DNA from: a virus | Lineage: Duplodnaviria > Caudoviricetes | DNA length: 64,000 bases | Virus record (IMG/VR): IMGVR_UViG_2936984999_000001 | Span: 32,001-96,000 of that record | Reading direction: 5' to 3' (one strand) | Shown: positions 1 through 64,000 of the stretch, in pieces | How the letters are laid out: each line of letters starts with the position of its first letter | Position numbering within the stretch: position 1 is the first letter of the stretch | Notes under the pieces: generated by a model | Told to the model about the DNA's origin: nothing | The model's input: the letters and a program-made list of their open reading frames with translations, nothing else | Database searches by the model: none | Position numbers and translations under genes: made by a program

Positions 1-54
1 TGACATAATAAACAAAATCTCCCTTCTGAAAAATGAGAATTATTTTTTGGCATT

Positions 55-85
55 AAAAAAGAGCCTATCTAATTGATAGACTCTT
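55..85 (-). terminator. Intrinsic terminator downstream of the toxin-antitoxin operon
   Basis: Minus strand AAGAGTCTATC-AATTA-GATAGGCTCTT hairpin followed by a T run. Confidence 0.7.
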
Positions 86-178
86 GTGTGTGCTGATAAA
101 ACTAATACCGAACTTTCACTTATTTTATTCTCTCCCTTACTTCATTTTGAGAATATTCGCTTTGTTGAGGTTTTATTA

Positions 179-481
179 TTATTTCACAGGTTTCATTGAT
201 ACTACTTCTAAGGTTTTCCCTAAAGAATTAAGTACTTTTAATACTGTAGACAACTGTGGATCTGTGGTTCCCTTCTCCATCCGAGAAATAATTGGTTGTT
301 TAATTCCGCTCATAATTTCAAGCTGTTTTTGAGTAATACCCTCCTCTTCCCTTGCCTGAACAATTTCATTTATGATTGCTCTCCGAACTTTACTTTCTGC
401 AATCTCTTCTGGAGTGTACATCTGATCTCTAAATTCGTCCCAGGATGTACCCCTGGGACTGATTTTCTTTTTACTCATCAT
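179..481 (-). CDS. XRE-family HTH antitoxin (HigA-like)
   Basis: HTH signature AREEEGITQKQLEIMSGIKQPIISRMEKGTTDPQLSTVLKVL; lies downstream of and overlaps a RelE-like gene; ATG at 481 follows a GAGGTG RBS. Confidence 0.85.
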   Translation of the reverse strand: MMSKKKISPRGTSWDEFRDQMYTPEEIAESKVRRAIINEIVQAREEEGITQKQLEIMSGIKQPIISRMEKGTTDPQLSTVLKVLNSLGKTLEVVSMKPVK

Positions 482-833
482 CTTCACCTCTTTCTATATA
501 GTCATTCATAAGTTTTTCTGCTTTTTTAATTTCTCTTTTTGGCGTTTTTTGTGTTTTCTTTTGAAAATGAGATAATAGAACGATTTTATTATCAATGTAT
601 GCAAAGAATAAAATTCTATCCCTTAGTGGTCGCAATTCCCAGATTTTACCTTCGAGATGTTTCACAAAAGGAATTCCTGCTCTCGTTCCTTTCTCTTCAA
701 GCTCGTCAATGTAGTCCAAAATTTTCTCACGCTTTATTCTATTGTCTTTTGTATCCTTCTCAAATAATGAGAGGATGTAGTCTCTTACCGGCTCTTTGCC
801 TTTCTTGTCTCTGTAAAAAATAACCTCAAACAA
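471..833 (-). CDS. RelE/HigB-superfamily toxin (phage Gp49-like)
   Basis: Motifs KHLEGKIWELRPLRDRILFF and LLSHFQKKTQKTPKREI; toxin-before-antitoxin order as in higBA; TTG start. Confidence 0.85.
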   Translation of the reverse strand: MFEVIFYRDKKGKEPVRDYILSLFEKDTKDNRIKREKILDYIDELEEKGTRAGIPFVKHLEGKIWELRPLRDRILFFAYIDNKIVLLSHFQKKTQKTPKREIKKAEKLMNDYIERGEDDE

Positions 834-861
834 ATCCTTTATTCTCCTTTCTTTTGAGCCG

Positions 862-890
862 ATTATAACTTAAAAGTATATTCTTGTCAA
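862..890 (-). promoter_or_regulatory. Consensus sigmaA promoter of the TA operon with overlapping imperfect palindrome
   Basis: Minus strand TTGACA-17 nt-TATAAT (perfect consensus); ATAACTT-AA-AAGTATAT imperfect inverted repeat across the spacer and -10. Confidence 0.85.
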
Positions 891-922
891 TAAAAAATTG
901 TGATTTCCCTTATGGAAATCAA

Positions 923-1080
923 AGCCCACAAGCGGAATCGAACCGCTATCTATCCGTACACACTAAGGGAGAGGCATCTATAAGCTCAGGGGTTAAGCTA
1001 CGTATTTTTGCGCAGTTTTGGGGTATGCGTGATTAACTGTGTGGTGTGCGGATTATACTTTGCCTTTGTACTATGTGGGC
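923..1080 (-). ncRNA. tRNA-shaped RNA with ~90-nt region replacing the anticodon loop
   Basis: Acceptor GCCCACA/TGTGGGC, D arm GTAC..GTAT, stem ATCCG/CGGAT, T arm AGCGG-TTCGATT-CCGCT; no 7-nt anticodon loop. Confidence 0.7.
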
Positions 1081-1097
1081 GTGAATTTTTGGGCAAC

Positions 1098-1131
1098 AAA
1101 AAAAGGACCCAGTGAATTAACACTGAGTCCT
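1098..1131 (-). terminator. Intrinsic terminator
   Basis: Minus strand AGGACTCAGTG-loop-CACTGGGTCCT followed by a T run. Confidence 0.75.
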
Positions 1132-1149
1132 GGATTTTTAATTTCTGTT

Positions 1150-1365
1150 TTAGTCCCCAAATTTTGTACCGTCTGGAAACTCAAAATAACTATGATACTC
1201 TGCACCCATTACATGGGCAATTTCCTCAAGCTCTTCTTTTGTAAATTTGCTTGTTTTAATTCTACGTGAAATATTTGGTTGTGCAACTCCAAAGTGATTT
1301 CCAATATCTGTTTTAGTCATATTGCTATGAATCAAAGATAATTCTATCATTTCTTTTATGTCCAT
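1150..1365 (-). CDS. Small Cro/XRE-like HTH DNA-binding protein
   Basis: MTKTDIGNHFGVAQPNISRRIK HTH pattern; AGGAGGT RBS. Confidence 0.75.
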   Translation of the reverse strand: MDIKEMIELSLIHSNMTKTDIGNHFGVAQPNISRRIKTSKFTKEELEEIAHVMGAEYHSYFEFPDGTKFGD

Positions 1366-1422
1366 ATCAAAATACCTCCTATATATGTATTATATGACAT
1401 GCTAGAAGGTATTTCAAGTATT

Positions 1423-1839
1423 TTATGCCTGATTCCATTGAACATACATTGATCTGCGGAAATCGTGCATGGGATTTTTAGAGCATTCGTAGTCTGTCGT
1501 GTACCCACTATTACCTAAACGGACTCCACCTCCTGCACCTTTGCGCTTATGAGAGTGTTTCATCATATCCTCATAGTTGTTGTGATCTGGTTTTATTCTA
1601 CGGAGATTCTTACTGTAGTATTCCCACATAGCGTTAGTGAGGATATTTTTCTCATGGGTCTTGACCCATTTGCCCTGGTCTGGCAGCCACACAAACAGCT
1701 CCAGAAAACCTATTCTTTTTGTGTGGAAATTGGTACATACTAAACGCATACCATTATCAAGGCGCATTACTACAGAGTTCATGGGGAAATACATCCCACG
1801 GATATTTTCCCGGCTTAAAGTATGATAGATTTTACACAT
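1423..1839 (-). CDS. Hypothetical phage protein
   Basis: ORF with AAGGAGG RBS before ATG at 1839 (MCKIYH...). Confidence 0.65.
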   Translation of the reverse strand: MCKIYHTLSRENIRGMYFPMNSVVMRLDNGMRLVCTNFHTKRIGFLELFVWLPDQGKWVKTHEKNILTNAMWEYYSKNLRRIKPDHNNYEDMMKHSHKRKGAGGGVRLGNSGYTTDYECSKNPMHDFRRSMYVQWNQA

Positions 1840-1915
1840 GGTAAATTCCTCCTTCTTAATCTTAAAATGTGTACTATAAAAGGGCAGAACATGTCTGCCC
1901 TTCAAACTACACACT

Positions 1916-2746
1916 TTATGCAAAGTAGTGCTTAATAACTATGTTTAAAATAGTTGTTGCAAGTCCGGAATAGTCATACTCCACCTTGCCTGTCTTTTTG
2001 TTCTTGCGCTCTTTGACCAGTTTATTGAGCTGACGCTTCTTAAATGTTACACGTCCGGTCTCGTCATCCTGGTCGAATTTGTTGGAAAAACCTTTAATAT
2101 AGCAATCGTTGAGGAGTTTCTTATCCTCTGCGGTAAGTTTAACACGAGTTTTAGTCGTATATGGAGTCTCGAATGGGAGACTGAATGTAACCTTGATGAT
2201 ACGCTCTAACTCCTGGGAAGCCTGTTTATAAGCAGACTTCACCTCGTCTGTGAGGATAAGTTCACCATCCTCCCCAGCTGTGGAGTTGACATGGATTGCC
2301 TCAAGTGCATTGTAAAGGTCTGGGGACTGGAATGCCGGAATGATTGCGTACTTGATGAGCTTAGAGTTATCCCAGGAAGCCAGTACACGGAGAATAGTCC
2401 GAACAGTGTCGGAATCATTGCCAAAGTGATTCTCATTCTTCTCAGACATGATGTTTACAACTATGTCATGTGTAGACTCAGTATCTGCGGACTTCTCCTC
2501 AAGCTCAGATTTAGTCTTTTTAAGAGACTCCATCTGTTGCTCAAGTGCCTCTTTTTCCTCTTCTGTCGCGTCACTGTCCTCTGAATTGGCATTGTTAATT
2601 TTCTTCTGAAGTGCCTCAATCTGGCTGTCCACTAACTGAATTGACATGAGCGCGTTTTCATGGTCAATTGCCTCCATGAACTCTTTCTTTGTTTCTGGTG
2701 TAGCTGATTCGTTCCAAAAATTGATTGCTAACATTGTGTTTTTCAT
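1916..2746 (-). CDS. Hypothetical protein with N-terminal coiled coil
   Basis: Long ORF, E/K-rich heptad region, GAGGT RBS before ATG at 2746. Confidence 0.75.
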   Translation of the reverse strand: MKNTMLAINFWNESATPETKKEFMEAIDHENALMSIQLVDSQIEALQKKINNANSEDSDATEEEKEALEQQMESLKKTKSELEEKSADTESTHDIVVNIMSEKNENHFGNDSDTVRTILRVLASWDNSKLIKYAIIPAFQSPDLYNALEAIHVNSTAGEDGELILTDEVKSAYKQASQELERIIKVTFSLPFETPYTTKTRVKLTAEDKKLLNDCYIKGFSNKFDQDDETGRVTFKKRQLNKLVKERKNKKTGKVEYDYSGLATTILNIVIKHYFA

Positions 2747-3481
2747 ATTAACCTCTTCTTTCTCCCACATGTGGGTACAAAAATAGTTTATTGTTTCGTG
2801 TTATGCACACTACCAAAGGGTAAACTTGTTTCGTTCACCCTTTGAACTATGTATAACTTTTGTATATAACCAGATAAGTCCTTACGTGACTGGCAGACAT
2901 TACTCTGCACAAAAAGGATAGGTTTTACCCTATTCCCACAACTTTATATACTGTATTGCTACTAGCTGATGTTAAATGCTAGTTGTTATTTTTTTCTATT
3001 CACTCTTTCGAGTGATGGGCTTCAATCGGAATCTTTATCGCCCACTGCCTAGAATATAGACTGGACTCCAATTTTATCCAAAGAGACTAACTAAACTCTT
3101 GTCATGTACACTGGTATGCACACCTCACCACAAAGTACGACTGAATGGCTTAACTACTTCAAGGTGTAGTCTTATACCCTTTATTCAATTTGTACACCAG
3201 CAAAATTTTATAAAAATCTGGTGGCACTCCAATGTTTTGTAGTTCACACGTTTTGGTGTACTGTCTAGGACAGCTTGACTACTTGTGTGCAAAACACTTT
3301 TGTGTTTTATTTTTCTAGGGATTTATACTTGCCAGAAGTCCTTTGAAATGCTACAATAGATATTGTCAAGGTATCTATTGAGGACTTCCAGATTAAAACC
3401 CTATTCTATGTAGTTGTTGAAAATCTGGAAATTTCTCACCTCTTTCTCATACCGTTATTGATATGTTTTGTTGATAGTTGC

Positions 3482-3510
3482 ATATTACCATATCGTTATT
3501 GATATGTCAA
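3482..3510 (-). promoter_or_regulatory. Leftward sigmaA promoter
   Basis: Minus strand TTGACA-17 nt-TAATAT with TGn extension; CGTTATTGATATG occurs twice (~3453 and ~3494). Confidence 0.6.
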
Positions 3511-3600
3511 TACTTTTTTAAAACTTTTTTGCAATCTCGATTTTGACCGCCCCACATGGGCTTTGAAGTCGTTGTTGCTGTATCTCAATTGCTTGACGCA

Positions 3601-3690
3601 AGTATAACACTTTGTACAAAGTATTTTCAAGTCGGAATATTGTACAAAGTGTAGCTTGCTTTTCTGTTCACTTTGTACAAAGTGTATAAT
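3601..3690. promoter_or_regulatory. Triple palindromic operator array (ACTTTGTACAAAGT) overlapping promoter elements
   Basis: Palindromes at 3609-3622, 3640-3651 (partial) and 3669-3684 (16 bp perfect); minus strand TTGAAA-18-TATACT at 3601-3630; plus strand TATAAT at 3685. Confidence 0.65.
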
Positions 3691-3855
3691 TGCATACTTT
3701 TTAATTCGCCTTTATTAGAAGGAATATTTCAAAAATACAGAAGTAAAAACCATGGAAAGTATTGATTTTACTAGCGTTGTGGGCTGTCGTATGGTATAAT
3801 TCTTGTAGAATTACTTCTATATAATGCAAAAAAATGAAAGTAGGTTGATATATAA

Positions 3856-4065
3856 ATGTCAGATAATAATGAAAATAAATTCAATAAAGTAAAATATGAT
3901 AATGATTATATAAAAAATAACTATGACCAGGTACGCTTTACAGTCAAAAAAGGTAAAAAAGAAGAATTGAAAATACATTGTAGCAAGTTTGGTTATAAAA
4001 GTCTGAATGATTTTATAAATCAAGCTGTAAATGAGAAAATAGCTAGGGATTTAGGTGAAATATAA
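3856..4065 (+). CDS. Small Arc/ribbon-helix-helix-like DNA-binding protein
   Basis: YDQVRFTVKKGKKEELK...SLNDFINQAVNEKI fits the strand-helix-helix pattern; RBS and TG-TATAAT upstream. Confidence 0.65.
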   Translation: MSDNNENKFNKVKYDNDYIKNNYDQVRFTVKKGKKEELKIHCSKFGYKSLNDFINQAVNEKIARDLGEI

Positions 4066-5505
4066 ATACAATTTAGTGTATTATGGCTATTGTGCGTGTA
4101 ATTGTATAATTGTTTGAAAACATCCGTGTGGGAAATACATTTTGTAAGCAGTGAGTTGAGCTGCGGTATAGGCATATTGCACAAAAGCGTTGATTTTAGT
4201 GGGGTTGTGGGCTGTGATATGGTGTGGATTGCATGGTGAAAGTGTCTTTTTGAGGGTAATTTTTAGGGAATCGGGGGAAAGACATTGTGCAAAGTGCATA
4301 AAATGGTGTACAGGAATACTATGTCATGTAGTTTTGAAAACTATATAAGGTAGTTTAGTATTCCATATGTGATAGTTTATGGTATACATGATGTACTATA
4401 GTGTACTAGTTAAATTGTTTTGAAAATGATATAACATAGTTTTCGATACTGTATTATATGGTATTACTGCAATGTCTGGTAAAAAATTTCATTTTATCCA
4501 TAGCCATTAAACCCTTGTAAATACTGGATTTCTACGACTTTTTACCCTATTTTTTTGAAAAATTCCTACTATATACCAGTTTAAAGCCCTTGCCAGACAA
4601 CGCCAGAATGTCTTGTATAGTAATTTCTATATTTTCTATCATAGAAGTATAAAAGCATGTCTACTAATATCTATTAGAAGTCATAGAAAATAAGGGATGG
4701 GGGTACTTTCCATCCTGGAGCAGATCCAGGATCGGCTCAGCAGCATAAGCAGGTCAATCTCCACACTGACTGGAAAATGCATCTATCCCAATAAATCCCT
4801 ATAATCCGCACCACTACATTACTCTCTCATCGTATCGACCACCGTATCGTAAAATCCCAGTTTTTTCCTATCATCTTTCACTCCCACTCCACAAAAATCA
4901 CACCAAAAATCACACAAAAATCACACACCAATCTCGCTCAACTCAAATAAATTCAAGCCATCAATCGATACCGTTCAACCATCCAAGTTCCTCCACAACC
5001 ATCGCTCCCCACTCACCACACCAAAATCTCAATGTTTTCCTGGCATAACTAGCAATTTTTCACTATTACAAAAACACTCATTCGATAAAATCCAAATAAA
5101 TCCCTACTCAAATCCCATTTTACTCATCACATCAATCGCATTCTTTCCTATATAAATACTGTTATCTCTCGGTATCAAAAAAACACAACTTAATTCACAC
5201 AATTTAACTAAAAAATTTAAAAGCAGCCATCCAATCCGGATATGCTGCTTTATTTTTTTAACTCAACACTCACTCAAATCCCAGTATTTTTAACACATCT
5301 ATAATCTACACCTACATTATATCAAAATTCCACCCTAAAAATCGACCAAACACCTCTACCCTACCAATTTACCATCAACTACTATCTCGTCAAAATTTAC
5401 CATCAAAAACTCATCTAAAGTACCGTAATGGGGGTATGTTTTAATCTCAGCTGCACTCACTACCCAGATCACCATCCAGGTCTAATATATAGCTATATTT
5501 TTTTT

Positions 5506-5571
5506 AATCTAATTCAAATCTAATTCAAATCTAATTCAAATCTAATTCAAATCTAATTCAAATTTAACTCG
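5506..5571. repeat. 11-bp tandem repeat AATCTAATTCA x5 plus one degenerate copy
   Basis: Perfect units start at 5506, 5517, 5528, 5539 and 5550. Confidence 0.95.
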
Positions 5572-5758
5572 AATTTACATTAAACTAATACACTTCTCAT
5601 TTTGTATCAAATTTAATTCCTAAGAATAAAATGAAAATCCATTTAGAAGTCTATATTGATCCATCTATCTCACTTTCACTATCACTATTTTTAGATTAAA
5701 TACAAATCTAAACAAGAAGAAAATAACACAGCATATATCAGTTAAGGAGAATTTAAAT

Positions 5759-6106
5759 ATGAATAATAACGAAATTCAGAGATACGTATCTATCTTACTT
5801 GGCAAAGAAAATGTTGAAACAATATCAGATCTACAACTTTTGTTTAATCGCTATGACGTACATATCTCCAGACGTTTTGACGCAGTAGAAAATGGCGAAC
5901 CTATGCTTTACCGTAGAGAAGATCTTACACAATGGGCAAAAGAAGCATTTGAACGTGGTGAAAAATATTTTTATTGCAACCCAGTTGATGAGAAAAATCC
6001 TTATGGACCATTAGTTCTTTGTAAACCAGAATACAAATATAGGTTACTTCGTGCACTAACTGAAGAAGAATACAATAACGTTTTTTCAGAATATAAAGAA
6101 AAATAA
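5759..6106 (+). CDS. Hypothetical protein
   Basis: ORF with AAGGAG RBS; first gene of the long rightward block. Confidence 0.7.
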   Translation: MNNNEIQRYVSILLGKENVETISDLQLLFNRYDVHISRRFDAVENGEPMLYRREDLTQWAKEAFERGEKYFYCNPVDEKNPYGPLVLCKPEYKYRLLRALTEEEYNNVFSEYKEK

Positions 6107-6137
6107 TTTAGAAGTAGATATTAAGGAGGAATTATTT

Positions 6138-6437
6138 ATGGCTCAACGACCATATACAGAGCTACAAAGATATTTAAGAAAACTTTATAATAAAGGAACT
6201 ATTTTTCTTATGTGGGCAGATAGAAAAGAATTAATAGAAACTATAAATGCTAAAAGCAATGGAAAACTTTTAAAGAGAGCATCTTCTATTAATAAAGTTT
6301 TAGAAGAACGAAAAATCAATTTTCGTATAAAACCAATAACAAAACAAATTACTTTTGTAGATGAAAATGGAAATAAAATTAGAAGAAGATATAAAAGTGC
6401 ATGGCGCATTATAAAAATTCCAAAGGAGGAAAAATAA
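6138..6437 (+). CDS. Hypothetical basic protein
   Basis: AAGGAGG RBS; K/R-rich ORF. Confidence 0.7.
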   Translation: MAQRPYTELQRYLRKLYNKGTIFLMWADRKELIETINAKSNGKLLKRASSINKVLEERKINFRIKPITKQITFVDENGNKIRRRYKSAWRIIKIPKEEK

Positions 6438-6440
6438 TTT

Positions 6441-7673
6441 ATGATAACTGTAATTGATTCTATCATGGGATCTGGTAAAACCAGTTGGGCAATTCAACAC
6501 GTTAATGAAGCTGATTACTGTAATGACCGTTTTCTTTATATAACTCCATTCTTAGATGAAGTAAAACGTATTATGGATAAAACTGATGTCGATTTCTTCC
6601 AACCACAAAACAGAGGAAAGGGCAAATTAAATAATATCAATATGTTATTTCAGAAAGGTTCTAATATTGCTTCTACCCACGAACTATTTAAGAATTTTGA
6701 TGAAAATACTCGATCTAACATAAGAGAAATTTCACAAACACTTAATTACACTCTTATTCTTGATGAGGTATTAAATGTAATTGAACCTTATACAGAATTA
6801 AAACAAGGTGATTTACGAATTCTTAAGCAAGGCGGTTGGATTACAATTGACGAAGATGGCTTTGTTATATGGAATGAAAAAGAATATAAACTGGATAGCA
6901 AATATAACGACATTAAACAATTAGCAATCACAAAATCACTGCTATGTATTAATGACACTATTCTTCTTTGGAGATATCCACCAGAAATTTTTTCTTATTT
7001 TAAAAATATTTATATTCTTACATATATGTTTGATGCAAGTATTTTAAAATATTATTTTGATGTATATCATATCGACTATACAGTAAAAAGTATTATACTT
7101 GAAAATGGATTTTATAAAATTGTAGATTATTATAAACCAGATACAACTAAATATCAGGATCTCATTAATATTTACGAAGGTAAACTTAATGAAAATATTC
7201 CATGTAAACTTACATCATTTTCAAGTAGCTGGTTTGATACTGCAAATAAAAATTATACAGATAAATTAAAAAATAACATTTACAATTATTTTACAAATAT
7301 TATTAATTCTTCATCAAAAGATATTATGTGGACTTGTTTTAAGAAAGCAAAAAACAAACTAAAAGGTAAGGGATATACAAAGCAGTTTGTTCCATGTAAT
7401 TGTAGATCAACAAATGATTATAATGAAAAATCTACATTAGTTTATTGTTGCAATATCTTTTTTCATCCAGGAATAACTAACTTCTTTTCAAAACACAATT
7501 TAACATTAAATGCAAATAAATATGCTTTATCAGAAATGATTCAATGGATTTGGAGAAGTAAAATAAGAAATGATGAAAAAATTAATATTTACATTCCTTC
7601 TGTCCGTATGAGAATGCTTCTCAAAGAATGGTTAAAATTAGATGATGAGAAAATTAATGAAAAAAGTTTTTAG
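6441..7673 (+). CDS. SF2 helicase-like P-loop protein (reminiscent of SPbeta YonV; possible origin-binding role)
   Basis: Walker A VIDSIMGSGKT, motif Ia YITPF, Walker B LILDEV, C-terminal QWIWRSKIR. Confidence 0.7.
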   Translation: MITVIDSIMGSGKTSWAIQHVNEADYCNDRFLYITPFLDEVKRIMDKTDVDFFQPQNRGKGKLNNINMLFQKGSNIASTHELFKNFDENTRSNIREISQTLNYTLILDEVLNVIEPYTELKQGDLRILKQGGWITIDEDGFVIWNEKEYKLDSKYNDIKQLAITKSLLCINDTILLWRYPPEIFSYFKNIYILTYMFDASILKYYFDVYHIDYTVKSIILENGFYKIVDYYKPDTTKYQDLINIYEGKLNENIPCKLTSFSSSWFDTANKNYTDKLKNNIYNYFTNIINSSSKDIMWTCFKKAKNKLKGKGYTKQFVPCNCRSTNDYNEKSTLVYCCNIFFHPGITNFFSKHNLTLNANKYALSEMIQWIWRSKIRNDEKINIYIPSVRMRMLLKEWLKLDDEKINEKSF

Positions 7674-8364
7674 GAAGTCAAACTTCCTAAAATTGAAAAA
7701 TTAGGGCTTTCGATGCCAATAAAATAAAGGGATCTCAATTTTAATTCCTTAAAAGACAAAATAAAAAAATTTATAAAAAGAGCTATATAAAAATAAAACC
7801 AATTTTATACAATCAAACCAATTTCGAACGAACAATTTTGAAGCGTTAGCGAAAAATTGTGAAGTGATTCCAAATGAACGAAGCTTTAGCGAAGTGAATG
7901 CGGTTAAGCACTGTCGGAACGACAGGATAGTTAGTTTGAAATATTGATTATAAATATTTATTATAAAATTTTGATTATACTTTACTGGTGTTCCACCAGA
8001 GGCTGCCGCACTCACTTCGCTTACGCTACGTTCATTTGTCATCACTACGCTATATGTTCGCTACGCTTCACATCTAGCTTCGTTCTAATTGATTTTGTTA
8101 TTTACTATTATTATCATTATTTATTACTCATTATCTATTCAGATAAATAAATTCCAATATAACTTATAACTAAATAGAGAAGAAATTAATAGTCAGGTGT
8201 GAAATAACACATTTGCAATTTTTGTGAATAAAGATTTTTCTATTAAGAAGAATTTTATATGACCTACTACCCTTCAACCCTTCACATTTAGTAGGTTATG
8301 TAACTTATCAACCTCGCACAGAAAGGATTAATACTAATTATGTTAAAAGGAGTACATACTAAAT

Positions 8365-8664
8365 ATGAATACAGAAGTAAACACAGACAACGTTGCACTT
8401 ACACAGAGATTATCATCTAAGACTACTAAAAATTATTATACAGGTGGTACATTTCCTGCTATACCATCTCGTGAAGAATTTCATCGCTATGCATCAAATA
8501 TATTAAATTTATATGCCTTTGAGACTGATTATCCTCCATTTCCTAGTTGTAATATTAATGCTGCAGCTTCTTCTATTGGATGGACAAAGAGTAATAATAA
8601 GAATAAGGGAAATAAATATAAATTTAAATCAACTAAAAATTCTACTAAGAAAGATCATCAATAA
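8365..8664 (+). CDS. Hypothetical protein
   Basis: ORF with AAGGAG RBS, directly upstream of the RNA polymerase gene. Confidence 0.55.
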   Translation: MNTEVNTDNVALTQRLSSKTTKNYYTGGTFPAIPSREEFHRYASNILNLYAFETDYPPFPSCNINAAASSIGWTKSNNKNKGNKYKFKSTKNSTKKDHQ

Positions 8665-8670
8665 TGTAAG

Positions 8671-10758
8671 GTGGTGATTATCATTAGTGAGTTTGGAATT
8701 AAAATTAAAAATATCAGTGCCGGTACATTATATGATGTTAATTTAGGTACAAGAGATTATTTCTCATATACTGAAGCAATGCTTAATAATAGTTTATTCT
8801 CTGCTTTTCTTATAAAGAATGGTCTTAATGTATATAAAGGTGAATCTACTAGAGATATTATTTGCTTAGACTTTGACTTTGGCACAAGATCTTACGAGGA
8901 TGAGCATAAACGAATTGAGCAGTTGTATAAAAATTCTGATGGCGAATTAAAGGAACGTCTTAAATACACTTTGGAGAAAGTTGAGAATAACAAGGATCTC
9001 TATGATGAGAAAAAGCGTGAGCAAATCAGAGATAAATTCTATAACGAAGGTGTAGATGTTACTTATAAAACTAAGAATAAAGATGGCACTATTAAAAGTG
9101 AAGAAACAATTCACTATGAGATGTTGTTTCGAACCAGTGCTAAAGCAAAGCTTGGACAGGTTATCTTTATAAACTCTGAACTTTATGAAGTGGCTTACGA
9201 ATGGTTAACTATCGGACTTGGAAAACTAATGACAGATGACAATGCAAAAATTGTTGAGATGTCTGCCTATGCTCCACTTACTACATCTACCATCGTTGGA
9301 ACTAAGTATATTCCTGTAGAGGATATTCTCATTCTTAGGGACCAAGATTCATTTTTTAAGACAATGGCTAACATTGTTCGTGCAGAAGATTACATTGATT
9401 CTAAGGGTCGAATTGGTAAGAAATGTGTAGTAGATAAGAAGGTTACTGAAGTCAAGAATACACTTTGGGATGGTATGGGATTGATCGAAGCTGATTATTT
9501 TAAAGATTGCAGAAATGCTTATAATCCGGAATGGACTGTTAAAATCAACGGCATGGCTCTGATGAGACACCATTTATTTAAGATGTGTGGTTTTAAATCT
9601 CATATACAGTTATTTTTTAAAGATTGGTGTGAAAAAACAGGCAATGATTACGAAACATATCAGATTCAAGACATGTTTGGTCATTGGCATTATTTGAAAG
9701 ACATTAAGATTATCACTACTGACAATGCCATTAAATGGAAAAAATTCAAAGATTTGATGGGCGGCTCATTAGAATCTGCGTATGAGTATTGGTGTAAAAA
9801 AGTAAATGAAGATGGCAGCGTGTTCGGTGTCGTAAAAAGTGATCATCCTAGTAAGCTTGGAGAATACCAACAGCTCAGTTATCAGATGGTTAATACCCTC
9901 CCATGCACCAAAGATGATGTAAGGGATATTGCAAGCACCAGTATTGAATATGTGGAGTTACTGAAACAAGATAATGATGAGTTTGAAAAATTCTTAAGAA
10001 AAAATGCTAATGAGGTAAACCACTATGAGATGATGGCTGATTTATATGATCACAACCATGAATTTGGCAACAGTACGTTCTTCAGGCATGAGAAGTCTAA
10101 AATTATTTCCGCATATGTACATAAGCTTAGAAAAGGCAAGATTGTTGTGAACGGAGATAATTTAACTGTTTGTGGTAATCCATACGCTCTTCTACTCTAT
10201 TCTGTTGGTGAGGATTTTACAAAAGATCCTACCCTTCAACCAGAATCTGGAACTATTCAATGTTATACAACAAGATTTAAACATGATGAATTTCTATGTG
10301 CATTTCGCAATCCGCATAATTCCCCAAATAATATTTGTTATTTTCACAATGTTTACAGTGATGAAATGGAAAAATACTTTGAATTTTCTTCAAATATTGC
10401 TGCAGTGAACTGTATTTGTACTGATGTACAACCACGCTTAAATGGTTGCGATTTTGACAGTGACTTCGTTTTAGCCACAAATCAGCCTACTATGGTAAGA
10501 TGTGCAGCTTATTGCTATAAACACTACCCTACTATTGTTAATGATTTAAAAGAAAGTGGCGTGGTTTATAAAAGTAACAAATCAGAATATGCACGTATGG
10601 ATAATACATTTTCTAAATCAAGAATCGGAATTGGATATTCTAGTAATTTGGCACAGCTTGCCATGACTTATTACTGGAGTGAATTACAGGGTGATAGTCC
10701 AGATCCAAAAAGACTTGATGAGCTATCAGATAATTTCGTAATTCTTTCAGTATTGGCT
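8671..10758 (+). CDS. YonO-like single-subunit (two-barrel) RNA polymerase, exon 1
   Basis: Motifs DGMGLI, LSYQMVNTL, RNPHNSP and metal-binding LNGCDFDSD; SPbeta-like gene context; true start may be ATT at 8683. Confidence 0.8.
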
Positions 10759-11029
10759 TGTTATTAAATGGGCCGGTTCGGAGGAAACTTCGTTCAAAAA
10801 ATACTCAGTGAACTGCTGGAAAGCTTTTCATGCTAATCAGCAACCAAGCCGGTGAAAGCCAGTTAAAGTAACCGGAAGGCTCAGAGAACAATCATTGCAG
10901 TATGGCAACTAATAATATGGACACGAGCGCTGAGTGCCCAAACAAAATAAGATGTGGGCAAAGATATGTTCCGACACTCCGGAGAAATTCGGAGCTGCCC
11001 TGGATAAAGAGCCAGGGACATAACAGATG
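10759..11029 (+). mobile_element. Group I intron (271 nt, no ORF) in the RNA polymerase gene
   Basis: Exon ends in U, intron ends in G; P GAACTGCTGGAA, Q AATCAGCAACC, R GCTCAGAGAACA, S AAGATATGTTCC; P3 ACTCAGTG/CGCTGAGT; removal gives in-frame LSVLA|QVIIDSCKR. Confidence 0.88.
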
Positions 11030-11725
11030 CAAGTAATAATCGACAGCTGCAAGAGGCTTTATGAAATTGATGGTGTTAAAGAGATTGATAGAATAAGTAA
11101 ACTTCCATGCATGTCAATGAAAAAAGAAGTAATTGATAAGAATGGGAATAAAAGAATGAAAAAGTGTGACTTCCCTGAATTTATGAAATACACAAGAGAA
11201 ATCGCTGTGACCAAGGATGGCAAAGAGCTTCCACAAGAAGATATTGAGGAATCCAAGAACAAATTAAAAGGACGAATCAATAAAGATCTTGTGTGCCCAA
11301 TGAACTGGTTACAGGAATGGTTAGATAAAATCCAGGGAGCAAGCACTAAGGTTACTACTCCTACTGAGAATTTCTTTATTAAGATGAAAGGTAAGCCTAA
11401 TAATTATCAAATTTCAAATATTATGACGTTAATTGCAGATTATGATTCTTATATAAAAAATTTGCAATTATCTTGTAGTGATACAGAAATATACTATGAT
11501 TTAATTGCTAATAAGTTTCATGAGTTATTAAATGAAATTTCAAAAATGCGAATTAGAAATGTGATTACAATAAATAGACTTATTGAAATAAGCATTGGTA
11601 TAAGTTCTAATAAAGGACTTACAGAGCAGAGGAAAAATAATCCTAGCAAATATGTCAAAAAAACTCTTAATATTTTATACAAATATGATAAAAATAAGTT
11701 TTTAAATAACTTTATTGGGTCTTAA
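11030..11725 (+). CDS. YonO-like RNA polymerase, exon 2
   Basis: In frame after splicing; the apparent ATG at 11027 is the intron 3' end and has no convincing RBS. Confidence 0.8.
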   Translation, partial: QVIIDSCKRLYEIDGVKEIDRISKLPCMSMKKEVIDKNGNKRMKKCDFPEFMKYTREIAVTKDGKELPQEDIEESKNKLKGRINKDLVCPMNWLQEWLDKIQGASTKVTTPTENFFIKMKGKPNNYQISNIMTLIADYDSYIKNLQLSCSDTEIYYDLIANKFHELLNEISKMRIRNVITINRLIEISIGISSNKGLTEQRKNNPSKYVKKTLNILYKYDKNKFLNNFIGS

Positions 11726-12004
11726 GATTGCGAAAAAAAAATTTTTGACCTTTGATAAAGCCAATAAAAATAAGGGTTTTTCAAAGGTGCAACAATTACC
11801 ACGTATAGGGAGAATAACGTGAAAGCACAGAGTTGTGTTAGTAGGCCCTCGCGCTATTGCCGAATGCGCGTTATAAATATGGGTTCGCGAATTAAAATGT
11901 ACAAACAGCTCACAGGGGTGAGGTGAGTGTATGGGTGACCATTCACAAATTGCGACTGCAGCTGGGCTAGGCTACGTAACTGGTCCAGTTGTGGTTTAAA
12001 TTGA

Positions 12005-12078
12005 CGCAGGATAGAGAAGTTTGGTATCTCGTCAGATTCATACTCTGAAGATCGGCAGTTCAAATCTGTCTCCTGCAA
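12005..12078 (+). tRNA. tRNA-Met(CAT), initiator-like
   Basis: Cloverleaf with C1:A72 mismatch, GCAGGA/TCCTGC acceptor, TCAGA-TTCATAC-TCTGA anticodon arm, TTCAAAT T loop; lacks the three G:C pairs of canonical fMet tRNA. Confidence 0.8.
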
Positions 12079-12115
12079 TTACTATCCTCTTCTACGAGGA
12101 AATTTAGAATGAAAG

Positions 12116-12301
12116 GTGTGTATTGTTATTAAAACAATTACAAAGGAGGGTATTCAGACCCTTATTGATAAGAAAATCTTAAAGCCATACTCAGGTGGGT
12201 ACATGAATTTCAGAGGATACCATGTGGGGTATTATAAAACCTGTGGAAACAAGAGGTATATTGAGGATTACTATGCAGATAGAGTGGAGAAATTAAAATA
12301 A
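12116..12301 (+). CDS. Small hypothetical protein
   Basis: ORF following GAAAGGTG RBS; real start may be ATT. Confidence 0.55.
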   Translation: MCIVIKTITKEGIQTLIDKKILKPYSGGYMNFRGYHVGYYKTCGNKRYIEDYYADRVEKLK

Positions 12302-12362
12302 GAAAAATACAACTGAATATATCGCATAAGGCGAAATACTTAAAGAAAGGTGGTTATTTACC

Positions 12363-13580
12363 ATCGAAACAAAAGTAAAATTTTATGATACAAATGCTGT
12401 TTTAGCATTACAAGAAAATGTATTAGATAGCTATTTTTACATTAGCTCTACTACCCTTCAAGAACTAGAGCATATTAAAGTATCAAGAAATAAAGATGAA
12501 GAAACAAAATATAAATCACGAAAGATTTTACATATCTTAGATGAAAATACTGACAAGTACAAAGTTGTTGTAACAGACAATTCTATCCTATCTATTATTG
12601 AATCAAAAGGTCTTGAAAATTCCCCAGATAATCAGATTTGTGCATGTGCTTCTACAATTGAAAATGCTATTTTTGTTACCAATGATCTTGCATGTAAAAC
12701 AATTGCTAAATGGATTTTTGAACTAGATGTTGAAAGTGCGACTGAAAATAATTTTGATTATTATAAAGGATACCAGGAAATAAGTCTGTCAGAAGAAAAG
12801 ATGGCTTATTTTTATGAACATCTTAATGAAAATACATTAAATCTTTTGATAAACGAATATGTACTGCTTAAGGATGAGAATGGAAATGAAGTAGATACAT
12901 TAAAATGGGATGGTGAAACTTATCAGTCAATTAGATGCAAGCCATTTAAATCTAATATGTTTGGGACATTAAAACCATTAGATAATATTCAGGCATTTGC
13001 AATGGATTCAATTAACACTAATGATATTACAGTATTATACGGTAAGGCTGGTTCAGGTAAAACTACTCTTCCGCTTAATTATATTATGCAAGAAATTGAA
13101 AAGGGTAGATTTAAAAAATGCTACATTATCTATTCTTATGAGCCATTAAAAAATGCAAAGACGCTTGGATTTGAAAAAGGTGATCATCTTACAAAGCTTC
13201 TTTATTATGGTTCTATTGGAAATATTCTTGCATCAAAATTTGGTGATATGCAGCAAGTAGAATATATGGTTGAGCGTGGAATGTTAGATATTATTCCAAC
13301 TGCAAATATACGAGGTATAGAACTTGAATCAGATAGTATTTGTCTTGTAACAGAATCACAGAACTTAGATGTTTATACTTTAAAAACAATAATTCAACGT
13401 TGTAAGTCTGGGTGCAAACAGATTTATGAGGGAGATATTATTGAACAGAAAGACACTAATATTCAAAATATCGGAATGAATAGACTTATTGACGTGTTCA
13501 AAGGTAACGAAAGTTTTGGATGTGTCAAATTGAAAAATAACTATAGATCAAAGCTTAGTGAGCTTGCAGATCTTATGTAA
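12363..13580 (+). CDS. phoH: PIN-domain + PhoH ATPase (PhoH2-like), probable ATC start
   Basis: Frame open from 12330; PIN motifs FYDTNAV, LQELE, DNQI, FVTND lie upstream of the tracked ATG; PhoH Walker A GKAGSGKT, IRG, ESQN, EGD..QKD. Confidence 0.85.
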   Translation: METKVKFYDTNAVLALQENVLDSYFYISSTTLQELEHIKVSRNKDEETKYKSRKILHILDENTDKYKVVVTDNSILSIIESKGLENSPDNQICACASTIENAIFVTNDLACKTIAKWIFELDVESATENNFDYYKGYQEISLSEEKMAYFYEHLNENTLNLLINEYVLLKDENGNEVDTLKWDGETYQSIRCKPFKSNMFGTLKPLDNIQAFAMDSINTNDITVLYGKAGSGKTTLPLNYIMQEIEKGRFKKCYIIYSYEPLKNAKTLGFEKGDHLTKLLYYGSIGNILASKFGDMQQVEYMVERGMLDIIPTANIRGIELESDSICLVTESQNLDVYTLKTIIQRCKSGCKQIYEGDIIEQKDTNIQNIGMNRLIDVFKGNESFGCVKLKNNYRSKLSELADLM

Positions 13581-13613
13581 TTAAAAAGACTAAAAGGAAA
13601 GCAGGTAAAACGT

Positions 13614-14234
13614 ATGGATATTTTACCATTATCCCTTGTTGGGACAACAAAAGAAAGTGATGTTCCTACTCCAGAAGAATATACCTACTGGGAGGATCGA
13701 AAAAATAGAACATTCTATATTGATTTTGAAATTGAAGAAGATTATGCATTAATTGAACTTGCAAAAATCATTATTCAGTTAAATATTGCCGAAAAAGATA
13801 TACCAACTTCCGAACTGCAGCCGATTCGCTTATTAATACACTCTTTCGGTGGAGATCTTGAACAGGCAAACTTCTTTGCAGATTTATGTATTGCTTCGCG
13901 CATTCCAATTATTACAGTTGCTATGGGAGTAGCTATGTCAGCAGGATTTATTATTTTTCTGTCCGGACATAAGAGATATGCATTTAAACATACTCAAATG
14001 ATGGTTCATTCTGGAAATGCATCATTTTCCGGTACTGCGGAACAAATTGATTCTGCACAGAAAAATTATAAGAAACAGATTGAGGATATGAAGTCTTATG
14101 TTCTTGAGCGTACATCTATTGATGAGAAAACTTTCAATAAAAATAGATCTAAAGACTGGTATCTCACTGAGGAAGAGCTGAAAAAATATAATGTTGTTGA
14201 TGAAATTATTTCTGATATTTCAGTTATATTTTAA
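13614..14234 (+). CDS. ClpP-like serine protease
   Basis: IHSFGG, AMSAG (catalytic Ser), MMVH (His), KDWYL motifs. Confidence 0.85.
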   Translation: MDILPLSLVGTTKESDVPTPEEYTYWEDRKNRTFYIDFEIEEDYALIELAKIIIQLNIAEKDIPTSELQPIRLLIHSFGGDLEQANFFADLCIASRIPIITVAMGVAMSAGFIIFLSGHKRYAFKHTQMMVHSGNASFSGTAEQIDSAQKNYKKQIEDMKSYVLERTSIDEKTFNKNRSKDWYLTEEELKKYNVVDEIISDISVIF

Positions 14235-14266
14235 AAAAATTTTATGAATAAAAGGAGAAGAAAAAA

Positions 14267-14503
14267 ATGAAGAGTTCACTTTCATTTAAACGTAATACAA
14301 CCGATAAATTATCTATTAAAGGAACACTTTCCGATGATTGTTCCACAATTACATATACAGATGAAAATGGTGACGAAAAAGAAATATTTGTTGTTGATCT
14401 TCTTAACGCCATGAAAAACCAGTATATTGAGATGACTGCTCAGATTAAAACTGAGGAAGAGTTAGATGTAATTCCTGCAGAGGATGCAGATAACGCAGAG
14501 TAG
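14267..14503 (+). CDS. Small acidic protein (YonK-like)
   Basis: Size and position before the phosphoesterase match SPbeta yonK-yonJ order; AAGGAG RBS. Confidence 0.55.
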   Translation: MKSSLSFKRNTTDKLSIKGTLSDDCSTITYTDENGDEKEIFVVDLLNAMKNQYIEMTAQIKTEEELDVIPAEDADNAE

Positions 14504-14513
14504 GTGATCGCCT

Positions 14514-15890
14514 ATGGATTTCGAAAAAAGAATAAGTGATTATGGAATGACACCTGAACAATACGAGGCTTCGTTTGCTGAAATAACTGCAAAAGTACAG
14601 GGAAACTCAGATAAAGATTGGACTGAAATTATTGATCAATATTCTATTCCACTATCTCGCAATACTCTTCGGAACGCTTGTAGCAATGTGTATGGCAGCG
14701 TATTCGTAAAAGAATATTTTGATGAAAAAAGAAGAAAAGAAATGGAAGTAAATAGTGAACCAATTACAGATGAACCGGCTCCTCTCTCACTTCCAAGATA
14801 TAAAGAACAGACAGACGTAAACAAAGATGGCTCTTTTACAAGTGATCGACTTATTGAGATTAATGAGGAAAACTTGAAAAATCCTGAATTTTTACTTAAC
14901 GCGCATGGTTATGACCCACTCGAATGGGAACTTGTCTCTGCAAGAAACTCTATTTGGAATCAGGGTGGAAAATCTGGTGTTAAAAATCTGTATGCAAGCA
15001 AAATCAATGTAAAACCTAGAACTGAAATTTCAATTACACTAAATAAAATAGAAGAATTTTTTAATAGACTTGATAGAAATTATTCTAAACCAAAAATATT
15101 AAAAAATAATTTTTATTTAGATGGTGATAAATTACTACTTGTTGACATTGCAGATCTTCATATGAATTTACAGGCAACATTGTTTTCCACTAATAATGAA
15201 TATAATTGTGAAATTGCAGAAAAATTATTTTTTTATGTTATTGAAGATATTTTATCTCGAACAGAAAAGTATAATTTTAAAGAAATTATTTTCTGTATTG
15301 GCGGAGATATGTTAAATGGAGATAACTTATCAGGTACCACCACTAAAGGAACACCGCAAAATAGTGATATTCATTATTATGATGCGTATGAAAAACTTTG
15401 TTCGATGGTAATAAAAGCAATTGATATATTAAAAGAAAGATGTAAAGTAAGTGTAATTTATGTAATGGGAAATCATGATGAATTAACTGGATTTAAGCTT
15501 GCAAAATATGTAGATGCTTGGTTTAGAGATGACAATAATGTAGAGGTTGATTATCAACCGCTTCCAAGAAAATACAAAGTATTTGGAAAAACATTATTCT
15601 GTTTTGCACACGATGGAGATATTAAAAAACTTCCAATGTTAATTGCAGATGAAGCAAGAGAATTTTGGTCTAAGGTTGATACTACAGAAGTGTTTTTACA
15701 ACATTTGCATACAGAACAAATTTTATTAGAAGATAATAATATAAGAATTCAAAGACTTCCAACTATTAGTGCGAAGTCTAAGTGGTCCAATGATAAAGGT
15801 TACTCTTCTAAGCGTCAATGTAAATCATTTATATTTGATTTTAATAATGGTCTGACTGATATCTTATATACCACAATTAAAAATGTATAA
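14514..15890 (+). CDS. Calcineurin-like metallophosphoesterase (YonJ-like)
   Basis: Motifs ADLH, GGDMLNGD, GNHD, FAHDG, QHLH. Confidence 0.85.
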   Translation: MDFEKRISDYGMTPEQYEASFAEITAKVQGNSDKDWTEIIDQYSIPLSRNTLRNACSNVYGSVFVKEYFDEKRRKEMEVNSEPITDEPAPLSLPRYKEQTDVNKDGSFTSDRLIEINEENLKNPEFLLNAHGYDPLEWELVSARNSIWNQGGKSGVKNLYASKINVKPRTEISITLNKIEEFFNRLDRNYSKPKILKNNFYLDGDKLLLVDIADLHMNLQATLFSTNNEYNCEIAEKLFFYVIEDILSRTEKYNFKEIIFCIGGDMLNGDNLSGTTTKGTPQNSDIHYYDAYEKLCSMVIKAIDILKERCKVSVIYVMGNHDELTGFKLAKYVDAWFRDDNNVEVDYQPLPRKYKVFGKTLFCFAHDGDIKKLPMLIADEAREFWSKVDTTEVFLQHLHTEQILLEDNNIRIQRLPTISAKSKWSNDKGYSSKRQCKSFIFDFNNGLTDILYTTIKNV

Positions 15891-17001
15891 ATTTTATAAA
15901 TATAGAATATATCCAAACAAAATCCAGGAAGAAGTTATTCAAAAAACTTTTGGATGTGTAAGATTTGTTTATAATCAAACTCTGTCTTACAGGAAGGAAA
16001 AATACAATAAAGATAAGGTTTCTGTTGGTAGAATTGATTGTAACAATTGGAAAAATCAATATTTAAAAAAGAAATATCCTTGGTTATCAGAAGTTGATAA
16101 ATTTGCATTAGATAATGCAGTTATAAATATGGATATGGCTTATCAACGATTTTTCAAATTAAATAAAGGTTTTCCTAGATTTAAAACAAAAAAAGATTTT
16201 AGAAAAACATACAAAACTAATTGTAATCATATTAATACACGACCAACAATTAGGCTTGATTTTGAACATAAAAAAATAAAGCTACCAAAGCTTGGATGGG
16301 TAAATGTAAAAAATCATAGAAACTTCTTGGGAATAATAAAATCTGCAGTAGTTTCTCAAAATCCATCTGGAAAATATTTTGTATCAGTTCTTATTGAAAC
16401 AGAACATCATCCATTAGATTCAACTGGATCTGTAATAGGTATTGATTTAGGCATTAAAGATTTACTTATCACTTCTGATGGAGAAAAATTCGAAAATATT
16501 CAAACCACTAAAAAATATGCGGATAAACTTGCTAAAGAACAGCGCAAATTGGCTCATAAAGTAAAAGGAAGTAGTAACTACAATAAACAAAGAATTAAAG
16601 TAGCAAGAATATATGAAAAAATCCATAATACCAGAATTGATAATTTACACAAAATTTCTCATAAATTAATTAGCGAAAACCAAGTAATAGTTTCTGAGGA
16701 TTTAAATGTAAATGATATGGTAAAAAATCATAGTCTTGCAAAATCTATATATGATTGTAGCTGGTATGAATTAACAAGACAGCTTTCTTATAAAGCTAAT
16801 TGGAATAATCGTCAATATGTTAAAGTTGATAGATATTTTCCATCAAGCCAATTGTGTCATGTATGTGGATATCAGAATAGTGATACAAAAGATTTGACCG
16901 TTCGAGATTGGATTTGTCCAAAATGTGACACACATCATGATAGAGATATTAATGCTGCTATTAATATTCGTAATGAAGGACTAAAAATTTTAAATATGTA
17001 A
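15883..17001 (+). CDS. tnpB: RNA-guided endonuclease TnpB (IS200/IS605 OrfB), no tnpA nearby
   Basis: YKYRIYPN, FGCVRFVYN, RuvC GIDLG / SEDL / DRDINAAINI, zinc finger CHVC..CPKC. Confidence 0.95.
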   Translation: MYKFYKYRIYPNKIQEEVIQKTFGCVRFVYNQTLSYRKEKYNKDKVSVGRIDCNNWKNQYLKKKYPWLSEVDKFALDNAVINMDMAYQRFFKLNKGFPRFKTKKDFRKTYKTNCNHINTRPTIRLDFEHKKIKLPKLGWVNVKNHRNFLGIIKSAVVSQNPSGKYFVSVLIETEHHPLDSTGSVIGIDLGIKDLLITSDGEKFENIQTTKKYADKLAKEQRKLAHKVKGSSNYNKQRIKVARIYEKIHNTRIDNLHKISHKLISENQVIVSEDLNVNDMVKNHSLAKSIYDCSWYELTRQLSYKANWNNRQYVKVDRYFPSSQLCHVCGYQNSDTKDLTVRDWICPKCDTHHDRDINAAINIRNEGLKILNM

Positions 17002-17123
17002 ATGAATATTTTAGTACGGTAGGAATTACCGGAATTTACGCCTGTGGAGTTAGTAGGTTACGAGGACGTTGAAACAGGAATTTGTTTTTAAACAATATTT
17101 CACGACAACTGGACACATGAACC
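17002..17123 (+). ncRNA. Putative TnpB omegaRNA (scaffold to TTCAC at 17099-17103, then guide)
   Basis: Typical IS605 right-end sequence ACGGTAGGAATTACCGGAATTTACGCCTGTGGAG...GAAACAGGAA..TTCAC; the 5' boundary probably extends into the tnpB ORF. Confidence 0.7.
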
Positions 17124-17214
17124 CGGATTTGTTGGTGCTGTAAGAAAATGCATTTGTTTCATTTGGGACAAAGAAAAAGGTCTTAAAGGAACTACTAATA
17201 TTGTTATTGACTGA
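17104..17214 (+). pseudogene. Orphan C-terminal fragment of a second metallophosphoesterase allele
   Basis: Translates to DNWTHEPGFVGAVRKCICFIWDKEKGLKGTTNIVID*, which aligns by eye with the resident C-terminus SKWSNDKGYSSKRQCKSFIFDFNNGLTDILYTTI. Confidence 0.75.
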
Positions 17215-17328
17215 TGAAAATCAGTTCGAACATAGACAACTGAATAACATGCCGAGCGTGGCGGACCCACGTATAAATAAAAACAATAAAATTATAAAAA
17301 TTTAAATGATCAAAGGAGTAACAAAATT

Positions 17329-17601
17329 ATGACTAAAACTGAACTTATTAAAGCAACAGCAACTAAAGCAGAGAAGACAATTAAGGAGACTGGTGATATC
17401 GTAGCAGCTCTTCAGGAAGTTATCATGGAGACACTGAAAGCTGGTGAGGATATTAGAGTACCTGGATTTGGAAGCCTTGAGGTTAAGGATGTAGCTGGAA
17501 GAAAAGGCCGCAATCCGCTCACTGGGGAAGACCTGATGATTAAACCTCATAAAACTGTTAAGGCAAAACTGGCAAAAGCTGTAAAGGATGCTGCTAGATA
17601 A
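17329..17601 (+). CDS. hup: HU family DNA-binding protein
   Basis: MTKTELIKA..., GFGSLEV, RKGRNPLTGE. Confidence 0.95.
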   Translation: MTKTELIKATATKAEKTIKETGDIVAALQEVIMETLKAGEDIRVPGFGSLEVKDVAGRKGRNPLTGEDLMIKPHKTVKAKLAKAVKDAAR

Positions 17602-17804
17602 ATAGAATTTTTCATTTTTTGATAAACCACAGGGCTGTAATGGTCCTGTGGATACTATAAAATCGTTATTTTATGTGATGTGATTTGCCGTGAGGCAATT
17701 ACTTTTTTCGCTCATTATTATAAAACTCTCTGAAGAGGTGATGGTTAGTGCTGTCATCTCACATAAGATAACGAAATATTTTGATAAAAGGAAGTGATGA
17801 AGAA

Positions 17805-18761
17805 ATGGCAGTTGAACGAAGTAAACCTATATTATTATATGACGCAAAAAAAGCTAAACAGGTTAATCCGGAAACATTAAGATTGTTTCAAAAATATCAA
17901 ATTGATATGTCAATTAGAGACCTATCAGAAAAGACAATTAGGGGTTATAATTCTGATTTAATGCAGTGGTTCATTTATATGTATAATAACCAATTTAATC
18001 TATCTGTTCTTGAAGCAAAAGAAGAAGATCTTGAAGAATATTATTTCTGGAGAAAACAGCAAGGTAATAATGTTAATCGTCAGAAACGTGTCATGTCTTC
18101 TATTTCCGCTTTCTATAAATTTCTTCGTAAGAAAAAACTCATTACAGAATCCCCAATGGAATTTATTGATAGACCAAAACAAGGACAACCTGTTGTTGTA
18201 CAAACTTATTTAAAAAAGGAAGAAGTGCAATTTATGAGAGAAAAACTTTCTGAATATGGTGATGTTCAGTTACAGGTTTATGCTTTTTTATCTCTCACTA
18301 CAATGGCCAGAGTTAATGCAATTGCTCATTTGAAATGGGATCAAATCAATATGGAAGAACGTATTTGCTCTGATGTGCTTGAAAAAGAAGGTAAAATTGT
18401 AGAGCTTTCATTTAGTGAAGAAACTCGCGATTATATGAATGAATTACGTAAATATAGAGAAGACAATAATATAGATGATTATGGTTGGGTGTTCAAAACG
18501 GCTTATACAAATGAGAAACAATGTGTAAGTAATGATACTCTAAATGAATGGTGTAAAAAAATTGGTAATATGATTGGGCATCCTACATTACATTGTCATG
18601 ATTGGAGACATAGCTATGCTAGTCTGCTTAAGGAAAATGGGGCAAGTTTAGAAGATGTTTCAGAAATGCTTAATCATGCAGGAACTGATGTTACTAAGAA
18701 ATATTACATAAAGGTAGATCATTCTAAGGTTAGAAAAATTAAGGATTCAATCAAAATTTAA
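17805..18761 (+). CDS. Tyrosine recombinase (XerC/D-like)
   Basis: SAM-like N-terminus, catalytic R (TMARVN), HDWRH, LNH and Tyr (KKYY); ATG at 17805 after RBS. Confidence 0.9.
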   Translation: MAVERSKPILLYDAKKAKQVNPETLRLFQKYQIDMSIRDLSEKTIRGYNSDLMQWFIYMYNNQFNLSVLEAKEEDLEEYYFWRKQQGNNVNRQKRVMSSISAFYKFLRKKKLITESPMEFIDRPKQGQPVVVQTYLKKEEVQFMREKLSEYGDVQLQVYAFLSLTTMARVNAIAHLKWDQINMEERICSDVLEKEGKIVELSFSEETRDYMNELRKYREDNNIDDYGWVFKTAYTNEKQCVSNDTLNEWCKKIGNMIGHPTLHCHDWRHSYASLLKENGASLEDVSEMLNHAGTDVTKKYYIKVDHSKVRKIKDSIKI

Positions 18762-19070
18762 TTTAGAAGTACATAATAGAGAAGGTAACACTTTTGATAT
18801 TGACCATCTTAGTTTATGGTCCAACATAACATTTTTGAATTTCTGTGGAATAACAGAGTATTACGACTGTTATCTTCTCTTCTATTATATTTGTTCTGTG
18901 GTGGAACATTTTATTCCCAAGACGCTTGCGACATCAGGTAGGTAAGAAGAGGCTGAAAAGCGGGGATTTGTTCTGGAAGTCTGCACCAGTACCTGATAAA
19001 CAATAAATGTAGTCTAAAAAACAAAGAGGCAGCTACAAAAGTAACTGCCCATTGCCGATGAGATAGTCTT

Positions 19071-19268
19071 TTATTGACAATCATCATCTAATACGCTTGC
19101 AAAGTTCACAGCAAATTCTGCGTTAACCTTATCGGCATTAACAGAGATTGTGAGGCTTTGCGGATTATTATTAAAAATCATCCACAGTGCAGCGATTATA
19201 ATTATAGTAAAACAAAGAAGTCGGATCGCTAACTTTGCAAGCTTAAGCTTGTTGTGTTCCCTTCTCAT
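19071..19268 (-). CDS. Small single-pass membrane protein, antisense moron (type I toxin-like architecture)
   Basis: AGGAGGTGA RBS; hydrophobic LAIRLLCFTIIIIAALWMIF; own promoter TTGTAT-17-CATAAT near 19457-19485; hairpin at 19028-19049. Confidence 0.65.
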   Translation of the reverse strand: MRREHNKLKLAKLAIRLLCFTIIIIAALWMIFNNNPQSLTISVNADKVNAEFAVNFASVLDDDCQ

Positions 19269-19773
19269 ATTTCACCTCCTTCCTAGCTATAAAGTAGCTA
19301 ACTGGTTCAGAGGGGAATATGTGAGCAGAACGCCCAGAATCATATAGACTTCTGATGTGAATGCACCGATCCTTTCCGGTCTTATCTTAAATGCCAGGTG
19401 CTATGTCAATAAGTTACAGTGTATCGGAGTAGTTGAAGTACTCTTCTACATTCTCTATTATGATTCTGAAACATAAAAAATACAAGTCAGAACTCATGTT
19501 TTGATTATTTCGCCCAAAGTAGAAATACTTTGCTATACAGATAAGGAGCGTCTGTCATCGGAGAGAGTAACGACTGAAAAGTGAATGCTCTTGTGTGTAG
19601 CCGATGTAAAATAATCCGTGATTCATCATACAGCGTTTAGGCTGGAACCTTCCGACTGGGCGGAAGCAAATAATACTCTTCCTGATTTATTCAGGATAGC
19701 TGGCGGACAGCGAAATAACTACGCAATTACATAAATGCGCTTCGTAATGTGCGGCAAAGAAACATTGCAATCT

Positions 19774-19864
19774 GGCAGGTATAGCTTAATTGGTAAAGCG
19801 TCATATTCAAATTCTGGAAAACATACAAATGAAGACTCCAGGTTCGAGTCCTGGTACACTGCCC
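19774..19864 (+). ncRNA. tRNA-like RNA with enlarged (~24 nt) anticodon loop
   Basis: TAGCTTAATTGGTAAAGC D arm, CCAGG-TTCGAGT-CCTGG T arm, bulged acceptor GGCAG-GTA/TAC-A-CTGCC, TCAT/ATGA stem. Confidence 0.65.
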
Positions 19865-19900
19865 TACAACTCAATTTTTATTGAGTATAAAATTTTATTT

Positions 19901-19982
19901 GGATGGATAGCGAAGTGGTTAAACGCTCCTGACTGTAAATCAGGCGGCTCTGCCTTCGAAGGTTCGAATCCTTCTCCATCCA
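19901..19982 (+). tRNA. tRNA-Tyr(GTA)
   Basis: GGATGGA/TCCATCC acceptor, CCTGA-CTGTAAA-TCAGG anticodon arm, long variable arm, GGTTCGAATCC. Confidence 0.95.
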
Positions 19983-20080
19983 CTAAATAGGACTACTGTC
20001 CTATTCTATTATTCTTCTCTTTTCTTTGTATTTTTCATTTTCATGATTATTTCTCCAAGCTGGGCTTCGGTCCAGCGTCT

Positions 20081-20154
20081 TGGGATGTAGCTCAGTTTGG
20101 TAGAGCGCCTGATTTGGGTTCAGGAGGTCCAGGGTTCAAGTCCCTGTATTCCAA
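20081..20154 (+). tRNA. tRNA-Pro(TGG)
   Basis: TAGCTCAGTTTGGTAGAGC D arm, CCTGA-TTTGGGT-TCAGG anticodon arm, GGTTCAAGTCC. Confidence 0.9.
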
Positions 20155-20184
20155 CTTTCCTATATACGACATAATATTTCACAG

Positions 20185-20690
20185 GAGGCATGGTGTAGAT
20201 TTTGCATACCGGTGACAGGAAAAAATAATGAACAAAAACCGTTAGAGGTTTTTACTTGAAATGGTGTTTACACCAAGTCTTGTTTTGTATAGCAAGTGCA
20301 TTGAAGCTATCTGGATTGGTCCAGATCTGAAAACAATTATGAACCATGGATAACATGATTGTGAGTAGGTAATAAGAGAAATAGATGGTCGTACTATCCG
20401 CTTGCATTTAATAGAGGTAATTTTAGAAGAAACACCGTCAGGTACCTAGAATTGAGTAAGAAAAGAAAATCTTTATCAGAGAGATTCGATCCAGACTCAG
20501 GTGACAAATTTATTTCTTCCTATCGGTTAGGAAGACTGCGCCAGTGTTCATGAACAAACTCCCACCTAAAAAGACGGAAGCGTCAATATGCTCTGACGTG
20601 TACAGGCTTTAAAATTGTCGGTACAAATGCCATGTAGTTCACCTGCCTCTCGTGTTTATATTTCAAAACTGGAGAAACTGACGGTGCTTT
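20185..20690 (+). ncRNA. Candidate large structured ncRNA (~470-500 nt) in the tRNA cluster
   Basis: ORF-free; long-range pairings GAGGCA.GGTG/CACCTGCCTC, TACCG..GACA/TGTCGGTA, CACCGTCAG/CTGACGGTG and several local hairpins. Confidence 0.5.
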
Positions 20691-20763
20691 GATGTGTATA
20701 CCTACTAATGTAGATATAAGTATTAGTTTATCACAGATTTGTTGTTATTGTAAATGAGTTTTT

Positions 20764-20839
20764 ATCTACTTGGTCTAACTGGTTATGACGGACGGACATT
20801 TTGTGCCATCAGATACAGGTTCAAAGCCTGTAGTAGATA
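20764..20839 (+). ncRNA. tRNA-like RNA / pseudo-tRNA with aberrant anticodon arm
   Basis: ATCTACT/AGTAGAT acceptor, GTC..GAC D stem, ACAGG-TTCAAAG-CCTGT T arm, 10-nt anticodon loop with a mismatched stem. Confidence 0.6.
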
Positions 20840-20842
20840 TTT

Positions 20843-20951
20843 AATAGGTAGGGATCTTATAACTGATCATTATAAGAGAAAGTGGATACTCGCACCACTG
20901 CCCTATCTATTTTTATTAATATTAATTGTATATGCGAGTGGAAAGCGAGTA
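20843..20951 (+). promoter_or_regulatory. Three-way-junction leader RNA whose loop is complementary to the downstream translation-initiation region
   Basis: Stems AATAGGTAGGG/CCCTATCTATT, CTTATAA/TTATAAG, GTGG/CCAC; loop ACTCGC complements GCGAGT at 20934 and 20945. Confidence 0.55.
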
Positions 20952-20958
20952 ATGTTTT

Positions 20959-22674
20959 ATGAAAAAGGAAACACAAGGATGTAAATATTGTGGTTACGAA
21001 AAAACATCAAAAAGAACAAAGAAACCGTTTGATGAATTTATAAAAGAATTGAAAGAAAGTCGTGGAGATGAATTTACATACGTATCTGGCTATAATGGTG
21101 CAAGTTCAAAAGCTATCTTTAGACATTATATGAAAGATGGAAGTTATCATGATTTTAAAATGGTTCCAAAAGATTTAATTAATGGCACATATTATTGCCC
21201 TTGCTGCTCTGGATATCAAATTTATATAGGATATAATGATTTTAATACTAGAAGACCTGAGTTGGTAAAATATTTATTAAATCCAGAGGAAGGTACAAAA
21301 TATAGTGAATATAGCAATCATATATTAGAATGGAAATGTCCGGATTGTGGAAATATATTGAAAAAGAAAATATCTGAAGTTAGTACAAGAGGAATTTGTT
21401 GTCCTAGATGCTCTGATGGAATAAGTTATCCAAACAAATTTATGTACAATTCATTACTCCAAATAAAAGATTATTTAAATTATATTGAAAGAGAATTTCG
21501 TCCTGATTGGTGCAAATATACATATAATGAAAAAGAATGCTTTGGCGTATATGATATTTATTTCGAAAAAGATAATAAAAAATATATAGTTGAAATGGAT
21601 GGTGGACTTGGACATGGGAATCGAACTTATACAAAATCGGATAAATCAAAAGATGAATTACTGGATATAGATAAAATAAAAGATCTACTTGCAAAAGAAC
21701 ATGATATTGAAGTTATACGAATAAACTGTGATTATGGATCAAATGATAGATATTCTTTTATATTAAATGAAGTTTTAAATTCTAAATTATCTTCAATTCT
21801 TAATTTATCTTTAATAGATTTTAAAAAATCAAATATTTTATCACAACAATCATTATTATTAAAAACTGTTGAATTATGGAATGATGGATATTCTGTAGGA
21901 AAAATAAGTTCTGAAATTGGTGTTTTTTCAGATACAGTAACACACTATCTTAAATCGGCACAAAAATATGGTATATGCAATACATATTCAATAAAGGAAA
22001 GTAGAAATAGGTCTATATCAAATAAAATTGTGTGTATTACAACAAATAAAGAGTTTGATTCTATTGTTGATGGTGCAAAATTTTATAATACATTAGCTAC
22101 TTCTGTAAGTAAATGTTGTAGACATAAAGCTGGATATGCTGGTTATTATAATGGACAAAAACTTATTTGGATGTATAAAACGGAATATGATAATTTTCCA
22201 AAAGAAAAATTAAAAGATTATGTCCCAAAGGAAGATAATAATTATACAAAAGTTGTATGTTTAAATACAGGCGAGATATTTGATGGTATTATTTATGCTG
22301 CTGAAAAATATGGAGTGCTAGATAGTGGAATAACGGCATGTTGTTCAAAAACAACACATTATTCAGGTAAAGATTCTGATGGAAATATTTTGGTTTGGAG
22401 ATATTTAGATGAATATAAACAAATGACAAAAGAAGAAATTAATACACTTCTATCATATAAAAGTATGGGTAAAAAGAAAGTTATATGTCTTAATACCTTA
22501 CAAATATTTGATAATGCATACGAAGCAAGTGTGTGGTGTGGGTTAAATAATAAATTAATACTACAAAGTTGCTGTAGAAACGAAGTTAGATTTGCAGGAG
22601 TTCATCCTGATACCGGTGAAAAATTAAATTGGTTGTATTATAAGGATTATTTGAAAGAAAAAGAGGCTGCTTAA
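20959..22674 (+). CDS. Free-standing homing-endonuclease-like protein (zinc ribbons + PD-(D/E)xK/Vsr-like nuclease + NUMOD1-like repeats)
   Basis: Several CxxC pairs, YDIYF..IVEMDGGLGHG..DKIKD, three K(I/V)(V/I)C(I/L)xT..F repeats. Confidence 0.75.
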   Translation: MKKETQGCKYCGYEKTSKRTKKPFDEFIKELKESRGDEFTYVSGYNGASSKAIFRHYMKDGSYHDFKMVPKDLINGTYYCPCCSGYQIYIGYNDFNTRRPELVKYLLNPEEGTKYSEYSNHILEWKCPDCGNILKKKISEVSTRGICCPRCSDGISYPNKFMYNSLLQIKDYLNYIEREFRPDWCKYTYNEKECFGVYDIYFEKDNKKYIVEMDGGLGHGNRTYTKSDKSKDELLDIDKIKDLLAKEHDIEVIRINCDYGSNDRYSFILNEVLNSKLSSILNLSLIDFKKSNILSQQSLLLKTVELWNDGYSVGKISSEIGVFSDTVTHYLKSAQKYGICNTYSIKESRNRSISNKIVCITTNKEFDSIVDGAKFYNTLATSVSKCCRHKAGYAGYYNGQKLIWMYKTEYDNFPKEKLKDYVPKEDNNYTKVVCLNTGEIFDGIIYAAEKYGVLDSGITACCSKTTHYSGKDSDGNILVWRYLDEYKQMTKEEINTLLSYKSMGKKKVICLNTLQIFDNAYEASVWCGLNNKLILQSCCRNEVRFAGVHPDTGEKLNWLYYKDYLKEKEAA

Positions 22675-22711
22675 TGTAGTCTCTTTTTCTGATTAAAAGG
22701 ATGGTGATTAT

Positions 22712-23764
22712 ATGGCAAACTTGCGTCAAGCAAAAACAGATGCAGAGTTACGAACCATGACTATAACAAATGTTAAAAAGGCGTATTCAAATTTGGCAGA
22801 AGATTATAATCGCCTTCTTGATTTAGAGTTTATATATTGTCCTCATTGTGGAAAGTGGAAATCTATAAAAGCAAGTAACTTTTATTCATCAAATGATACA
22901 GTTGATGGAATTGAGCATTTTGCATGTAAGGAATGTATACTTAACATGTGTACAGATAAAAATAAAGATGGTTCGAGATCTGATAATAAAGAAAAAACAA
23001 TAAATACTTTTAGAAAATTGGATTGGTGTTTTATCGAAGATGATTATGATAAGCAGTTAGTAAAAACTACTGAAGCGGTAAATGAAAAAGTAAGAAGCAC
23101 AGCCGCACAACAGCTTATTGTAATGGTTCAGTCACTTCCACAGTATAATGGAAAAAATTTTTCAAATAGTGAATTTAACGATTCTACAGATGGATCTTTA
23201 TCTTATAAAAGAAAGCCACGAAAAGAAATTGTAAAACTATTTGGTTCAGGACTTTCAAATGAAGATTATTTGTATCTTCAAGACCAATATGATGATTGGT
23301 GTGAAAGAACACAGGTGGATTCTAAATCTCAACAAACATATATTGTTAGAATTTGTTTTAAATTGTTGGATATTTGGAAAGCACAGAAATCAAGTAAAGA
23401 CACAACAAAACTTGATGAATCTTTAAATAAATTAATGGATGCAGCAAATTTACAACCAAGACAAAATGTTGGAAATGCTGCTACAGACGCTTTAACTTTT
23501 AGTCAGTTGATTGAAAAATGGGAACAGGAAAAACCAATACCTGAACCAGATCCAGAATTTAAGGATTGTGATGGTATAGGAAAATATATTCGCGTATGGT
23601 TTAAAGGTGCACTATCTCATGCTCTTGGCTTAGAAGGCGGTTATTCTAAAGAGTATGAAGATTATGTTAGTCAATATGCCGTAACTAAACCAGAAGAACA
23701 AGATCTTGATGAAAAATCTGAAAGTATTTATAGCCAAATTTTTGGTGATGAAAGTCAAAAGTAA
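22712..23764 (+). CDS. Zn-binding protein upstream of terminase (YonG-like; candidate small terminase subunit)
   Basis: CPHC/CKEC motifs; stop overlaps the terminase start. Confidence 0.55.
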   Translation: MANLRQAKTDAELRTMTITNVKKAYSNLAEDYNRLLDLEFIYCPHCGKWKSIKASNFYSSNDTVDGIEHFACKECILNMCTDKNKDGSRSDNKEKTINTFRKLDWCFIEDDYDKQLVKTTEAVNEKVRSTAAQQLIVMVQSLPQYNGKNFSNSEFNDSTDGSLSYKRKPRKEIVKLFGSGLSNEDYLYLQDQYDDWCERTQVDSKSQQTYIVRICFKLLDIWKAQKSSKDTTKLDESLNKLMDAANLQPRQNVGNAATDALTFSQLIEKWEQEKPIPEPDPEFKDCDGIGKYIRVWFKGALSHALGLEGGYSKEYEDYVSQYAVTKPEEQDLDEKSESIYSQIFGDESQK

Positions 23765-25536
23765 TGGCAAAACGATTAAAACAAAATCTATCTGATTCCC
23801 AAATAAAAAAAAATAAAACTGACAAAATAATGAATATTGTTGCAGAAAGAGCTTCGTATTATAGAGCTAATCCACATAGGTTTGTGAAGGATTATCTTGG
23901 AATAGAATTAAAATTATTTCAAAAAATACTACTCTTCTGTATGATGCATAATGATGCCTTTTATTATATTGCTTCGAGGGGACAGGGAAAAACTTACTTA
24001 GTATCATTATTTTGCGTTGTAAGGTGTCTTTTGTACCCTGGTACAACTATTGTGGTAAGTAGTTATACTTTTAAACAGGGAAAAGAAACAATAATGAAGA
24101 TAACGGATGATTTTATGAGGAAATCTCCGTTATTACGAAGTGAAATAGCTAAATACAGTATAGGACAAAATGATTGTTCGGTATATTTTAAATCTGGTGG
24201 TTGGATACAGGTAAAAGTTGCTGCTGAGTCATCAAGAGGTGCCCATTGTCAGATATTAATCATTGATGAAAGTCGTATGGTTCAGCAAAAAATAATAGAT
24301 ACCGTATTAAAGCCAATGCTTTCAGCTCCACGTACTCCTCCGTATATAAACAAGCCGGAATATAAGGGCAAAGGTTATGAGGAAATGAATAAAATCCTTA
24401 TGATGTCTTCTGCCTGGTATAAACAATCTGAGATGTATGAAATTGTAAAAGCTTATGTGGCAAATATGCTTGATCCAAAGATGAAATATTTCATTTGTGA
24501 TTTACCATATACACTTTCAATTGCAGAGCATCTTCTTATGCGTCAATCGATAGAAAATGAAATGTCTGAAGCTACTTTTTCTGATATTTCATTTAAAATG
24601 GAACGAGAAGGTATTTTTTATGGAAGTGGTGACGAATCGCTTTTCAATTTTAATGTATTAAATACACGTAGAATTTTACAAGATAGTTTCCATGATTTAG
24701 ATTTTTATAGAAATAGTAATGTAAGGATTCCACAAAAACAAGCTGGAGAAAAACGTATATTAAGTCTTGATATTGCACTTCTTGCATCAAAAAAACACGA
24801 TAATGATGCTTCTGCTTTTATTATTAACAGTGCCCTTCCTACATCCTCAAACGATTACATTAGTAATATAAAGTATATAGAAACACAAGAAGGATTAATG
24901 ACTGAAGAGCTTGGTCTTATGACTATGCGCTATTTTTATCAATATGATTGTGATTATATTGCGATTGACGCAAATGGTGTTGGACAAGGTGTATTGGATT
25001 ATTTAATGCAGGATAGATATGATCCTGTTTATAATATGACATATGGTGCCTTAAATTGTTGTAATAATGATGATTTAGCAGACAGGTGCAAAGTTCGTAA
25101 TGCTCCAAAGGTTATTTATGCAATAAAAGCAAGTGCAAAATCAAATAATGATATGTGTCTTGCTCTTCGTAGTGGTTTTCAGAATGGAAATATTAATCTT
25201 TTAAATTCTGAAACTGAGATTGATGAAAAATTACAAAAGCTTATAAAAGGTTTTAATAAGTTGTCTGATACACAAAAAATAAAGCTTCGTCTTCCATATT
25301 ATCAAACAACATTCCTTATTGAAGAACTTATTAATCTTGATCATGAAGTAAATAATGGACTTATTAAAGTTAAAGAAAAATCAGGAATGCGGAAGGACCG
25401 TTATTCTTCACTTGAGTATAATTATTATGTTGTTCAGGAACTCGCACTTAAACTTAAGCCAAAGAATACAAATATGAAAAACCTCGCTGACATCCTACCA
25501 ATACGTACAGCGAAGCGTCATTCTTATTTCGATTAA
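23764..25536 (+). CDS. Terminase large subunit
   Basis: ASRGQGKT Walker A, LIIDE Walker B, RNase H-like LSLDIA, IDANGVG, KDRYSS. Confidence 0.92.
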   Translation: MAKRLKQNLSDSQIKKNKTDKIMNIVAERASYYRANPHRFVKDYLGIELKLFQKILLFCMMHNDAFYYIASRGQGKTYLVSLFCVVRCLLYPGTTIVVSSYTFKQGKETIMKITDDFMRKSPLLRSEIAKYSIGQNDCSVYFKSGGWIQVKVAAESSRGAHCQILIIDESRMVQQKIIDTVLKPMLSAPRTPPYINKPEYKGKGYEEMNKILMMSSAWYKQSEMYEIVKAYVANMLDPKMKYFICDLPYTLSIAEHLLMRQSIENEMSEATFSDISFKMEREGIFYGSGDESLFNFNVLNTRRILQDSFHDLDFYRNSNVRIPQKQAGEKRILSLDIALLASKKHDNDASAFIINSALPTSSNDYISNIKYIETQEGLMTEELGLMTMRYFYQYDCDYIAIDANGVGQGVLDYLMQDRYDPVYNMTYGALNCCNNDDLADRCKVRNAPKVIYAIKASAKSNNDMCLALRSGFQNGNINLLNSETEIDEKLQKLIKGFNKLSDTQKIKLRLPYYQTTFLIEELINLDHEVNNGLIKVKEKSGMRKDRYSSLEYNYYVVQELALKLKPKNTNMKNLADILPIRTAKRHSYFD

Positions 25537-25662
25537 TAAATCTAACACTATCCATCAACCAACACCAACTACTCTCCCACTTCTTACTTCTTAAAATAAA
25601 TCCAAACCAAACATTCCAACCAATCCAAATTAAAAAAATAAAATAGAAAGGCAGGTGTACCA

Positions 25663-27414
25663 ATGGGTAGACCCAAAGGTAGTAAAAATAAGCCAAAGGT
25701 GCAGGACGGTACACCTATTTCAAATAAAACCGTTAACACAGCTGCCTCAACTTCCACTTCGAAGCCAAAAGCAGCTCCTAAAACAACTAAAATCCCAACA
25801 ACCAAATCAAATCAAACAAAGAAACTGGATAAAGTTGATAAATTGCTATTGAACAAATCAGCCACTGTTCCAACTATTGATACTCCAAAAGGTAAGAAAA
25901 CTGTAGCGGAAATGTCAACAACGCTTACAAAGCATGAACGTGTACTTGAAATGGCAAAAACCACAAAAGCTATGATAGACGCATTGCAGCTTACTGATTT
26001 ATCAAAGACTGAATCACGTACTTTCCAGAGTTATTCCAGGGAGACACTTCGTACTTATATGAAATCTCCAAAATCATATGAGTCTCAGCTTCGTAACTTA
26101 AGCCGGTATCTGTATAGGCTTTGCTATGAGTACAGGCGTATTTGCTTACATTATGCAACTATGATTTGTGGAGATGCATTCAATATTATTCCATTGGATG
26201 ATCCAACACAGGAAATGACTCCAGAGGAACGTACAAATACTTGGTATGAGACTATGATTCGTTGGCAACGTATGGATTTTGCCAGTGAACTTGTAAAATT
26301 ACTTCTTGTAGCTTGGCGTGAAGATTCTGTATACGCATATGTTTATGATGATTCAGACCAGGAAGGTGGAACTTGTTTCTATCAGATACTTGATGGGGAT
26401 TACTGCAGAGTATCATCTGTTGAAGCAGGTGTATTCAGATTTGCATTTGACTTTTCTTATTTCAGATCACATGAGACATATCTTGAATATTGGGATTCTG
26501 AATTCAAGTCTAAATATGAAGCATATCAAAAAGACTCCACATTAAGATGGCAGGAACTGGAACCTGAAAGACAGGTTTGTTTTAAGGTGAATAGTGATGA
26601 TCCGACTATGGATTTTGTTCCCCTAGGCGGATTGCTTGAAGTGCTGATAAACGCAGTGGATTTACAATCAATTCAGGCTGTTAAAGATGAACTTAGTGCA
26701 TACAAACTTCTTGTAGCAAGATTAAAACCATTAAGTGGTACTTCTGATCCAGATGATTTTGAAATTGATCCGGATACAGCGTTGAAATACTATAATAAAC
26801 TTGCAGCAAATGTTCCGCCATGTGTTAATGTTGTGCTTTCTCCTATGGACATCGACACAATTGAATTTAAGGATCTAAATAATACTGATGACAGTGATAT
26901 GATATCCAATTCTATTTCTAATATTTTTAAGCACATCGGTGGTGTTATTCTCGATTCAGATAAGTCTGGAACAACAATTTATGAAGCACAGATTATTGCT
27001 GATATGAAATATGGCCAGAGTACTCTTCTTCCACAGGTACAGAGGTATTTGAATTTATATTTCAATTATGTTGTTGGTACAGGACATGGGTATTTCAAAT
27101 ATATAGATGGTGTTAGCCCATATACTAGAAGAACAAAACGTAAAGAACTTATTGAATCTGCCCAGAATGGATTTTCAAGAATGTCAATCGGTGTTCTCGA
27201 TGGAAATACACTTCTTGAGCAAATGTCTATGCTTAAGCTTGAGCGTGATTTAGGTCTCGTGGATCTTATGTCAAATCCATTAAGTACAAGCTATACTCAA
27301 GCAGGAAGTCAGCCAACTGCAGATACCGATCCAATCAATGGTGGTGCTCCAAGTAAAGATTCTGATGATCTAACCGATTCTGGTAGTAAATCCAAAGAAC
27401 GTGGAAATGAGTGA
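25663..27414 (+). CDS. Portal protein with N-terminal AT-hook-like basic extension
   Basis: Position after terminase, LRNLSRYLY helix, PLSTSYTQ..GGAP tail typical of SPbeta-like portals; GRPKGSKNK at the N-terminus. Confidence 0.8.
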   Translation: MGRPKGSKNKPKVQDGTPISNKTVNTAASTSTSKPKAAPKTTKIPTTKSNQTKKLDKVDKLLLNKSATVPTIDTPKGKKTVAEMSTTLTKHERVLEMAKTTKAMIDALQLTDLSKTESRTFQSYSRETLRTYMKSPKSYESQLRNLSRYLYRLCYEYRRICLHYATMICGDAFNIIPLDDPTQEMTPEERTNTWYETMIRWQRMDFASELVKLLLVAWREDSVYAYVYDDSDQEGGTCFYQILDGDYCRVSSVEAGVFRFAFDFSYFRSHETYLEYWDSEFKSKYEAYQKDSTLRWQELEPERQVCFKVNSDDPTMDFVPLGGLLEVLINAVDLQSIQAVKDELSAYKLLVARLKPLSGTSDPDDFEIDPDTALKYYNKLAANVPPCVNVVLSPMDIDTIEFKDLNNTDDSDMISNSISNIFKHIGGVILDSDKSGTTIYEAQIIADMKYGQSTLLPQVQRYLNLYFNYVVGTGHGYFKYIDGVSPYTRRTKRKELIESAQNGFSRMSIGVLDGNTLLEQMSMLKLERDLGLVDLMSNPLSTSYTQAGSQPTADTDPINGGAPSKDSDDLTDSGSKSKERGNE

Positions 27415-27420
27415 TAAATA

Positions 27421-27606
27421 ATGAAAGATAAAAAATTTATTTTTACATATGATAAAGAAGTTCGTGAGCAGTTGATCACTCTAGGTTATATAGAGGTTCA
27501 GACACCTGCTCATTTTTATATGTTTGTAAATAATAATAAGATGAATTTTGCAGAAAATGACATTGATATGTCTAAAGTAAAATTCACAAATATTATGTGT
27601 GTTTAG
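27421..27606 (+). CDS. Small hypothetical protein
   Basis: Fills the gap between portal and protease genes. Confidence 0.6.
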   Translation: MKDKKFIFTYDKEVREQLITLGYIEVQTPAHFYMFVNNNKMNFAENDIDMSKVKFTNIMCV

Positions 27607-27663
27607 TCCTCTTTTCTAAGGGCTATTATATAGAAATTTTTGGAAAGGAGGTAAATACCAAAT

Positions 27664-29511
27664 ATGCGAAACAAAACGCTACTCACCATTGATGATTTAG
27701 TCAAATTTTGTGAGGAACAGAAATTTGCAAAATTCAGTTCAAATGAAACAGGATATAAACTTGCAGTAAAAGTCCCTACTACTTTTGAGTCAGAAGACTC
27801 TGTTGATGAAAATCATCGTGGTATGAAAAAAGTTAAAATTAAAATCTTCCATACTGGAGTAAATCGAAATAAATCTCGTGTTTCTAAAGAAGCTGCAGAA
27901 CGTGCAATGAAAACAATTCCTGATAGACCGGTACTCGCCGCTATCCATCAGCTTGACGATGGTTCATGGGATTTTGAAGGTCACGAAATGACAACTGTTA
28001 GAAACGAAGAAACTGGTGAAGATGAAACAGTATATATCGAATCCCAAGTTGGATCATTCTCTTCTGAACCAGCATTTTGGGAACATGATGATAAATTAGA
28101 TAAAGACTTTGTATGTGCTTATGCTTATATTGCTGAAGACTACACTCGCACCACTTCTATACTTGAAGAAAAAAACGGTACTAAAAATAGTTGTGAGCTT
28201 GTTATTGAGGAATTATCCTACGATGCAAAGGAGAAAGTTCTTGATTTAGATGATTTCTATTTAAACGCCTCGACTTTCTTGGGATCTCGTGATGATGGTA
28301 CCGAAATAGGAGAAGGCATGGAAGGTTCCAGAGCAGATATTATTGATTTTAGTGAAGCACATAATTCAGTTTTGATTGATTTACAGACTAGACTTTCTAA
28401 CGTTGAGTCTAAGTTAGAAAAGGTTTGTTTCAATAATAATACACAAATTAATCAGAAAGGAGGAAATGATCTGGTGAAATTTGAAGAATTACTTAAGAAA
28501 TATAATGTAACAGCTGATGATATTACCTTTGATTACGAGGGATTATCTGATGAAGAGCTGGAGCAGAAATTTACAGAAACATTTGATGATGACGGTGGCG
28601 CAGCTTCTGATGATGGAGCCGGTGATGCAGGTACAACTGATGGTAACTCTGATCCAGAACCTACTTCTGATGAAAATGCAGACGAAGGCAATGTTGAATC
28701 TGATCCTGTAGAAGAACCAGTAAATGAAGAGGGAGCTGGCGAAACTCAGGAAGAAAATCCGGTATCTGAAGAATCCGAAGATGAGCCTGTTGCAACATCC
28801 GATGATTCTAAAGAAAATCCAGTTGAGGAAGAGGCTTGTGGAACAGATAATAAAAAGAAAAGGAAATACTCTATCACTACTGGTGAGAAATCTGCCAACT
28901 TCGAAGTTTCTCTCGATGAGAAAATTTGGGCACTATCTGATCTAGTAAATGCTCAGTATGGAGAGTCAGATAACTGCTGGTACTCTGTAAAGGTTTATGA
29001 AAACTATCTTATTATGTATGATTATTGGACATGCATTGCTTATAAGCAGACATATTCTCAGGATGGAGATAACTTCTCTCTCATCGGTGATCGTGTAGAA
29101 GTATATGCTACATATCTTACCAAAGAGGAATTAGATGAAGTTGAAGCGATGAGAAGCAATTATGCATCTCTTGTTGAATACAAAGAAAATGCAGAGTTTG
29201 CAAAACTTCATACACAAAGAGAAGAAATTCTTAATGCTGAGAAATACAACGATCTAAGAGATACAGATGAGTTCAAAGCTCTTGTTGAGAACATGGACCA
29301 GTACAGTCTTGTTGATCTTGAAAAAGAGGCAAAAGTTATTTTTGCTGACTTTATCACATCTAATGCAGGAACTTTTTCTGCACACACTTCTGAAACAAAA
29401 TCCAAGAAAAAATTTAATGGTGGAATGACATTTGGTGTTGGTTCTGAAAAACCAGAAGCTGATAATGAAAATTCACCTTATGGAGATTATTTTAAATCTC
29501 TTAAAAAGTAA
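27664..29511 (+). CDS. Prohead protease / scaffold fusion (YonD-like)
   Basis: FHTGVNRNKS, DFEGHE, NSCEL protease-type motifs; acidic low-complexity linker; helical C-terminus. Confidence 0.75.
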   Translation: MRNKTLLTIDDLVKFCEEQKFAKFSSNETGYKLAVKVPTTFESEDSVDENHRGMKKVKIKIFHTGVNRNKSRVSKEAAERAMKTIPDRPVLAAIHQLDDGSWDFEGHEMTTVRNEETGEDETVYIESQVGSFSSEPAFWEHDDKLDKDFVCAYAYIAEDYTRTTSILEEKNGTKNSCELVIEELSYDAKEKVLDLDDFYLNASTFLGSRDDGTEIGEGMEGSRADIIDFSEAHNSVLIDLQTRLSNVESKLEKVCFNNNTQINQKGGNDLVKFEELLKKYNVTADDITFDYEGLSDEELEQKFTETFDDDGGAASDDGAGDAGTTDGNSDPEPTSDENADEGNVESDPVEEPVNEEGAGETQEENPVSEESEDEPVATSDDSKENPVEEEACGTDNKKKRKYSITTGEKSANFEVSLDEKIWALSDLVNAQYGESDNCWYSVKVYENYLIMYDYWTCIAYKQTYSQDGDNFSLIGDRVEVYATYLTKEELDEVEAMRSNYASLVEYKENAEFAKLHTQREEILNAEKYNDLRDTDEFKALVENMDQYSLVDLEKEAKVIFADFITSNAGTFSAHTSETKSKKKFNGGMTFGVGSEKPEADNENSPYGDYFKSLKK

Positions 29512-29575
29512 TTTAGAAGTAAATTATAACAACTGAATATAGAAAAAATTTTATAGTTGAACGAGGTATTTATTT

Positions 29576-29830
29576 ATGAGTGATGTATTTTATTGCTACT
29601 CTCCTACTCTTAGAAAGGAGCTTATGGAGAATGCACATCAAAGATATATTGCACGATCAGTCAATCCATCTACCAATAGAGAATTTTGGATGTTCTTATA
29701 TACAGATGAGTTGATTGATTATCTTAACAAGCGTCCTAAAACGAAACATAAGTATGTTAAGAATAGGAAGAATCCTAAGTTCGAAAATATTGAGAATACT
29801 TCTTGTAAAAATACAGAAGTAAAAAAATAA
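29576..29830 (+). CDS. Small hypothetical protein preceding a free-standing endonuclease
   Basis: GAGGT RBS; FYCYSP..NPST..FWMF pattern. Confidence 0.6.
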   Translation: MSDVFYCYSPTLRKELMENAHQRYIARSVNPSTNREFWMFLYTDELIDYLNKRPKTKHKYVKNRKNPKFENIENTSCKNTEVKK

Positions 29831-29875
29831 AAAGAACTTTTAGGGTTCTTTTTTAATTGAAAGTGAGGTTTATTT

Positions 29876-31069
29876 ATGGGTATTACATTAACTAATGAAG
29901 AATTTCAAGAAAAGTTTTATAATAAATTTGATAAAAACGAGTATACACTAATTTCTCAATATACTGGTGGATCTAATTTTATAAGAATTAGACACAAATG
30001 CGGATATGAATTTGAGAAAAAGCCTAAAAATATAATTACACCAAGAGAACATCTTAATTGTCCAAAATGTTTTGGAAAATTATATACTAAGGTAATTCCT
30101 GGAATAAATGATATGGCAACAACAAATCCAGAACTAATACCATTACTAAAAAATCCAGATGATGCTTATAAGTATAAAACTAATACAAATAAGAAAATAT
30201 ATTTTATATGCCCTGTTTGTGGTAATGAAATATATAAAACAGGAAACGAAGTATATATGCATGGATTGCAATGCAAGTATTGTAGTGATGGATTTAGTTA
30301 CGCCGAAAAATTCATGAAGTCTATATTAAGCCAACTTGGAATTAACTATATACATCAATATAATCCTGATTGGGCACAACCATATAGATATGATTTTTAT
30401 TTTAAATTAGATGGTAAAAAATATATTATCGAAATGGATGGTGGAATTGGACATGGGAATTTTACTCGTGATGGCAAACAAGACGTTATTGGAAAACAAA
30501 TTGACGACAAGAAAGATACACTGGCAAAATTACATAATATAAATGTAGTTCGAGTTGATTGCAATTATATTGATATAGAAAATAGATATAATTATATAAA
30601 AGAACATATTTTAATTTCTGAAGTGGCTCAAATCTTAGATTTATCAAAAATAAACTTTTCTTTATGCCGTATCGTTGCAGAAAAATCAATATTTATTTCA
30701 GTTTGTGATTTAGTTAAACAAGGAATGCGAAGTTTTGTAGAAATAGCTGAGAAGCTTGAAATATCAAATACCACTGTAAGTAGATATTTAAAAACTGCTT
30801 GTGAATCTGGATATCTTGATATAGATTATAACGATCTCAAACAACAATCCCTTGATATTGGATATCAAAAGAACAAACAACGAAACGAGAATCGTCCAAA
30901 TGGATTTAATCGTACTCCTGTTAAATGTATTGAAACAGGTGAAATATTTAATTCTATGGATGCGGCGGATAAAAAATATGGCGGATGTGTAAGTAGTTAT
31001 TTATCTGGATGTATAAAATATACTGGTCATTTAGATGACGGAACAGTTCTTCATTGGGAACGAATTTAA
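29876..31069 (+). CDS. Free-standing homing-endonuclease-like protein, paralog of 20959-22674
   Basis: Zinc ribbons, YDFYF..IIEMDGGIGHG..DDKKD, HTH and a NUMOD1-like VKCIETGEIFNS. Confidence 0.75.
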   Translation: MGITLTNEEFQEKFYNKFDKNEYTLISQYTGGSNFIRIRHKCGYEFEKKPKNIITPREHLNCPKCFGKLYTKVIPGINDMATTNPELIPLLKNPDDAYKYKTNTNKKIYFICPVCGNEIYKTGNEVYMHGLQCKYCSDGFSYAEKFMKSILSQLGINYIHQYNPDWAQPYRYDFYFKLDGKKYIIEMDGGIGHGNFTRDGKQDVIGKQIDDKKDTLAKLHNINVVRVDCNYIDIENRYNYIKEHILISEVAQILDLSKINFSLCRIVAEKSIFISVCDLVKQGMRSFVEIAEKLEISNTTVSRYLKTACESGYLDIDYNDLKQQSLDIGYQKNKQRNENRPNGFNRTPVKCIETGEIFNSMDAADKKYGGCVSSYLSGCIKYTGHLDDGTVLHWERI

Positions 31070-31077
31070 AATCATTC

Positions 31078-31106
31078 AGAACCTTCTATAACGAAGGTTC
31101 TTTTTT
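31078..31106 (+). terminator. Intrinsic terminator-like hairpin
   Basis: AGAACCTTC-loop-GAAGGTTCT followed by a T run. Confidence 0.65.
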
Positions 31107-31138
31107 ATTGCCTAAAAATATTAAAGGAGGAAACCGAA

Positions 31139-31684
31139 ATGGCATCTAATTTCGAAAAATATTTATACGACAAACATGGCGTATTTCATGCCACATTAAT
31201 GCACGCAACTGATATTCCAAGTGCATTTTACACAATGGTTAATAAAGATGCAGAGATGGAAAATGGTTCTGTATCTGTTCTGAAGCCAGAGAATTACGTA
31301 GAGGACGATGTATTTAAGGTAGAGGCACCAAAGATTACAGATAAAATTGTAATTCTTGCAAATGATGTAAAAATCTACGAAGAGTACACAAAGAGAATGC
31401 AGGAAGAGTCCCAGTATTTTATTGGTCAGGGAGAAAGAATTCGTGCATTTGAAACATTTGAAACAGACAGATTTAGCCTTTCTAAAGAAGCTTTCAAGGA
31501 TGAAACAGAGGTTGAAGTTGGCAAATATGTTGTTGTTGATGGAACTGGTTTCAAATTAACAACTGTTGCTGAAGACCCAAATAAAACAGCTGTAACGCAT
31601 GGTTTTGTTGGCTATATCTACAAGCAGTGGCCAAACGGTGAATATGCAGTATTCGTTAAAAGAAATGCTGCAGTTGAAGCCTAA
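31139..31684 (+). CDS. Head decoration / capsid-associated protein (YonC-like)
   Basis: Strong AAGGAGG RBS, immediately before the major capsid gene, MENG motif. Confidence 0.6.
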   Translation: MASNFEKYLYDKHGVFHATLMHATDIPSAFYTMVNKDAEMENGSVSVLKPENYVEDDVFKVEAPKITDKIVILANDVKIYEEYTKRMQEESQYFIGQGERIRAFETFETDRFSLSKEAFKDETEVEVGKYVVVDGTGFKLTTVAEDPNKTAVTHGFVGYIYKQWPNGEYAVFVKRNAAVEA

Positions 31685-31705
31685 TAGAAAGGAGGAAATA
31701 TCATA

Positions 31706-32809
31706 ATGAGAAAATTATTATTTGCTGAATATACTGATTTAAATCAGGCAAAATTTAAAGATGCAAAAGATATTAGAACTTTTACAAAAATTTGTATTGA
31801 TACATATAATGGTACACTTCAGAACCAGTCTGTAGCAGATGCCAATACTGTAATTAGAACAAAATTTAGAGAAATTGCAGGACTTTCCGAGGATGCAACT
31901 GATAATCAGATTAAACGTGCATTAGGAAGAACTGCAGTAAGAGAAGCATTATTCGAGATTATTGAGGATACAATTGATGATACATTGGTAACAGGTTGGT
32001 CAGCAGATCCATTCTTCAGAAAATATGTTGATTTTAAGAATACAACAATCGGAGAGAAAAACAGTTTCTATATTAAAGATGATTGTATTCTTACTGTAGC
32101 AAAACTTTCTGGTGGACAGCACGCAATTGAACGTCAGAGACTTGGCGCTGGACAGACTCGTACAGTTAGTACAAGCTACTTTGGATTAGGCGTATACATG
32201 AGTCTTCTTAGATTTATGCAGGGCGTTGAAGATTGGAACGAACTGATTAACAAAATTACAGAGGCATTTGATCGTTATGTAAATACAATGCTTCATGATG
32301 CTGTTATGTCTGCATCTCAGCAGCTTCCAGTTCCTACAAAATGGAATATCAAAGGTGAAGCTAAAGCTGAAAATAGAGCAAAGCTGAAAAGACTTATCTC
32401 TGACGTGCAGCTTGCTACCGGTTCTAAGGCAGTAATTATGGGTACTGAAGTAGCTCTTGGAGAACTTCAGAACTTTGGTAATGTACAGTGGATTTCTAAT
32501 GAAGCAAAATCTGATATTTATAGAATGGGTCGTCTTGGATCATTCGAGGGAACAGAGATTGTAGAGATTCCACAGGCATTTGCTTACAATGATGTTGAGC
32601 ACTATCTGGAAGATGATAAGAAACTTCTGGTTATGCCTAATAACATTGATAAGTTCGTTAAGTTCGTTTATGAAGGTTCTGATGCAACATTTGAAAGAAA
32701 CGAAATGGGCGAGACTGGCGATGAAACAAAAGATTACCGTATTAGAACTTGCATGGGTCTTGAGACAATGACTAATGTACGTTTTGGTACATGGACTCTT
32801 GAGGCGTAA
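31706..32809 (+). CDS. Major capsid protein
   Basis: 367 aa, strong RBS, position, IERQRLG and GRLGSFEGTEIVEIP motifs as in SPbeta-like capsids. Confidence 0.8.
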   Translation: MRKLLFAEYTDLNQAKFKDAKDIRTFTKICIDTYNGTLQNQSVADANTVIRTKFREIAGLSEDATDNQIKRALGRTAVREALFEIIEDTIDDTLVTGWSADPFFRKYVDFKNTTIGEKNSFYIKDDCILTVAKLSGGQHAIERQRLGAGQTRTVSTSYFGLGVYMSLLRFMQGVEDWNELINKITEAFDRYVNTMLHDAVMSASQQLPVPTKWNIKGEAKAENRAKLKRLISDVQLATGSKAVIMGTEVALGELQNFGNVQWISNEAKSDIYRMGRLGSFEGTEIVEIPQAFAYNDVEHYLEDDKKLLVMPNNIDKFVKFVYEGSDATFERNEMGETGDETKDYRIRTCMGLETMTNVRFGTWTLEA

Positions 32810-32831
32810 TTTCGTCTAATATAAAAATATT

Positions 32832-32865
32832 TAGGAGTGTGGTTGATTACTACACTCCTATTTTT
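32832..32865 (+). terminator. Intrinsic terminator after the capsid gene
   Basis: TAGGAGTGTGG-loop-CTACACTCCTA followed by a T run. Confidence 0.7.
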
Positions 32866-32887
32866 ATGAATGAAAGGAAAAATAACT

Positions 32888-33550
32888 ATGAAAGTTTTTG
32901 AGCTTGCAAAAGAAATTGGTGTACCAAGTTCAGATGTTGTAGCGCTATTAAAGGAAAATGAAGTTCCTGTAAAAAATCATATGACTCCACTTTCTGATGA
33001 AGCAATTGAAATGGTAAGAGCCAATTATATTACGGTTCCGGACGAACCTGAAAAAGTAGAGGTAAAAGAACCTAAAAAAGTAGTAAAAACAGACGCAGAT
33101 TACAGACCAGAGGAAATGATTCCATGTAGGTCACTTTTTGCCGGTGTACTCTTGTTTACAGGTGATCATACACATATGACATATGCGTTTAATGGTGCTG
33201 GTGACAGACGAAATATTGAGTATCAGGATTTAAAAGCTGCAATGCTTCAACACAAAGGTTCTATATTCGATCCAGATATTATTATTGAGGATGAAAATCT
33301 TATTAATGACGAGCACTGGTTTGAAGTAAAGGAAGTTTATGAAAATATGTTTAACGAAAAAGATATTGAGAAAGTAATGAACCTTCCATATCGTGATTTT
33401 GAAAAAGCATTTATTCAGCTTCCAATTACAGCCAAAAAAAGAATTATTACTACTTACGCTACACAGATGGAAAACGGTACATTTGAACAGTGGAACAAAG
33501 CGAAAATCATTGACAAAGTTTGTGGTACTCGTTTTGATCTGAAAATGTAA
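32888..33550 (+). CDS. Virion-module protein with IF2 N-terminal-like domain
   Basis: MKVFELAKEIGVPSSDVVALLKENEVPVKNHMTPLSDEAIEMV matches the IF2_N pattern; ATG at 32888 after AAAGGA. Confidence 0.7.
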   Translation: MKVFELAKEIGVPSSDVVALLKENEVPVKNHMTPLSDEAIEMVRANYITVPDEPEKVEVKEPKKVVKTDADYRPEEMIPCRSLFAGVLLFTGDHTHMTYAFNGAGDRRNIEYQDLKAAMLQHKGSIFDPDIIIEDENLINDEHWFEVKEVYENMFNEKDIEKVMNLPYRDFEKAFIQLPITAKKRIITTYATQMENGTFEQWNKAKIIDKVCGTRFDLKM

Positions 33551-33572
33551 TTAATAAGATCGGAGGTACTAT

Positions 33573-34028
33573 ATGACCTACGATGAAATATTTAACAGAT
33601 TTTATAATCTAATGGATGATCCAAACTTCTATAAATTGCCACAAGATTTCGCGTATGATCGTATGCGTTCATGGTTGCATGATGCTGCATCAAAGCCATA
33701 TATTAAGAAGAAATTTTCTCAGTTAAAATTGGATGATAGATTGTTAGAGTTAACTTACTCTCTCAATAACCCATCAGATCAGAAATCAGATGATGATTTT
33801 GTAATAAATATTTTTGCTCAATATATGGTAATCGGTTGGTTAAAGCCACAGGTTGACAATGCGATTAATACAGCAAGAATTATTGGTAGCAAGGAAGAAA
33901 AGAACATCCAATCTAACTATAAGGCAAATATAGAACGACTAGAATCTTTAGAGCGTAATCTTCGAAAATTTATCCGTGATGATGGATATATAAACAACAG
34001 TTATATCTCCGGAGGTGAAACGTCATGA
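33573..34028 (+). CDS. Head-tail adaptor-like protein
   Basis: Position, size, helical character, GGAGGT RBS. Confidence 0.6.
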   Translation: MTYDEIFNRFYNLMDDPNFYKLPQDFAYDRMRSWLHDAASKPYIKKKFSQLKLDDRLLELTYSLNNPSDQKSDDDFVINIFAQYMVIGWLKPQVDNAINTARIIGSKEEKNIQSNYKANIERLESLERNLRKFIRDDGYINNSYISGGETS

Positions 34029-34357
34029 CGAAACACCGTTACGGAAAATTTAGTGATATGCAAATGTCAGAAATTAAGAAGACCTTACGAGGTTCTATTT
34101 TTTTCTTATTACAATGTGCAGATCCTAATACTTCAAGTAAATATCCAGGTAAAGACGTAAATAAAATATTTCAGAATATTCAATATGACTTAGATGGATT
34201 GAACAGCTTACTCTTCTATCCTGTTGAGTTAGTTCCTGTGATTGAATTATTGGAAGCTGCCAGAGTTACATACAATAAACCAGATTCTAAATTTGAGGAT
34301 TATAGAAAACTCATTTTAGATGCCGGTGTTGCTGTATTGAAAATAAAGGAGGACTGA
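34025..34357 (+). CDS. Hypothetical virion-module protein
   Basis: ATGA overlap with the upstream gene; GGAGGTG RBS. Confidence 0.65.
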   Translation: MTKHRYGKFSDMQMSEIKKTLRGSIFFLLQCADPNTSSKYPGKDVNKIFQNIQYDLDGLNSLLFYPVELVPVIELLEAARVTYNKPDSKFEDYRKLILDAGVAVLKIKED

Positions 34358-34359
34358 TT

Positions 34360-34933
34360 ATGCCTACCTTTAGAGAGATGCAACAACTATATGCGAATAT
34401 TGGAACGGTTGGTCAACAGATTAAAAAACAATCTGATGATGCTATGGAAGCGACATGGGATAATTCTATCGCATCAAGGGTTTGTTACATCTATGATTAT
34501 TATCATGATGACTCTCCTACTTTGAATAGAAATATTACCTATGGACCATACACAACCAAAACTCGTATTGATGCAAAATTTATTGTCAAATCTTATAGCT
34601 CACTGGATAAAGACCAGATTGAGTATTATCTACAATTTAAACCAAGTCAGAAGACACAATTCGAACCAACTGATGAACTCTATTATTTTGAAACAGATTA
34701 CAGACGAAAATACGGATCAGACGATTTTGTAGGAATGTATTGTGATGTAGCTGATGATCAAGGTATTTATCATAGATGGCTTATCTGTACAAAAGAAATA
34801 GGCAATCAGTTTGTCAAATATAATATTCTTCCATGTGATTATTGGTTTCATTTTATTGTAAAGAAAAACGGTAAACGGTATAAACGGAAAATTTGGGGAG
34901 TGACGAGGACACAATCCTCGTACAACAGCGGAT
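34360..34933 (+). CDS. Head-closure/neck-like protein, exon 1
   Basis: Coding to ...TQSSYNSG + T; followed by a group I 5' splice site. Confidence 0.7.
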
Positions 34934-35284
34934 CTGTTACATGGTCCTTCCCATTAGAAATAAGGGGAAATCTATCCTTTGAATTGCTGGAAATTCCTAA
35001 AGACAATTAAACTACAACGCAAGTATGAAATATAACTAACCGTGAATGTGGCGAAAGCAGAAAAAATTAATTGTATGAGAACGAGGTTAAAACCCCTGTT
35101 CTCTTTTTTAATGGAAAATCAGCAGCGAAGCCTCGAATAGAGGAACGTTCAACGACTAAGCTACCTAAGTAGGTACTGTGGAGGACATCCGAAAGGATGA
35201 AGATATAGTCTGAACTTCTTTCGAAAGAAAGAGAAAACCGAAAGGTCTTATTTGAATTAACGAATCAAATAAGTAACGCATTTG
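34934..35284 (+). mobile_element. Group I intron (351 nt, no ORF)
   Basis: P1 GGAU/GUCC with U.G pair; P GAATTGCTGGAA, Q AATCAGCAGC, R GTTCAACGACTA, S AAGATATAGTCT; ends in G. Confidence 0.88.
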
Positions 35285-35295
35285 TATGGACTGAT
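35285..35295 (+). CDS. Micro-exon (~11 nt; 3' boundary uncertain by up to 4 nt)
   Basis: T+TATGGACTGAT restores the frame G-L-W-T-D joined to Y-Y-S-T of exon 3. Confidence 0.65.
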
Positions 35296-35612
35296 AAGTA
35301 ATTGTCCACTGCATTTGGAAACTGTGCAGTGAATTTCTTCTAATTGCTGGAAACTCTTTAGAAATTTGTAAACTACAACGCAAGCATGAAAAATGGCTAA
35401 TCGTGAATGTTAAAAATTACAAATATTAGATAATCAGCAGCCAAGACTCGAATAGAGTAAGGTTCATCGACTATTATGTAGGACAAGTGTCCGAAATGGA
35501 GAACACCTAAACCACAAGGCATGGTGAAGATATAGTCAGCACTTCATATGAGAATATGAGAAAAGCATTCGTGCTCTTTTGCAGCTTAACGAACTGTAAA
35601 AGTAACATAAGG
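35296..35612 (+). mobile_element. Group I intron (~317 nt, no ORF)
   Basis: P TAATTGCTGGAA, Q AATCAGCAGCC, R GTTCATCGACTA, S AAGATATAGTCAG; P10 AGTAAT/ATTACT; ends in G. Confidence 0.85.
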
Positions 35613-36323
35613 TATTACTCTACTTCCACTGAGAGCCAGTTTAAGGCAATCGTTCCGTTAAATCCAATTACCGAAGATATCTACTATGTAGAAGAAGACA
35701 ATAAAAATATGCGTATAATCATTTCTGCACCTGTAGAAAAACCAAATGTATTCCAGATAAGTAAAGTTGAAACAGCTCCACTATTTGGATTAAAGAGACT
35801 TACTTTTGCACAGGATAAATTTGATCCTTATACAGATGGTAGAGATGATGTTGAAATTGCTCAAGGCGACATTTTTGCTATGTATGCAGATTTATATGAC
35901 AATGAAGTACCTACTGATACTCCATTCCATACAGATAGTGAGATAAAAATGGATACTATTCATTGTGATTTATCATGTAATGCCAATAAGATTAAGATTG
36001 GCGGTAGTTATAAGTTAATTACTGCAAAATTCTTTAATATACAGGGAAGTGAAATTACAGATGAATTTATTCCATATTTAGCAAAAAGCAGCTGGTCATG
36101 TTATGTAAAAAATAATAGACATGAAGACCCAGATGAAATCGAAGTCACAGATAATACTGATTTAATCACCTGGCTAGAACAAAAAGAAAGCAATAAAATT
36201 AAAATTAAAATAGCAGACAATAAAGAGTATTTAACGAAAATTCTTGTAATTAAATGCTCTATAAATAAAAATGGAAGAAATATTGTTGGAGAAATTCAAC
36301 TTCAAATTTCATCCGTATTATAA
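35613..36323 (+). CDS. Head-closure/neck-like protein, exon 3
   Basis: In frame after splicing (spliced product ~431 aa); beta-rich C-terminus. Confidence 0.7.
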   Translation, partial: YYSTSTESQFKAIVPLNPITEDIYYVEEDNKNMRIIISAPVEKPNVFQISKVETAPLFGLKRLTFAQDKFDPYTDGRDDVEIAQGDIFAMYADLYDNEVPTDTPFHTDSEIKMDTIHCDLSCNANKIKIGGSYKLITAKFFNIQGSEITDEFIPYLAKSSWSCYVKNNRHEDPDEIEVTDNTDLITWLEQKESNKIKIKIADNKEYLTKILVIKCSINKNGRNIVGEIQLQISSVL

Positions 36324-36336
36324 AGGAGGCTCATAA

Positions 36337-36957
36337 ATGGATAAGCTTCAAACAAAGCAGGAACTTCTTGCAAAGCTTACAGCATTAACGAGCGTTCCTG
36401 ATGATAATAATATTTATCTAAAAGAAAAGGTTAAAAAAGCCTTACTAAAATCTCCAGAACTCTTGTATGCATTTCACAATTTAGACCTAGAAGATACTGA
36501 ACTTTTTAATCCGGACGGAACTATCAACTACACAGGTGATTGGTCTATGTACTATGGAGAAGAGGGGAATATCCACCCTCACTTCTATTTACCTAATACA
36601 CAAGATAAAGTTCGGCACCATCTTTGTTTTAAAACTGAATTCACAGACATTCCAAAGTACAACCAAATCATGTGTTATATGAATGTTACTTTTTTAGTAA
36701 TGGTAGATGTACGTGATGCAATTGATCCACTTACAGGAATTGCACGACACGATCTTATTGGCTCAATTCTTCGTGAAAGATTTAATTGGTCTAATATTTT
36801 TGGTGCACATTGCAATATTGTAAGCGACAAGGAATCTTTTACAGATTCAAATTATATCATTCGCACTATTGTACTTGAACAGGAAACCACAAATAATATC
36901 ACCGGTATTCGAAATGGAAAGCGACAGGTTATTAATAAACAGACATGGACAAGTTAG
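36337..36957 (+). CDS. Tail terminator-like protein
   Basis: Position before the tail tube; beta-rich with RHDLIG motif; AAGGAGG RBS. Confidence 0.55.
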   Translation: MDKLQTKQELLAKLTALTSVPDDNNIYLKEKVKKALLKSPELLYAFHNLDLEDTELFNPDGTINYTGDWSMYYGEEGNIHPHFYLPNTQDKVRHHLCFKTEFTDIPKYNQIMCYMNVTFLVMVDVRDAIDPLTGIARHDLIGSILRERFNWSNIFGAHCNIVSDKESFTDSNYIIRTIVLEQETTNNITGIRNGKRQVINKQTWTS

Positions 36958-37712
36958 AGTTTGATGAATCAATCTTTAAATATGATGAGTGCAAACTTCT
37001 ATTTAGAGAACCATATAGACTGAACAGTTATATAACGATTTCGCAACCGACTATGCAGGATATTATTAATTTTGGTGAACAGGAATATTATCAGATGATA
37101 GGCTTGTTATGTGGTACACCGTCAGATTTTAAAGTAATGCTTTGGGATAATGGGCAAGATTGGAATAAGATTAGTGAATTTGATTTTTTCTGTGTTTTTG
37201 CCACAAGCTTAACACCAGACAAAACAGGAATTTTATTTGGAGATTTAGATTTTAGTAAATTCCGCTTGGCTACGAAAAATGAGACAGGCGAAACAGTTCT
37301 TTATAATGAAGAACTTGATTTTGCAATTGATTCCTTTATTTATCATCACATAGTTTCTTATATAAGGCGTATTAATGGCATGACTTATACAGGAACTAAG
37401 ATTATAAAAGGAGCAACTGCAAAGAAATTGGTTATCGAAAGAGACCGAAATAGAATGAAAGCTCAGGCAAATAAGCCGTATGAATCACAATTAGTTAATT
37501 TGATTTCTGCTATGCTTGTTTATCCTGGTTTCAAATATAGTAAAGATCAGTTAAAAGAATGCGGAATATATGAATTTATGGATGCTGTTAAGCGTTCACA
37601 GATATACACTTCTACTATTGCTCTTACACAAGGAGCTTACAGTGGATTTATGGATACAAAAAATATTAAGCAGGAATCATTTAACTGGTTACGTAGTACA
37701 GACCAAACTTAG
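36945..37712 (+). CDS. Hypothetical tail-module protein
   Basis: 255-aa ORF overlapping the upstream gene. Confidence 0.65.
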   Translation: MDKLEFDESIFKYDECKLLFREPYRLNSYITISQPTMQDIINFGEQEYYQMIGLLCGTPSDFKVMLWDNGQDWNKISEFDFFCVFATSLTPDKTGILFGDLDFSKFRLATKNETGETVLYNEELDFAIDSFIYHHIVSYIRRINGMTYTGTKIIKGATAKKLVIERDRNRMKAQANKPYESQLVNLISAMLVYPGFKYSKDQLKECGIYEFMDAVKRSQIYTSTIALTQGAYSGFMDTKNIKQESFNWLRSTDQT

Positions 37713-37753
37713 GTCTGTTTTTTTTATGCAAAAATTTAAAGGAGGAAAACTAT

Positions 37754-38572
37754 ATGTTTGAATTAGATGGCGTATTATGGGATTCTGCGCTTCATGCAGT
37801 TGCAGATAGTAAAGATGGAAAAGAAGTATATTACCGTCTCCCAGATATCAGTGATGTTTCTATTGATATTTCTGCTGATACAAAAGATTCTGTAGATAAG
37901 GATGGCGCAATTATTAAGAGATCCTACACAGCTAAGGCTGCAGCAGTTACACTTACAAATACTCACCTTGTTCTTGGTGCTTATGCTGGTACAACTGGTT
38001 CCAATAAGGTTGTAGCAGATACAGGAGCCGAGGTTGAGACACCTAAGATGATTCTTATTGATCCGCCTACTACTGACAATGAAGAAAGCAAGAAATATAC
38101 ACTTCCGGATACACCAATTGAAGGAACAGTTAGTGTTACACCAGTTTACAAAGATGGTGGTACAGGCAAAACTTATGCAATGGATACACAGGCAGATACT
38201 GCAAAATTTGCAATTACTGGAAAGGAGATTACTCTTCCAACAGGTGATTACAAAGATATTGTACAGCTTTTAGTTAAATACGAATATAAATGTGCAAGTG
38301 CTGTTATGGTTGAAAACCATGCAGATAAATTCCCAAAAACAGTTCGTCTTACAATCGTAGGATTATATTATGATCCATGTGAAAAGGATGTTCTGCGTCT
38401 TGGTTACATTGTATTCCCAAGTTTCCAGCCAAGTCCAGAGACCACAATTGCTATGAAGAATGACTCTACATTTGATTACAAGGGTGATGCTCAGTCTGAC
38501 TATTGTGCTAAAAAGAAACGTCTGTTCTATATGGTATTCCCTGAAGACGATATTCAGAAAGACGAAGACTGA
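37754..38572 (+). CDS. Major tail tube protein (probable)
   Basis: Strong RBS, T/A/D-rich beta composition, position, own terminator. Confidence 0.65.
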   Translation: MFELDGVLWDSALHAVADSKDGKEVYYRLPDISDVSIDISADTKDSVDKDGAIIKRSYTAKAAAVTLTNTHLVLGAYAGTTGSNKVVADTGAEVETPKMILIDPPTTDNEESKKYTLPDTPIEGTVSVTPVYKDGGTGKTYAMDTQADTAKFAITGKEITLPTGDYKDIVQLLVKYEYKCASAVMVENHADKFPKTVRLTIVGLYYDPCEKDVLRLGYIVFPSFQPSPETTIAMKNDSTFDYKGDAQSDYCAKKKRLFYMVFPEDDIQKDED

Positions 38573-38581
38573 TATTCTCTT

Positions 38582-38612
38582 AACCCCATGGACTTATAAT
38601 CCATGGGGTTTT
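38582..38612 (+). terminator. Intrinsic terminator-like hairpin
   Basis: AACCCCATGGA-loop-TCCATGGGGTT followed by T residues. Confidence 0.65.
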
Positions 38613-38634
38613 ATCAGAAAGAAAGGAGGATGTC

Positions 38635-39087
38635 ATGTCTAATAAGAGAAAATGTTTGATGTGTGAAACTGAGTATAAATATTGTCCTTATTGCCGTGAT
38701 TATGATCAGCAGCCACGTTGGAAAACAACATTTGATAAAGAAGAATGCAGAAATGTATACAATATTCTTACTGGTTATTATAGCGGTAATTATACAAAAG
38801 ATGTGGCAAGAGAAAAACTTCTTAATGTAAATATTGATGGAATTGTATTTAACAACGCTGTCAAGAAACAGATTGATGAAGTATTGCAAGTTTCTACAGA
38901 AGAATTAAAAACAGTCCATGACGAAATTACTGATTCTGATGATATCATGGATGGAATTAAAAATATCGAACCAGTTCTTAAAAACGACAAAGTTTTTGAG
39001 AAAGCTGATGAGAAAAAGAAACAGGTAGTAAAGATTAAACCGGTTTCTACAGTAAAACCAGTAGTTAATAAAGCTACTAATAAATAA
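38635..39087 (+). CDS. Hypothetical Zn-finger protein
   Basis: CLMC..YKYCPYC motif; AAGGAGG RBS. Confidence 0.7.
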   Translation: MSNKRKCLMCETEYKYCPYCRDYDQQPRWKTTFDKEECRNVYNILTGYYSGNYTKDVAREKLLNVNIDGIVFNNAVKKQIDEVLQVSTEELKTVHDEITDSDDIMDGIKNIEPVLKNDKVFEKADEKKKQVVKIKPVSTVKPVVNKATNK

Positions 39088-39198
39088 TTTTGAAGAGTGA
39101 TTAAGGAGGTAAGAAAAATATGACCTATTCGCATTGTTTGCGTTTTAAAATCATTCTTACCTCATTTTTTCGCTTTTCTATAGGATCAAAAGGACAAA

Positions 39199-39420
39199 AT
39201 GCTTATGCGTGAATATAACGAAGTGATGAATAAATATTATGATCCTGAAAAATGTGTATTCTTTGAAAATGCTCTTCAGAGTAATGCTTATATTTTTCGC
39301 GGTAATGCAGAACTACAGGCAGTCTTAGATTCAAAAAGAAATCCAGGACGCTTTGTATTCGCATTCCTTATCAGTGATCATAAGAGACTTAGAGAAAAAT
39401 GGAAAAATCACGAATTATAG
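39199..39420 (+). CDS. Small hypothetical protein
   Basis: ORF with AAAGGA RBS. Confidence 0.6.
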   Translation: MLMREYNEVMNKYYDPEKCVFFENALQSNAYIFRGNAELQAVLDSKRNPGRFVFAFLISDHKRLREKWKNHEL

Positions 39421-39430
39421 GTGATACATT

Positions 39431-39820
39431 ATGAAATATTTAACAGAAAAAGAATTTGAAAAAGAAATGACGCAGATCAAACAGCAAAAGCGTCAATATG
39501 AAATGAAAAAAGAACTTAGAGAAGCAAAACGCAGATTTCCTAAGTTTAAGAAACCAAGAACAAGTAAGATGGTGTTATGGACTGTGATTGCCATTTGTAT
39601 ACAGATCTTATGGTTTACAGAACATATGGCAACTATTACAGGTGACACAAGTTTTATGTATGCACTTGTCGCTATTCCTGCCTCATTAATTCCAACTGTT
39701 TTAAGTTATATGAAAAATAGTCGTGTGGAACATCAAATGGGACAGTTTGAAAATCCGATAGAGACTCCATATGTAACTTTAGACTTAAATAATGAAGAAG
39801 AAAATAAAGCATCCGGTTAA
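39431..39820 (+). CDS. Two-TM membrane protein (holin-like)
   Basis: Two hydrophobic segments; adjacent to a second membrane protein gene. Confidence 0.55.
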   Translation: MKYLTEKEFEKEMTQIKQQKRQYEMKKELREAKRRFPKFKKPRTSKMVLWTVIAICIQILWFTEHMATITGDTSFMYALVAIPASLIPTVLSYMKNSRVEHQMGQFENPIETPYVTLDLNNEEENKASG

Positions 39821-39833
39821 AGAGGTGAGATGA

Positions 39834-40130
39834 ATGAATACAAATATTTTTATTATGTTATTTGCAATTTATAGTATTGCAACAGGACTTGTAGTTGAGA
39901 CAATTAAAAAATTACTTGATGAAGCAAATAGAAAATATGCTTCCAATTTACTTGCTTTTATTGTTGCAATTGTTATCGGAACTGTAGGAACACTTGTATA
40001 TTACCAGTTATATGGTATTGCTTTTGATGTAAACAATATTATTTGTGCAGTGCTACTTGGAATTTTAAGCGGCGTTGGTGCAATGGTTGGTTTTGATAAA
40101 GTAAAACAGTTTATTGGACAGATTAAATAA
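39834..40130 (+). CDS. Holin-like three-TM protein
   Basis: 98 aa, three hydrophobic helices, GAMVGFDKVKQ tail. Confidence 0.65.
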   Translation: MNTNIFIMLFAIYSIATGLVVETIKKLLDEANRKYASNLLAFIVAIVIGTVGTLVYYQLYGIAFDVNNIICAVLLGILSGVGAMVGFDKVKQFIGQIK

Positions 40131-40135
40131 TACAG

Positions 40136-40705
40136 ATGGCAGAAAAATTATACCTAACCTCTCCTATGCCACCTTCAGTTAATCACTACACTTCTGTGCG
40201 TACCATAATGAAAAATGGCAGACCACTTTCAATGGTATATGAGACCAAAGAAGCCAAGGATTATAAAAAGGCATTCAAGAAAATAATCGAGGATGAAGTA
40301 AAAAAACAGAACTGGACCAGAGAGGTAAATGATACACAGCATTTTTTTATAGATGCTGTTTTTTATTTTGACAGAATTGATAAAGATTGTGCAAACTATG
40401 AAAAATGCTTAGATGATACAATCACAGAAACACAGCTAATATGGAAGGATGATAATGTAGCACTCTTCCGCCCTCAGAGAATTTTTTATGATAAGGACAA
40501 TCCAAGGATTGAGCTTACAATTTATCCTGTTGAATATATTGGGATCTTTAATAGTGACGATGATAAGGTAAAATTTGAAGACAAATGCAAAACATGTAAA
40601 CGCTATGCAAGAAATTGCAGTTTATTAAGAAAGGCTATTGAAGGAAGAATCCAGCCTGAAATCAAAGATTACGTATGTGAAAAATACTCTGAGATTAAAA
40701 ATTAA
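40136..40705 (+). CDS. rusA: RusA-family Holliday junction resolvase
   Basis: PPSVNHY, DKDCANYEKCLDD, IWKDD, NPRIELTI. Confidence 0.8.
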   Translation: MAEKLYLTSPMPPSVNHYTSVRTIMKNGRPLSMVYETKEAKDYKKAFKKIIEDEVKKQNWTREVNDTQHFFIDAVFYFDRIDKDCANYEKCLDDTITETQLIWKDDNVALFRPQRIFYDKDNPRIELTIYPVEYIGIFNSDDDKVKFEDKCKTCKRYARNCSLLRKAIEGRIQPEIKDYVCEKYSEIKN

Positions 40706-40721
40706 ATATTGGAAAATTATT

Positions 40722-40901
40722 ATGTACTCTTATGAGATTAGTGAACTATTAACAAGAAGTAACTATAGAATTCCATCGGATGTTTATTGGAAAATATGTG
40801 AATCACCACAAGTATGCAGAGTTAAATATAATCCATATGGTGATTGTATAGAAATTTGGACATCCGATGGAAACTATTGGAAAGTTACTGTTTATGAGTA
40901 A
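40722..40901 (+). CDS. Small hypothetical protein
   Basis: ATG at 40722 just after the rusA stop. Confidence 0.5.
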   Translation: MYSYEISELLTRSNYRIPSDVYWKICESPQVCRVKYNPYGDCIEIWTSDGNYWKVTVYE

Positions 40902-40933
40902 AAGGAAAATTGTTTGAAAAGGAGTAATTAACT

Positions 40934-41488
40934 ATGAAAGATATTACCGTACAGAAATTTATTAATACATATAATAAGAAGGAATCCGATAAGGAGAAAC
41001 AGGATTATATTAAATCAATGGTAAAAATTGAGTATATGCCGATCAATACAAAAATGACTCTTGCTGAAAAAATTGTTGAGAACGCATATTGGAAAGATGT
41101 TGAGAAAAAGGATATTGTAAGTGTCAGCTCTCCAGTTAGACATGTGCTTCATGTATATACAATTATTAATAATTATACATATGTCCATATGGACAATAAG
41201 ACTATGGCTGAAGACTATGATTATCTTAACAGAGGTGGACTTGTTGTAGAGCTTATTAAAGCAATTGGAAATGATGTTACAGAATTTACAGCTATTGAAG
41301 AAATGACTGCACAGGATTTTATGACTAATCATTATGGAACACAGGCATTTATTCAGAACCAGGTTACCAGACTGAATGATGTGTTGAAACAGGTTGGTAC
41401 TTCTCTCGCACCAGTATTTGCTGAAGCGATGAAAGATATTAGTAAGGAAGATATTATAAAGCTTGTTAAAGCGATTTCTTCAAAATAA
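40934..41488 (+). CDS. Hypothetical protein (possible tail assembly chaperone)
   Basis: AAGGAG RBS; position upstream of the tape measure gene. Confidence 0.55.
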   Translation: MKDITVQKFINTYNKKESDKEKQDYIKSMVKIEYMPINTKMTLAEKIVENAYWKDVEKKDIVSVSSPVRHVLHVYTIINNYTYVHMDNKTMAEDYDYLNRGGLVVELIKAIGNDVTEFTAIEEMTAQDFMTNHYGTQAFIQNQVTRLNDVLKQVGTSLAPVFAEAMKDISKEDIIKLVKAISSK

Positions 41489-41505
41489 AATATGAACATT
41501 TAGTT

Positions 41506-41540
41506 AAGCTCCATGGCTGTCAAAGGTCATGGAGCTTTTT
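41506..41540 (+). terminator. Intrinsic terminator-like hairpin
   Basis: AAGCTCCATGG-loop-TCATGGAGCTT followed by a T run. Confidence 0.65.
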
Positions 41541-41563
41541 ACAGTTTGAATAGGAGTTAAAAT

Positions 41564-42097
41564 ATGATTTCATTAAAAATTAACGCTTCTAATCTCAATA
41601 AGGCGGCTAGAAAATTTAGAAAATTAGCTGATAGTATTGAGACTGCAGAAAAGAAAACAAATGAAGAAATACCTAAAAAGGCTGCTCCTGAGATTGAAAA
41701 TGCAAGCAGGTTCGCAGTTGAAGATTGGTATATGTCATTCAATCCTGAATACTATGAAAGAACTGAATCTCTATTAAATGTATATGATGTAAAGCCATTA
41801 TCAGGGGAAATTAATGTTAATTTAAGCTCTGATGAATTAGGTGGACATAGAGTAGGTAATGACTACATTTATGAGTATATATTTAAACAAGGTTATCACG
41901 GTGGAGCCATTGATGGTCCTGAACATCCAGCTCCTGGAACTCCATATTGGAGAACAGGATTTAATTTTTCAGAATGGGGAAGACCTGCTCCAAAAACAAC
42001 TTCTGCTTATATGCTTATGCAGAAATACATTAGTGAAAAGAAAGATCCAATTAAGGAACTTACGTGGAGTACGTTTATTGGATATCTAAAATGGTAA
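41564..42097 (+). CDS. Hypothetical tail-completion-like protein
   Basis: PEYYERT and GYHGGA motifs; directly before the tape measure gene. Confidence 0.55.
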   Translation: MISLKINASNLNKAARKFRKLADSIETAEKKTNEEIPKKAAPEIENASRFAVEDWYMSFNPEYYERTESLLNVYDVKPLSGEINVNLSSDELGGHRVGNDYIYEYIFKQGYHGGAIDGPEHPAPGTPYWRTGFNFSEWGRPAPKTTSAYMLMQKYISEKKDPIKELTWSTFIGYLKW

Positions 42098-42115
42098 GAA
42101 AGGAAGTGAATTTAT

Positions 42116-43990
42116 ATGCCTAATGAAGATTTTAGTATAAAAACTGGTATAGAGGTTGATGATAGTGGAGTCAGCCAATTAAAAAGTATTGCTGATGAGC
42201 TTGAAAAAACAGCGAAAGCTTTACAGAAAATTAATAACGTAAAATTTAATGGTGATATTTTCTCTGGGTTGACAAATGCAGGAAAAAATATTCAAAACGT
42301 CACTAAAGAGATTGATAAATTACAGAAGTCTGCCAATGGTGCTGGAAAACCATTAACCAACATTGGAAAAGGCGCAGAAAGTATTGTTTCAGGAAACTCA
42401 AAGCAGTTTACATTATTAGATTTAACTTCTATTGATGTAATTAAATCAAGTATGAGTGAAATTGCTGCTTCTGCTCAAAATCTTAAAGAAGCATTAGGAT
42501 CAGAAGTTACTTCCGGATTAATGACTCAGATTGATGCTATGTTGGCGAAAAAAGATGAGTTACAGAATCTTGCGAATATTTTAAAAAGCAATAAGGAAGA
42601 TTTAGGTAAAGCTGCGAAAGCAACTGGAAGTAGTAATAAAAAATCTGCAAATAACACATCATCTTCCACTTCTACTAAAACCCCAAAATATATAACTGAT
42701 CAGTCTTATGTTGGTGATTATAAGACACTTGCAGATAATGAAGCTTTTGTTCATACTCTTAGTACGTTTAGACATAATACAACAGAAGCTCAAGCCGCCA
42801 TAGAAGAACGAAATAAAGTTATGGCAAGAGTAAACGCAAAAACACCACAGAACACTTCTGAAATAAATGCAAAGCAGAGATTTGATGATATTGATAAGAC
42901 TATCACAGACAATCTTAGTAAATACGGAGATCGAATTCAGAGCGCTTATAATGCTTTCGACAAGATAAAGGCTGACAAAAGTGGCATCGCTGGAATTGAA
43001 GATGTATTTAAATCCAGTGAAGAACAGATAAACAAATGGGCTACTGCTGTCGCAAAAGGCAAAATGAGCATTGGTGAATTTGAGAAGAAAGTCAGTGGGC
43101 TAAGTGGATCTGTTGGCAGTATTGGTAAAATCATCGATCCTGCAAGTATTACAGATGCAAAAGGTGAATTGGAAAGTTATCTAAGAGAGCTTACCAATGT
43201 ACAGGATATTACCTTTAGTGGATTTACAGAAAAAAATGGAATTGTTTCACTCAAAGGTACATTTAAGGATAGTGCCGGTGAAGCGCAGACTTTAAGTGTT
43301 CAATTAAATACACTGAATGGACAGATTAAAAATCTTGGAACTTCTGTAAAACCTGTTGAAAGTGGACTTAGCAAATTCTTCTCAGGTTGGAAAGAAAAAA
43401 TGGTAAACCTTGCCCAATATTTGACTTCATTCCAGGCAATGAATCAAGTTTGGAATACGTTCAAACAAGGTTTAGAAATAGTTAAAGAGTTTGATACTGC
43501 TCTTACAGAAATGCGAAAAGTATCAGATGAGCCGATCAGTAAGCTAAAAGAATTCCAAAAGGAAAGCTTTGATATGGCAAAGAGCGTTGGTACTACTGCT
43601 CTGCAGATCCAGAATAGTACGGCCGATTTCATGCGTTTGGGACAGAGCATGGAAGAGGCAAAGCAGTCCAGTATGAATGCTAATATTTTAAAGAATGTTT
43701 CGGAATTCGATAATGTCGATGATGCAACTTCTGCACTAATTTCTATGCAAGCCGCATATAAAGACTTAACACAAACAGAATTAATTGACAAACTAGACAA
43801 TATTGGAAACCGGTATGCTGTAGCTACTGACGAGCTTGCAACTGGTTTACAGAAATCCGGTGCTACGCTCAGTTTAATGGGAAATAATATTGATGAATCC
43901 GTGGCGTTATTAACTGCAGCGAACAGTCAGATTCAGAATATTGATACCGTGGCAGCCGGGGAAAAAGTAATTTCTTTGCGTATCGCAGGT
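42116..43990 (+). CDS. Tail tape measure protein, exon 1
   Basis: TP901-type core DTALTEMRKVSDE, STADFMRLG, IDKLDNIGN, ends SLRIAG. Confidence 0.88.
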
Positions 43991-44342
43991 AGGTTATGCC
44001 TGAACATACTGGAAGGTATGGGTGAATATTTATATTTACTGGTTGATAACTATATCGGTGGAGGTCTGGGGACAGATAATACCGAGGTAAGACCTATATT
44101 TATATAGGAAACCGTAACGACTGCAGGATGTGTGTGGTAACACATGTGTTGAAGTTATCCGTCCTTTTTCTATAAGGATGTAATATACAGTCTGAACAGC
44201 CGAAAGGCTCTTTTACATTTCTTAGTGTAATCGTCACGCAATAATCCAAAATTTTATGAAACGTGAGACATAGGTAGAAATTCCTATGCGCCATATTTAT
44301 ATGGTTGGTAAGGTTTGTGATAAACCTGAAAGTAACAACTTG
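43991..44342 (+). mobile_element. Group I intron (352 nt, no ORF) in the tape measure gene
   Basis: P1 CAGGU/GCCUG; P TATCGGTG, Q AATACCGAG, R GTAACGACTG, S ATATACAGTCT; splice gives LRIAG|TEEAKKELEELGED. Confidence 0.88.
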
Positions 44343-44615
44343 ACAGAAGAAGCAAAGAAAGAACTTGAAGAGCTTGGTGAAGACACATCTGACTATGTTG
44401 TCGCAACTAAGGCAAAGAAGCAACAAATTATTAAGGATTATACTGCCGTAGCTTCTAATGGTGGAAAAGGTGTAGATATTCTTGATGCGAATGGTAACTA
44501 TAAAAACATGTTCGAGATCATGAATGAAATCGGTTCAATCTACGCAGAATTACAAGCCGAAGATAAAAAGTATGGCGAAAATCGAAGTATGGCACTTATC
44601 GAAGAGTTAGCCGGT
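44343..44615 (+). CDS. Tape measure protein, exon 2 (91 aa)
   Basis: GVDILDANGNYK...LIEELAG, in frame at both junctions. Confidence 0.88.
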
Positions 44616-45048
44616 TCTAACCACAGTTTTAGCCGGATTATGTAGAAATGCATAATTAGAACATATTTAATTGCAGGTAAAGCCTTATGCTTTGCACCAC
44701 AATAATGGAGAAATCACATTATGAAGGTTTAAAAACACAAAGATTGGCAGATCTGCAGCGAAGCACCCTAACGTATTCCGTAGATCGTACGGTACTTGAG
44801 CCGAGGGTGAACGTTCACAGACTATTCCCATATAGGGAATCAGAAATATCATTATTCGATGATTATAAAATAAAGGTGGAAATCCTGAATATCTGATTCA
44901 TTAGAAGTACGGCGTAATCGCAAATGACGTTGGTGAAAAGCCATTAAATGGAAACGGTATGCTTGCTGCTCTTTTGGGCGTGAGTAAGAAATAGTCGAAA
45001 CTGACATGAAGAATGTCAGATATTTTTTTGTATGGAGAAAAATTAAAA

Positions 45049-45234
45049 ATGGATAAAAAATTTGATAAAGAATATTCAACACAATGGATTAAAGAAGTTA
45101 AGTGGCTTTCATGCCATAATGTTCGCTTTACGTTCGTAAAAAGAGATACGAATGGAATAACAATTTATAAATATAAAAAAACACATCAATTATTTTCTGC
45201 ACTTGCAGAATTTTATTGTAGAAATGGAGATTGA
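45049..45234 (+). CDS. Small intron-encoded hypothetical protein
   Basis: GGAG RBS; MDKKFDKEYSTQ...FTFVK..YKYKKT; overlaps the HNH gene start. Confidence 0.6.
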   Translation: MDKKFDKEYSTQWIKEVKWLSCHNVRFTFVKRDTNGITIYKYKKTHQLFSALAEFYCRNGD

Positions 45235-46408
45235 CATAGTAGTGACAGAATTAAATAATGAAATTGAAAACAAAATATTAGAGTTATTTGATAAGGGATT
45301 GAACATAAAAAATATCAATAGTGAATTAGGACTTGCTGATGGTGTTGTAACAAAATGTCTAAATAAACACGGAATTACAGATACAGGTTGGAATAACCCA
45401 TCAAAAAGATATTATTCGAAATTAACGGATGAACAAAAAAGAGAAATCGAAGATATGTATAGGGATGGACGACTGAAAGAGATTTTAAATATACATCCTA
45501 CGTTAGAAAAGAGTTTTCTATATAATTTAATGTCAAGAAACAAAATAGAAAATGGCAAATATTTCTGGACCGAAGAAGATACAAACTATTTGAGAGATAA
45601 TATTGGTTTGGGATATGATAAACTTTTTAAATATTTTTCTGGAAGACATACTAAAAAAGCCATAGAAACTAAAGCTAAGAAAATGGGATTAGCAAAACCC
45701 CAATATTGGACTGAAGATGAATTGAATATAATGAGAAAATACTATTCAACTATTCCAAAAGAAGATATTAAAAAACTGCTTCCAAATAGAACATGGAATT
45801 CTATCGTATTAAAAGGTAGTAATTTAAAAATAAAATCTCACCATTACCTTAATGAAAAATATTCTGAAAAAGAAGAGAATTTTATAAAAGAAAATTTTGG
45901 TAAGATGACAGATGCTGAAATTGCAAAAGCTATAGGAAAAACAATCCATGGAGTATGTGATAAAAGGCGTTTACTTGGTTTATATTATTTTGATAAAAAT
46001 TATTCTAAATATAACGATATTTCAAAATTCTTTCGAGCGCATATCTATGATTGGAAAGAAAACTCTATGAAACAATGTAATTATCAATGTATATTTACAG
46101 GCTCTAAAGATTATGCAATTCACCATATAATAAGTTTCAACACTATTCTCTCAGAATTCTTTTCATATATTGAATCTAAAAATCTTTTAAAATCCAATAA
46201 TTTAAATGATTACTCAAAAGAAGAACTTGATAATTTAATAAAAATATTTAATACAGTACACGACAAATATCCACTTGGTATTTGTGTACGAAAAGATATA
46301 CATAATTTATTCCATAATATTTACGGAAGTGGTGGAAACACAAAAGAACAATGGGATATATTTTCAGAAAAATTTTCAAATCATGAATACGACAATTTAA
46401 TAGCGTAA
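45224..46408 (+). CDS. Intron-encoded HNH homing endonuclease with HTH and Myb-like repeats (start uncertain)
   Basis: WTEED/WTEDE/YSEKE repeats; CIFTG..AIHHI..GICVRKDIHNLFH. Confidence 0.82.
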   Translation: MEIDIVVTELNNEIENKILELFDKGLNIKNINSELGLADGVVTKCLNKHGITDTGWNNPSKRYYSKLTDEQKREIEDMYRDGRLKEILNIHPTLEKSFLYNLMSRNKIENGKYFWTEEDTNYLRDNIGLGYDKLFKYFSGRHTKKAIETKAKKMGLAKPQYWTEDELNIMRKYYSTIPKEDIKKLLPNRTWNSIVLKGSNLKIKSHHYLNEKYSEKEENFIKENFGKMTDAEIAKAIGKTIHGVCDKRRLLGLYYFDKNYSKYNDISKFFRAHIYDWKENSMKQCNYQCIFTGSKDYAIHHIISFNTILSEFFSYIESKNLLKSNNLNDYSKEELDNLIKIFNTVHDKYPLGICVRKDIHNLFHNIYGSGGNTKEQWDIFSEKFSNHEYDNLIA

Positions 46409-46465
46409 ATTTTTATCCATGCAAAAAATATAGAGATGTGTTGCGAACATCTTTTAATAAAATTG

Positions 46466-46789
46466 AAAAACAGATCCAACGTTGCTTCAGCTATACTTAA
46501 CAACTATGATTTATTAGATAAAGTAAAGTCTGATTCTGAGCAATCTTCTGGAGCGGCACAAGAGGAAAATGAGAAGTATCTTGAAAGTATTGAAGCCTCC
46601 ATAGCCCAACTTCAAACACAGCTCCAAGAGCTTGCAACAGTAACAATCAACAGTGATATGTTTAAAGGCGTAATAGATACAGCAACTGCCTTTCTTAACA
46701 TCGTAACTCAGATCCTGGATAAACTTCCACTGCTCTCAACAGCAATTGGAGGATTCGCAGGATTTAAACTTTCACAAGCAGGTCTGGGT
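46466..46789 (+). CDS. Tape measure protein, exon 3 (108 aa)
   Basis: KNRSNV..SSGAAQEENEKYLESIEA..QAGLG. Confidence 0.85.
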
Positions 46790-47209
46790 AAACAGCTTAA
46801 CATAAACCATAAAGCTAGTTTCAATTCAAAATTTTATCGTAGTTAAGATGCCCATTTGATATGCTGCTGTCATAATCGCGACAGTTAGTATAGAACTTGT
46901 TCAAGATGGTGATTCGACACCTATTGACAGACCTTTAGCCTTAGAGCTATAAAGCCGAATATCGGAGGAAGCCGTAATCCACATCACTGTGGTACCTTAG
47001 TTCTGAAAATGAATGAAAGGGATATATTGAAGATGGTAGTTCCGACACGTTAGCAAACACATATGTTTAAATTTACAAAAGTGGATGATAAAATTCACGA
47101 ATAAAACGCAATTATAACAGGAAGAAAGAAATAGAGAGCAGAAAGTTGCAGGTAACAACTCTCCACTCTCTTAAAAGACTAAAAGGAGATTACAAAAATA
47201 TGAACTAAA

Positions 47210-47383
47210 CTATTTATTATTTTGGGTGTCATCCTTATAGAATTCTCCAGACATGTCAAATCCTTTCAGAAATCCAAAATGGATGTGAAAGTTTTTCATG
47301 TTCTTAGATGGTATTCTGCGGATTAACGACCATAGGATTAATAATCCTACAAGAGTTAAAACGAATAGAAATACATCTTCCAT
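47210..47383 (-). CDS. 57-aa single-TM protein inside intron P6 (below the ORF-track cutoff)
   Basis: MEDVFLFVLTLVGLLILWSLIRRIPSKNMKNFHIHFGFLKGFDMSGEFYKDDTQNNK; AAGGAGGTGA RBS; promoter TTTACA-17-TACAAT near 47603-47631; terminator-like hairpin near 47133-47171. Confidence 0.7.
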   Translation of the reverse strand: MEDVFLFVLTLVGLLILWSLIRRIPSKNMKNFHIHFGFLKGFDMSGEFYKDDTQNNK

Positions 47384-47902
47384 ATCTCACCTCCTTCCTG
47401 TACGAAAGTATCAAGAAAGAGATTTGATGTTGGGGAGAATCCCATAGAAATGAATATAATATTTAGAGTACTTCATTTTAGACAATCTCATTTCTGGTAC
47501 AAATTGCGTACCATTAATTCAGTACTACATGACGACTGTCAGATATACTGTCGTGCAGCGGATCACAATGTAGACCTGTGACCACAAGTATATCTGACTT
47601 TGATTGTAGTATAATTGTCCATTTTTGTAAATCCAGAACATATGTGTTTTCATGTAAAAGTGTAGTTTTACAGTTAACGTGCGAGAGGCTGACAAGGCGT
47701 ATTATGTGTGACGTTACAACATATAGTACAATATACAGTCCAACCAGGGAAAGCCTGGGTAGCATGATGGGTCGAATAGTATAGATAGAACCGTGAGGTT
47801 ACTACTCTCCTACTACCTGAAATGCACTAACTGCACACATTCACCACGGCTTGCAAACGTGGTGTTTTTATTATTTTATTGAAAAAGAAGGTGAAGATTT
47901 TT

Positions 47903-48112
47903 ATGCATATAAAAATTTTTGATTGTGATATTTTCATTGATACTCACGAAATATCAATAAGTGATCATTCTGGTGAAAGCAGTTATAATTCATTTAATAA
48001 AAAACCTATTGACACATGTGTTATTAAAGAAATTATAGAAGAACACTTATTATTTAATACTTCCAAAAGATTTAATGATCTTATTACTCAAGGCGAAGGT
48101 TTAATTGCGTAA
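47903..48112 (+). CDS. Possible small intron-internal ORF
   Basis: AAGGTG RBS before ATG at 47903; 3' end overlaps the convergent gene. Confidence 0.35.
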   Translation: MHIKIFDCDIFIDTHEISISDHSGESSYNSFNKKPIDTCVIKEIIEEHLLFNTSKRFNDLITQGEGLIA

Positions 48113-48641
48113 TTTCAGAATTAACAGCTGGGTTAACTTTTGAACATTCGATTATACAATTTTTCATACTTTTAATAACTACGTCAAAATTTTCTTCATT
48201 TTTATCTAATTTAAATCCACATGTTAAATCTCCAATATATACAGAACGTGCAGATGATAAATTAGCCTTCCAAGTATTTCCATTTCGATTTACTATAGTA
48301 TAAAGGTGAGGTTCTTTATTTTCATCGAATCCGGCAATAAGAAAATGCATTTCCCCTATTGTGTCGGACTGATTTTCTTTTAGAAATTTATAACTTTCAT
48401 CACGAACTTTATTTACATCCCAATCGTAAAAGTTAGGAAATTCTTTCTGTAAATGGTTATACAAAGGTTTCATTTTATTTAAATCACCGGCAAATCCAAT
48501 TAATGTATAGTTATTTTTCTTCTTTATTTTTGAAATATTATCATAAACAACAGAATTATCTTCAGAATTAACCCATCTTGAGTCCGAACAAGCAGAAATT
48601 CTTTTTCTATCTTTAGATATAGCAGCAATAACTAAGCTCAT
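48084..48641 (-). CDS. Ntn-hydrolase / proteasome-beta-like protein (intron cargo)
   Basis: M-S start, LVIAA..ISACSDSR, SKI, LIGFAGD, FLIAGFD..PHLY resemble proteasome-beta/HslV-fold motifs; AGGAG RBS. Confidence 0.65.
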   Translation of the reverse strand: MSLVIAAISKDRKRISACSDSRWVNSEDNSVVYDNISKIKKKNNYTLIGFAGDLNKMKPLYNHLQKEFPNFYDWDVNKVRDESYKFLKENQSDTIGEMHFLIAGFDENKEPHLYTIVNRNGNTWKANLSSARSVYIGDLTCGFKLDKNEENFDVVIKSMKNCIIECSKVNPAVNSEITQLNLRLE

Positions 48642-48655
48642 ATTATGCACTCTCC

Positions 48656-49201
48656 TTATTTTCCAGGTTTCCAAGAATATCCGCAGTTAGCACACCTATT
48701 GACAGTTTTATTAGAACCAAGGAAACCTGTAATCAGACTGTATCCTCTTTGACCTGTAGTAATTTGTGTGCTACCACATTTAGGGCAACGAACGGTATTT
48801 TTCTCTTCTTCCTCTGCCCTCTGCTGTGCTAAATACTCGTCATATCTTTTCTGCGATTCCTCTTCGGCTTTAGCGTTTATAATATTTATTTGATTTGTGT
48901 ATTTAATGATGTCGTTCTTTTTGAGATCAATCATTGCTAAAAGAAAATCAGCACTATAATTACCAAAGTCAGTAATACGATCAAATTCTTTTAAATCATC
49001 CATATTAGAATCTTGCATTTCTGTTTTGCATATAGGACATTCGGCAGTCAACGCTTTATCTTCAAAAAGTAATCCTTTATAATCATTTATACTTTTATAA
49101 GTCACATTTGGTTCATAAAGTAATGAACTTGTATAAGCTTTTGCATCTGTTAGTCTATTTTTATTTTTTGCCATACATGTCTTACAGTAAAAAATTTTCA
49201 T
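48656..49201 (-). CDS. Zinc-ribbon protein (intron cargo)
   Basis: CKTC/CPIC and CPKCGS..GYSLITGFLGS..CANCG; GAGGGAG RBS before ATG at 49201. Confidence 0.75.
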   Translation of the reverse strand: MKIFYCKTCMAKNKNRLTDAKAYTSSLLYEPNVTYKSINDYKGLLFEDKALTAECPICKTEMQDSNMDDLKEFDRITDFGNYSADFLLAMIDLKKNDIIKYTNQINIINAKAEEESQKRYDEYLAQQRAEEEEKNTVRCPKCGSTQITTGQRGYSLITGFLGSNKTVNRCANCGYSWKPGK

Positions 49202-49241
49202 ATTATTAGTCTCCCTCAATTTTATATAGTTTTATAATGCA

Positions 49242-49270
49242 AGTATACTACTATATATAAATAAAAACAA
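49242..49270 (-). promoter_or_regulatory. Antisense sigmaA-like promoter for the cargo operon, abutting the intron 3' splice site
   Basis: Minus strand TTGTTT-17 nt-TATACT. Confidence 0.55.
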
Positions 49271-49272
49271 TG

Positions 49273-52200
49273 ATCTTTAACTACGATAAAGAAAATGGGA
49301 CATTTAATAATTCTAAGAATTTGTCTGATGTTAAACAGAGCATTATAGACTTTTTTACAAAAAAACAAGATATAAAAAAGAACTATGTATTAACTGACAA
49401 AGATAACGATTTCTTTAAAAGATTTAGAGAGACATTTTCTAGTGATCAAATATCTGGTAGTAGCGAAAAAGATGTTGCATATGCAAAACAATTAGTAGAT
49501 CAATATGCAGACCAGAAACAGGGAATTTATGATCTTATAGAAGCAAAAGGGCTTTTGGGTGTTACGGAAGCCAATTTAGCAGATGCACAATCCACTACTA
49601 TACAAGGAATGACTAAGTTCCAGTCTGTTGCAAAATCAGCAGTTACAGCTGTTAAATCTTTTGTCGGTACTCTCGGTAATATGGCAATTGCTATGGCTGC
49701 ATCATGGGCTATTGGTAAAGCAATCGAAGGTATTGATTATCTTATTCACTACGATGAAAATATCATCAAAGCTGGACAGGAAGCAAAGGATTCCATTGAC
49801 AGTACATTTAAAAGTTTCGAAGAAGGTAAGCAGTCTATCATGGATCTTGGCTCTTCATTTGGCAATCAGACAGAGCAGATAAAAAATACCGGTGATGCAA
49901 TCGATCAAGTTGCCGAAAAATATGTAGATCTTCGTAAGGGAGTAAATCAGAATACAAACGAGAATGTATCATTATCTACAGACGAGTATCAGCAATATAT
50001 TGATCTCAGTAGTAAGCTTGCTTCTCAGTTTCCTGGTCTGGTAGCAGGTTATGATAGTCAGGGAAATGCTGTATTAAACCTTGCTTCCAATGCAGATAAG
50101 GCTGCTGATAGTATTCGTAACTTATATGAGGCACAAGTTTCTTCTGCAAATGTTGATATGGGGAAAAATCTACAAGCAACATATGATGGTGTTGTTACAC
50201 AGACAAGTCAATATGCGGAAGATATTCAGAAAAAACGTGATGAACTAGCTCAACTAGATATTGATATTTCTGAGAACAAACGTAGTATTTTAACATATGG
50301 AAGTAACAATTTTGAAGTTCAGAATTTGTATGGCGATAAAGAAAATGTTATTACTGATGTTCTAAAAGAGAACGGATTATACAAAGAGAATACTGGTGAT
50401 GACGGAAGCATCTGGAATTTCTATGCTGAAGGTCTTGCTGACAAGTCAGAACAAGAAATAGATAGGATGAACGAACAGATTACAGCTGGTATGGAATCCT
50501 ATTATTTAACATTGGAATCTCAGAGAAGTCAACTTCAGAGCGAAATTAATTCCTATGACTTAATGATTGAAGATCAATGGCGTAGCATGGCTCAATCACT
50601 TGGAAATTATCTTCAGACATCAAAATCATTTAATGAGCTTGATGATAGTCTTCAGAGTGCATTTCTGGCTAATATTTCAAATCTTGATTTAACTGCATTA
50701 AATGATCCTGATGGTGAATATAAAGGACAGGTACTTGATTTTCTGTATGGTGAATTTCTTGGGCCAATGTCTCAGTTTAGTACGGATGTACAAGAAAGTC
50801 TTGCAAAAGCACTACAAATTGATCCTTCTAAATTAACTATTGATGAATACAGGTCGCAAGTTGATGAGGCATTTAAAGATGCTTTTGGAAATGACACAGA
50901 GGAAAAGAAAGAACTTCAGGAGCGATTCAAAAACGCTTATGGAATTGATTCTTCTATTGAAGATATGGAGGATAATGCATCTCGTCTCAAAGAAGCATAT
51001 GCAGATTTTCCAAATGCCAGTGATTTTATTGACCAGATGCAGACAGGCGATCTGTCAATTGCTGCACAGTTAATTGATAATGGTTCAGTTGATATTAAGA
51101 AAGGCACAGATGGATTAGTTTCTGCCATTGAAAGATATAAGAAAACGGTAGCAGAATCCACAGATGGTCCTATTCTCTCATCAATTCTTGGCGATTCTGA
51201 TAATGAAATCTCATCTTCTATTGATTCTTTACAGTCAGATATTTCTTCTTTATCAGATACTCTTATAAAGCTTAAAACAGGCGAGTTTAAAGATTCAGAT
51301 CTCACTGACATTATTCAACAGTTTCCACAACTAGCTTCTGGTACAGACGATTTACAGAAATCTATTTCAAACCTCAAAGTATCTAAAGTAACAGATAGTA
51401 TAAAAAAAATAGATGATGCGATGGTTGGTGCTTCTAAAGAAGAGATGGAATATGCTAAAGCTCTTAAAGGAAGCATTCTGAAAGAAGCTGATTTGTCTGA
51501 TATTGATGCTGCTACAGCGAAGCAGGAAATAGAAAAACTGTTCAAAAATGCTTATAGCTCTGCGCCACAGACAGTTGCAGAAAATATGGCAAAAGGATTT
51601 ATCAATTCTTATTCAAGCTATATGACATCTGACACAGGCGCCCAAGCAATGCTTAAAGCGGTCGAACAGAATATTGGAAATATCACTTCTACTGGATTCG
51701 ATTGGGGAAAAGAAATTAAGAATTTTCTTCCAACTACAGCAGATTTTATTAATAATGAAACAATCCAATCTCAGCTCACAGATTATCAGGATAAATATCA
51801 GTCACTCTATCAAGCTCAAAAAGATCTAAAGAACGGTCTTATGACTGGTTCTACAAGAAAAACATTCCTGGATAAATTCCCAGATCTTGCAAAATATGCA
51901 GGAAACACTGAAACACTCTCTTCTGCTATTGATGATCTGATGGATTCTATGGACAGTGATGTAACTAACCAGTTTACAGATGCTATTAAAGCTCTTCAGG
52001 ATGCCGGACAGTATGCAGATGCAAGTGCATTACAATCTTATGTTGAAGCTGTTTTAGATGGTGCCCATGATATCGAGGGTGCTTATCAAAAAATCGCAGG
52101 TCTTAAAATCCCTACACCTCAGTATGCAGAACTTAAAGAGGCTCTTGAATCTTCAAACGAGGGTGATCTTTACAACGAACTTCTCTCTCAGTATAAAACC

Positions 52201-55200
52201 GCAAAAGAGGCATGGGAAAAAGGTGAAGTTGGTACAGATGACTTTAAGTCTTTTGCTTCTATTATTTCTCCTACAGGTGTATCTGATGCAGTAAACTTTG
52301 GTGAGAATCAGGCAATGTTTGAAAGATACTTCCAGGATACATCTACTGGTGTTGAAAATTTCCTAGAAGATCTACAGAAGCTTGACCTTGCTTCTAATGA
52401 AAGTGGTCATTGGACCAGTACATTAGGAAATAACCTTGATGAAATGCGAGACGCTGCACAGAGACTTAATATGGGCTTTGAACCATTTATGATGATGTTT
52501 GGTCGTCTCGAAGATTATGGTGCTACTACTGACTTCTTCACTACGGAAGAGGATGGGCAACAGCATTTGTCTGATCTCTATCAGCAGATTGCAGAAAAGA
52601 AACAAAAACTTGCAGAAATTAAAGCAGATCCGGATTTAGCTGGAGATCAGTCTGCTATTGATTCTCTCAATAAAGATTTAGATGAACTTTATGCGAGAGT
52701 AGAAAATACAAAAACTGGAATTGAAGAGCTTCCGGATAAAGCAACTTATTATGAAGCAAAGAATCTCGAACAGGCTAAATCAGTTATCACTCAGATGCAG
52801 GATGAAATTAATCAGGCAGCTGCAGAAGGAAATGATGAATTAGTCAAAATTCTTGAAAAAACTCGTGATCAATATTTAAAAGAAAACGGATATATTCTTA
52901 AAGAACAGCCACAAGGTCAAACTCAGCAAGGGACTATTGAAAATCCGTTAGCAAGAGAATTTACAAATCCAACTAAATTTGGTGATTATGAGACAGTCAT
53001 CAAGAAGATTCAGAATGCGACAGATGAACAAACATCTTCTCTTGAGGAAAATCTTAAAGTATTAAGCCAATATTCTGAATCTCAGCTCAGTGGAATAAAT
53101 TTATCCGATGGACAGTATGATGCCGGTTTTGAGGATGCTGAACAAGCACTTGACAACCTTTCTAGCACATTTGGTCTTACAAAAGATCAAGCGGTACAGT
53201 TAGCAGCTGTTCTTTCTGATATGGGGCTGATCAAAGCAACTCCTAAAGTTGACTTAACTACAGTTCAGGATCAGATTGATAATGCAAAAGATGAGTTACA
53301 GGATAGTAATATTACTGTTGATTTAGATTTTGATATTTCTACTTCTAGTAAAGAAGAACTTCAGAAAAAGAGTCAAGAAATCCAGGAAGAGTTAAATAAT
53401 AATACATCTCTTTCTACTTCTGAGAAAACAACTCTGCAAGGAGTAAAAGATTCTGTTGATAACCAGGTTGTTACGCTTACAGTACAGGAAAAAGTTGAAA
53501 AAGATGGTGATGTAGACGAGCTTCTTGCAATGGATGATCAAACACTTGCTGCGACACTTGATTTAGATGTAAATAATGAAAGTCAGCTGAAAACTGCTAG
53601 GGACGATTTACAATATATTAAGGATAATCAAGATGCACAAGTTGATATGACCGTTAAATTGGATGAATCTCAGTTTAAACAGTTGTTAGGCGATAAAGAT
53701 CAGGCTTCTATAAATCTTACTGCTAATGATAAAGAAGCAAAAGAAAAGATAAATGAAACCAAGGAATATGCCAATAAATCAAAGGGTATTATAAAAATTG
53801 ATGGAAATAGTTATTCAGCTATTTCTAAGGCAGACTCTGCTGTAAAATTTATCAATGGTATGACTGGAACTATTAAAATTGATGCGAATATCGATTCTAT
53901 GACAAGTAAAATTAGTTCCGAATTGGCAAAACCTCGTACTATTGACATTTCTGCAAATGTTCATACAAATGTCAGAGGAGCTGTTAAAGGTGCTACAGCA
54001 AGCGCTTCTGGTTCTATGATTCGTGTAGCTCATACTGATGGTACGGCTTATAATGTTCTTAACTACTCTCATGCTTATGCAAATGGAAATGTTGCGTTAA
54101 ATGGTGATGAAAATGCTCTAGTCAATGAGTTAGGAAATGAAAGTATCGTTAGGAATGGTAAATGGATGCTTATTCCAGGTGGTGCTCATTTTGAAAATCT
54201 GAAGAAGGGTGACATTATCTTCAATGCACAGCAGACATCCGAGCTTATCAATTCAGGACATGTTACATCTGGAGGTGGACATGCTAGAGCTTATGCAAAT
54301 GGTACTGTTGGTGCTTATGCAGGAGGTAATTCTGGTGTTTATTTAAACTGGGATAAAAATCGTACTCAAGTTGGCAATCAGTCAACCTCATCTTCCTCCA
54401 ATTCCACAACTACCGATAAAAATACAACTTCTGTTAAGAAAAATACAGACACCGTAAATGACAATACCGAAAAGGTAAAGAAATCTACTAAGGTATATGA
54501 CTGGGTAGAAATCCGTATTAAGCATTGGTCTGATCAGGTTCAAAAAATCGCTGATAAAATCACTGATTATATTAAGAAGTCACTTAAAACATCTTTGCTC
54601 AAACAGCAAATTCGTAAGATGAACTATGAGATTGGGTCTAATCAGAAAGGTGCAAAAACCTATATGAAAAAGGCTAACTCTATAGCGAACGAGTACACTT
54701 ATTATAATAGTGATGGCGAAGAAATTAAAACCAATGTATCAAAGAAATATCAGAAGCTTGTACAATCTGGTGCTTATCGCATAGAGGATATGGACACTTC
54801 AACAGACGAGGGTAAGGCTCTGGCAGAGGCTATCGATCAGTATAAGACATATTACGACAAGGCACAGGATTGCAAACAGGCTGTTGTTGATCTGAAAAAA
54901 GAGCAAATGGAATTGTTTGAGCAATGGGCTAATATGCCAACTGAAACAGCAGAGCAGAAATTGGAACGTTTACAAAACGGATTTAATGGATTGAATGCAA
55001 CTCAGTCAAGGTTATCTGCTGTTCAGACAGGTGGATCAACACAAAAAGCTATAGCAGACGCTGCTACTGCAAGTTACGAATCAGCACAGGTAGTTACAGA
55101 AAAAGCACAATCAAATCTTGACACAGCAACTGCGAAAGCAGATAAGGCAACTACAGCTGTAAATAGAAAGAAAAAAGCACTTCTTAAATCAAAAGGTCTT

Positions 55201-57423
55201 ACGAATGAGCAGAAAAAAGCTATTAAATCCGGAAAGACTATTGATACCAGTAAGATTACTAACAAGACTACGAAGAAACGTGCCGAAGAGTATAATTCTG
55301 CAGTTAAAAATAAAAAGAAAGCAGATTCTAAAAAGAAAACGGCTCAGACTAAATTTAACACTGCAAATAAGAATTCTTCATCTCTTAAGACAGATGCAGA
55401 AAAAGCAATCGCCGGATATCAGGAAGGAAACGAACTTTCCTATATGGATTCCTTAACTGATCAGAATGTGACACAGACAAAGCAAGCTGCAGATATTAAC
55501 AACAAGGCTTGGGAGGAAACTAAGAAAAATCTTAACGCACAGGAGAAAGCCAAGAAACAAGCAGACGATAAGGTTAGTAAAAAAGCTAAAGCTATTAAGA
55601 AAAAGTTTGGTAGTAAGCTGAGTGATAATCAGAAAAAGAAATTAGCAGCAGGTAAAGAAATAAATGTCGATAAGATAAAAGACAAGTCTCTTAAAAAGGC
55701 TCTTACAGCATATAATAAATATGTTACTACTGCAGCCGAAACAGAACAGAAATTAAATATTGTCACAGATGCAGAATCAACAGCGGCAGCTAATGCAGCG
55801 GAATCACAGACAGAAGCAGCTAAAGCCACAGTCGAAGCTATTCAAAGTAAATTTGATAATGCGAAGACGTATTATGAAGGATTGTTAGGATATCAGGAAA
55901 AGTATAATGAAATGGAAGAAGCAAACATTGATTTATACAATGCTCATGGAAATTATGAGCGTTCTTCTGATTATGAGATCAAGATTTCAAATACTGAAAG
56001 TCTGAGAAATATCGCACAGGATAAAGTTGATGAACTTGAGAAAAGACTCCAAGAAGGTGTTGACAATGGCACAATTGTAGAAGGATCTCAGGAATGGATT
56101 AATATGAAATCCGAGATTATAGAAGCAAAAAAAGCTGTAACCGATTACGACACAAGTATTGAAAATCTGAAACAGCAACAAATTGGTGTTTATTATGAAG
56201 AACAGTTTGATCGTGCAATAGAGAAAATTGATCAGTTCAAGGACCGTATTGATATACTAAATGAAATCATCTCTGATGATATGAAAGTTGATAAGAATAC
56301 TGGATTACTTACAGAATTGGGAGCTACTTCTGTAATGTTGAACAGAAAACAGTTTTCTGCAAATCAGAAAGAAATACAAAAGCTTCTTGAAAAAGAAAAT
56401 GATGTGAAAAAACGATACGCTAATGGCGAAGATATGTCTTCTGAATTTGGCGAAAAGACTTATGATGAATATATAAAAGACATTCAGTCTAAATATAATT
56501 CTTTAATTTCATCAAATAGTTCTCTTCAAAATGATATGCTCTCTCTTGTCAAAAATCAGGCTCAAGCAGAACTTGATGCTCTTAATAAAGTAATATCTAA
56601 GCGTAAGGAAGCCCTTTCCGCAAAGAAAGACTATTACGATTACGATAAAACTTTAAAGGATAAGACTAAAGACATTCAGATCCTTGAACGTCAAGCGGCA
56701 GCTCTCCAGGGTTCAACAAACGCTGAAGATAAAGCACGTTTGGCAAAGATCCAGGAACAATTATCAGATGCAAGAGAAGATCTTTCTGATACTATGACAG
56801 ACCATGCTTTCAGTATGCAAAGTGATGCGCTTGATAAATTATCCTCAGATATGAGTGATGATTTTGACAAATGGTCTAACGACATAAACTCTAACGTAGA
56901 GAAAATGAGTAAAGCTATTAATGAAGCAGTTTCAAATTCTGCTCTTAGTAATGCGCAGGTTCTCAATAATCTTTCTACTATTCTGAAAAATGTTGGATTA
57001 ACAGATGAGCAGGTTAGCTCTACATTATCAGGGTTTACCGGTTATGCTTCCGGAACTGATTATGTGCCTAAGTCTGGAATGTACCGTGTAAACGAAAATG
57101 GTATGGAATCCGTACTGTCAAGAAAATACGGTACTCTCACATTCTTAAATCAGGGCGATAAAGTATTTACAGCAGATTTCACAAAGAGACTTATTGATAA
57201 TGCAGGTATTGCCACACAGAGTAGTCAACCACAATTTGGCGAGATGTATAAGGAACTTATGAATGCGATTAACAACACAAATAATCAATCTTATGAGCAT
57301 AGTACAGTTTACAATATTATTGTAAATGAAGCTACTGATGCAAACGCAGTAGGTGATATTGTCGTTAAGAAGATTAATGCATACGAAAAGAAGCGTGTAA
57401 GAGATTTTAAGAGTCTCAGATAA
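49273..57423 (+). CDS. Tape measure protein, exon 4 (spliced product ~3540 aa)
   Basis: Long helical/coiled-coil ORF with AYANG, ALVNELGNE and GYASGT motifs typical of TMP C-termini; no RBS before the apparent ATG at 49270. Confidence 0.88.
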   Translation: MFNYDKENGTFNNSKNLSDVKQSIIDFFTKKQDIKKNYVLTDKDNDFFKRFRETFSSDQISGSSEKDVAYAKQLVDQYADQKQGIYDLIEAKGLLGVTEANLADAQSTTIQGMTKFQSVAKSAVTAVKSFVGTLGNMAIAMAASWAIGKAIEGIDYLIHYDENIIKAGQEAKDSIDSTFKSFEEGKQSIMDLGSSFGNQTEQIKNTGDAIDQVAEKYVDLRKGVNQNTNENVSLSTDEYQQYIDLSSKLASQFPGLVAGYDSQGNAVLNLASNADKAADSIRNLYEAQVSSANVDMGKNLQATYDGVVTQTSQYAEDIQKKRDELAQLDIDISENKRSILTYGSNNFEVQNLYGDKENVITDVLKENGLYKENTGDDGSIWNFYAEGLADKSEQEIDRMNEQITAGMESYYLTLESQRSQLQSEINSYDLMIEDQWRSMAQSLGNYLQTSKSFNELDDSLQSAFLANISNLDLTALNDPDGEYKGQVLDFLYGEFLGPMSQFSTDVQESLAKALQIDPSKLTIDEYRSQVDEAFKDAFGNDTEEKKELQERFKNAYGIDSSIEDMEDNASRLKEAYADFPNASDFIDQMQTGDLSIAAQLIDNGSVDIKKGTDGLVSAIERYKKTVAESTDGPILSSILGDSDNEISSSIDSLQSDISSLSDTLIKLKTGEFKDSDLTDIIQQFPQLASGTDDLQKSISNLKVSKVTDSIKKIDDAMVGASKEEMEYAKALKGSILKEADLSDIDAATAKQEIEKLFKNAYSSAPQTVAENMAKGFINSYSSYMTSDTGAQAMLKAVEQNIGNITSTGFDWGKEIKNFLPTTADFINNETIQSQLTDYQDKYQSLYQAQKDLKNGLMTGSTRKTFLDKFPDLAKYAGNTETLSSAIDDLMDSMDSDVTNQFTDAIKALQDAGQYADASALQSYVEAVLDGAHDIEGAYQKIAGLKIPTPQYAELKEALESSNEGDLYNELLSQYKTAKEAWEKGEVGTDDFKSFASIISPTGVSDAVNFGENQAMFERYFQDTSTGVENFLEDLQKLDLASNESGHWTSTLGNNLDEMRDAAQRLNMGFEPFMMMFGRLEDYGATTDFFTTEEDGQQHLSDLYQQIAEKKQKLAEIKADPDLAGDQSAIDSLNKDLDELYARVENTKTGIEELPDKATYYEAKNLEQAKSVITQMQDEINQAAAEGNDELVKILEKTRDQYLKENGYILKEQPQGQTQQGTIENPLAREFTNPTKFGDYETVIKKIQNATDEQTSSLEENLKVLSQYSESQLSGINLSDGQYDAGFEDAEQALDNLSSTFGLTKDQAVQLAAVLSDMGLIKATPKVDLTTVQDQIDNAKDELQDSNITVDLDFDISTSSKEELQKKSQEIQEELNNNTSLSTSEKTTLQGVKDSVDNQVVTLTVQEKVEKDGDVDELLAMDDQTLAATLDLDVNNESQLKTARDDLQYIKDNQDAQVDMTVKLDESQFKQLLGDKDQASINLTANDKEAKEKINETKEYANKSKGIIKIDGNSYSAISKADSAVKFINGMTGTIKIDANIDSMTSKISSELAKPRTIDISANVHTNVRGAVKGATASASGSMIRVAHTDGTAYNVLNYSHAYANGNVALNGDENALVNELGNESIVRNGKWMLIPGGAHFENLKKGDIIFNAQQTSELINSGHVTSGGGHARAYANGTVGAYAGGNSGVYLNWDKNRTQVGNQSTSSSSNSTTTDKNTTSVKKNTDTVNDNTEKVKKSTKVYDWVEIRIKHWSDQVQKIADKITDYIKKSLKTSLLKQQIRKMNYEIGSNQKGAKTYMKKANSIANEYTYYNSDGEEIKTNVSKKYQKLVQSGAYRIEDMDTSTDEGKALAEAIDQYKTYYDKAQDCKQAVVDLKKEQMELFEQWANMPTETAEQKLERLQNGFNGLNATQSRLSAVQTGGSTQKAIADAATASYESAQVVTEKAQSNLDTATAKADKATTAVNRKKKALLKSKGLTNEQKKAIKSGKTIDTSKITNKTTKKRAEEYNSAVKNKKKADSKKKTAQTKFNTANKNSSSLKTDAEKAIAGYQEGNELSYMDSLTDQNVTQTKQAADINNKAWEETKKNLNAQEKAKKQADDKVSKKAKAIKKKFGSKLSDNQKKKLAAGKEINVDKIKDKSLKKALTAYNKYVTTAAETEQKLNIVTDAESTAAANAAESQTEAAKATVEAIQSKFDNAKTYYEGLLGYQEKYNEMEEANIDLYNAHGNYERSSDYEIKISNTESLRNIAQDKVDELEKRLQEGVDNGTIVEGSQEWINMKSEIIEAKKAVTDYDTSIENLKQQQIGVYYEEQFDRAIEKIDQFKDRIDILNEIISDDMKVDKNTGLLTELGATSVMLNRKQFSANQKEIQKLLEKENDVKKRYANGEDMSSEFGEKTYDEYIKDIQSKYNSLISSNSSLQNDMLSLVKNQAQAELDALNKVISKRKEALSAKKDYYDYDKTLKDKTKDIQILERQAAALQGSTNAEDKARLAKIQEQLSDAREDLSDTMTDHAFSMQSDALDKLSSDMSDDFDKWSNDINSNVEKMSKAINEAVSNSALSNAQVLNNLSTILKNVGLTDEQVSSTLSGFTGYASGTDYVPKSGMYRVNENGMESVLSRKYGTLTFLNQGDKVFTADFTKRLIDNAGIATQSSQPQFGEMYKELMNAINNTNNQSYEHSTVYNIIVNEATDANAVGDIVVKKINAYEKKRVRDFKSLR

Positions 57424-57429
57424 ACACAG

Positions 57430-57461
57430 GAGGGCATAGTGTCACAGCTATGCTCTCTTTT
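57430..57461 (+). terminator. Terminator-like hairpin after the tape measure gene
   Basis: GAGGGCATAG-loop-CTATGCTCTC followed by a T run. Confidence 0.6.
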
Positions 57462-57487
57462 ATTAATTTTGAATAGAGGTAAAAATT

Positions 57488-57679
57488 ATGGAAGTAAGTT
57501 TTTTTAATTTTAAGCTAAAAATAAATAATACATCTATACGTTTATATGAAAACGAAAAAGATGTTGGTGGTATGTCATGCTGTAATGGAATAATTCCAAC
57601 TGATATAAAAAATTTTATGGAATGGTTATTTATTAATGATAAATTTATTGGAACAGCACATGGTGGAACAATATGTTAA
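57488..57679 (+). CDS. Small hypothetical protein
   Basis: GAGGT RBS; short ORF. Confidence 0.4.
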   Translation: MEVSFFNFKLKINNTSIRLYENEKDVGGMSCCNGIIPTDIKNFMEWLFINDKFIGTAHGGTIC

Positions 57680-57850
57680 TTTTTATATTATTTTTTAAGG
57701 TGGTCATATGAAATATTTCAATCACAAAATTCCAACAGGAATTCCAAAACAACGATTAAGAATAATTTATAAAACAAATTCTTTCAATCATCCATTAATT
57801 GAATCAAATAACAATCATAATGATAAAAATATAATTATAGATACAATGGT

Positions 57851-58504
57851 TCAAAAAATTCCTAAAAATTTTACAGATGCTTCATATATTGTTTTACAGG
57901 AAGAAACATTATTTCCTACGTCATATAGCTTAAAACAGTCATTAAGGTGGTATACAATCTTTCGTATTTCAAGAGTACATTTGTCTGTATAGAGCAATAT
58001 CTTTTCACAATTGTTTTTAGAATCTAATATCATAATTCCAAATAATGCCACAGCTATAGATTTTATATCTTTTTCTGGTATTTCTTTCACTTTTCGAATT
58101 AATGGGTACCACTCGTTAAACTGTAAGTGGCTTGATGCAATATTATAATTGTACTTATAAGACAATTGTTGATTTGCATCATAATCAAGTAATATATTTA
58201 CAAGATCACTTAGCAATTCATAATCACGATCAGAAATATCATTTGGAATTTCTGTTTTAGTCATTCCATTTTCACTCTGTACAACATGCATTAATTCGTG
58301 TAATATAACATCTTCAATGTCATCTGTGTCTTTTCTTATATGGATAACATATTTATTTTCGATTTTTTGGCAATATGGAGTTTCTTCATCTGTATAGTCA
58401 AAATCTATTTTAAAATCAGTGTGTGATTTAACAAGCTCAATGATTTCATAAGCTTTATTTGATATTTCGTAATTAAAAGTACCCCCAATAACTATTTCGT
58501 TCAT
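57851..58504 (-). CDS. HEXXH zinc metallopeptidase-like moron
   Basis: VILHELMHVVQ; GGGAG RBS before ATG at 58504; antisense to the tail genes. Confidence 0.7.
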   Translation of the reverse strand: MNEIVIGGTFNYEISNKAYEIIELVKSHTDFKIDFDYTDEETPYCQKIENKYVIHIRKDTDDIEDVILHELMHVVQSENGMTKTEIPNDISDRDYELLSDLVNILLDYDANQQLSYKYNYNIASSHLQFNEWYPLIRKVKEIPEKDIKSIAVALFGIMILDSKNNCEKILLYTDKCTLEIRKIVYHLNDCFKLYDVGNNVSSCKTIYEASVKFLGIF

Positions 58505-58542
58505 TTCAATACTCTCCCATCCCAATATAAATTATAAAATCC

Positions 58543-58571
58543 ATTATGATTCAAGTAACAATTTTTGTCAA
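58543..58571 (-). promoter_or_regulatory. sigmaA promoter of the metallopeptidase moron
   Basis: Minus strand TTGACA-17 nt-CATAAT. Confidence 0.75.
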
Positions 58572-58603
58572 TAAAAGTTTGAATAGAAAGTAGGTGATCA
58601 ATT

Positions 58604-59548
58604 TTGGCTATATTTGGTTCTAGTTTTACATATAACGAAAAGTCTTCGGACGATTACGGAGTTATTCTTTGTGCTACAGAGGCAGTCGATTCAATTCCAA
58701 TGGGACTTACAAGGGAAGGTTTAAAGGGAGAAATTACAAGTAGACGACCTGTAGCCAATTGGTATAATACAAAATATTCAGATGTACTTACATTTGATGT
58801 GACAATTACAAAACCAGAAAATCGTGCATTTTCAAGGGAAGAAGTGAGAGATATTAACGCTTGGTTAACTGGACCACGTACACCTACTCTTCTATTTTTT
58901 GAGGATGAAGCATTTGACCCAATCAATTTTTATGGTGTGTTTACAGATGTAAACAATGTGTACGGAAGTGGTATTTTAATGCTTAAATATACGTTTACAT
59001 CGAATTCACCTTATGGATGGAGCAATGAATTTCAATACATATATAATAACTTGGAAGACAAAAAGTTGTCTGTTGAACAAGGAAGTGTTACAGGTAGTGG
59101 TAAGGATCTGGTTATTGCTGTCCAGAATAATGGATACTTTAGTATAGAAAATAGTACAGACGAATTAAATGATTTTGTTTATCCTTTGATTGCTATAAAT
59201 GCATATCCTGGACATAAAGTTTCAATAGAAAACATTTCTGAAATATCTACTAATCTTCTATCTCATAAATTAGAGATTACAATTCCAGATAAAGTTGATT
59301 TTTCAACAATGCTTTACATAGATTCAAAATACCATAAGATTTATTACATAAATAATAATACAAAAGAAAAGGTTCCGCTCACGTTATCAGATCTTGGTTT
59401 TTCGTCAGAAAATCTCACAAATATAGATAATGGTTCTTTAGGTCTTTACTGGCCTCGTTTAATCCCAGGAAATAATAAATTTGATATAACAGGTGAATGT
59501 AATGTTGCTATGACATTCAGATGCCCAAGAAAGGTAGGTGCTTATTAA
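58604..59548 (+). CDS. Distal tail protein (Dit-like)
   Basis: FTYNEKSSDDYGV, INAWLTGP, FTSNSPYGW, WPRLIPGNN; follows the tape measure gene; TTG start. Confidence 0.8.
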   Translation: MAIFGSSFTYNEKSSDDYGVILCATEAVDSIPMGLTREGLKGEITSRRPVANWYNTKYSDVLTFDVTITKPENRAFSREEVRDINAWLTGPRTPTLLFFEDEAFDPINFYGVFTDVNNVYGSGILMLKYTFTSNSPYGWSNEFQYIYNNLEDKKLSVEQGSVTGSGKDLVIAVQNNGYFSIENSTDELNDFVYPLIAINAYPGHKVSIENISEISTNLLSHKLEITIPDKVDFSTMLYIDSKYHKIYYINNNTKEKVPLTLSDLGFSSENLTNIDNGSLGLYWPRLIPGNNKFDITGECNVAMTFRCPRKVGAY

Positions 59549-62500
59549 TGACTTTTAATTATGACTACTTTGGGCTTACTGAACCGGCACGAATTTATTT
59601 GTGTAAAACAGATAATACAATAATTTGTGAATTGAATGGTATTGATCTGCCAACTGTACCTTATACACGGCAGTTAAATAATTTTGACACGATACAATTT
59701 GATGTACACAAGTATATAAACGGAGAAGAATCAAACGGATATGATCTGCTTGATGAAGCAATGTATATTTTGGTAGATGGTGTTGGATATTTTCGTATGT
59801 CCTATCCGGAAGTTTCAAATGATGGATTTGATGAATATAAAACGGTAACAGCTCAGTCATGTGAATGTGAGCTTGCATTGAAAACACTAAAGAACTTTAA
59901 AATCAATACAGGAGAGACAGACAGCCGTGAATATTTGATTAATGGCAATGTAAAAGAAACCGATGAAGGTGTTAAAGTAGCAGTTAAAAACATTATTTTA
60001 TATGATGAACTGTACAAAGATTTTTCATTACTTGATATTGCAATTGAAAAGGTTTTTGGATGGAAAATTGGTTGGGTTGATCAGGCAATAAGAGTAACAG
60101 AGGTTATAGAGACTAAAGTAAACGATGATGGAACTGTTACTACTACTTCACAAATGGTTGATTCTAAGCGGTCATTTGATATAGACTCAAAAAATGTATA
60201 TGCATTTCTAACGCAGGATGTATCAAAGAAATTCGAATGTATTTTCGATTTTAATATTATGACCAGGACAATTAATGTATATAGCGTAAAAGATTACGGT
60301 AAGGATTCAAATGTATTTATCTCTTATCGTAATTTGATTCAGACGTTGAATTATGCACCAGCTCAAGAAGATAATATTATGACAAGATTTGAAGTACGTG
60401 GTGGAGATGACCTTACAATTGATGCAGTCAATTTTGGTTCTTCTACTATTGAGAATCTTTCTTATTATCTTAGTACAAAACATGTAAGTCAAGGGTTAAT
60501 TGACAGATATAATCAATGGTTATCTAAGCTTGACGAAGCACGTAAAAAATACATGTATTACAATCGTCAGTACAGCTTATATATGGAAAAGCGTGATGAA
60601 ATCAATCTTAGAGTTCCGAATGATGGGTTGAATAATAATTGGAAACAATTTACCGTAAAAGACCTTAGAACTATTAAAAAGAAGTATACTACATATATGG
60701 ATGCACTGAAAGATGTAAATCTTGGCTACTGGGATGAAAAAAACCAGAAGTGGCTTAATAAAGGTGCGGAGCAAGATTATATTGTATATCAGGGTATTCT
60801 TGAAATTATCGACAAAACCATTGAATATAAAAATAATACAGATCCTACACAGGATGATAAAAAGTCCAATGAAGTAGATGATTTGATTGAAGAATGGAAT
60901 ACAAATTGGGATCTGTTTGGTCTTCAAGAGTTAAAAACAAAAGAGAAAACATATCTGAATAATATTGATGCTTTAAAAGCTTATAAAAAGGCATGGAAAG
61001 ATTTAAGTGAAGATGAAAAAGGTCACTTAACAGAGTCCAATTATAATATTTCTCATAATAAGTATTTGAAGTATTGGGAATACGAATACGGAAAAGATGA
61101 AAATGGAAATTTATATACTGAACCAGAAAAAGGTGGATGTTCCGGTGCCATTAAGCAAAGACAAGGCGAGTATGATGATATTCAGAGACTAATGAATGGC
61201 TTTTCAAAAAATATGTCCGAAGTTGCAGCAATTAATGATAAAGAAAACTGCGGCATATTTACAAAGGAAGACCTTGAAACATTAAATAAACTGTATAATG
61301 AGACAGATTATGTGAATGATAATATTATTACCATTTCTACAAACACTGCAGCAGAGATAATCAATACTCAATACGAATTATTCCAAGATGCAACAACAGA
61401 GCTTTCTAAGGTGTGTCAGCCACAATTATCTTTTACTCTTACAATGGATAATATTTTTGCTATTCCTGGATTTAAAGAATGGCAAGGAAATTTTGATATA
61501 GGTAATTTTATCCATCTCTCATTTGATAAAGATGATCAGTATTTTTTAAAACTTCGTATCTCATCTCTCACCTTTAATCCATGCGTCATTGAAAATGATT
61601 TCCAGATTGAATTTACGAACATGATCAGTTATAACGGTGGTCGTGATGACTTTGCTGTTTTACTTGATGATACAGTAAGCACAGCTAAAGACCAAATTAC
61701 AGGATCTGTAAAAAGCAAATTAGATACATCCGGAATTGAAGTCTCAGACGCACTTATTAAGGCAATGGTGAGTTCAACCAGATTTTCAAATGCGGTATCT
61801 AACGGTGTGTTTGATACAATAAATGCTAATACAGGTGCTTTCGGACAGGTTATATCAAAAATGGTTAATGCTAGAGATATGATGGCAAACAGTGGTCTTT
61901 TTGAAACAATTAATGTTGATGCGACCACATCTAAACTCGTTCTTGCACTTGATATTAATGCGACACGTATATCTGCAGGTACTCTTTCTGTAGATAGACT
62001 TATCATTCGTGGTGAAAAGAATTCTATCATGTATTCGTTTAATGAAAGTCTTGGAGCTGTTGAATCAAAGAACATTCCACCAGAAGATTATGATAAGTAT
62101 TACATGGGTGGTAAAAATATTCAGGCACATACTATTACTGCCGATCAGATTCTTGCAAATTCATTAACTGCATCTGAAATTACTACTGATGACTTACGTG
62201 GTATAAATGGATGGATTAATCTTCATTCCGGTACTTTTACTTTCTATGGCAAATCAGAAAAGGTAATTATTGATGATATAAATAAGGATAAAAAACTCCT
62301 TGATAATTACATATCTTCGTGGGAATCTCCAAGAGGAACTAGCGGTGATGATTTAAGATATAAAGAATCTATGAGTTTTTCACCTATCGGATTAAACCAG
62401 GAAAAGTTGAAAAGTAAGATTGAAGAGTTAAAACCGTATACTACTGATTCAAGTGAAGTTTTAACTACATTACAGAAAAGTACGTTAATAAGATTCCTTG

Positions 62501-64000
62501 GAGAATTGGACAACTATATCATTTGGCTAAATGTAAATGACAAAATTTACAAAGAAAATAAATCTGCAAGTACATTAAATCAGATGACTCGAACAGATCT
62601 TGAAAAAGAGTTTGGAATCAATACTCTATCTGATGCAGAACGTACAACAAAGTATAATCTTATTAAAAATTATGTAGGTATTAAAGAAGCGTCAGAAGAA
62701 GACAATTCCGCAGGACTTATGGCGTGGAACGGACAGACTCTTACTGTTCGTGGAGACATTATCGCCAACAATCTAGTGCTCGGAGCAGATGTAAAAATCC
62801 ATGAAAGCAACATAGGTGATCTTACAAACTATATTACAACAAATGGACTTGAAAATAAATTAAAAGATTATTCTACTACAGAAGAAATAAAAAGTGGTGG
62901 ACTTGCCTTTATTGTGTCTAACAATGGAGAGATAGGAAATTATGATTCTTCAATGCCTCTTCCAGACAACACAGAAGGTTATTTTCGTGTAAATACAAAA
63001 GGTTTAATGGTTGCACAAAATGCAGTTATATACGGAAAGTTATATAGTTCAGAAGGTCTTATTGCCGGATGGAATATTACAGGTGATGCGTTATCTAAAG
63101 GAAGTGGATATGCGGTAGCAAACACTTCTAGCAGTAAAAATGCATATTTTGGTAATTCTGGATTAAGTATATCTGATAAATTTATTGTTGATAGCGAAGG
63201 TAATGTTAATGCAAAGTCAGGAACTTTTTCAGGGACTATATATGCATCAGCCGGAACTTTTTCTGGAGAGTTAAAGGCAGCGACAGGAAGTTTTAGTGGT
63301 AATATTACAGCATCAACAGGAAGTATTGGTCCATGGAATATAAATTCTGATGCTATTTATAAAGGAAATGGATATAATGCAGGAGTCCCTGGTAATGCAT
63401 ATTTTGGTAATTCTGGATTAAGTATATCTGATAAATTTATTGTTGATAGTGAAGGTAATATGACCGCAACTGATGCTACTATATCAGGAACAATCACCGC
63501 ATCGTCTGGAAAGATTGGGCTTTTCAATATTAGTAATGATGGTTCTATTTACAATAAACCATACGGCACAGCAGGAAGTGGATCTGATAGTTGTGGTCTT
63601 AGTGTAACTTCTGGAAAATATGCATTCTGGGCTGGAAGTGGAGCATTTTATGTAAATCAAGATGGTAGTATGCATTGCTCAAACGCAGATATTTTAGGTG
63701 GCATAACATCAAAGGGAAACAACACCATAACAGAATTAAGGAATGGACAATTATCTATGAAGTATGATTATGGAATAAGTGACGTAGAACCATTGCCAAA
63801 ACTTTTAATGGGCCTCGATGGAAATAATGAACCATATTTGTATTTTTATTCTGTCGCCCCATATACAAGCGTTTCTATATCTGGTGGTATTATAAGAGGG
63901 ACATTAAATGGAAATGTTACTGGAGATGTTAGTGGTAATGTTAATGGATACATAATTAATTCAGAGTCAACAAGTTATCGACCTGCAATTTGTACATCAA
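59548..64000 (+). CDS. Tail tip / baseplate hub-spike protein, truncated by the window end
   Basis: ATG overlaps the Dit stop (TAATG); frame MTFNYDYFGLTEPARIYLCK appears open to the end; GGDDLTIDAVNFG hub region and Gly-rich beta repeats. Confidence 0.8.
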   Translation, partial: MTFNYDYFGLTEPARIYLCKTDNTIICELNGIDLPTVPYTRQLNNFDTIQFDVHKYINGEESNGYDLLDEAMYILVDGVGYFRMSYPEVSNDGFDEYKTVTAQSCECELALKTLKNFKINTGETDSREYLINGNVKETDEGVKVAVKNIILYDELYKDFSLLDIAIEKVFGWKIGWVDQAIRVTEVIETKVNDDGTVTTTSQMVDSKRSFDIDSKNVYAFLTQDVSKKFECIFDFNIMTRTINVYSVKDYGKDSNVFISYRNLIQTLNYAPAQEDNIMTRFEVRGGDDLTIDAVNFGSSTIENLSYYLSTKHVSQGLIDRYNQWLSKLDEARKKYMYYNRQYSLYMEKRDEINLRVPNDGLNNNWKQFTVKDLRTIKKKYTTYMDALKDVNLGYWDEKNQKWLNKGAEQDYIVYQGILEIIDKTIEYKNNTDPTQDDKKSNEVDDLIEEWNTNWDLFGLQELKTKEKTYLNNIDALKAYKKAWKDLSEDEKGHLTESNYNISHNKYLKYWEYEYGKDENGNLYTEPEKGGCSGAIKQRQGEYDDIQRLMNGFSKNMSEVAAINDKENCGIFTKEDLETLNKLYNETDYVNDNIITISTNTAAEIINTQYELFQDATTELSKVCQPQLSFTLTMDNIFAIPGFKEWQGNFDIGNFIHLSFDKDDQYFLKLRISSLTFNPCVIENDFQIEFTNMISYNGGRDDFAVLLDDTVSTAKDQITGSVKSKLDTSGIEVSDALIKAMVSSTRFSNAVSNGVFDTINANTGAFGQVISKMVNARDMMANSGLFETINVDATTSKLVLALDINATRISAGTLSVDRLIIRGEKNSIMYSFNESLGAVESKNIPPEDYDKYYMGGKNIQAHTITADQILANSLTASEITTDDLRGINGWINLHSGTFTFYGKSEKVIIDDINKDKKLLDNYISSWESPRGTSGDDLRYKESMSFSPIGLNQEKLKSKIEELKPYTTDSSEVLTTLQKSTLIRFLGELDNYIIWLNVNDKIYKENKSASTLNQMTRTDLEKEFGINTLSDAERTTKYNLIKNYVGIKEASEEDNSAGLMAWNGQTLTVRGDIIANNLVLGADVKIHESNIGDLTNYITTNGLENKLKDYSTTEEIKSGGLAFIVSNNGEIGNYDSSMPLPDNTEGYFRVNTKGLMVAQNAVIYGKLYSSEGLIAGWNITGDALSKGSGYAVANTSSSKNAYFGNSGLSISDKFIVDSEGNVNAKSGTFSGTIYASAGTFSGELKAATGSFSGNITASTGSIGPWNINSDAIYKGNGYNAGVPGNAYFGNSGLSISDKFIVDSEGNMTATDATISGTITASSGKIGLFNISNDGSIYNKPYGTAGSGSDSCGLSVTSGKYAFWAGSGAFYVNQDGSMHCSNADILGGITSKGNNTITELRNGQLSMKYDYGISDVEPLPKLLMGLDGNNEPYLYFYSVAPYTSVSISGGIIRGTLNGNVTGDVSGNVNGYIINSESTSYRPAICTS
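63139..63459 (+). repeat. Near-identical 66-bp direct repeat in the tail tip gene
   Basis: Copies at 63139-63204 and 63394-63459 (one mismatch), both encoding NAYFGNSGLSISDKFIVDSEGN. Confidence 0.9.

Follow-up and report, generated by a model that had tools for sequence, protein, structure and literature searches.

We report that the minus strand of the window, i.e. the whole stretch of 64,000 nt that was analysed, carries a 158-nt gene with the acceptor stem, D arm and T arm of a tRNA, in which the anticodon loop is replaced by a larger folded module, referred to below as the cargo or insert (Table 1). The window belongs to an IMG/VR virus record of 122.8 kb, whose completeness is estimated at 55%, and one conserved protein suggests that the phage is a distant relative of the SPbeta-like phages of Bacillota. 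The gene belongs to a leftward transcription unit and shares its strand with its neighbours. Downstream of its terminator and the following promoter lie genes for a Gp49/HigB-like toxin and an HTH antitoxin, which agrees with the original prediction, where the element was placed just upstream of a toxin-antitoxin promoter.

The same prediction had described a tRNA frame with a payload instead of the anticodon loop, and its parts are all present: the 7-bp acceptor stem, the D arm with G18G19, the T arm with a TTCRANY loop, the stem at the anticodon position and the 92-nt insert. The variable loop has 4 nt. What is missing is the 7-nt anticodon loop with U33 on a 5-bp stem that marks a canonical decoding tRNA (RF00005). 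The gene ends with the discriminator T at 923 and encodes no CCA, and the tRNA-Tyr gene of the same phage likewise lacks an encoded CCA.

Table 1. Features of the tRNA-shaped gene and its surroundings (positions are those of the window)
Feature	Position	Strand	Remarks
Terminator of the upstream 71-aa HTH gene	1104..1131	(-)	23 nt ahead of the element
Whole tRNA-Thr-derived, tRNA-like RNA gene, 158 nt	923..1080	(-)	G1 is 1080 and the discriminator U is 923; the edges are the conservation edges among 31 loci
Acceptor stem, 5' strand GCCCACA	1074..1080	(-)	7/7 pairs with 924-930; same as in bacterial tRNA-Thr(GGU)
D arm, stem GTAC/GTAT, loop AAAGGCAAA containing GG	1055..1071	(-)	98.9% of stem cells paired
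Anticodon stem, 5' strand ATCCG	1049..1053	(-)	ATCC invariant; equals the CATCC/GGATG stem of bacterial tRNA-Thr(GGU)
Cargo in place of the anticodon loop, 92 nt, C/A-rich, G-poor, three-way junction	957..1048	(-)	Equal architecture in the folds of all variants
Extension helix, 5' strand ACAC, (AC)n repeat	1044..1047	(-)	Partner is GTGT 958-961; repeat number differs between near-identical phages
Hairpin A (CAGTT...AACTG), C-rich loop ...CATACCCCAAA	1013..1039	(-)	Predicted fold; ACCCC unpaired with p 0.76-1.0
Hairpin B (AGCTTA-ACCCC-TGAGCT), loop AACCCCU	983..999	(-)	AGCTTAACCCCTGAG identical in 23/23 variants; loop and inner stem invariant
Single-stranded tract CCUCUCCCUU, complement of the Shine-Dalgarno-like AAGGGAGAGG	965..974	(-)	Invariant; predicted unpaired with p 0.71-0.99
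Extension helix, 3' strand GTGT, (GU)n repeat	958..961	(-)	Length determines the ARAGORN anticodon (GTG, AGT or TAG)
Anticodon stem, 3' strand CGGAT	952..956	(-)	GGAT in 22/23 variants; absent from L010/L019
T arm AGCGG-TTCGATT-CCGCT	931..947	(-)	98.2% of cells paired; A49-U65 is G-C in L020
Acceptor stem, 3' strand TGTGGGC	924..930	(-)	Partner of 1080-1074
Intrinsic terminator TGATTTCC-ATAA-GGGAAATCA and T run	901..921	(-)	Directly 3' of the element; retained at most homologous loci
Consensus sigma-A-type promoter TTGACA-17-TATAAT, 12/12	862..890	(-)	Serves the downstream Gp49/HTH toxin-antitoxin; a neighbour, outside the RNA

Detection of the gene and its relatives

With default settings ARAGORN did not report the element in the window and neither did the Rfam tRNA model. 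When introns were allowed, ARAGORN, one of the programs that had been proposed for a check, recognised the tRNA frame and called a 'tRNA-His(gtg)' with an 85-nt intron; the same mode gave a call in all 23 distinct sequences of the family described below, and none when the 64-kb window was shuffled 20 times with dinucleotides preserved. Given the intron-mode call and its absence from the shuffles, we regard the earlier structural description as correct and the pattern as not arising by chance. Rfam searches of the locus, at gathering thresholds and at E ≤ 10, were negative for tRNA, intron, tmRNA, Y RNA and sRNA families except for a 17-nt T-loop piece that matched a tmRNA model.

Exact-pattern scans yielded 31 loci with 23 distinct sequences: the window itself, 10 additional contigs from IMG/VR and 20 from metagenomes, several of the latter labelled human gut. 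Contig size reaches 222 kb, and one complete relative (IMGVR_UViG_3300045988_166581; 221,842 bp) has a single copy of the element, at 151361-151536, and no ordinary tRNA-Thr. The insert, with a length of approximately 85 to 115 nt across the family, is present in every copy together with the frame, and IMG/VR provided no insert-free allele. As to the expectation that homologues combine a constant scaffold with a variable insert, the first half stands, the frame being constant; the insert, by contrast, has an invariant core and only its 5' part was replaced, in L020. This locus is the most divergent copy and retains hairpin B and the CU tract.

Other searches gave little more. A T-arm/acceptor pattern found neither an insert-free allele nor a normal tRNA-Thr in IMG/VR, a 5'-half pattern gave no matches in the same database, and blastn against 50,697 phage records gave no match. 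Relatives of the cargo were not detected in 400 sampled Clostridia genomes, where four weak matches were at chance level, and we found no paper on this tRNA-shaped element in the literature. A looser cargo pattern returned 56 new loci, all without a tRNA frame, which were discarded as chance matches, as were L003 and L011.

The only addition from the T-arm/acceptor pattern was L049 (IMGVR_UViG_2854617766_000003, approximately 1038-1062), an isolated 25-nt tRNA-Thr 3' fragment, GTAGCGGTTCGATTCCGCTTGTGGGCA, in an unrelated viral contig. It has a gene immediately before and a terminator after it, the usual signature of an attachment site in a tRNA-Thr gene.

Variable neighbourhood of the gene

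Similarity between the loci starts at G1 and stops at the discriminator, and both flanks are swapped: upstream we distinguished three different sets of neighbour genes, and downstream at least four. The toxin-antitoxin pair is often but not always among them, and a fixed link to it was rejected since other genes lie downstream in L002, L010, L013 and L015. In L013 and L015 a pair of genes of 111 and 106 aa, 170-830 nt downstream, replaces the Gp49/HTH pair, and this replacement suggests that the site behind the element is a slot where small cassettes of two genes are exchanged.

At most other loci a 72-aa ORF ends 15 nt ahead of G1 without an intervening terminator, and therefore co-transcription followed by processing is suggested there. 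The window is different in having a strong terminator 23 nt upstream, as do some relatives, and no promoter was found at the scan threshold between this terminator and the element in the window and in some relatives. Both results count against the explanation that we favour below.

Descent of the frame from tRNA-Thr(GGU)

To trace the frame we used a 21-nt pattern consisting of the T arm and the 3' strand of the acceptor stem, which was scanned on one genome for each of 185,579 species. Sixteen genomes matched and the match was a tRNA-Thr(GGT) gene in 16/16; many of these genes also have GCCCACATAG at the 5' end and the ATCC/GGAT stem, both of which are outside the pattern. The acceptor stem, the T arm, the discriminator U and the ATCC/GGAT stem are identical to those of bacterial tRNA-Thr(GGU). 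Because all pattern matches are of one kind and features outside the pattern are shared as well, the sequence comparison shows the frame to be a descendant of bacterial tRNA-Thr(GGU), with a diverged D arm and a replaced anticodon loop. Moreover, an invariant UUAGUGU beside the 3' strand of the stem has 4/7 bases in common with the ancestral loop UUGGUAA, G35 and U36 among them, and may be a vestige of it.

Architecture of the cargo

Unconstrained folds gave the cloverleaf frame and the same three-way junction in every variant. From the 5' side the cargo consists of a CA-rich single strand, hairpin A, an A-rich linker, hairpin B and a single-stranded GCCUCUCCCUUA that leads into the (GU)n strand. 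The loop of hairpin A has 11-17 nt with ACCCC inside, and in the long variants a 7-bp ACGCAGT/ACTGCGT stem carries the loop AAACCCCTCAA. The insert contains CCTCTCCCTT at 974-965, and GCCTCTCCCTTAGTGT is identical in 23/23 variants. The cargo presents three C-rich patches, i.e. the two ACCCC loops and CCUCUCCCUU, which are invariant and predicted to be unpaired (p 0.7-1.0).

Conservation within the gene is highest in the 3' half of the insert, and the insert also exceeds the D arm in this respect. As hairpin B and the CU tract are kept in L020 despite the replaced 5' half, they look like the working core. A coding reading of the plus strand was dropped, there being no start codon behind AAGGGAGAGG and the indels between variants not being multiples of three.

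Evidence for selection on the fold

Pair counts were made on an alignment of 22 sequences for the acceptor, D, anticodon and T helices and for hairpins A and B. In total 93.7% of the stem cells are paired, as against 23-43% when the partners were slid, and the acceptor stem reaches 99.4% over the 22 variants. Substitutions in stems are mostly pair-preserving, most of them keeping a wobble pair, and compensatory changes were seen at four pairs, one in the T stem (A-U to G-C) and three in hairpin B, whose outer stem covaries (GC/GU/AU and CG/UG/UA). The D loop differs in length and sequence between variants and GG is kept in every one. Departures from pairing are an A:C mismatch in the T stem of L005 and L020, an A:G mismatch in the acceptor stem of L015, and the lost GGAT strand (Table 1).

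The covariation score on the same 22-sequence alignment is 0.077 compared to 0.070 in shuffles, a weak signal because the family is shallow, and the free-energy z-score for the window copy is only -1.68. The support for the fold is thus mostly conservation together with the resemblance to genuine tRNA-Thr.

These data bear on whether there is an RNA function at all. The element could be a decayed tRNA-Thr gene with an insertion, kept as a DNA linker for module recombination or left over as an attachment site: it sits exactly at the junction of exchanged flanking modules, tRNA 3' fragments are common as attachment sites in phages (the 25-nt tRNA-Thr fragment in L049 is one such case), and in a young family conservation alone proves little. 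We consider this improbable, given the pair-preserving and compensatory changes in the stems, the survival of GG through D-loop indels and a cargo core that is invariant where other parts vary. An attachment site would furthermore not need the 5' half, and no integrated form was found at the tRNA-Thr genes of 16 representative genomes.

Intron or cargo

Among the tRNA genes of the Lak megaphages of the gut, including one putative tRNA-Thr, there are highly conserved 'enigmatic' introns of no known class in the anticodon region; alleles occur with and without the insert, and a definite point of excision has been deduced (Devoto et al. 2019, PMC6784885). An insert of 85-105 nt that excises itself, or is cut out by an enzyme of the phage or the host so that a functional tRNA is left, would have a precedent here. 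ARAGORN's intron-mode call in 23/23 variants, nine of which come out as tRNA-Thr(AGT) and so match the Thr frame, is what such a gene would give, as are the bases shared between UUAGUGU and the ancestral loop; the lack of an ordinary tRNA-Thr in the complete 221.8-kb relative would also fit.

However, the anticodon assigned by ARAGORN is GTG in 10, AGT in 9 and TAG in 4 variants, and it flips because the length of (AC)n/(GU)n varies. Through this slippage the bases next to the stem differ even in near-identical phages, and any fixed 3' splice site leaves loops of 6-12 nt with shifting anticodons, i.e. removal of the insert does not restore a constant 7-nt loop and anticodon. U33 does not follow the 5' strand in any variant. 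Nor is the insert a group I intron, as had been stated in the original prediction: such introns have a P3-P9 core of approximately 200 nt or more at a fixed site in the anticodon loop, the insert has only 85-115 nt, and RF00028 had no match in 800-1250 at E ≤ 10, whereas two group I introns were found at 34926-35560 in the same window. Compared to the Lak introns, the family has neither an insert-free allele nor a fixed excision point with a constant anticodon loop, and both the phage lineage and the host (Prevotella in the case of Lak) are different. Slippage, the missing U33, the lack of an Rfam intron or ribozyme family and of an insert-free allele, and the conserved 3' half of an insert that is more conserved than the D arm together make a spliced decoding tRNA unlikely; we see little chance for it, and the element is, judging from its sequence, almost certainly unable to decode.

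A proposed stable RNA matured by host tRNA enzymes

Our preferred explanation is that the gene encodes a non-decoding, tRNA-shaped stable RNA of approximately 150-180 nt, derived from tRNA-Thr(GGU), which is cut out and stabilised by the tRNA enzymes of the host; we assign it a probability of roughly 0.6. The RNA would be made as the last element of the leftward transcription unit, in most relatives by co-transcription with the 72-aa ORF that ends 15 nt upstream. RNase P, RNase Z and the CCA-adding enzyme act on a 12-bp acceptor/T stack whose elbow is intact, and in Bacillota genes that lack CCA and continue with U are typically handled by RNase Z. Host RNase P would cleave at G1 and, as no CCA is encoded, RNase Z would cleave after the discriminator U; CCA would be added after cleavage, and the tRNA fold would shield the RNA. 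The proposal in the original prediction that tRNA processing stabilises an sRNA would be in keeping with this scheme.

With respect to function, the three exposed C-rich patches might pair with Shine-Dalgarno-like sequences in mRNAs, an idea that we put forward tentatively on the basis of analogy. In RsaE/RoxS-type sRNAs of Bacillota exposed CCCC/UCCC loops bind Shine-Dalgarno regions. Pairing of the patches with G-rich, Shine-Dalgarno-like sites in host or phage mRNAs would result in less translation. The element shares with RsaE/RoxS several C-rich motifs (CCCC/UCCC) exposed in loops or single strands; it differs in having a tRNA frame rather than a terminator hairpin of its own and in having no Rfam match at E ≤ 10. 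With no family match and no phage target above chance, it does not belong to RsaE/RoxS, the exposed C-rich motifs being the one feature in common.

The target search that had been suggested for the insert was carried out on the 122.8-kb phage record and came out negative: the longest complementarity is 11-12 nt, which is the chance expectation, and an 11-mer complement at genome position 31738 is inside a coding region. The CU tract has a perfect complement of 10 nt, TAAGGGAGAG, at approximately 130-139 of the window, where the toxin-antitoxin operon has its 3' untranslated end, and this match is likewise within chance. Of the eight AGGGAGA (AAGGGAGA-type) ribosome binding sites of the genome that precede an ORF, six are located in the 10 kb downstream, in the leftward arm (window 24-137; C1 22716-32137, minus strand). 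An AGGGAGA regulon in this arm was considered and dropped, as 6/8 is not significant against 19/41 GGAGG sites there.

Extending the preferred explanation, the element could be a natural tRNA-framed riboregulator, in which the tRNA body provides host maturation, precise ends and stability, and the patches form an anti-Shine-Dalgarno-like surface that acts on a set of ribosome binding sites or mimics the 16S 3' tail, so as to reprogramme translation early. This full version is speculative and we hold it to be rather doubtful; if true, the phage tRNA-like stable RNAs, for which no explanation has been available since T4 and T5, would obtain their first function.

Alternatively, the tRNA shape itself could serve as a decoy for a protein or enzyme, i.e. 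a factor that recognises the acceptor end or the elbow, e.g. a tRNA-targeting defence system or toxin, or hairpin B with the CU-rich tail could mimic the 16S 3' end (helix 45 and the anti-Shine-Dalgarno tail). The elbow and acceptor stem are intact, the element adjoins a slot with toxin-antitoxin pairs at most loci, and the order of a hairpin and then a pyrimidine tail (..UGCGGUAGCCUCUCCCUUA) may resemble the layout of h45 and its tail in 16S rRNA. This resemblance is short and possibly due to chance, and there is no constantly linked partner protein, the neighbours varying on both sides; searches of the upstream neighbours against Pfam gave no family apart from one weak sub-threshold match, and against PHROGs only the HTH gene was above threshold. 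We therefore judge a decoy or mimic to be unlikely. For anticodon nucleases in particular, which the original prediction had offered as an alternative target, a decoy is unlikely since there is no anticodon loop to be cut.

Comparison with other tRNA-shaped RNAs

Phage tRNA-shaped stable RNAs have been annotated for decades without a known function, in T5 and also in T4, whose species 1 and 2 stable RNAs are further examples of this layout. For RNA1 and RNA2 of T5 (GenBank AY543070, misc_RNA 30501-30644 and 32959-33083) the annotation reads 'tRNA-like stable RNA with unknown functions'. Their folds are those of RNAs of approximately 125-145 nt with acceptor, D and T arms and an enlarged folded arm at the anticodon position, as found here, and in ARAGORN's intron mode RNA1 is called as a tRNA-Leu with a 40-nt 'intron'. 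The features of the T5 layout, i.e. a phage-encoded RNA with acceptor, D and T arms and no anticodon loop, are all seen in our element. The T5 record (AY543070 30284-33083, L107) also lists RNAI, RNAIII, RNAIV and RNA2H, a further four stable RNAs annotated with unknown function, which lie amid tRNA genes.

Since T5 RNA1 and RNA2 are earlier natural examples, the notion of an unprecedented natural scaffold does not hold: the design is already known, and the element is a further variant among the phage tRNA-like stable RNAs. The likeness is one of layout and not of homology, as blastn revealed no sequence relation. Specifically, the frame is tRNA-Thr in the element and tRNA-Leu in T5, and the cargo is larger (85-115 nt) than that of the T5 RNAs and has three C-rich single-stranded patches. 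The element is a solitary gene of an early operon, next to a toxin-antitoxin slot, whereas the T5 RNAs lie inside a tRNA cluster, and its host group, that of a gut Bacillota-type phage, is unlike that of T5. What distinguishes it within this class is a named tRNA-Thr ancestry, variation that argues against decoding, a site outside the tRNA cluster and a cargo that points to a concrete test.

In the engineered tRNA scaffold (Ponchon and Dardel; used in PMC3753655) a cargo RNA replaces the anticodon stem-loop, and the tRNA body confers processing and stability. This scaffold is man-made; the element is natural and conserved, and its processing is inferred. Should both processing and pairing hold, phages would share the tRNA-scaffold trick invented by RNA engineers, and the class would gain a testable function.

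tmRNA (SsrA) also has a tRNA-like body with a large module in the place of the anticodon arm, and a miniature tmRNA-like molecule, with a chargeable tRNA-like domain and an internal coding or tag segment, would have the topology seen here. The element retains G1-C72, C2-G71 and U73, all of them identity elements that ThrRS uses at the acceptor end. Nevertheless, we find this reading highly implausible: G3:U70 is absent (3:70 is C:G), the D stem is complete where tmRNA has a stemless D-loop, no pseudoknots are predicted, and there is no tag reading frame, since every frame of the cargo contains stops and the lengths of its indels are not divisible by three. The element is also far smaller, and the ARAGORN tmRNA search (-m) and the Rfam tmRNA models were negative except for the T-loop match mentioned above. 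A bacterial Y RNA (YrlA) was rejected as well, because in YrlA the two ends form the Ro-binding stem and the tRNA-like module is at the closed end, whereas the ends of the element form an acceptor stem, the opposite topology, and there is no Rfam match.

Other observations in the window

Two further elements are located in the tRNA cluster on the plus strand. The first, at 19774-19864, is tRNA-shaped with an oversized anticodon-arm loop of approximately 24 nt and scores 38.6 bits against the Rfam tRNA model; its counterpart in the complete relative (G005 130685-130762) scores 38.2 bits, and the Rfam cut-off is reached in both. The second, at 20763-20840, is called by ARAGORN in intron mode as a tRNA-Gln with a 3-nt 'intron'. 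Finally, a region of approximately 3 kb (2770-5759) is nearly devoid of ORFs of ≥50 aa on both strands.

Follow-up and report, generated by a model that had tools for sequence, protein, structure and literature searches.

A tnpB gene lodged in a phage exonuclease gene as a candidate RNA-guided homing cassette

What keeps a tnpB gene in a phage genome when neither a left end nor a transposase accompanies it? TnpB is the ancestor of Cas12, and the role established for it is the retention of the transposon that encodes it. The question is raised by a locus in a large, uncultured, gut-type phage (Duplodnaviria; Caudoviricetes), which is represented by a contig of 122.8 kb with a completeness of ~55% as estimated by CheckV. 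We analyzed a stretch of 64,000 nt from this record, hereafter the window (positions 32,001 to 96,000 of IMGVR_UViG_2936984999_000001). A sequence-only reading of the window had described an intact tnpB without transposase or left end whose guide is the 3′ end of a displaced allele of the neighboring gene. This architecture was confirmed, and the other sequence-level statements of that reading were likewise checked and hold. It had gone on to propose RNA-guided allele homing, a proposal that is evaluated here against relatives of the phage. The features of the locus are collected in Table 1.

Table 1 Positions of the features of the exonuclease-tnpB locus and of the unoccupied gene Y site in the window
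Feature	Position	Strand	Basis or remark
N-terminal domain of the phosphoesterase/DNA-repair exonuclease gene, native "a1" type	14514..15031	+	99.4% aa and 97-100% nt identity to L017/L019
Catalytic (Metallophos) domain, divergent AT-rich allele b′	15032..15890	+	Complete to the stop; guide mismatches 7/16
tnpB, 372 aa	15883..17001	+	Pfam and PDB matches, catalytic motifs, dN/dS
Predicted omegaRNA scaffold, 5′ limit approximate	16906..17103	+	Conservation and compensatory changes; overlaps tnpB 3′ end, stops at right end
AT-only mini-hairpin TTGTTT-TT-AAACAA	17082..17095	+	Right-end alignment; stands in for the GC-rich subterminal palindrome
Right-end terminal TTCAC	17099..17103	+	Kept in nearly all 60 loci; flanks diverge directly 3′
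Putative guide segment, first 20 nt of the flank	17104..17123	+	Position set by analogy with ISDra2
Orphan 36-codon 3′ end and stop of the native a-type allele; also the proposed right homology arm	17104..17214	+	92-94% aa identity to the gene ends (native C-terminus) of 11 group A relatives
Unoccupied guide-resistant site of the sister cassette: TTGAG (12261-12265), then the last 11 codons and stop of gene Y	12261..12301	+	Comparison with gene Y carriers

The protein encoded by tnpB contains the HTH_OrfB_IS605, OrfB_IS605, and Cas12f1-like_TNB domains (Pfam PF12323, PF01385, and PF07282) and matches the ISDra2 TnpB structures 8bf8 and 8exa in the PDB (E 4e-82; 3.7e-82 for 8bf8). All residues of the RuvC D-E-D triad are present (D188 in GIDLG, E272 in SEDL, and D355 in DRDINAA), as is the C-terminal CxxC..CxxC zinc finger (CHVCG/CPKCD); together with the OrfB_IS605 and TNB domains, these place the protein in the TnpB class. 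The TnpBs without a left end form one clade in the tree (support 98/94). The dN/dS of tnpB was 0.24-0.31 between the window and a sister cassette at another gene (gene Y, see below) and 0.08 within the sister lineage, which indicates that selection continued after the left end was lost.

The rest of an intact IS200/IS605 element was not found, with the left end and the right-end GC hairpin missing at the locus and the transposase missing from the contig. In canonical relatives the left end consists of TTGAA, approximately 13-20 nt, and then TCGCAATCC with a hairpin. No left-end hairpin was found at the window locus, where the tnpB ATG falls inside the exonuclease gene; the start overlaps the exonuclease stop by 8 nt, and comparison of the junctions indicates that it substitutes for the last ~4 codons of the tnpB-free allele. 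The Y1 (HUH) transposase TnpA (PF01797) is absent from the 122.8-kb contig at its ~55% completeness. The INPHARED phage collection yielded distant tnpB matches only (e.g., Lak megaphages and Clostridium phage c-st) and no relative of the locus. From these comparisons, the segment from 15883 to 17214 is probably an ISDra2-like IS200/IS605 derivative in which the left end, the hairpins bound by the transposase, and every link to a transposase have disappeared.

The gene in which tnpB begins (14514-15890) encodes a 458-aa Metallophos protein assigned to PHROG 704, "DNA repair exonuclease," and is chimeric. Its relatives without tnpB at the site include group A, 11 phages with the native a-type allele, and group B, with six. 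The match of its N-terminal domain to L017/L019 extends to within 15 nt of a border at 15031/15032. The catalytic domain that follows shares 34% amino acid identity with group A and 71-74% with group B, and is closest to the tnpB-free phages L092/L093 (95% amino acid and 93% nucleotide identity). GC content falls from 0.355 in the N-terminal domain to 0.265 in the C-terminal domain, with the step at the same border, which places exactly the AT-rich shift that had been judged by eye to begin near 15020. In 11/11 group A relatives, DNA homology to the window breaks at 15031 and is regained exactly at 17104, the first base 3′ of the TnpB right end TTCAC. The intervening block (15032-17103), made up of the divergent AT-rich catalytic domain, tnpB, and the omegaRNA, therefore replaces 745 bp of the native allele, and a match of this kind is far beyond chance. 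A nuclease gene thus lies between conserved genes and is absent at this site from the 11 group A relatives, the six group B relatives, and L092/L093, which is the arrangement of a homing cassette. A simple transposon with the catalytic domain as cargo was rejected, since 745 bp of the native allele are missing, the left junction is in register with a homologous gene, and the chimeric allele exists without tnpB.

The last of these points also bears on how the cassette was built. In L092/L093 the same N(a)+C(b′) chimeric allele is followed by a Seg-like GIY-YIG/NUMOD3 homing endonuclease gene in the slot of tnpB, so the slot is a homing niche, and the breakpoint at 15031 may be the footprint of the GIY-YIG element. 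The idea of a cut-resistant catalytic domain that evolved as cargo together with tnpB was therefore abandoned. The left border is common to tnpB-free and tnpB-bearing alleles with different N-domain subtypes; the GIY-YIG element or ordinary recombination may have had the larger part in producing it and the linkage of tnpB to the catalytic domain.

An omegaRNA is predicted that overlaps the end of tnpB, stops at the right end, and takes its guide from the flank. Its scaffold is kept across 33 distinct family members and in 60 related loci, in which the sequence 3′ of TTCAC is unrelated from site to site. Compensatory changes are found in two stems (CGGUA/UACCG versus CGAUA/UAUCG, and GCCUG/CAGG versus GCUUG/CAAG). 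The omegaRNA stems were retained while the transposase-type GC hairpin gave way to a stem of 6 bp, the weak AT-rich stem described earlier from the sequence. Rfam scans of positions 12000-20000 and of contig L086 returned tRNAs only, with no omegaRNA or intron family, and no intron structure at the window locus. The guides of both left-end-less cassettes begin with GAC where the alleles have GAT, which gave rise to the idea of a right end three bases further right (TTCACGAC). This was rejected because the TTCAC junction yields perfect TTGAA/TTGAG at gene Y.

The window guide matches its own resident allele at 9/16 positions, and these seven mismatches agree with the earlier claim that the resident allele does not match it. 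The best matches in tnpB-free alleles are 14/16 (L014 and L017), all 11 a-type alleles mismatch the guide at position 3, and an exact search of IMG/VR with positions 3 and 19 as Y found no perfect match. The expected target inside intact, tnpB-free exonuclease genes is present in the sampled alleles as a homologous near-match, but not as a perfect one. A consistent 5′ TAM had also been expected. The targets of the window guide in a-type alleles are preceded by GCGAG or GTGAG (G[CT]GAG), whereas everywhere else in this TnpB family the motif is TTGAN, as seen in canonical left flanks, in L021 as the empty site of L027, and at right ends that were re-joined. TTGAN resembles the TTGAT of ISDra2. 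No peak of diversity was found at the protospacer among tnpB-free alleles (rank 198 of 1,091 windows), and we therefore claim no arms race.

A divergent resident gene end, tnpB, and a native orphan end are arranged in the same order at two more genes, one of them in sister phages and the other in a distant TnpB lineage. The second gene, gene Y, is a small gene that is unoccupied in the window (12116-12301) and carries a cassette in L015, L016, L085, L087, and L088. This cassette is 79% identical to that of the window, likewise without a transposon left end, and sits exactly at the 12261-12301 site. It is a simple insertion after TTGAG, with a divergent 11-codon copy of the gene end at its left and the native gene end directly following TTCAC. 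In 8/11 tnpB-free relatives its guide (GACTGGTACGCTGATAAAG) matches, at 15/16 positions, the sequence GATTGGTACGCTGATAAGG that directly follows TTGAA. The match to its resident copy is 10/16, and the gene Y allele of the window has 6/16 mismatches. The targets of this cassette are preceded by TTGAA or TTGAG, and in IMG/VR the recoded resident end of gene Y occurs only together with tnpB. In L051/L083, whose TnpB lineage is deep-branching, comparison of the resident with the orphan end of an integrase-like gene gave a score of 68, where the null reached 41 at most. A search for an empty site of L051 found none.

A separate set of elements, the PhoH-fragment cluster, shows nested re-joinings of right ends. 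No resident paralogue of the PhoH orphan was found within ~5 kb upstream of these elements (9.5 kb in L066).

The window, L086, and L094-L098 make up the seven contigs that carry the window cassette; they come from six samples or more and show two right-flank backgrounds. The window and L086 have no differences in 1,221 nt of tnpB and omegaRNA, with flanks 96-98% identical, and L015 and L016 have cassettes 98.9-100% identical, with 90.4% and 95.4% identity over the neighboring 500 nt. Both of these independent comparisons show a cassette that is younger than the DNA around it. L094/L096 differ from the tnpB-free L012/L018 by five mismatches in 3,523 nt, all of them at guide positions 3-19; by simple calculation, the chance that all five fall inside the guide is (19/3523)^5, about 5e-12. 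The switch point between L094 and L012 falls where ISDra2 TnpB cleaves, 15-21 bp from the motif. Overall, switch points are found no more than 15 nt from the heterology border on the left and 19-85 nt from it on the right. These comparative footprints fit break-induced copying. The first 295 nt of L086 and the first 427 nt of L098 had the appearance of independent left junctions but are probably assembly chimeras and were rejected. The DNA joined there is unrelated, with a higher GC content or a likeness to glycosyltransferase genes, and the joins lie at AT-rich runs, contig starts, or an N-containing scaffold.

The anatomy of the locus, the integrity of TnpB and the selection on it, the recurrence at three genes, the TTGAA target of the sister guide, and the haplotype footprints are observed, and from them we infer expression, cleavage, actual copying, and the first origin of the arrangement. 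On this basis, 15883-17214 probably survives as a free-standing homing cassette with RNA guidance, and the process would be intronless homing in an RNA-guided form. Translation of TnpB would be coupled to the exonuclease gene. Processing of the tnpB transcript at its 3′ end would release the omegaRNA, and its guide would be the ~16-20 nt with which the displaced native end of the exonuclease gene begins. In a co-infecting relative, the a-type allele would be cut 15-21 bp downstream of the motif and the break repaired from the cassette-bearing genome. The orphan gene end and downstream DNA would serve as the right homology arm, and the conserved N-terminal domain as the left arm, because the two catalytic domains share no DNA homology. 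Since the arms lie outside the block, the divergent catalytic domain, tnpB, and the omegaRNA would be copied in whole. The gene would remain functional after copying, and the converted genome would escape cutting, as the guide finds no match in the allele now resident there. The arrangement most likely would have arisen when a right end joined 3′ of a TTGAN-like site beside a pre-existing divergent allele, with the transposase supplied in trans. The allele homing put forward by the sequence-only reading is retained as regards layout, near-match targets, recurrence, and footprints, and it is unsupported or has to be modified as regards a perfect target, the motif, and the catalytic domain as co-evolved cargo.

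A broader reading that joins the three loci is offered tentatively, as a serious possibility somewhat short of a probable one. The cassettes may be a natural phage RNA-guided cleave-and-rescue gene drive that evolved repeatedly, at at least three genes and in two TnpB lineages. The IS605-type left end would have been swapped for a guide-resistant spare gene end, with the native end acting as guide and homology arm. The drive could be re-aimed when the right end re-joins 3′ of another TTGAN site, as in the PhoH-fragment cluster. The exonuclease and gene Y drives would segregate in one population together with sensitive, resistant, and protein-endonuclease-occupied alleles.

The locus might instead be a one-off fossil. 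An IS200/IS605 element would have landed in the a-type gene, 36 codons short of its end, and illegitimate recombination with a b′-allele phage would then have repaired the gene and deleted the left end. The cassette would now be immobile, with TnpB retained through inertia or in some other role, and ordinary phage recombination would explain the shared haplotypes. Such an origin would account for a window guide without a perfect target and with a non-canonical motif, for a chimeric allele that exists independently of tnpB, and for the long terminal branch of the window TnpB in the tree (0.39). Because the phages are also strongly mosaic, general recombination could have left a cassette that is younger than its surroundings. 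We nonetheless consider this unlikely, because the architecture is identical at three unrelated genes and in two TnpB lineages, purifying selection persisted after the left end was lost, and near-perfect TTGAA targets of the sister guide are common. In addition, the cassette is younger than its flanks twice, and the difference between carriers and tnpB-free phages is confined to guide positions 1-19.

Two further explanations concern what drives the block. TnpB and its guide could act mainly as a competitor-exclusion weapon that destroys co-infecting a-type genomes, much like an anti-phage system with one spacer, with gene conversion as an occasional by-product. Exclusion shares its requirements with homing (an intact nuclease, a guide against the rival allele, and an immune resident allele), and the cutting of matching single-stranded DNA by ISDra2 TnpB, for which the motif is unneeded, would ease the motif problem in replicating phage DNA. 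The several flank backgrounds and the switch points that hug the borders indicate that the cassette is copied and not merely used, which makes exclusion as the main function improbable; the two are mutually compatible. Alternatively, a nuclease other than TnpB could drive the block, for example the Seg-like GIY-YIG of L092/L093, with tnpB as a hitch-hiker in a homing hot spot. We regard this as highly improbable, even though a GIY-YIG/NUMOD3 gene fills the same slot after the same allele type and the 15031 border is common to alleles with and without tnpB and with different N-domain subtypes. Window-type carriers have no GIY-YIG gene at the exonuclease locus, the gene Y and L051 cassettes are without such a neighbor, the right border is the right end of TnpB, and the switch between carriers and tnpB-free phages lies inside the guide.

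RNA-guided homing by TnpB remains our preferred reading. Under it, the locus and its relatives are a tangible case from nature, open to experiment, of an RNA-guided nuclease that seems to have adopted the lifestyle of a free-standing homing endonuclease. The spare gene end shows how a transposon could become a drive at no cost to its carrier, and that a guide can be the relic of its target. The same loci provide natural material for the study of TnpB motif and mismatch tolerance, of resistance alleles against RNA-guided drives, and of phage gene mosaicism.

TnpB homing has been divided into a "restorative" kind, which follows excision, and a "non-restorative" kind. Transposase-free spread of the latter between genomes has been shown for plasmids only; between phages it is treated as theoretical in a 2026 review (PMC13565253), and our literature search found no paper describing it. 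The window cassette resembles ISDra2-type elements in that its nuclease is a close relative, its omegaRNA comes from the right end, and its guide comes from the 3′ flank. In the homing proposed here, as in that of ISDra2-type elements, a copy without the element is cut and then repaired from a copy that has it. The cassette lacks a left end, transposase-type hairpins, and a transposase, and peel-and-paste transposition is therefore not expected. It differs further in lying inside the 3′ end of a gene with a divergent replacement end upstream, and in its proposed target, which is not the vacated donor site on a sister chromosome but the rival allele of another phage.

An identical layout is that of fungal mitochondrial mobile endonuclease ORFs (mORFs) with a foreign C-terminus, known from Allomyces macrogynus atp6 and from Glomus atp6, atp9, cox2, and nad3 (PMC3630166). 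In these, a gene core is followed by an inserted divergent C-terminus, a free-standing endonuclease ORF, and a displaced, untranslated native C*-terminus, and the native end is near-identical to relatives while the inserted end is divergent (PMC3630166). This layout is found at the window locus and at the two other loci, with a different class of nuclease. The mORF nucleases are LAGLIDADG and GIY-YIG proteins that recognize DNA by protein contacts, whereas the phage cassette would be RNA-guided with the native end supplying the guide, and their host is the mitochondrion instead of a bacteriophage.

SegF, SegB, and MobE of the T-even phages, which carry out intronless homing and localized marker exclusion, are likewise encoded between conserved genes. 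These free-standing endonucleases cut the cognate region of co-infecting relatives, their own genome is protected by sequence differences, and flanks are co-converted. Unlike them, the window nuclease would draw its specificity from a 16-20-nt RNA guide and a short motif and not from protein contacts, and its guide is a physical remnant of the target. IStrons, which combine an IS605-type element with a group I intron, also place a TnpB element within a gene without destroying it, as outlined in PMC10690162. Their gene is restored by RNA splicing, whereas at the exonuclease locus a spare gene end makes the gene whole already in the DNA.

The source record is a 122.8-kb IMG/VR virus (completeness ~55%, CheckV), and the window is AT-rich (GC 0.33). 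The exonuclease and tnpB genes have genes for PhoH, a ClpP-type protease, an HU protein, an integrase, and tRNAs as neighbors. TnpB contains HTH_OrfB_IS605, OrfB_IS605, and TNB domains and aligns end to end with the ISDra2 TnpB structures 8bf8/8exa (E 3.7e-82). All RuvC motifs (D188, E272, D355) and both CxxC pairs are kept, tnpB is single-copy in the contig, and no Y1 transposase was found in the 122.8 kb of this ~55% complete genome. These results agree with the sequence-only reading, which had described an intact RuvC D-E-D triad, no tnpA, and a tnpB start overlapping the stop of an intact metallophosphoesterase gene. The neighborhood is strongly mosaic across relatives: the presence of PhoH and ClpP (window 12301-14230) varies among the group A relatives defined below, and between HU and integrase a pRha/ANT gene of ~900 bp is present in some genomes and absent from others (window 17685/17627 junction versus L012, L018, L086, and L094).

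Features of the exonuclease/tnpB locus and of related loci (window coordinates unless a contig is named)
Feature	Coordinates	Strand	Length	Description
Gene Y	12116-12301		61 aa	
Exonuclease gene	14514-15890		458 aa	Metallophos, PHROG 704 "DNA repair exonuclease"
tnpB	15883-17001		372 aa	With this start, ATG 8 nt inside exonuclease gene
AT stem	17082-17095		6 bp	In place of canonical GC hairpin
Right end	17099-17103			TTCAC
Orphan exonuclease end	17104-17214		36 codons	
L051/L083 TnpB element	L051:2654-4820	minus as stored		Right end GGTTCAA; in 3' end of integrase-like gene
GIY-YIG + NUMOD3 gene	L092:6374-7108; L093:2335-3069		244 aa	Seg-like; 2 nt past b'-type exonuclease stop

A 28-nt motif from the DNA downstream of tnpB, used as an IMG/VR query, returned 60 loci. 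Their canonical right end consists of ...GAAGCAAGAAGCC, a GC-rich imperfect hairpin, and then TAGTTCAC, and the flanks 3' of TTCAC are unrelated from site to site, which places the end of the element at TTCAC; the guide is predicted to start at 17104, as in ISDra2. The stems of the omegaRNA scaffold are conserved, with compensatory changes. The canonical left end, which in relatives comprises TTGAA, ~13-20 nt, TCGCAATCC, and a hairpin, is wholly missing from the window element, so that both the lost left end and the weak AT-rich subterminal stem described earlier were confirmed.

Searching with the exonuclease protein yielded 17 related loci, 11 of them with the native, a-type allele and no tnpB at this site (group A) and six with another allele (group B). 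Group A matches the window at 97-99% amino acid identity over residues 1-170 (91% in L015) and at 34% in the catalytic domain, and group B shows the reverse (catalytic domain 71-74%, N-domain ~40%). DNA homology stops at 15031 and restarts exactly at 17104 in every group A locus, so 15032-17103 (2,072 bp) stands in place of 745 bp. The orphan, previously read as the C-terminus of a different allele, is 92-94% identical to the group A gene end; GC falls from 0.355 to 0.265 across the domain border, where an AT-rich shift had been seen from ~15020; and the resident allele, said to lack a match to the guide, mismatches it at 7 of the first 16 positions. The sequence observations were thus borne out in every item.

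The first picture, with the cut-resistant catalytic domain as part of the cassette, needs modification. The nearest relatives of this domain (95% amino acid, 93% nucleotide identity) are tnpB-free (L092, L093, and five further clusters), and in L092/L093 an a-type N-domain (subtype a2, as in L015) is already fused to the divergent, AT-rich b' catalytic domain at the border seen in the window. The presence of this chimera without tnpB makes it a standing allele rather than cargo built by tnpB. In L092/L093 the slot of tnpB, which is empty in group A, holds a gene whose product is predicted to be a Seg-like free-standing homing endonuclease. The three states of the exonuclease/HU junction (empty, protein endonuclease, TnpB) mark it as a homing hot spot, and the left border of the window block may be an older footprint of a protein endonuclease. 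The tnpB ATG stands where the tnpB-free allele has its final ~4 codons, so that ..PIKRKDI has become ..TIKNV (each before the stop).

In L015/L016, the end of gene Y, which lies 3.4 kb upstream, holds a 79%-identical tnpB element, and a metagenome scan located it in L085, L087, and L088 as well. It is a simple insertion after TTGAG. Its left end consists of a divergent copy of the last 11 codons (..DYYADLVNKIK and stop); after a further 11 nt comes the tnpB ATG, and the native end (DWYADKAEKLK and stop) starts directly 3' of TTCAC. The recoded resident end occurs in IMG/VR next to tnpB only, and the gene Y TnpBs and the window TnpB form a single clade (support 98/94). Gene Y lies just after a tRNA and has no Pfam or PHROG match; its C-terminal motif, (G)YYKTCGNKRYIED, is also found in genes beside other TnpB insertion sites (L021, L027), and its product may be a degenerate homing endonuclease reduced to its DNA-binding tail. 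The TnpB of the L051/L083 element belongs to the deepest branch of the set. There, the integrase-like gene ends in ..NLGLNVIKKYFEVEKEKYVKRL and a stop, overlapping the tnpB start, and the flank past the right end reads LGYDVIKKYYNIEREKYLRSRSRH and a stop. The element thus has a spare gene end of 24 codons on its upstream side and the native end on its downstream side; local alignment of the two scored 68, whereas mismatched pairs from different loci reached 41 at most. ATGAA precedes the resident copy at L051, and a search for an empty site retrieved none. Thus, three genes and two TnpB lineages share one order: spare end, tnpB, omegaRNA, displaced native end.

Canonical elements have TTGAA (TCGAA once) on their left, the empty site of the L027 element (L021) reads TTGAG followed by TATAAAGG, and tnpB-free gene Y alleles have TTGAA or TTGAG before the target. 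Members of a PhoH-fragment cluster (L080, L062, L056) are collinear over 5 kb on the left but differ in where the right end meets the fragment (0, +169, or +274 nt into it), both re-joined ends being preceded by TTGAC or TTGAG in the undeleted version. Together these define a family motif TTGAN, close to the TTGAT of ISDra2. The PhoH pattern resembles the outcome of deletions next to the right end that give the guide a new target. This cluster also includes ~20 sister loci, with an identical 5-kb left side and a 5'-truncated PhoH; a search of ~5 kb of upstream DNA (9.5 kb in L066) turned up no intact PhoH. Upstream of tnpB there is also a small divergent gene, which may encode an Arc-type repressor and has a GTGATA repeat resembling an operator.

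The exception to TTGAN is the window's target, preceded by GCGAG or GTGAG in group A. The gene Y target, TTGAA followed by GATTGGTACGCTGATAAGG, is present in 8 of 11 tnpB-free group A genomes, and the guide (GACTGGTACGCTGATAAAG) mismatches this common allele once in 16 (position 3); a second allele, in the window and L019, has 6 mismatches. The window guide has 4 mismatches in 16 to the commonest tnpB-free allele and 2 to the best (L014, L017; positions 3 and 10), and a degenerate exact search of IMG/VR gave no perfect match. The predicted hits in tnpB-free relatives were found as near-matches in intact genes, without a perfect match and behind a motif other than TTGAN. Exceptional diversity at the protospacer among tnpB-free alleles was not found. 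Position 3 is mismatched in every target allele. Guides of both left-end-less cassettes (window 17104-17106; L015 3743-3745) start with GAC and all tnpB-free alleles at both loci with GAT, an Asp wobble. This could be an ancestral state, something that the element requires, or the result of escape at the earliest synonymous site in the seed.

In a protein search, the cluster that includes the window's exonuclease (99%, 84 members) also turned up on other contigs, of which L094-L097 were fetched. All carry tnpB, as do L086 and L098, making seven contigs with the window, from at least six samples and in two right-flank backgrounds (with or without pRha/ANT). The window and L086 are identical over 1,221 nt of tnpB and omegaRNA, with flanks at 96-98%; the L015 and L016 cassettes are 98.9-100% identical and their adjacent 500 nt 90.4% (left) and 95.4% (right), with flank haplotypes that still differ within 13 nt of the motif. 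Carriers L094/L096 differ from tnpB-free L012/L018 at five positions over 3,523 nt from the right-end junction, all in the guide (3, 11, 12, 15, and 19) and none in the next 3,504 nt (chance ~5e-12 by simple arithmetic), indicating a cassette-to-recipient switch at the distal protospacer end, where ISDra2 TnpB cuts (15-21 bp from the motif). This pattern reads as the expected trace of a break that was made in the target or upstream of it and then repaired; an ordinary crossover needs homology on both sides and would hardly produce it. On the left side of the block, the a1 haplotype of the N-domain persists in the window until 15 nt or less before the heterology border. In the carrier contigs L086 (1-295) and L098 (1-427), AT-rich runs inside the catalytic domain mark joins to unrelated DNA, which in one case is GC-richer and non-coding and in the other a glycosyltransferase-like ORF. 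Neither matched an Rfam intron, and both are probably assembly chimeras, an intron or other insertion before GDNLSG in L086 being possible instead.

On balance, we moderately favor a transposon-derived, now free-standing RNA-guided homing endonuclease. It would cut a-type alleles of co-infecting relatives and be copied in by recombination, with the N-domain as left arm and the orphan end plus downstream DNA as right arm, carrying along the heterologous catalytic domain and leaving the new carrier immune, with a working exonuclease gene. The comparisons show how the locus is built, that TnpB is under selection, that the layout recurs, and which footprints it has left; cleavage and copying are inferred. 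The absent perfect target, the odd motif, and a chimera that also occurs without tnpB count against this reading, and the allele homing first proposed is partly supported. All right junctions lie 3' of TTGAN-like sites, and the right end may have been joined there by transposase-type chemistry, a re-joining that the PhoH cluster indicates does happen; the spare gene end must presumably have come from a divergent allele via recombination. Given the position 3 mismatch and the odd motif, the window cassette may have few cleavable targets left today. Alternatively, its TnpB may tolerate both; ISDra2 TnpB needs no motif to cut single-stranded DNA that matches its guide.

The window nuclease belongs to the TnpB family, but lacking a left end, transposase hairpins, and a transposase, its element is not an intact IS200/IS605. 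TnpB-dependent, transposase-independent spread has been reported in plasmids and is called theoretical for phages (2026 review, PMC13565253), and our literature search found no description of a phage TnpB with a displaced gene end as guide. The proposed way of working would be that of T-even Seg/Mob intronless homing. The layout is that of fungal mitochondrial mORF hybrids, in which a foreign C-terminus and an endonuclease ORF precede the displaced native C*-terminus (PMC3630166); new relative to these systems are the RNA guidance of the nuclease and the use of the displaced gene end as guide.

Follow-up and report, generated by a model that had tools for sequence, protein, structure and literature searches.

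How can the tape-measure gene, an essential structural gene of a tailed phage (Duplodnaviria; Caudoviricetes), be interrupted by 2.5 kb of DNA carrying genes of its own? In this work, we are addressing this question in the window, i.e. the whole analysed stretch of 64,000 nucleotides (positions 32,001 to 96,000 of the IMG/VR record IMGVR_UViG_2936984999_000001), and in related contigs, which are called by our own handles (L001 and so on) where they have to be told apart. Phage group I introns are usually viewed as small selfish elements with at most one homing endonuclease gene. We consider it probable, at about three chances in four, that positions 46790-49272 represent a group I intron located in the tape-measure gene and used as a bay for variable accessory genes, its removal by cis-splicing being predicted from comparison of sequences.

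The phage family is common in human-gut assemblies, where single protein clusters occur on 85-126 contigs, and searches against GenBank phages with megablast and blastn gave no match. One relative, L036, resides in a 722-kb contig (GCA_047008745.1), which we interpret as a stretch of bacterial chromosome with the prophage integrated; a tyrosine recombinase is encoded in the record of the window as well, and a temperate lifestyle is therefore plausible. Elsewhere in the window, ORF 8671-10767 gave matches to phrog_8308, of unknown function, and to a PMBT24 gene whose annotation is RNA-dependent RNA polymerase; YonO identity of this ORF was not confirmed.

Exons, splice sites and the guide helix

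Exons flanking the interruption and the elements predicted to join them are given below.

46436..46789 (+): tape-measure exon 3, 118 codons, ending with ...SQAGLG
46785..46854 (+): P1 hairpin, UGGGU 46785-46789 paired with GCCCA 46850-46854, 5 bp, internal guide in the loop
46833..46849 (+): internal guide, i.e. the P10 strand pairing with nt 1-18 of the 3' exon, adjoining the P1 strand
49272..49290 (+): terminal intron G (G49272) and P10 target, the latter comprising nt 1-18 of the 3' exon
49273..57423 (+): tape-measure 3' exon, 2716 codons (ORF of 2717 aa), collinear with both YomI of SPbeta and the tape-measure protein of phiCD211

In phiCD211, where the tape-measure protein is continuous, residues 75-188 align with exon 3, the alignment stopping exactly at LG. 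The last 185 nt of the exon are part of a near-identical mosaic block common to the relatives. Tape-measure proteins of both phiCD211 and SPbeta are uninterrupted across the equivalent point. Past the 5' splice site, indels shift the frame of the remaining ORF tail in relatives, and the 3' exon is without a translation start: no ribosome-binding site was found before it, such a site being present in 28 of the 36 long ORFs. Of the seven other ORFs that have none, two follow Rfam-verified introns as their downstream exons. G49272, the last base of the intron, is unchanged in all relatives, while the apparent start codon at this place is ATG, TTG or ACG (the last one in L029 and L035).

As read from the sequence, P1 consists of the U46789.G46850 wobble at the 5' splice site 46789|46790 and four Watson-Crick pairs. 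In P10, nucleotides 49273-49275 pair with 46847-46849 (3 bp), U49276 is bulged and 49277-49290 form a perfect 14-bp helix with 46833-46846, which gives 17/17 paired guide positions with one bulge. An earlier, sequence-only reading of this DNA had described a guide pairing through 14 perfect and 3 further base pairs with the first codons of the downstream exon, and this pairing is confirmed here, with the single bulged U placed between both parts. Also confirmed is the fusion AGLG|IFNYDK which that reading had expected on removal of 46790-49272; it is in frame because 46436-46789 makes up 118 codons.

When random 30-mers of the window were compared with the 120-nt guide region, the longest perfect complement in 20,000 draws, excluding those falling on the true P10 site itself, was 11, and in a scan for in-frame P1+P10 combinations the true solution scored 23 vs 10 for the runner-up. 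The arrangement of P1, P10, the U.G pair and the terminal G is far beyond chance. The exact ligated junction 46789|49273 was absent from viral and metagenome contig collections, and no intron-less allele or spliced copy was present among the 120 + 120 listed protein relatives. Logan contigs covering only 49287-49581, whose RNA origin is a guess, possess an 11-nt loose end, TCTAAATCTTT, which fits neither the genome nor the predicted junction.

The ribozyme core and its covariation

The group I core P1-P9 can be mapped by hand in canonical order, all of it within the first ~1.08 kb, the ribozyme core lying in 46790-47760. Elements other than P1 are the following.

46861..46949 (+): peripheral hairpins P2 (46861-71/46880-91), P2.1 (46908-11/46918-21) and P2.2 (46936-39/46946-49)
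46952..47045 (+): P3 5' strand 46952-56, J3/4 GAAUA, P4 46962-67/47040-45, P5 46971-75/47033-37, P5a 46979-83/46988-92
47046..47681 (+): P6, 47046-54/47673-81, with a 618-nt insertion (helix search)
47055-68/47636-49 and 47071-89/47614-32 (+): P6 closing stems, 33 bp in all
47106-13/47502-09 (+): further P6 stem
47654-71 (+): hairpin P6b
47682..47758 (+): catalytic 3' half, with J6/7 CGAGA, P7 47687-91/47736-40, J7/3 ACAA, P3 3' strand 47696-700, P8 47701-09/47719-27, J8/7 AAUAUA and P9 47744-48/47754-58
47759..47880 (+): P9 extension, then hairpin 47842-48/47858-64 with a T-run after it (fold)

Segment 46952..47045 holds the consensus P and Q elements and segment 47682..47758 the consensus R and S elements, and in both of them sequence and order fit the RF00028 consensus, as it is displayed on the phage's own Rfam-verified introns. 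The previously proposed complete core, spread over 2.5 kb, is borne out by manual mapping and covariation as far as the core is concerned, while its spread is reduced to 46790-47760, the remainder being cargo. The Infernal scan with a group I model, which had been suggested as a check, came out negative: RF00028 (Rfam) found no match at E up to 10, let alone at its gathering threshold, either in the whole region or in its separate halves, hence the core was assigned by mapping it manually and by covariation. The miss is probably explained by the 618-nt insertion in P6. The model found no match either on L001 or on other tape-measure interruptions, including the preceding one in the same gene, which carries an HNH ORF (45203-46408) and displays, by eye, textbook P, Q, R and S elements.

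Some other pairings were tried and rejected. The R-like motif 47530-47545 and the 12-bp hairpin 47538-47598, considered as P7/P7.1, are both inside the P6 insertion, and GCCUU in the P2.2 loop, considered as a strand of P3, is not conserved in L008. The pair CUUGU 46896-46900/ACAAG 47692-47696 as P3 has no counterpart in L035, whereas the canonical P3 46952-56/47696-700, containing one mismatch in the window, does have one.

Within the clade of the window 99.6% of cells are paired and nine pairs are changed on both sides, as compared with 1.3 double changes in shuffles (0/500) and none in slid controls, in a count which took the later rejected CUUGU/ACAAG pairing as P3. L008 has four double changes in P2 and one in P2.1, P8 and P9 show two each, and P7 of L008 has A-U in place of G.U; in the P6 stems 98.8-100% of pairs are kept. 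A distant clade, in which the tape-measure protein is ~31% identical, shares the junction and has a core which is compact, every helix being kept at its place. Compensatory changes between the clades occur in P1 (AGGGU/GCCCU in the distant clade, U-A to A-U), P10 (two), P3, P4 and P6, P5a covaries as well, and J3/4, J4/5, J6/7, P7 and J7/3 are identical. The hairpins of L035 at the places of P2, P2.1 and P2.2 differ in sequence, and P9 in this distant clade (L035) has only 3 bp. In the compact cores L035:6848-7300 and L036:7177-7640, P6 is likewise compact (44 nt) and located at the same place, so the P6 insertion is specific to the window's clade.

Nucleotides 1-18 of the 3' exon contain 2 variable sites, the next two 18-nt blocks 14 and 17, and both changes in the first block keep the P10 pairing via G.U (L010, L012). 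In L036, where the predicted junction would join 7181 to 16374, P10 has the same geometry, with 16/17 positions paired and two double compensatory changes. Compensatory double changes between the clades, along with only wobble-compatible ones within, show the long P10 to be under selection, in agreement with the function previously ascribed to it. The alignment of related phages that had been proposed as a check thus turned out as anticipated, as pairs covary within and between the clades and cargo differs. Over the block -185..+1083 identity amounts to 94-99% for most relatives, and to 85% and 77% for L008, as against 55-70% in the flanks. L001 (MT835469) is split in the same way and has 3.5 kb of cargo, but no P1/P10 above noise.

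Genes in the P6 loop and in the cargo bay

Genes and signals recognized inside the putative intron are listed below.

47133..47485 (-): P6 cassette, with a promoter-like site 47485-47456, leader, ORF 47383-47210 and terminator 47171-47133
47879..48112 (+): 77-aa ORF (ORF list), with relatives of 65-73 aa in L002, L003 and L010
48084..48674 (-): Ntn-hydrolase / proteasome-subunit-like protein, 196 aa (Pfam Proteasome PF00227)
48656..49219 (-): double zinc-ribbon protein, 187 aa (weak zinc-ribbon Pfam matches; phrog_2546, E 1e-7)
49241..49269 (-): antisense promoter, read from the sequence as TTGTTT-17-TATACT and separated by 2 nt from the 3' splice site

The P6 cassette had been claimed to consist of a promoter, a leader, a 57-aa membrane gene and a terminator, and this description is upheld by scan signals (promoter and the 17-bp terminator) and by the presence in L008 of an ORF of equal length, with ~40% residue identity and 11 synonymous-only codon differences. 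We regard the cassette with its membrane-type ORF (47210-47383) as real. Pfam, PHROGs and PADLOC scans revealed no family match for the 57-aa ORF, nor for the 77-aa one on the sense strand, which may not be a real gene.

The gap in the tape-measure gene varies in 13 related contigs from 2.5 to 9.2 kb, and the cargo placed past the core is different: gene sets differ at every locus compared and comprise from 2 to >10 unrelated genes, mostly antisense. In the window, the 196-aa protein matches PF00227 with E 8.3e-6, above the curated cut-off; a ribosome-binding site is located at codon 11 of its gene, and ATG 48641, which is provided with that site, is its likely start. For the zinc-ribbon gene the likely start is ATG 49201. 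The Ntn-hydrolase-like family occurs in 7/9 compared loci, the zinc-ribbon paralogous family in 9/9, with 1-4 full-length copies per locus and short fragments. The antisense promoter scores under the scan threshold in the window, and its counterparts in relatives have TTGAAA, TTGAAT or TTGATT, a 17-nt spacer and TATACT, or TTGTTT-17-TATAAT in L029; its distance from the splice site is 2-4 nt in all of them, and the promoter is conserved across clades. Consequently, of the two-gene antisense operon described from the sequence alone, the zinc-ribbon and Ntn-hydrolase-like genes hold, while its own sigmaA-like promoter is sub-threshold, though conserved in relatives. The notion of a variable accessory locus gains from the size range, the different gene sets and the conserved promoter beside the splice site.

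Other cargo in relatives includes DUF2513 and HTH proteins and an IS605 element. The latter is a TnpA/TnpB unit of L035 with its own end hairpins, missing in the otherwise identical L036, and therefore a secondary insertion into the cargo bay. A candidate terminator conserved across clades was rejected, the hairpin of L035 being the IS605 end and L036 having none. No homing endonuclease was found, just as had been noted before, by Pfam, PHROGs and PADLOC on the four intron ORFs and by Pfam on nine cargo ORFs of relatives, and the intron of the window contains no transposase/TnpB.

Predicted splicing, its rivals and known systems

According to the preferred reading, the first ~970 nt would fold into a complete ribozyme P1-P9, in which P6, expanded by the long closing stem, would loop out an independently transcribed small membrane-protein gene. 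From the ribozyme to the 3' splice site extends the cargo bay, with mostly antisense accessory genes in sets differing among related phages, which may be expressed in the lysogen from the conserved sigma-A-type promoter lying directly against the 3' splice site. In the late sense transcript guanosine would attack after U46789, the 5' exon would be held on the guide via P1 after cleavage, and the 17-bp P10 would capture the 3' exon across the 2.5 kb lying between, or as much as 9 kb in relatives; upon docking of G49272 the exons would be ligated into one tape-measure reading frame of ~3,600 residues. We know of no bacterial or phage precedent for cis-splicing over 2.5-9 kb through opposite units and past a sense hairpin with a T-run.

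Such a helix could also act in trans, with the 5' RNA ending past the core, the 3' exon transcribed apart and P10 joining both. The length of P10 goes far beyond what cis-splicing introns normally require, most of the cargo is transcribed oppositely, and the sense-strand hairpin is followed by a T-run in most members of the window's clade; however, L008 lacks this T-run and nothing equivalent exists in L036, so a terminator role of hairpin 47842-48/47858-64 is not conserved, and an internal terminator or trans-splicing, raised as a companion idea in the sequence-only reading, has lost ground. Given further that a sense-strand ORF with a ribosome-binding site directly follows the core in L036, that the antisense promoter leaves only 2-4 nt before the splice site and that the DNA before the 3' exon shows no sense promoter that is conserved, we hold trans-splicing to be improbable. 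A split gene, encoding two separate tape-measure proteins without ligation next to a decayed or repurposed ribozyme, would agree with the ~2,700-aa proteins starting at the 3' exon point which gene callers annotate in hundreds of contigs, and with every close relative being split at the same site, the spliced sequence not being found among relatives or contig collections. We find it unlikely in view of the unconserved start codon (ACG in L029 and L035), the lack of a ribosome-binding site, the covariation of P1 and P10, the constraint on the first 18 exon nucleotides at the nucleotide level, and catalytic junctions which are invariant across clades with a flanking protein ~31% identical.

Highly improbable is a DNA-level element, i.e. 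a transposon-like, cargo-carrying insertion whose terminal inverted repeats constitute the 17-bp complementarity. Inverted repeats 46833-46849 and 49273-49290 do flank the region and AAAAT is present on both outer sides in the window, but relatives do not share this flank, conserved coding sequence contains one of the arms, the repeat borders exactly on the P1 strand, its changes keep RNA pairing via G.U and would be mismatches in DNA, and no transposase is present in the window. Finally, the intron might be more than a passive container and act as a transcription-dependent gate, the long P10 joining distant exons, even those on separate RNAs, in which case a phage would display natural bimolecular trans-splicing; antisense transcription from the promoter beside the 3' splice site and the sense hairpin would then block full-length tape-measure mRNA unless the phage's own processive polymerase reads through. 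Although rather doubtful, such a gate would, if true, couple virion assembly to the lysis decision.

In the cis-splicing intron which we favor, the ribozyme appears to make the interior of an essential structural gene safe for keeping and exchanging accessory genes. If splicing takes place, these introns of 2.5-9.2 kb would, to our knowledge, be longer than any other group I intron of bacteria or phages, and would provide a natural case in which an extended guide helix allows a 3' splice site to be chosen at long range. Gut phage genomes could then be inspected for this additional type of variable locus, at which gene callers now give a truncated tape-measure protein and a 2,700-residue 'hypothetical protein'.

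Among T4 group I introns, td and nrdB have the ORF looped from P6 and nrdD/sunY has it after the core; their inserts are single sense-oriented homing endonuclease genes with own expression signals, in introns of ~0.6-1 kb. The locus described here resembles them in foreign coding sequence placed in the P6 loop and/or past P9 and in a 3' splice site far from the core, and differs in having no endonuclease, 2 to >10 mostly antisense variable genes, a length of 2.5-9.2 kb and a P10 of 17 bp. Phage phiCD211 (NC_029048, misc_RNA Intron_gpI), also a large Firmicutes siphovirus, has a group I intron in a related tape-measure gene, but this one is located upstream of the equivalent point, is 266 nt long, lacks an ORF and is detected by Rfam. 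In IStrons (CdISt1 of Clostridioides difficile) a group I ribozyme is fused to IS200/605 genes, and their own transposase/TnpB mobilises the whole element. A 5' group I ribozyme and non-endonuclease cargo between core and 3' splice site are common to both, whereas the intron of the window has no transposase and the IS605 unit occurs only in L035, as a separate insertion.

Organellar group I introns may enclose host genes, as do hexacoral ND5-717 and the fungal mt-LSU intron encoding rps3. They share with our locus the non-endonuclease genes inside the intron, and some are many kilobases long; their genes are fixed, essential and sense-strand, in contrast to the variable viral accessory genes with own bacterial promoters found here. 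Phage morons are likewise accessory genes with own promoter and terminator in a late structural operon, varying among related phages. Unlike the morons, which sit between genes, the present locus lies inside a coding sequence, a position which would be tolerated only because the ribozyme, as predicted, can remove the cargo from mRNA.

Core and splice-site pairings of the insertion

Judged by its anatomy and by covariation, the insertion at 46790-49272 in the tape-measure gene is a group I intron that serves as a variable bay for accessory genes, and we place the probability of a cis-spliced group I intron at about 0.75. With the P6 insertion set aside, its bounds being taken from a helix search, the core was mapped onto the consensus of RF00028, the Rfam group I intron model.

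Core elements in consensus order, with the splice-site pairings
46785-46789/46850-46854: P1, UGGGU/GCCCA, including U46789.G46850
46833-46849/49273-49290: P10, 3 bp, bulged U and perfect 14 bp, its guide strand immediately 5' of the P1 strand
46952-46956/47696-47700: P3
after P3: J3/4, GAAUA
46962-46967/47040-47045: P4
between P4 and P6: P5 and P5a
47046-47054/47673-47681: P6
after P6: J6/7, CGAGA
47687-47691/47736-47740: P7, GGCUG/CAGUC
after P7: J7/3, ACAA
between J7/3 and J8/7: P8
after P8: J8/7, AAUAUA
47744-47758: P9, last

RF00028 itself gave no match in the 46790-49272 region, nor with each half searched alone, and it matched three introns elsewhere in the genome. The core takes up about 1 kb, not the 2.5 kb over which the sequence-only reading had spread it. 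The placement of a 57-aa gene cassette in P6 holds, as a 33-bp pairing (47055-47089/47614-47649; helix search) encloses about 520 nt including the cassette and closes it off. The P1 with its U.G pair and the 14-bp plus 3-bp P10 of that reading are likewise present, and removal of 46790-49272 reproduced the proposed in-frame fusion of AGLG to IFNYDK, G49272 being the base just before the 3' exon. Complementarity with the guide region reached at most 11 bases outside the true site (20,000 random 30-mers of the window), and in an unbiased in-frame scan the true P1 and P10 solution scored 23, the next best 10.

Two further complementarities were noticed. The P2.1 loop AUUCGAC (46912-46918) perfectly matches GUCGAAU in the P9 extension (47771-47777), and in L035, a locus of a distant phage clade, the loops stay complementary over 5 bp in other sequence (UCGUA with UACGA). 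A tertiary kissing contact resembling P13 is one possibility. The P5 5' strand AAGCCGU (46969-46975) is complementary to ACGGCUU (47846-47852) in the hairpin preceding a T-run, a possible alternative pairing that would tie ribozyme folding to this hairpin.

Covariation and continuity of the tape-measure gene

Alignment of related phages bore out the expectation that core and P10 covary while the cargo changes. Within the clade, the first ~1083 nt are common to nine loci at 96-99% identity, with L008, a more diverged locus, at 77%; 99.6% of cells in the tool alignment are paired. Nine both-side pair changes were observed, located in P2, P2.1, P8 and P9, against 1.3 in shuffles (0/500) and none in slid controls. 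G.U to A-U changes occur in P4, P6 and P7, and it follows from the G.U pairs that the structured strand is the sense strand. The distant clade (L029, L035, L036) has the same junction, a 3' exon protein 31-32% identical and a compact core lacking the P6 insertion, with all helices at matching positions in different sequence. Between the clades J3/4, J4/5, J6/7, P7 and J7/3 are identical, compensatory changes fall in each of P3, P4 and P6, and P1 changes from U-A to A-U; in L036 the 3 + bulge + 14 layout of P10 is preserved, two of its pairs having changed (C-G to U-A, U-A to A-U).

Sequence comparison further argues against an independent gene at the 3' exon. As the triplet in front of it, five loci have ATG, four have TTG, and L029 and L035 have ACG; the G is invariant. 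A Shine-Dalgarno sequence, present for 28 of 36 long window ORFs, is absent before the exon, and of the seven other ORFs devoid of one, two are the exons downstream of introns verified by Rfam. Exon nucleotides 1-18 hold two variable sites, both retaining P10 via G.U, versus 14 and 17 in the next two 18-nt blocks, and indels in relatives frameshift the 18-codon tail beyond the 5' splice site.

Tape-measure pieces in the window
42116-44107: ORF, PhageMin_Tail match
44286-44645: ORF
45203-46408: HNH-type ORF within an interruption, 401 aa
46436-46846: exon 3 ORF
49270-57423: ORF 2.5 kb further on, 2717 aa

phiCD211 and SPbeta (YomI) have uninterrupted tape-measure proteins collinear with these pieces, and the alignment of exon 3 to the phiCD211 protein ends exactly at LG, the proposed splice point.

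The late transcript would most likely be spliced in cis. Joining of separate 5' and 3' parts in trans appears improbable, an idea weakened by the lack of conservation of the hairpin with the T-run after the core; cis-splicing is the reading we retain. A 151-nt wastewater contig from a run labelled 'RNA-Seq' matches 49287-49426 exactly and is preceded by TCTAAATCTTT (window 49276-49287), a stretch that agrees neither with the genome nor with the junction expected from splicing.

Phage context and other interruptions

The window forms part of a 122.8-kb IMG/VR phage record (completeness estimate 55%); related phages come from the gut, measure about 215 kb and carry tail genes like those of SPbeta (YomU/V/W families). 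The phage is plausibly temperate, since L036 lies within a 722-kb contig, taken to be a bacterial chromosome, and a tyrosine recombinase is encoded in the record. This recombinase (Phage_integrase, 66 bits, 18213-18716, ORF 17781-18761) adjoins a tRNA gene cluster (19779-20154). The window also holds a candidate gene for a YonO-like polymerase.

Group I introns verified by RF00028
10750-10994: between ORFs 8671-10767 and 11027-11725, polymerase-like gene
34926-35233 and 35273-35560: tandem, 39 nt between Rfam matches

ORFs downstream of these three introns lack ribosome-binding sites. The first tape-measure interruption (43990-44310, ~300 nt, ORF-less), undetected by RF00028, has in common with group I cores the motifs ACGACUG and AAUAUACAGUC and a P9-like hairpin capped by GAAA. 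In the second (44646-46435; no RF00028 match at E up to 10) the P, Q, R and S elements are evident: textbook group I elements AAUUGCAGGUAAA, AGAUCUGCAGCG, GUUCACAGACUA and AAGAAAUAGUCG, then a P9 hairpin, were recognized by eye, the HNH-type ORF being placed after the core. L001, from a more distant gut phage (MT835469.1 115000-135000, minus strand 10416-13905), has its tape-measure gene split alike with 3.5 kb of cargo; P/Q-like GGAUGCGGUAUAG and AGUAAUCCGCAGG lie directly past the upstream exon, and no long P10 stands out.

Spread and cargo

Across phages, identity over the block -185 to +1083 amounts to 94-99% (L008, 85% and 77%), and in the adjacent tape-measure sequence of the same phages to only 55-70%, a pattern consistent with the ribozyme having recently spread horizontally and co-converted the 5' exon. 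The HNH ORF of the neighbouring interruption is one candidate for its mover, a speculative one.

Gap length is 2483 nt in the window, ranges over 3.2-7.6 kb elsewhere in its clade and comes to 8044 nt in L035 and 9192 nt in L036; the content differs at every compared locus.

Cargo types
zinc-ribbon family, 1-4 full-length paralogues per locus plus short fragments
proteasome-like protein
DUF2513 proteins
aspartyl-protease-like protein
HTH proteins
small ORFs, either strand
L035:7340-9160, IS605 TnpA/TnpB unit, absent from the otherwise identical L036

The L035 unit, of the IS200/605 type, comprises TnpA (Y1_Tnp) and TnpB (OrfB_IS605), with CCCCCACTTCTATAAGTGGGGG and CTCCGACTTCTATAAGTCGGAG as its end hairpins. 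Family searches found no homing endonuclease among the window intron ORFs or the relatives' scanned cargo ORFs, in keeping with the sequence-only reading. The antisense sigma-A-type promoter of that reading (TTGnnn-17-TATACT/TATAAT), predicted 2-4 nt from the 3' splice site, draws its support from conservation in both clades, since a generic promoter scan there was not above chance. The 57-aa ORF, kept in L008 at equal length and 40% identity, is by this comparison a real gene. The proteasome-like protein begins MSLVIAAIS if the start with a ribosome-binding site is used (window 48641-48674); its Pfam match is weak, and Ser2 could act as an N-terminal nucleophile, like the Thr of HslV-type Ntn hydrolases.
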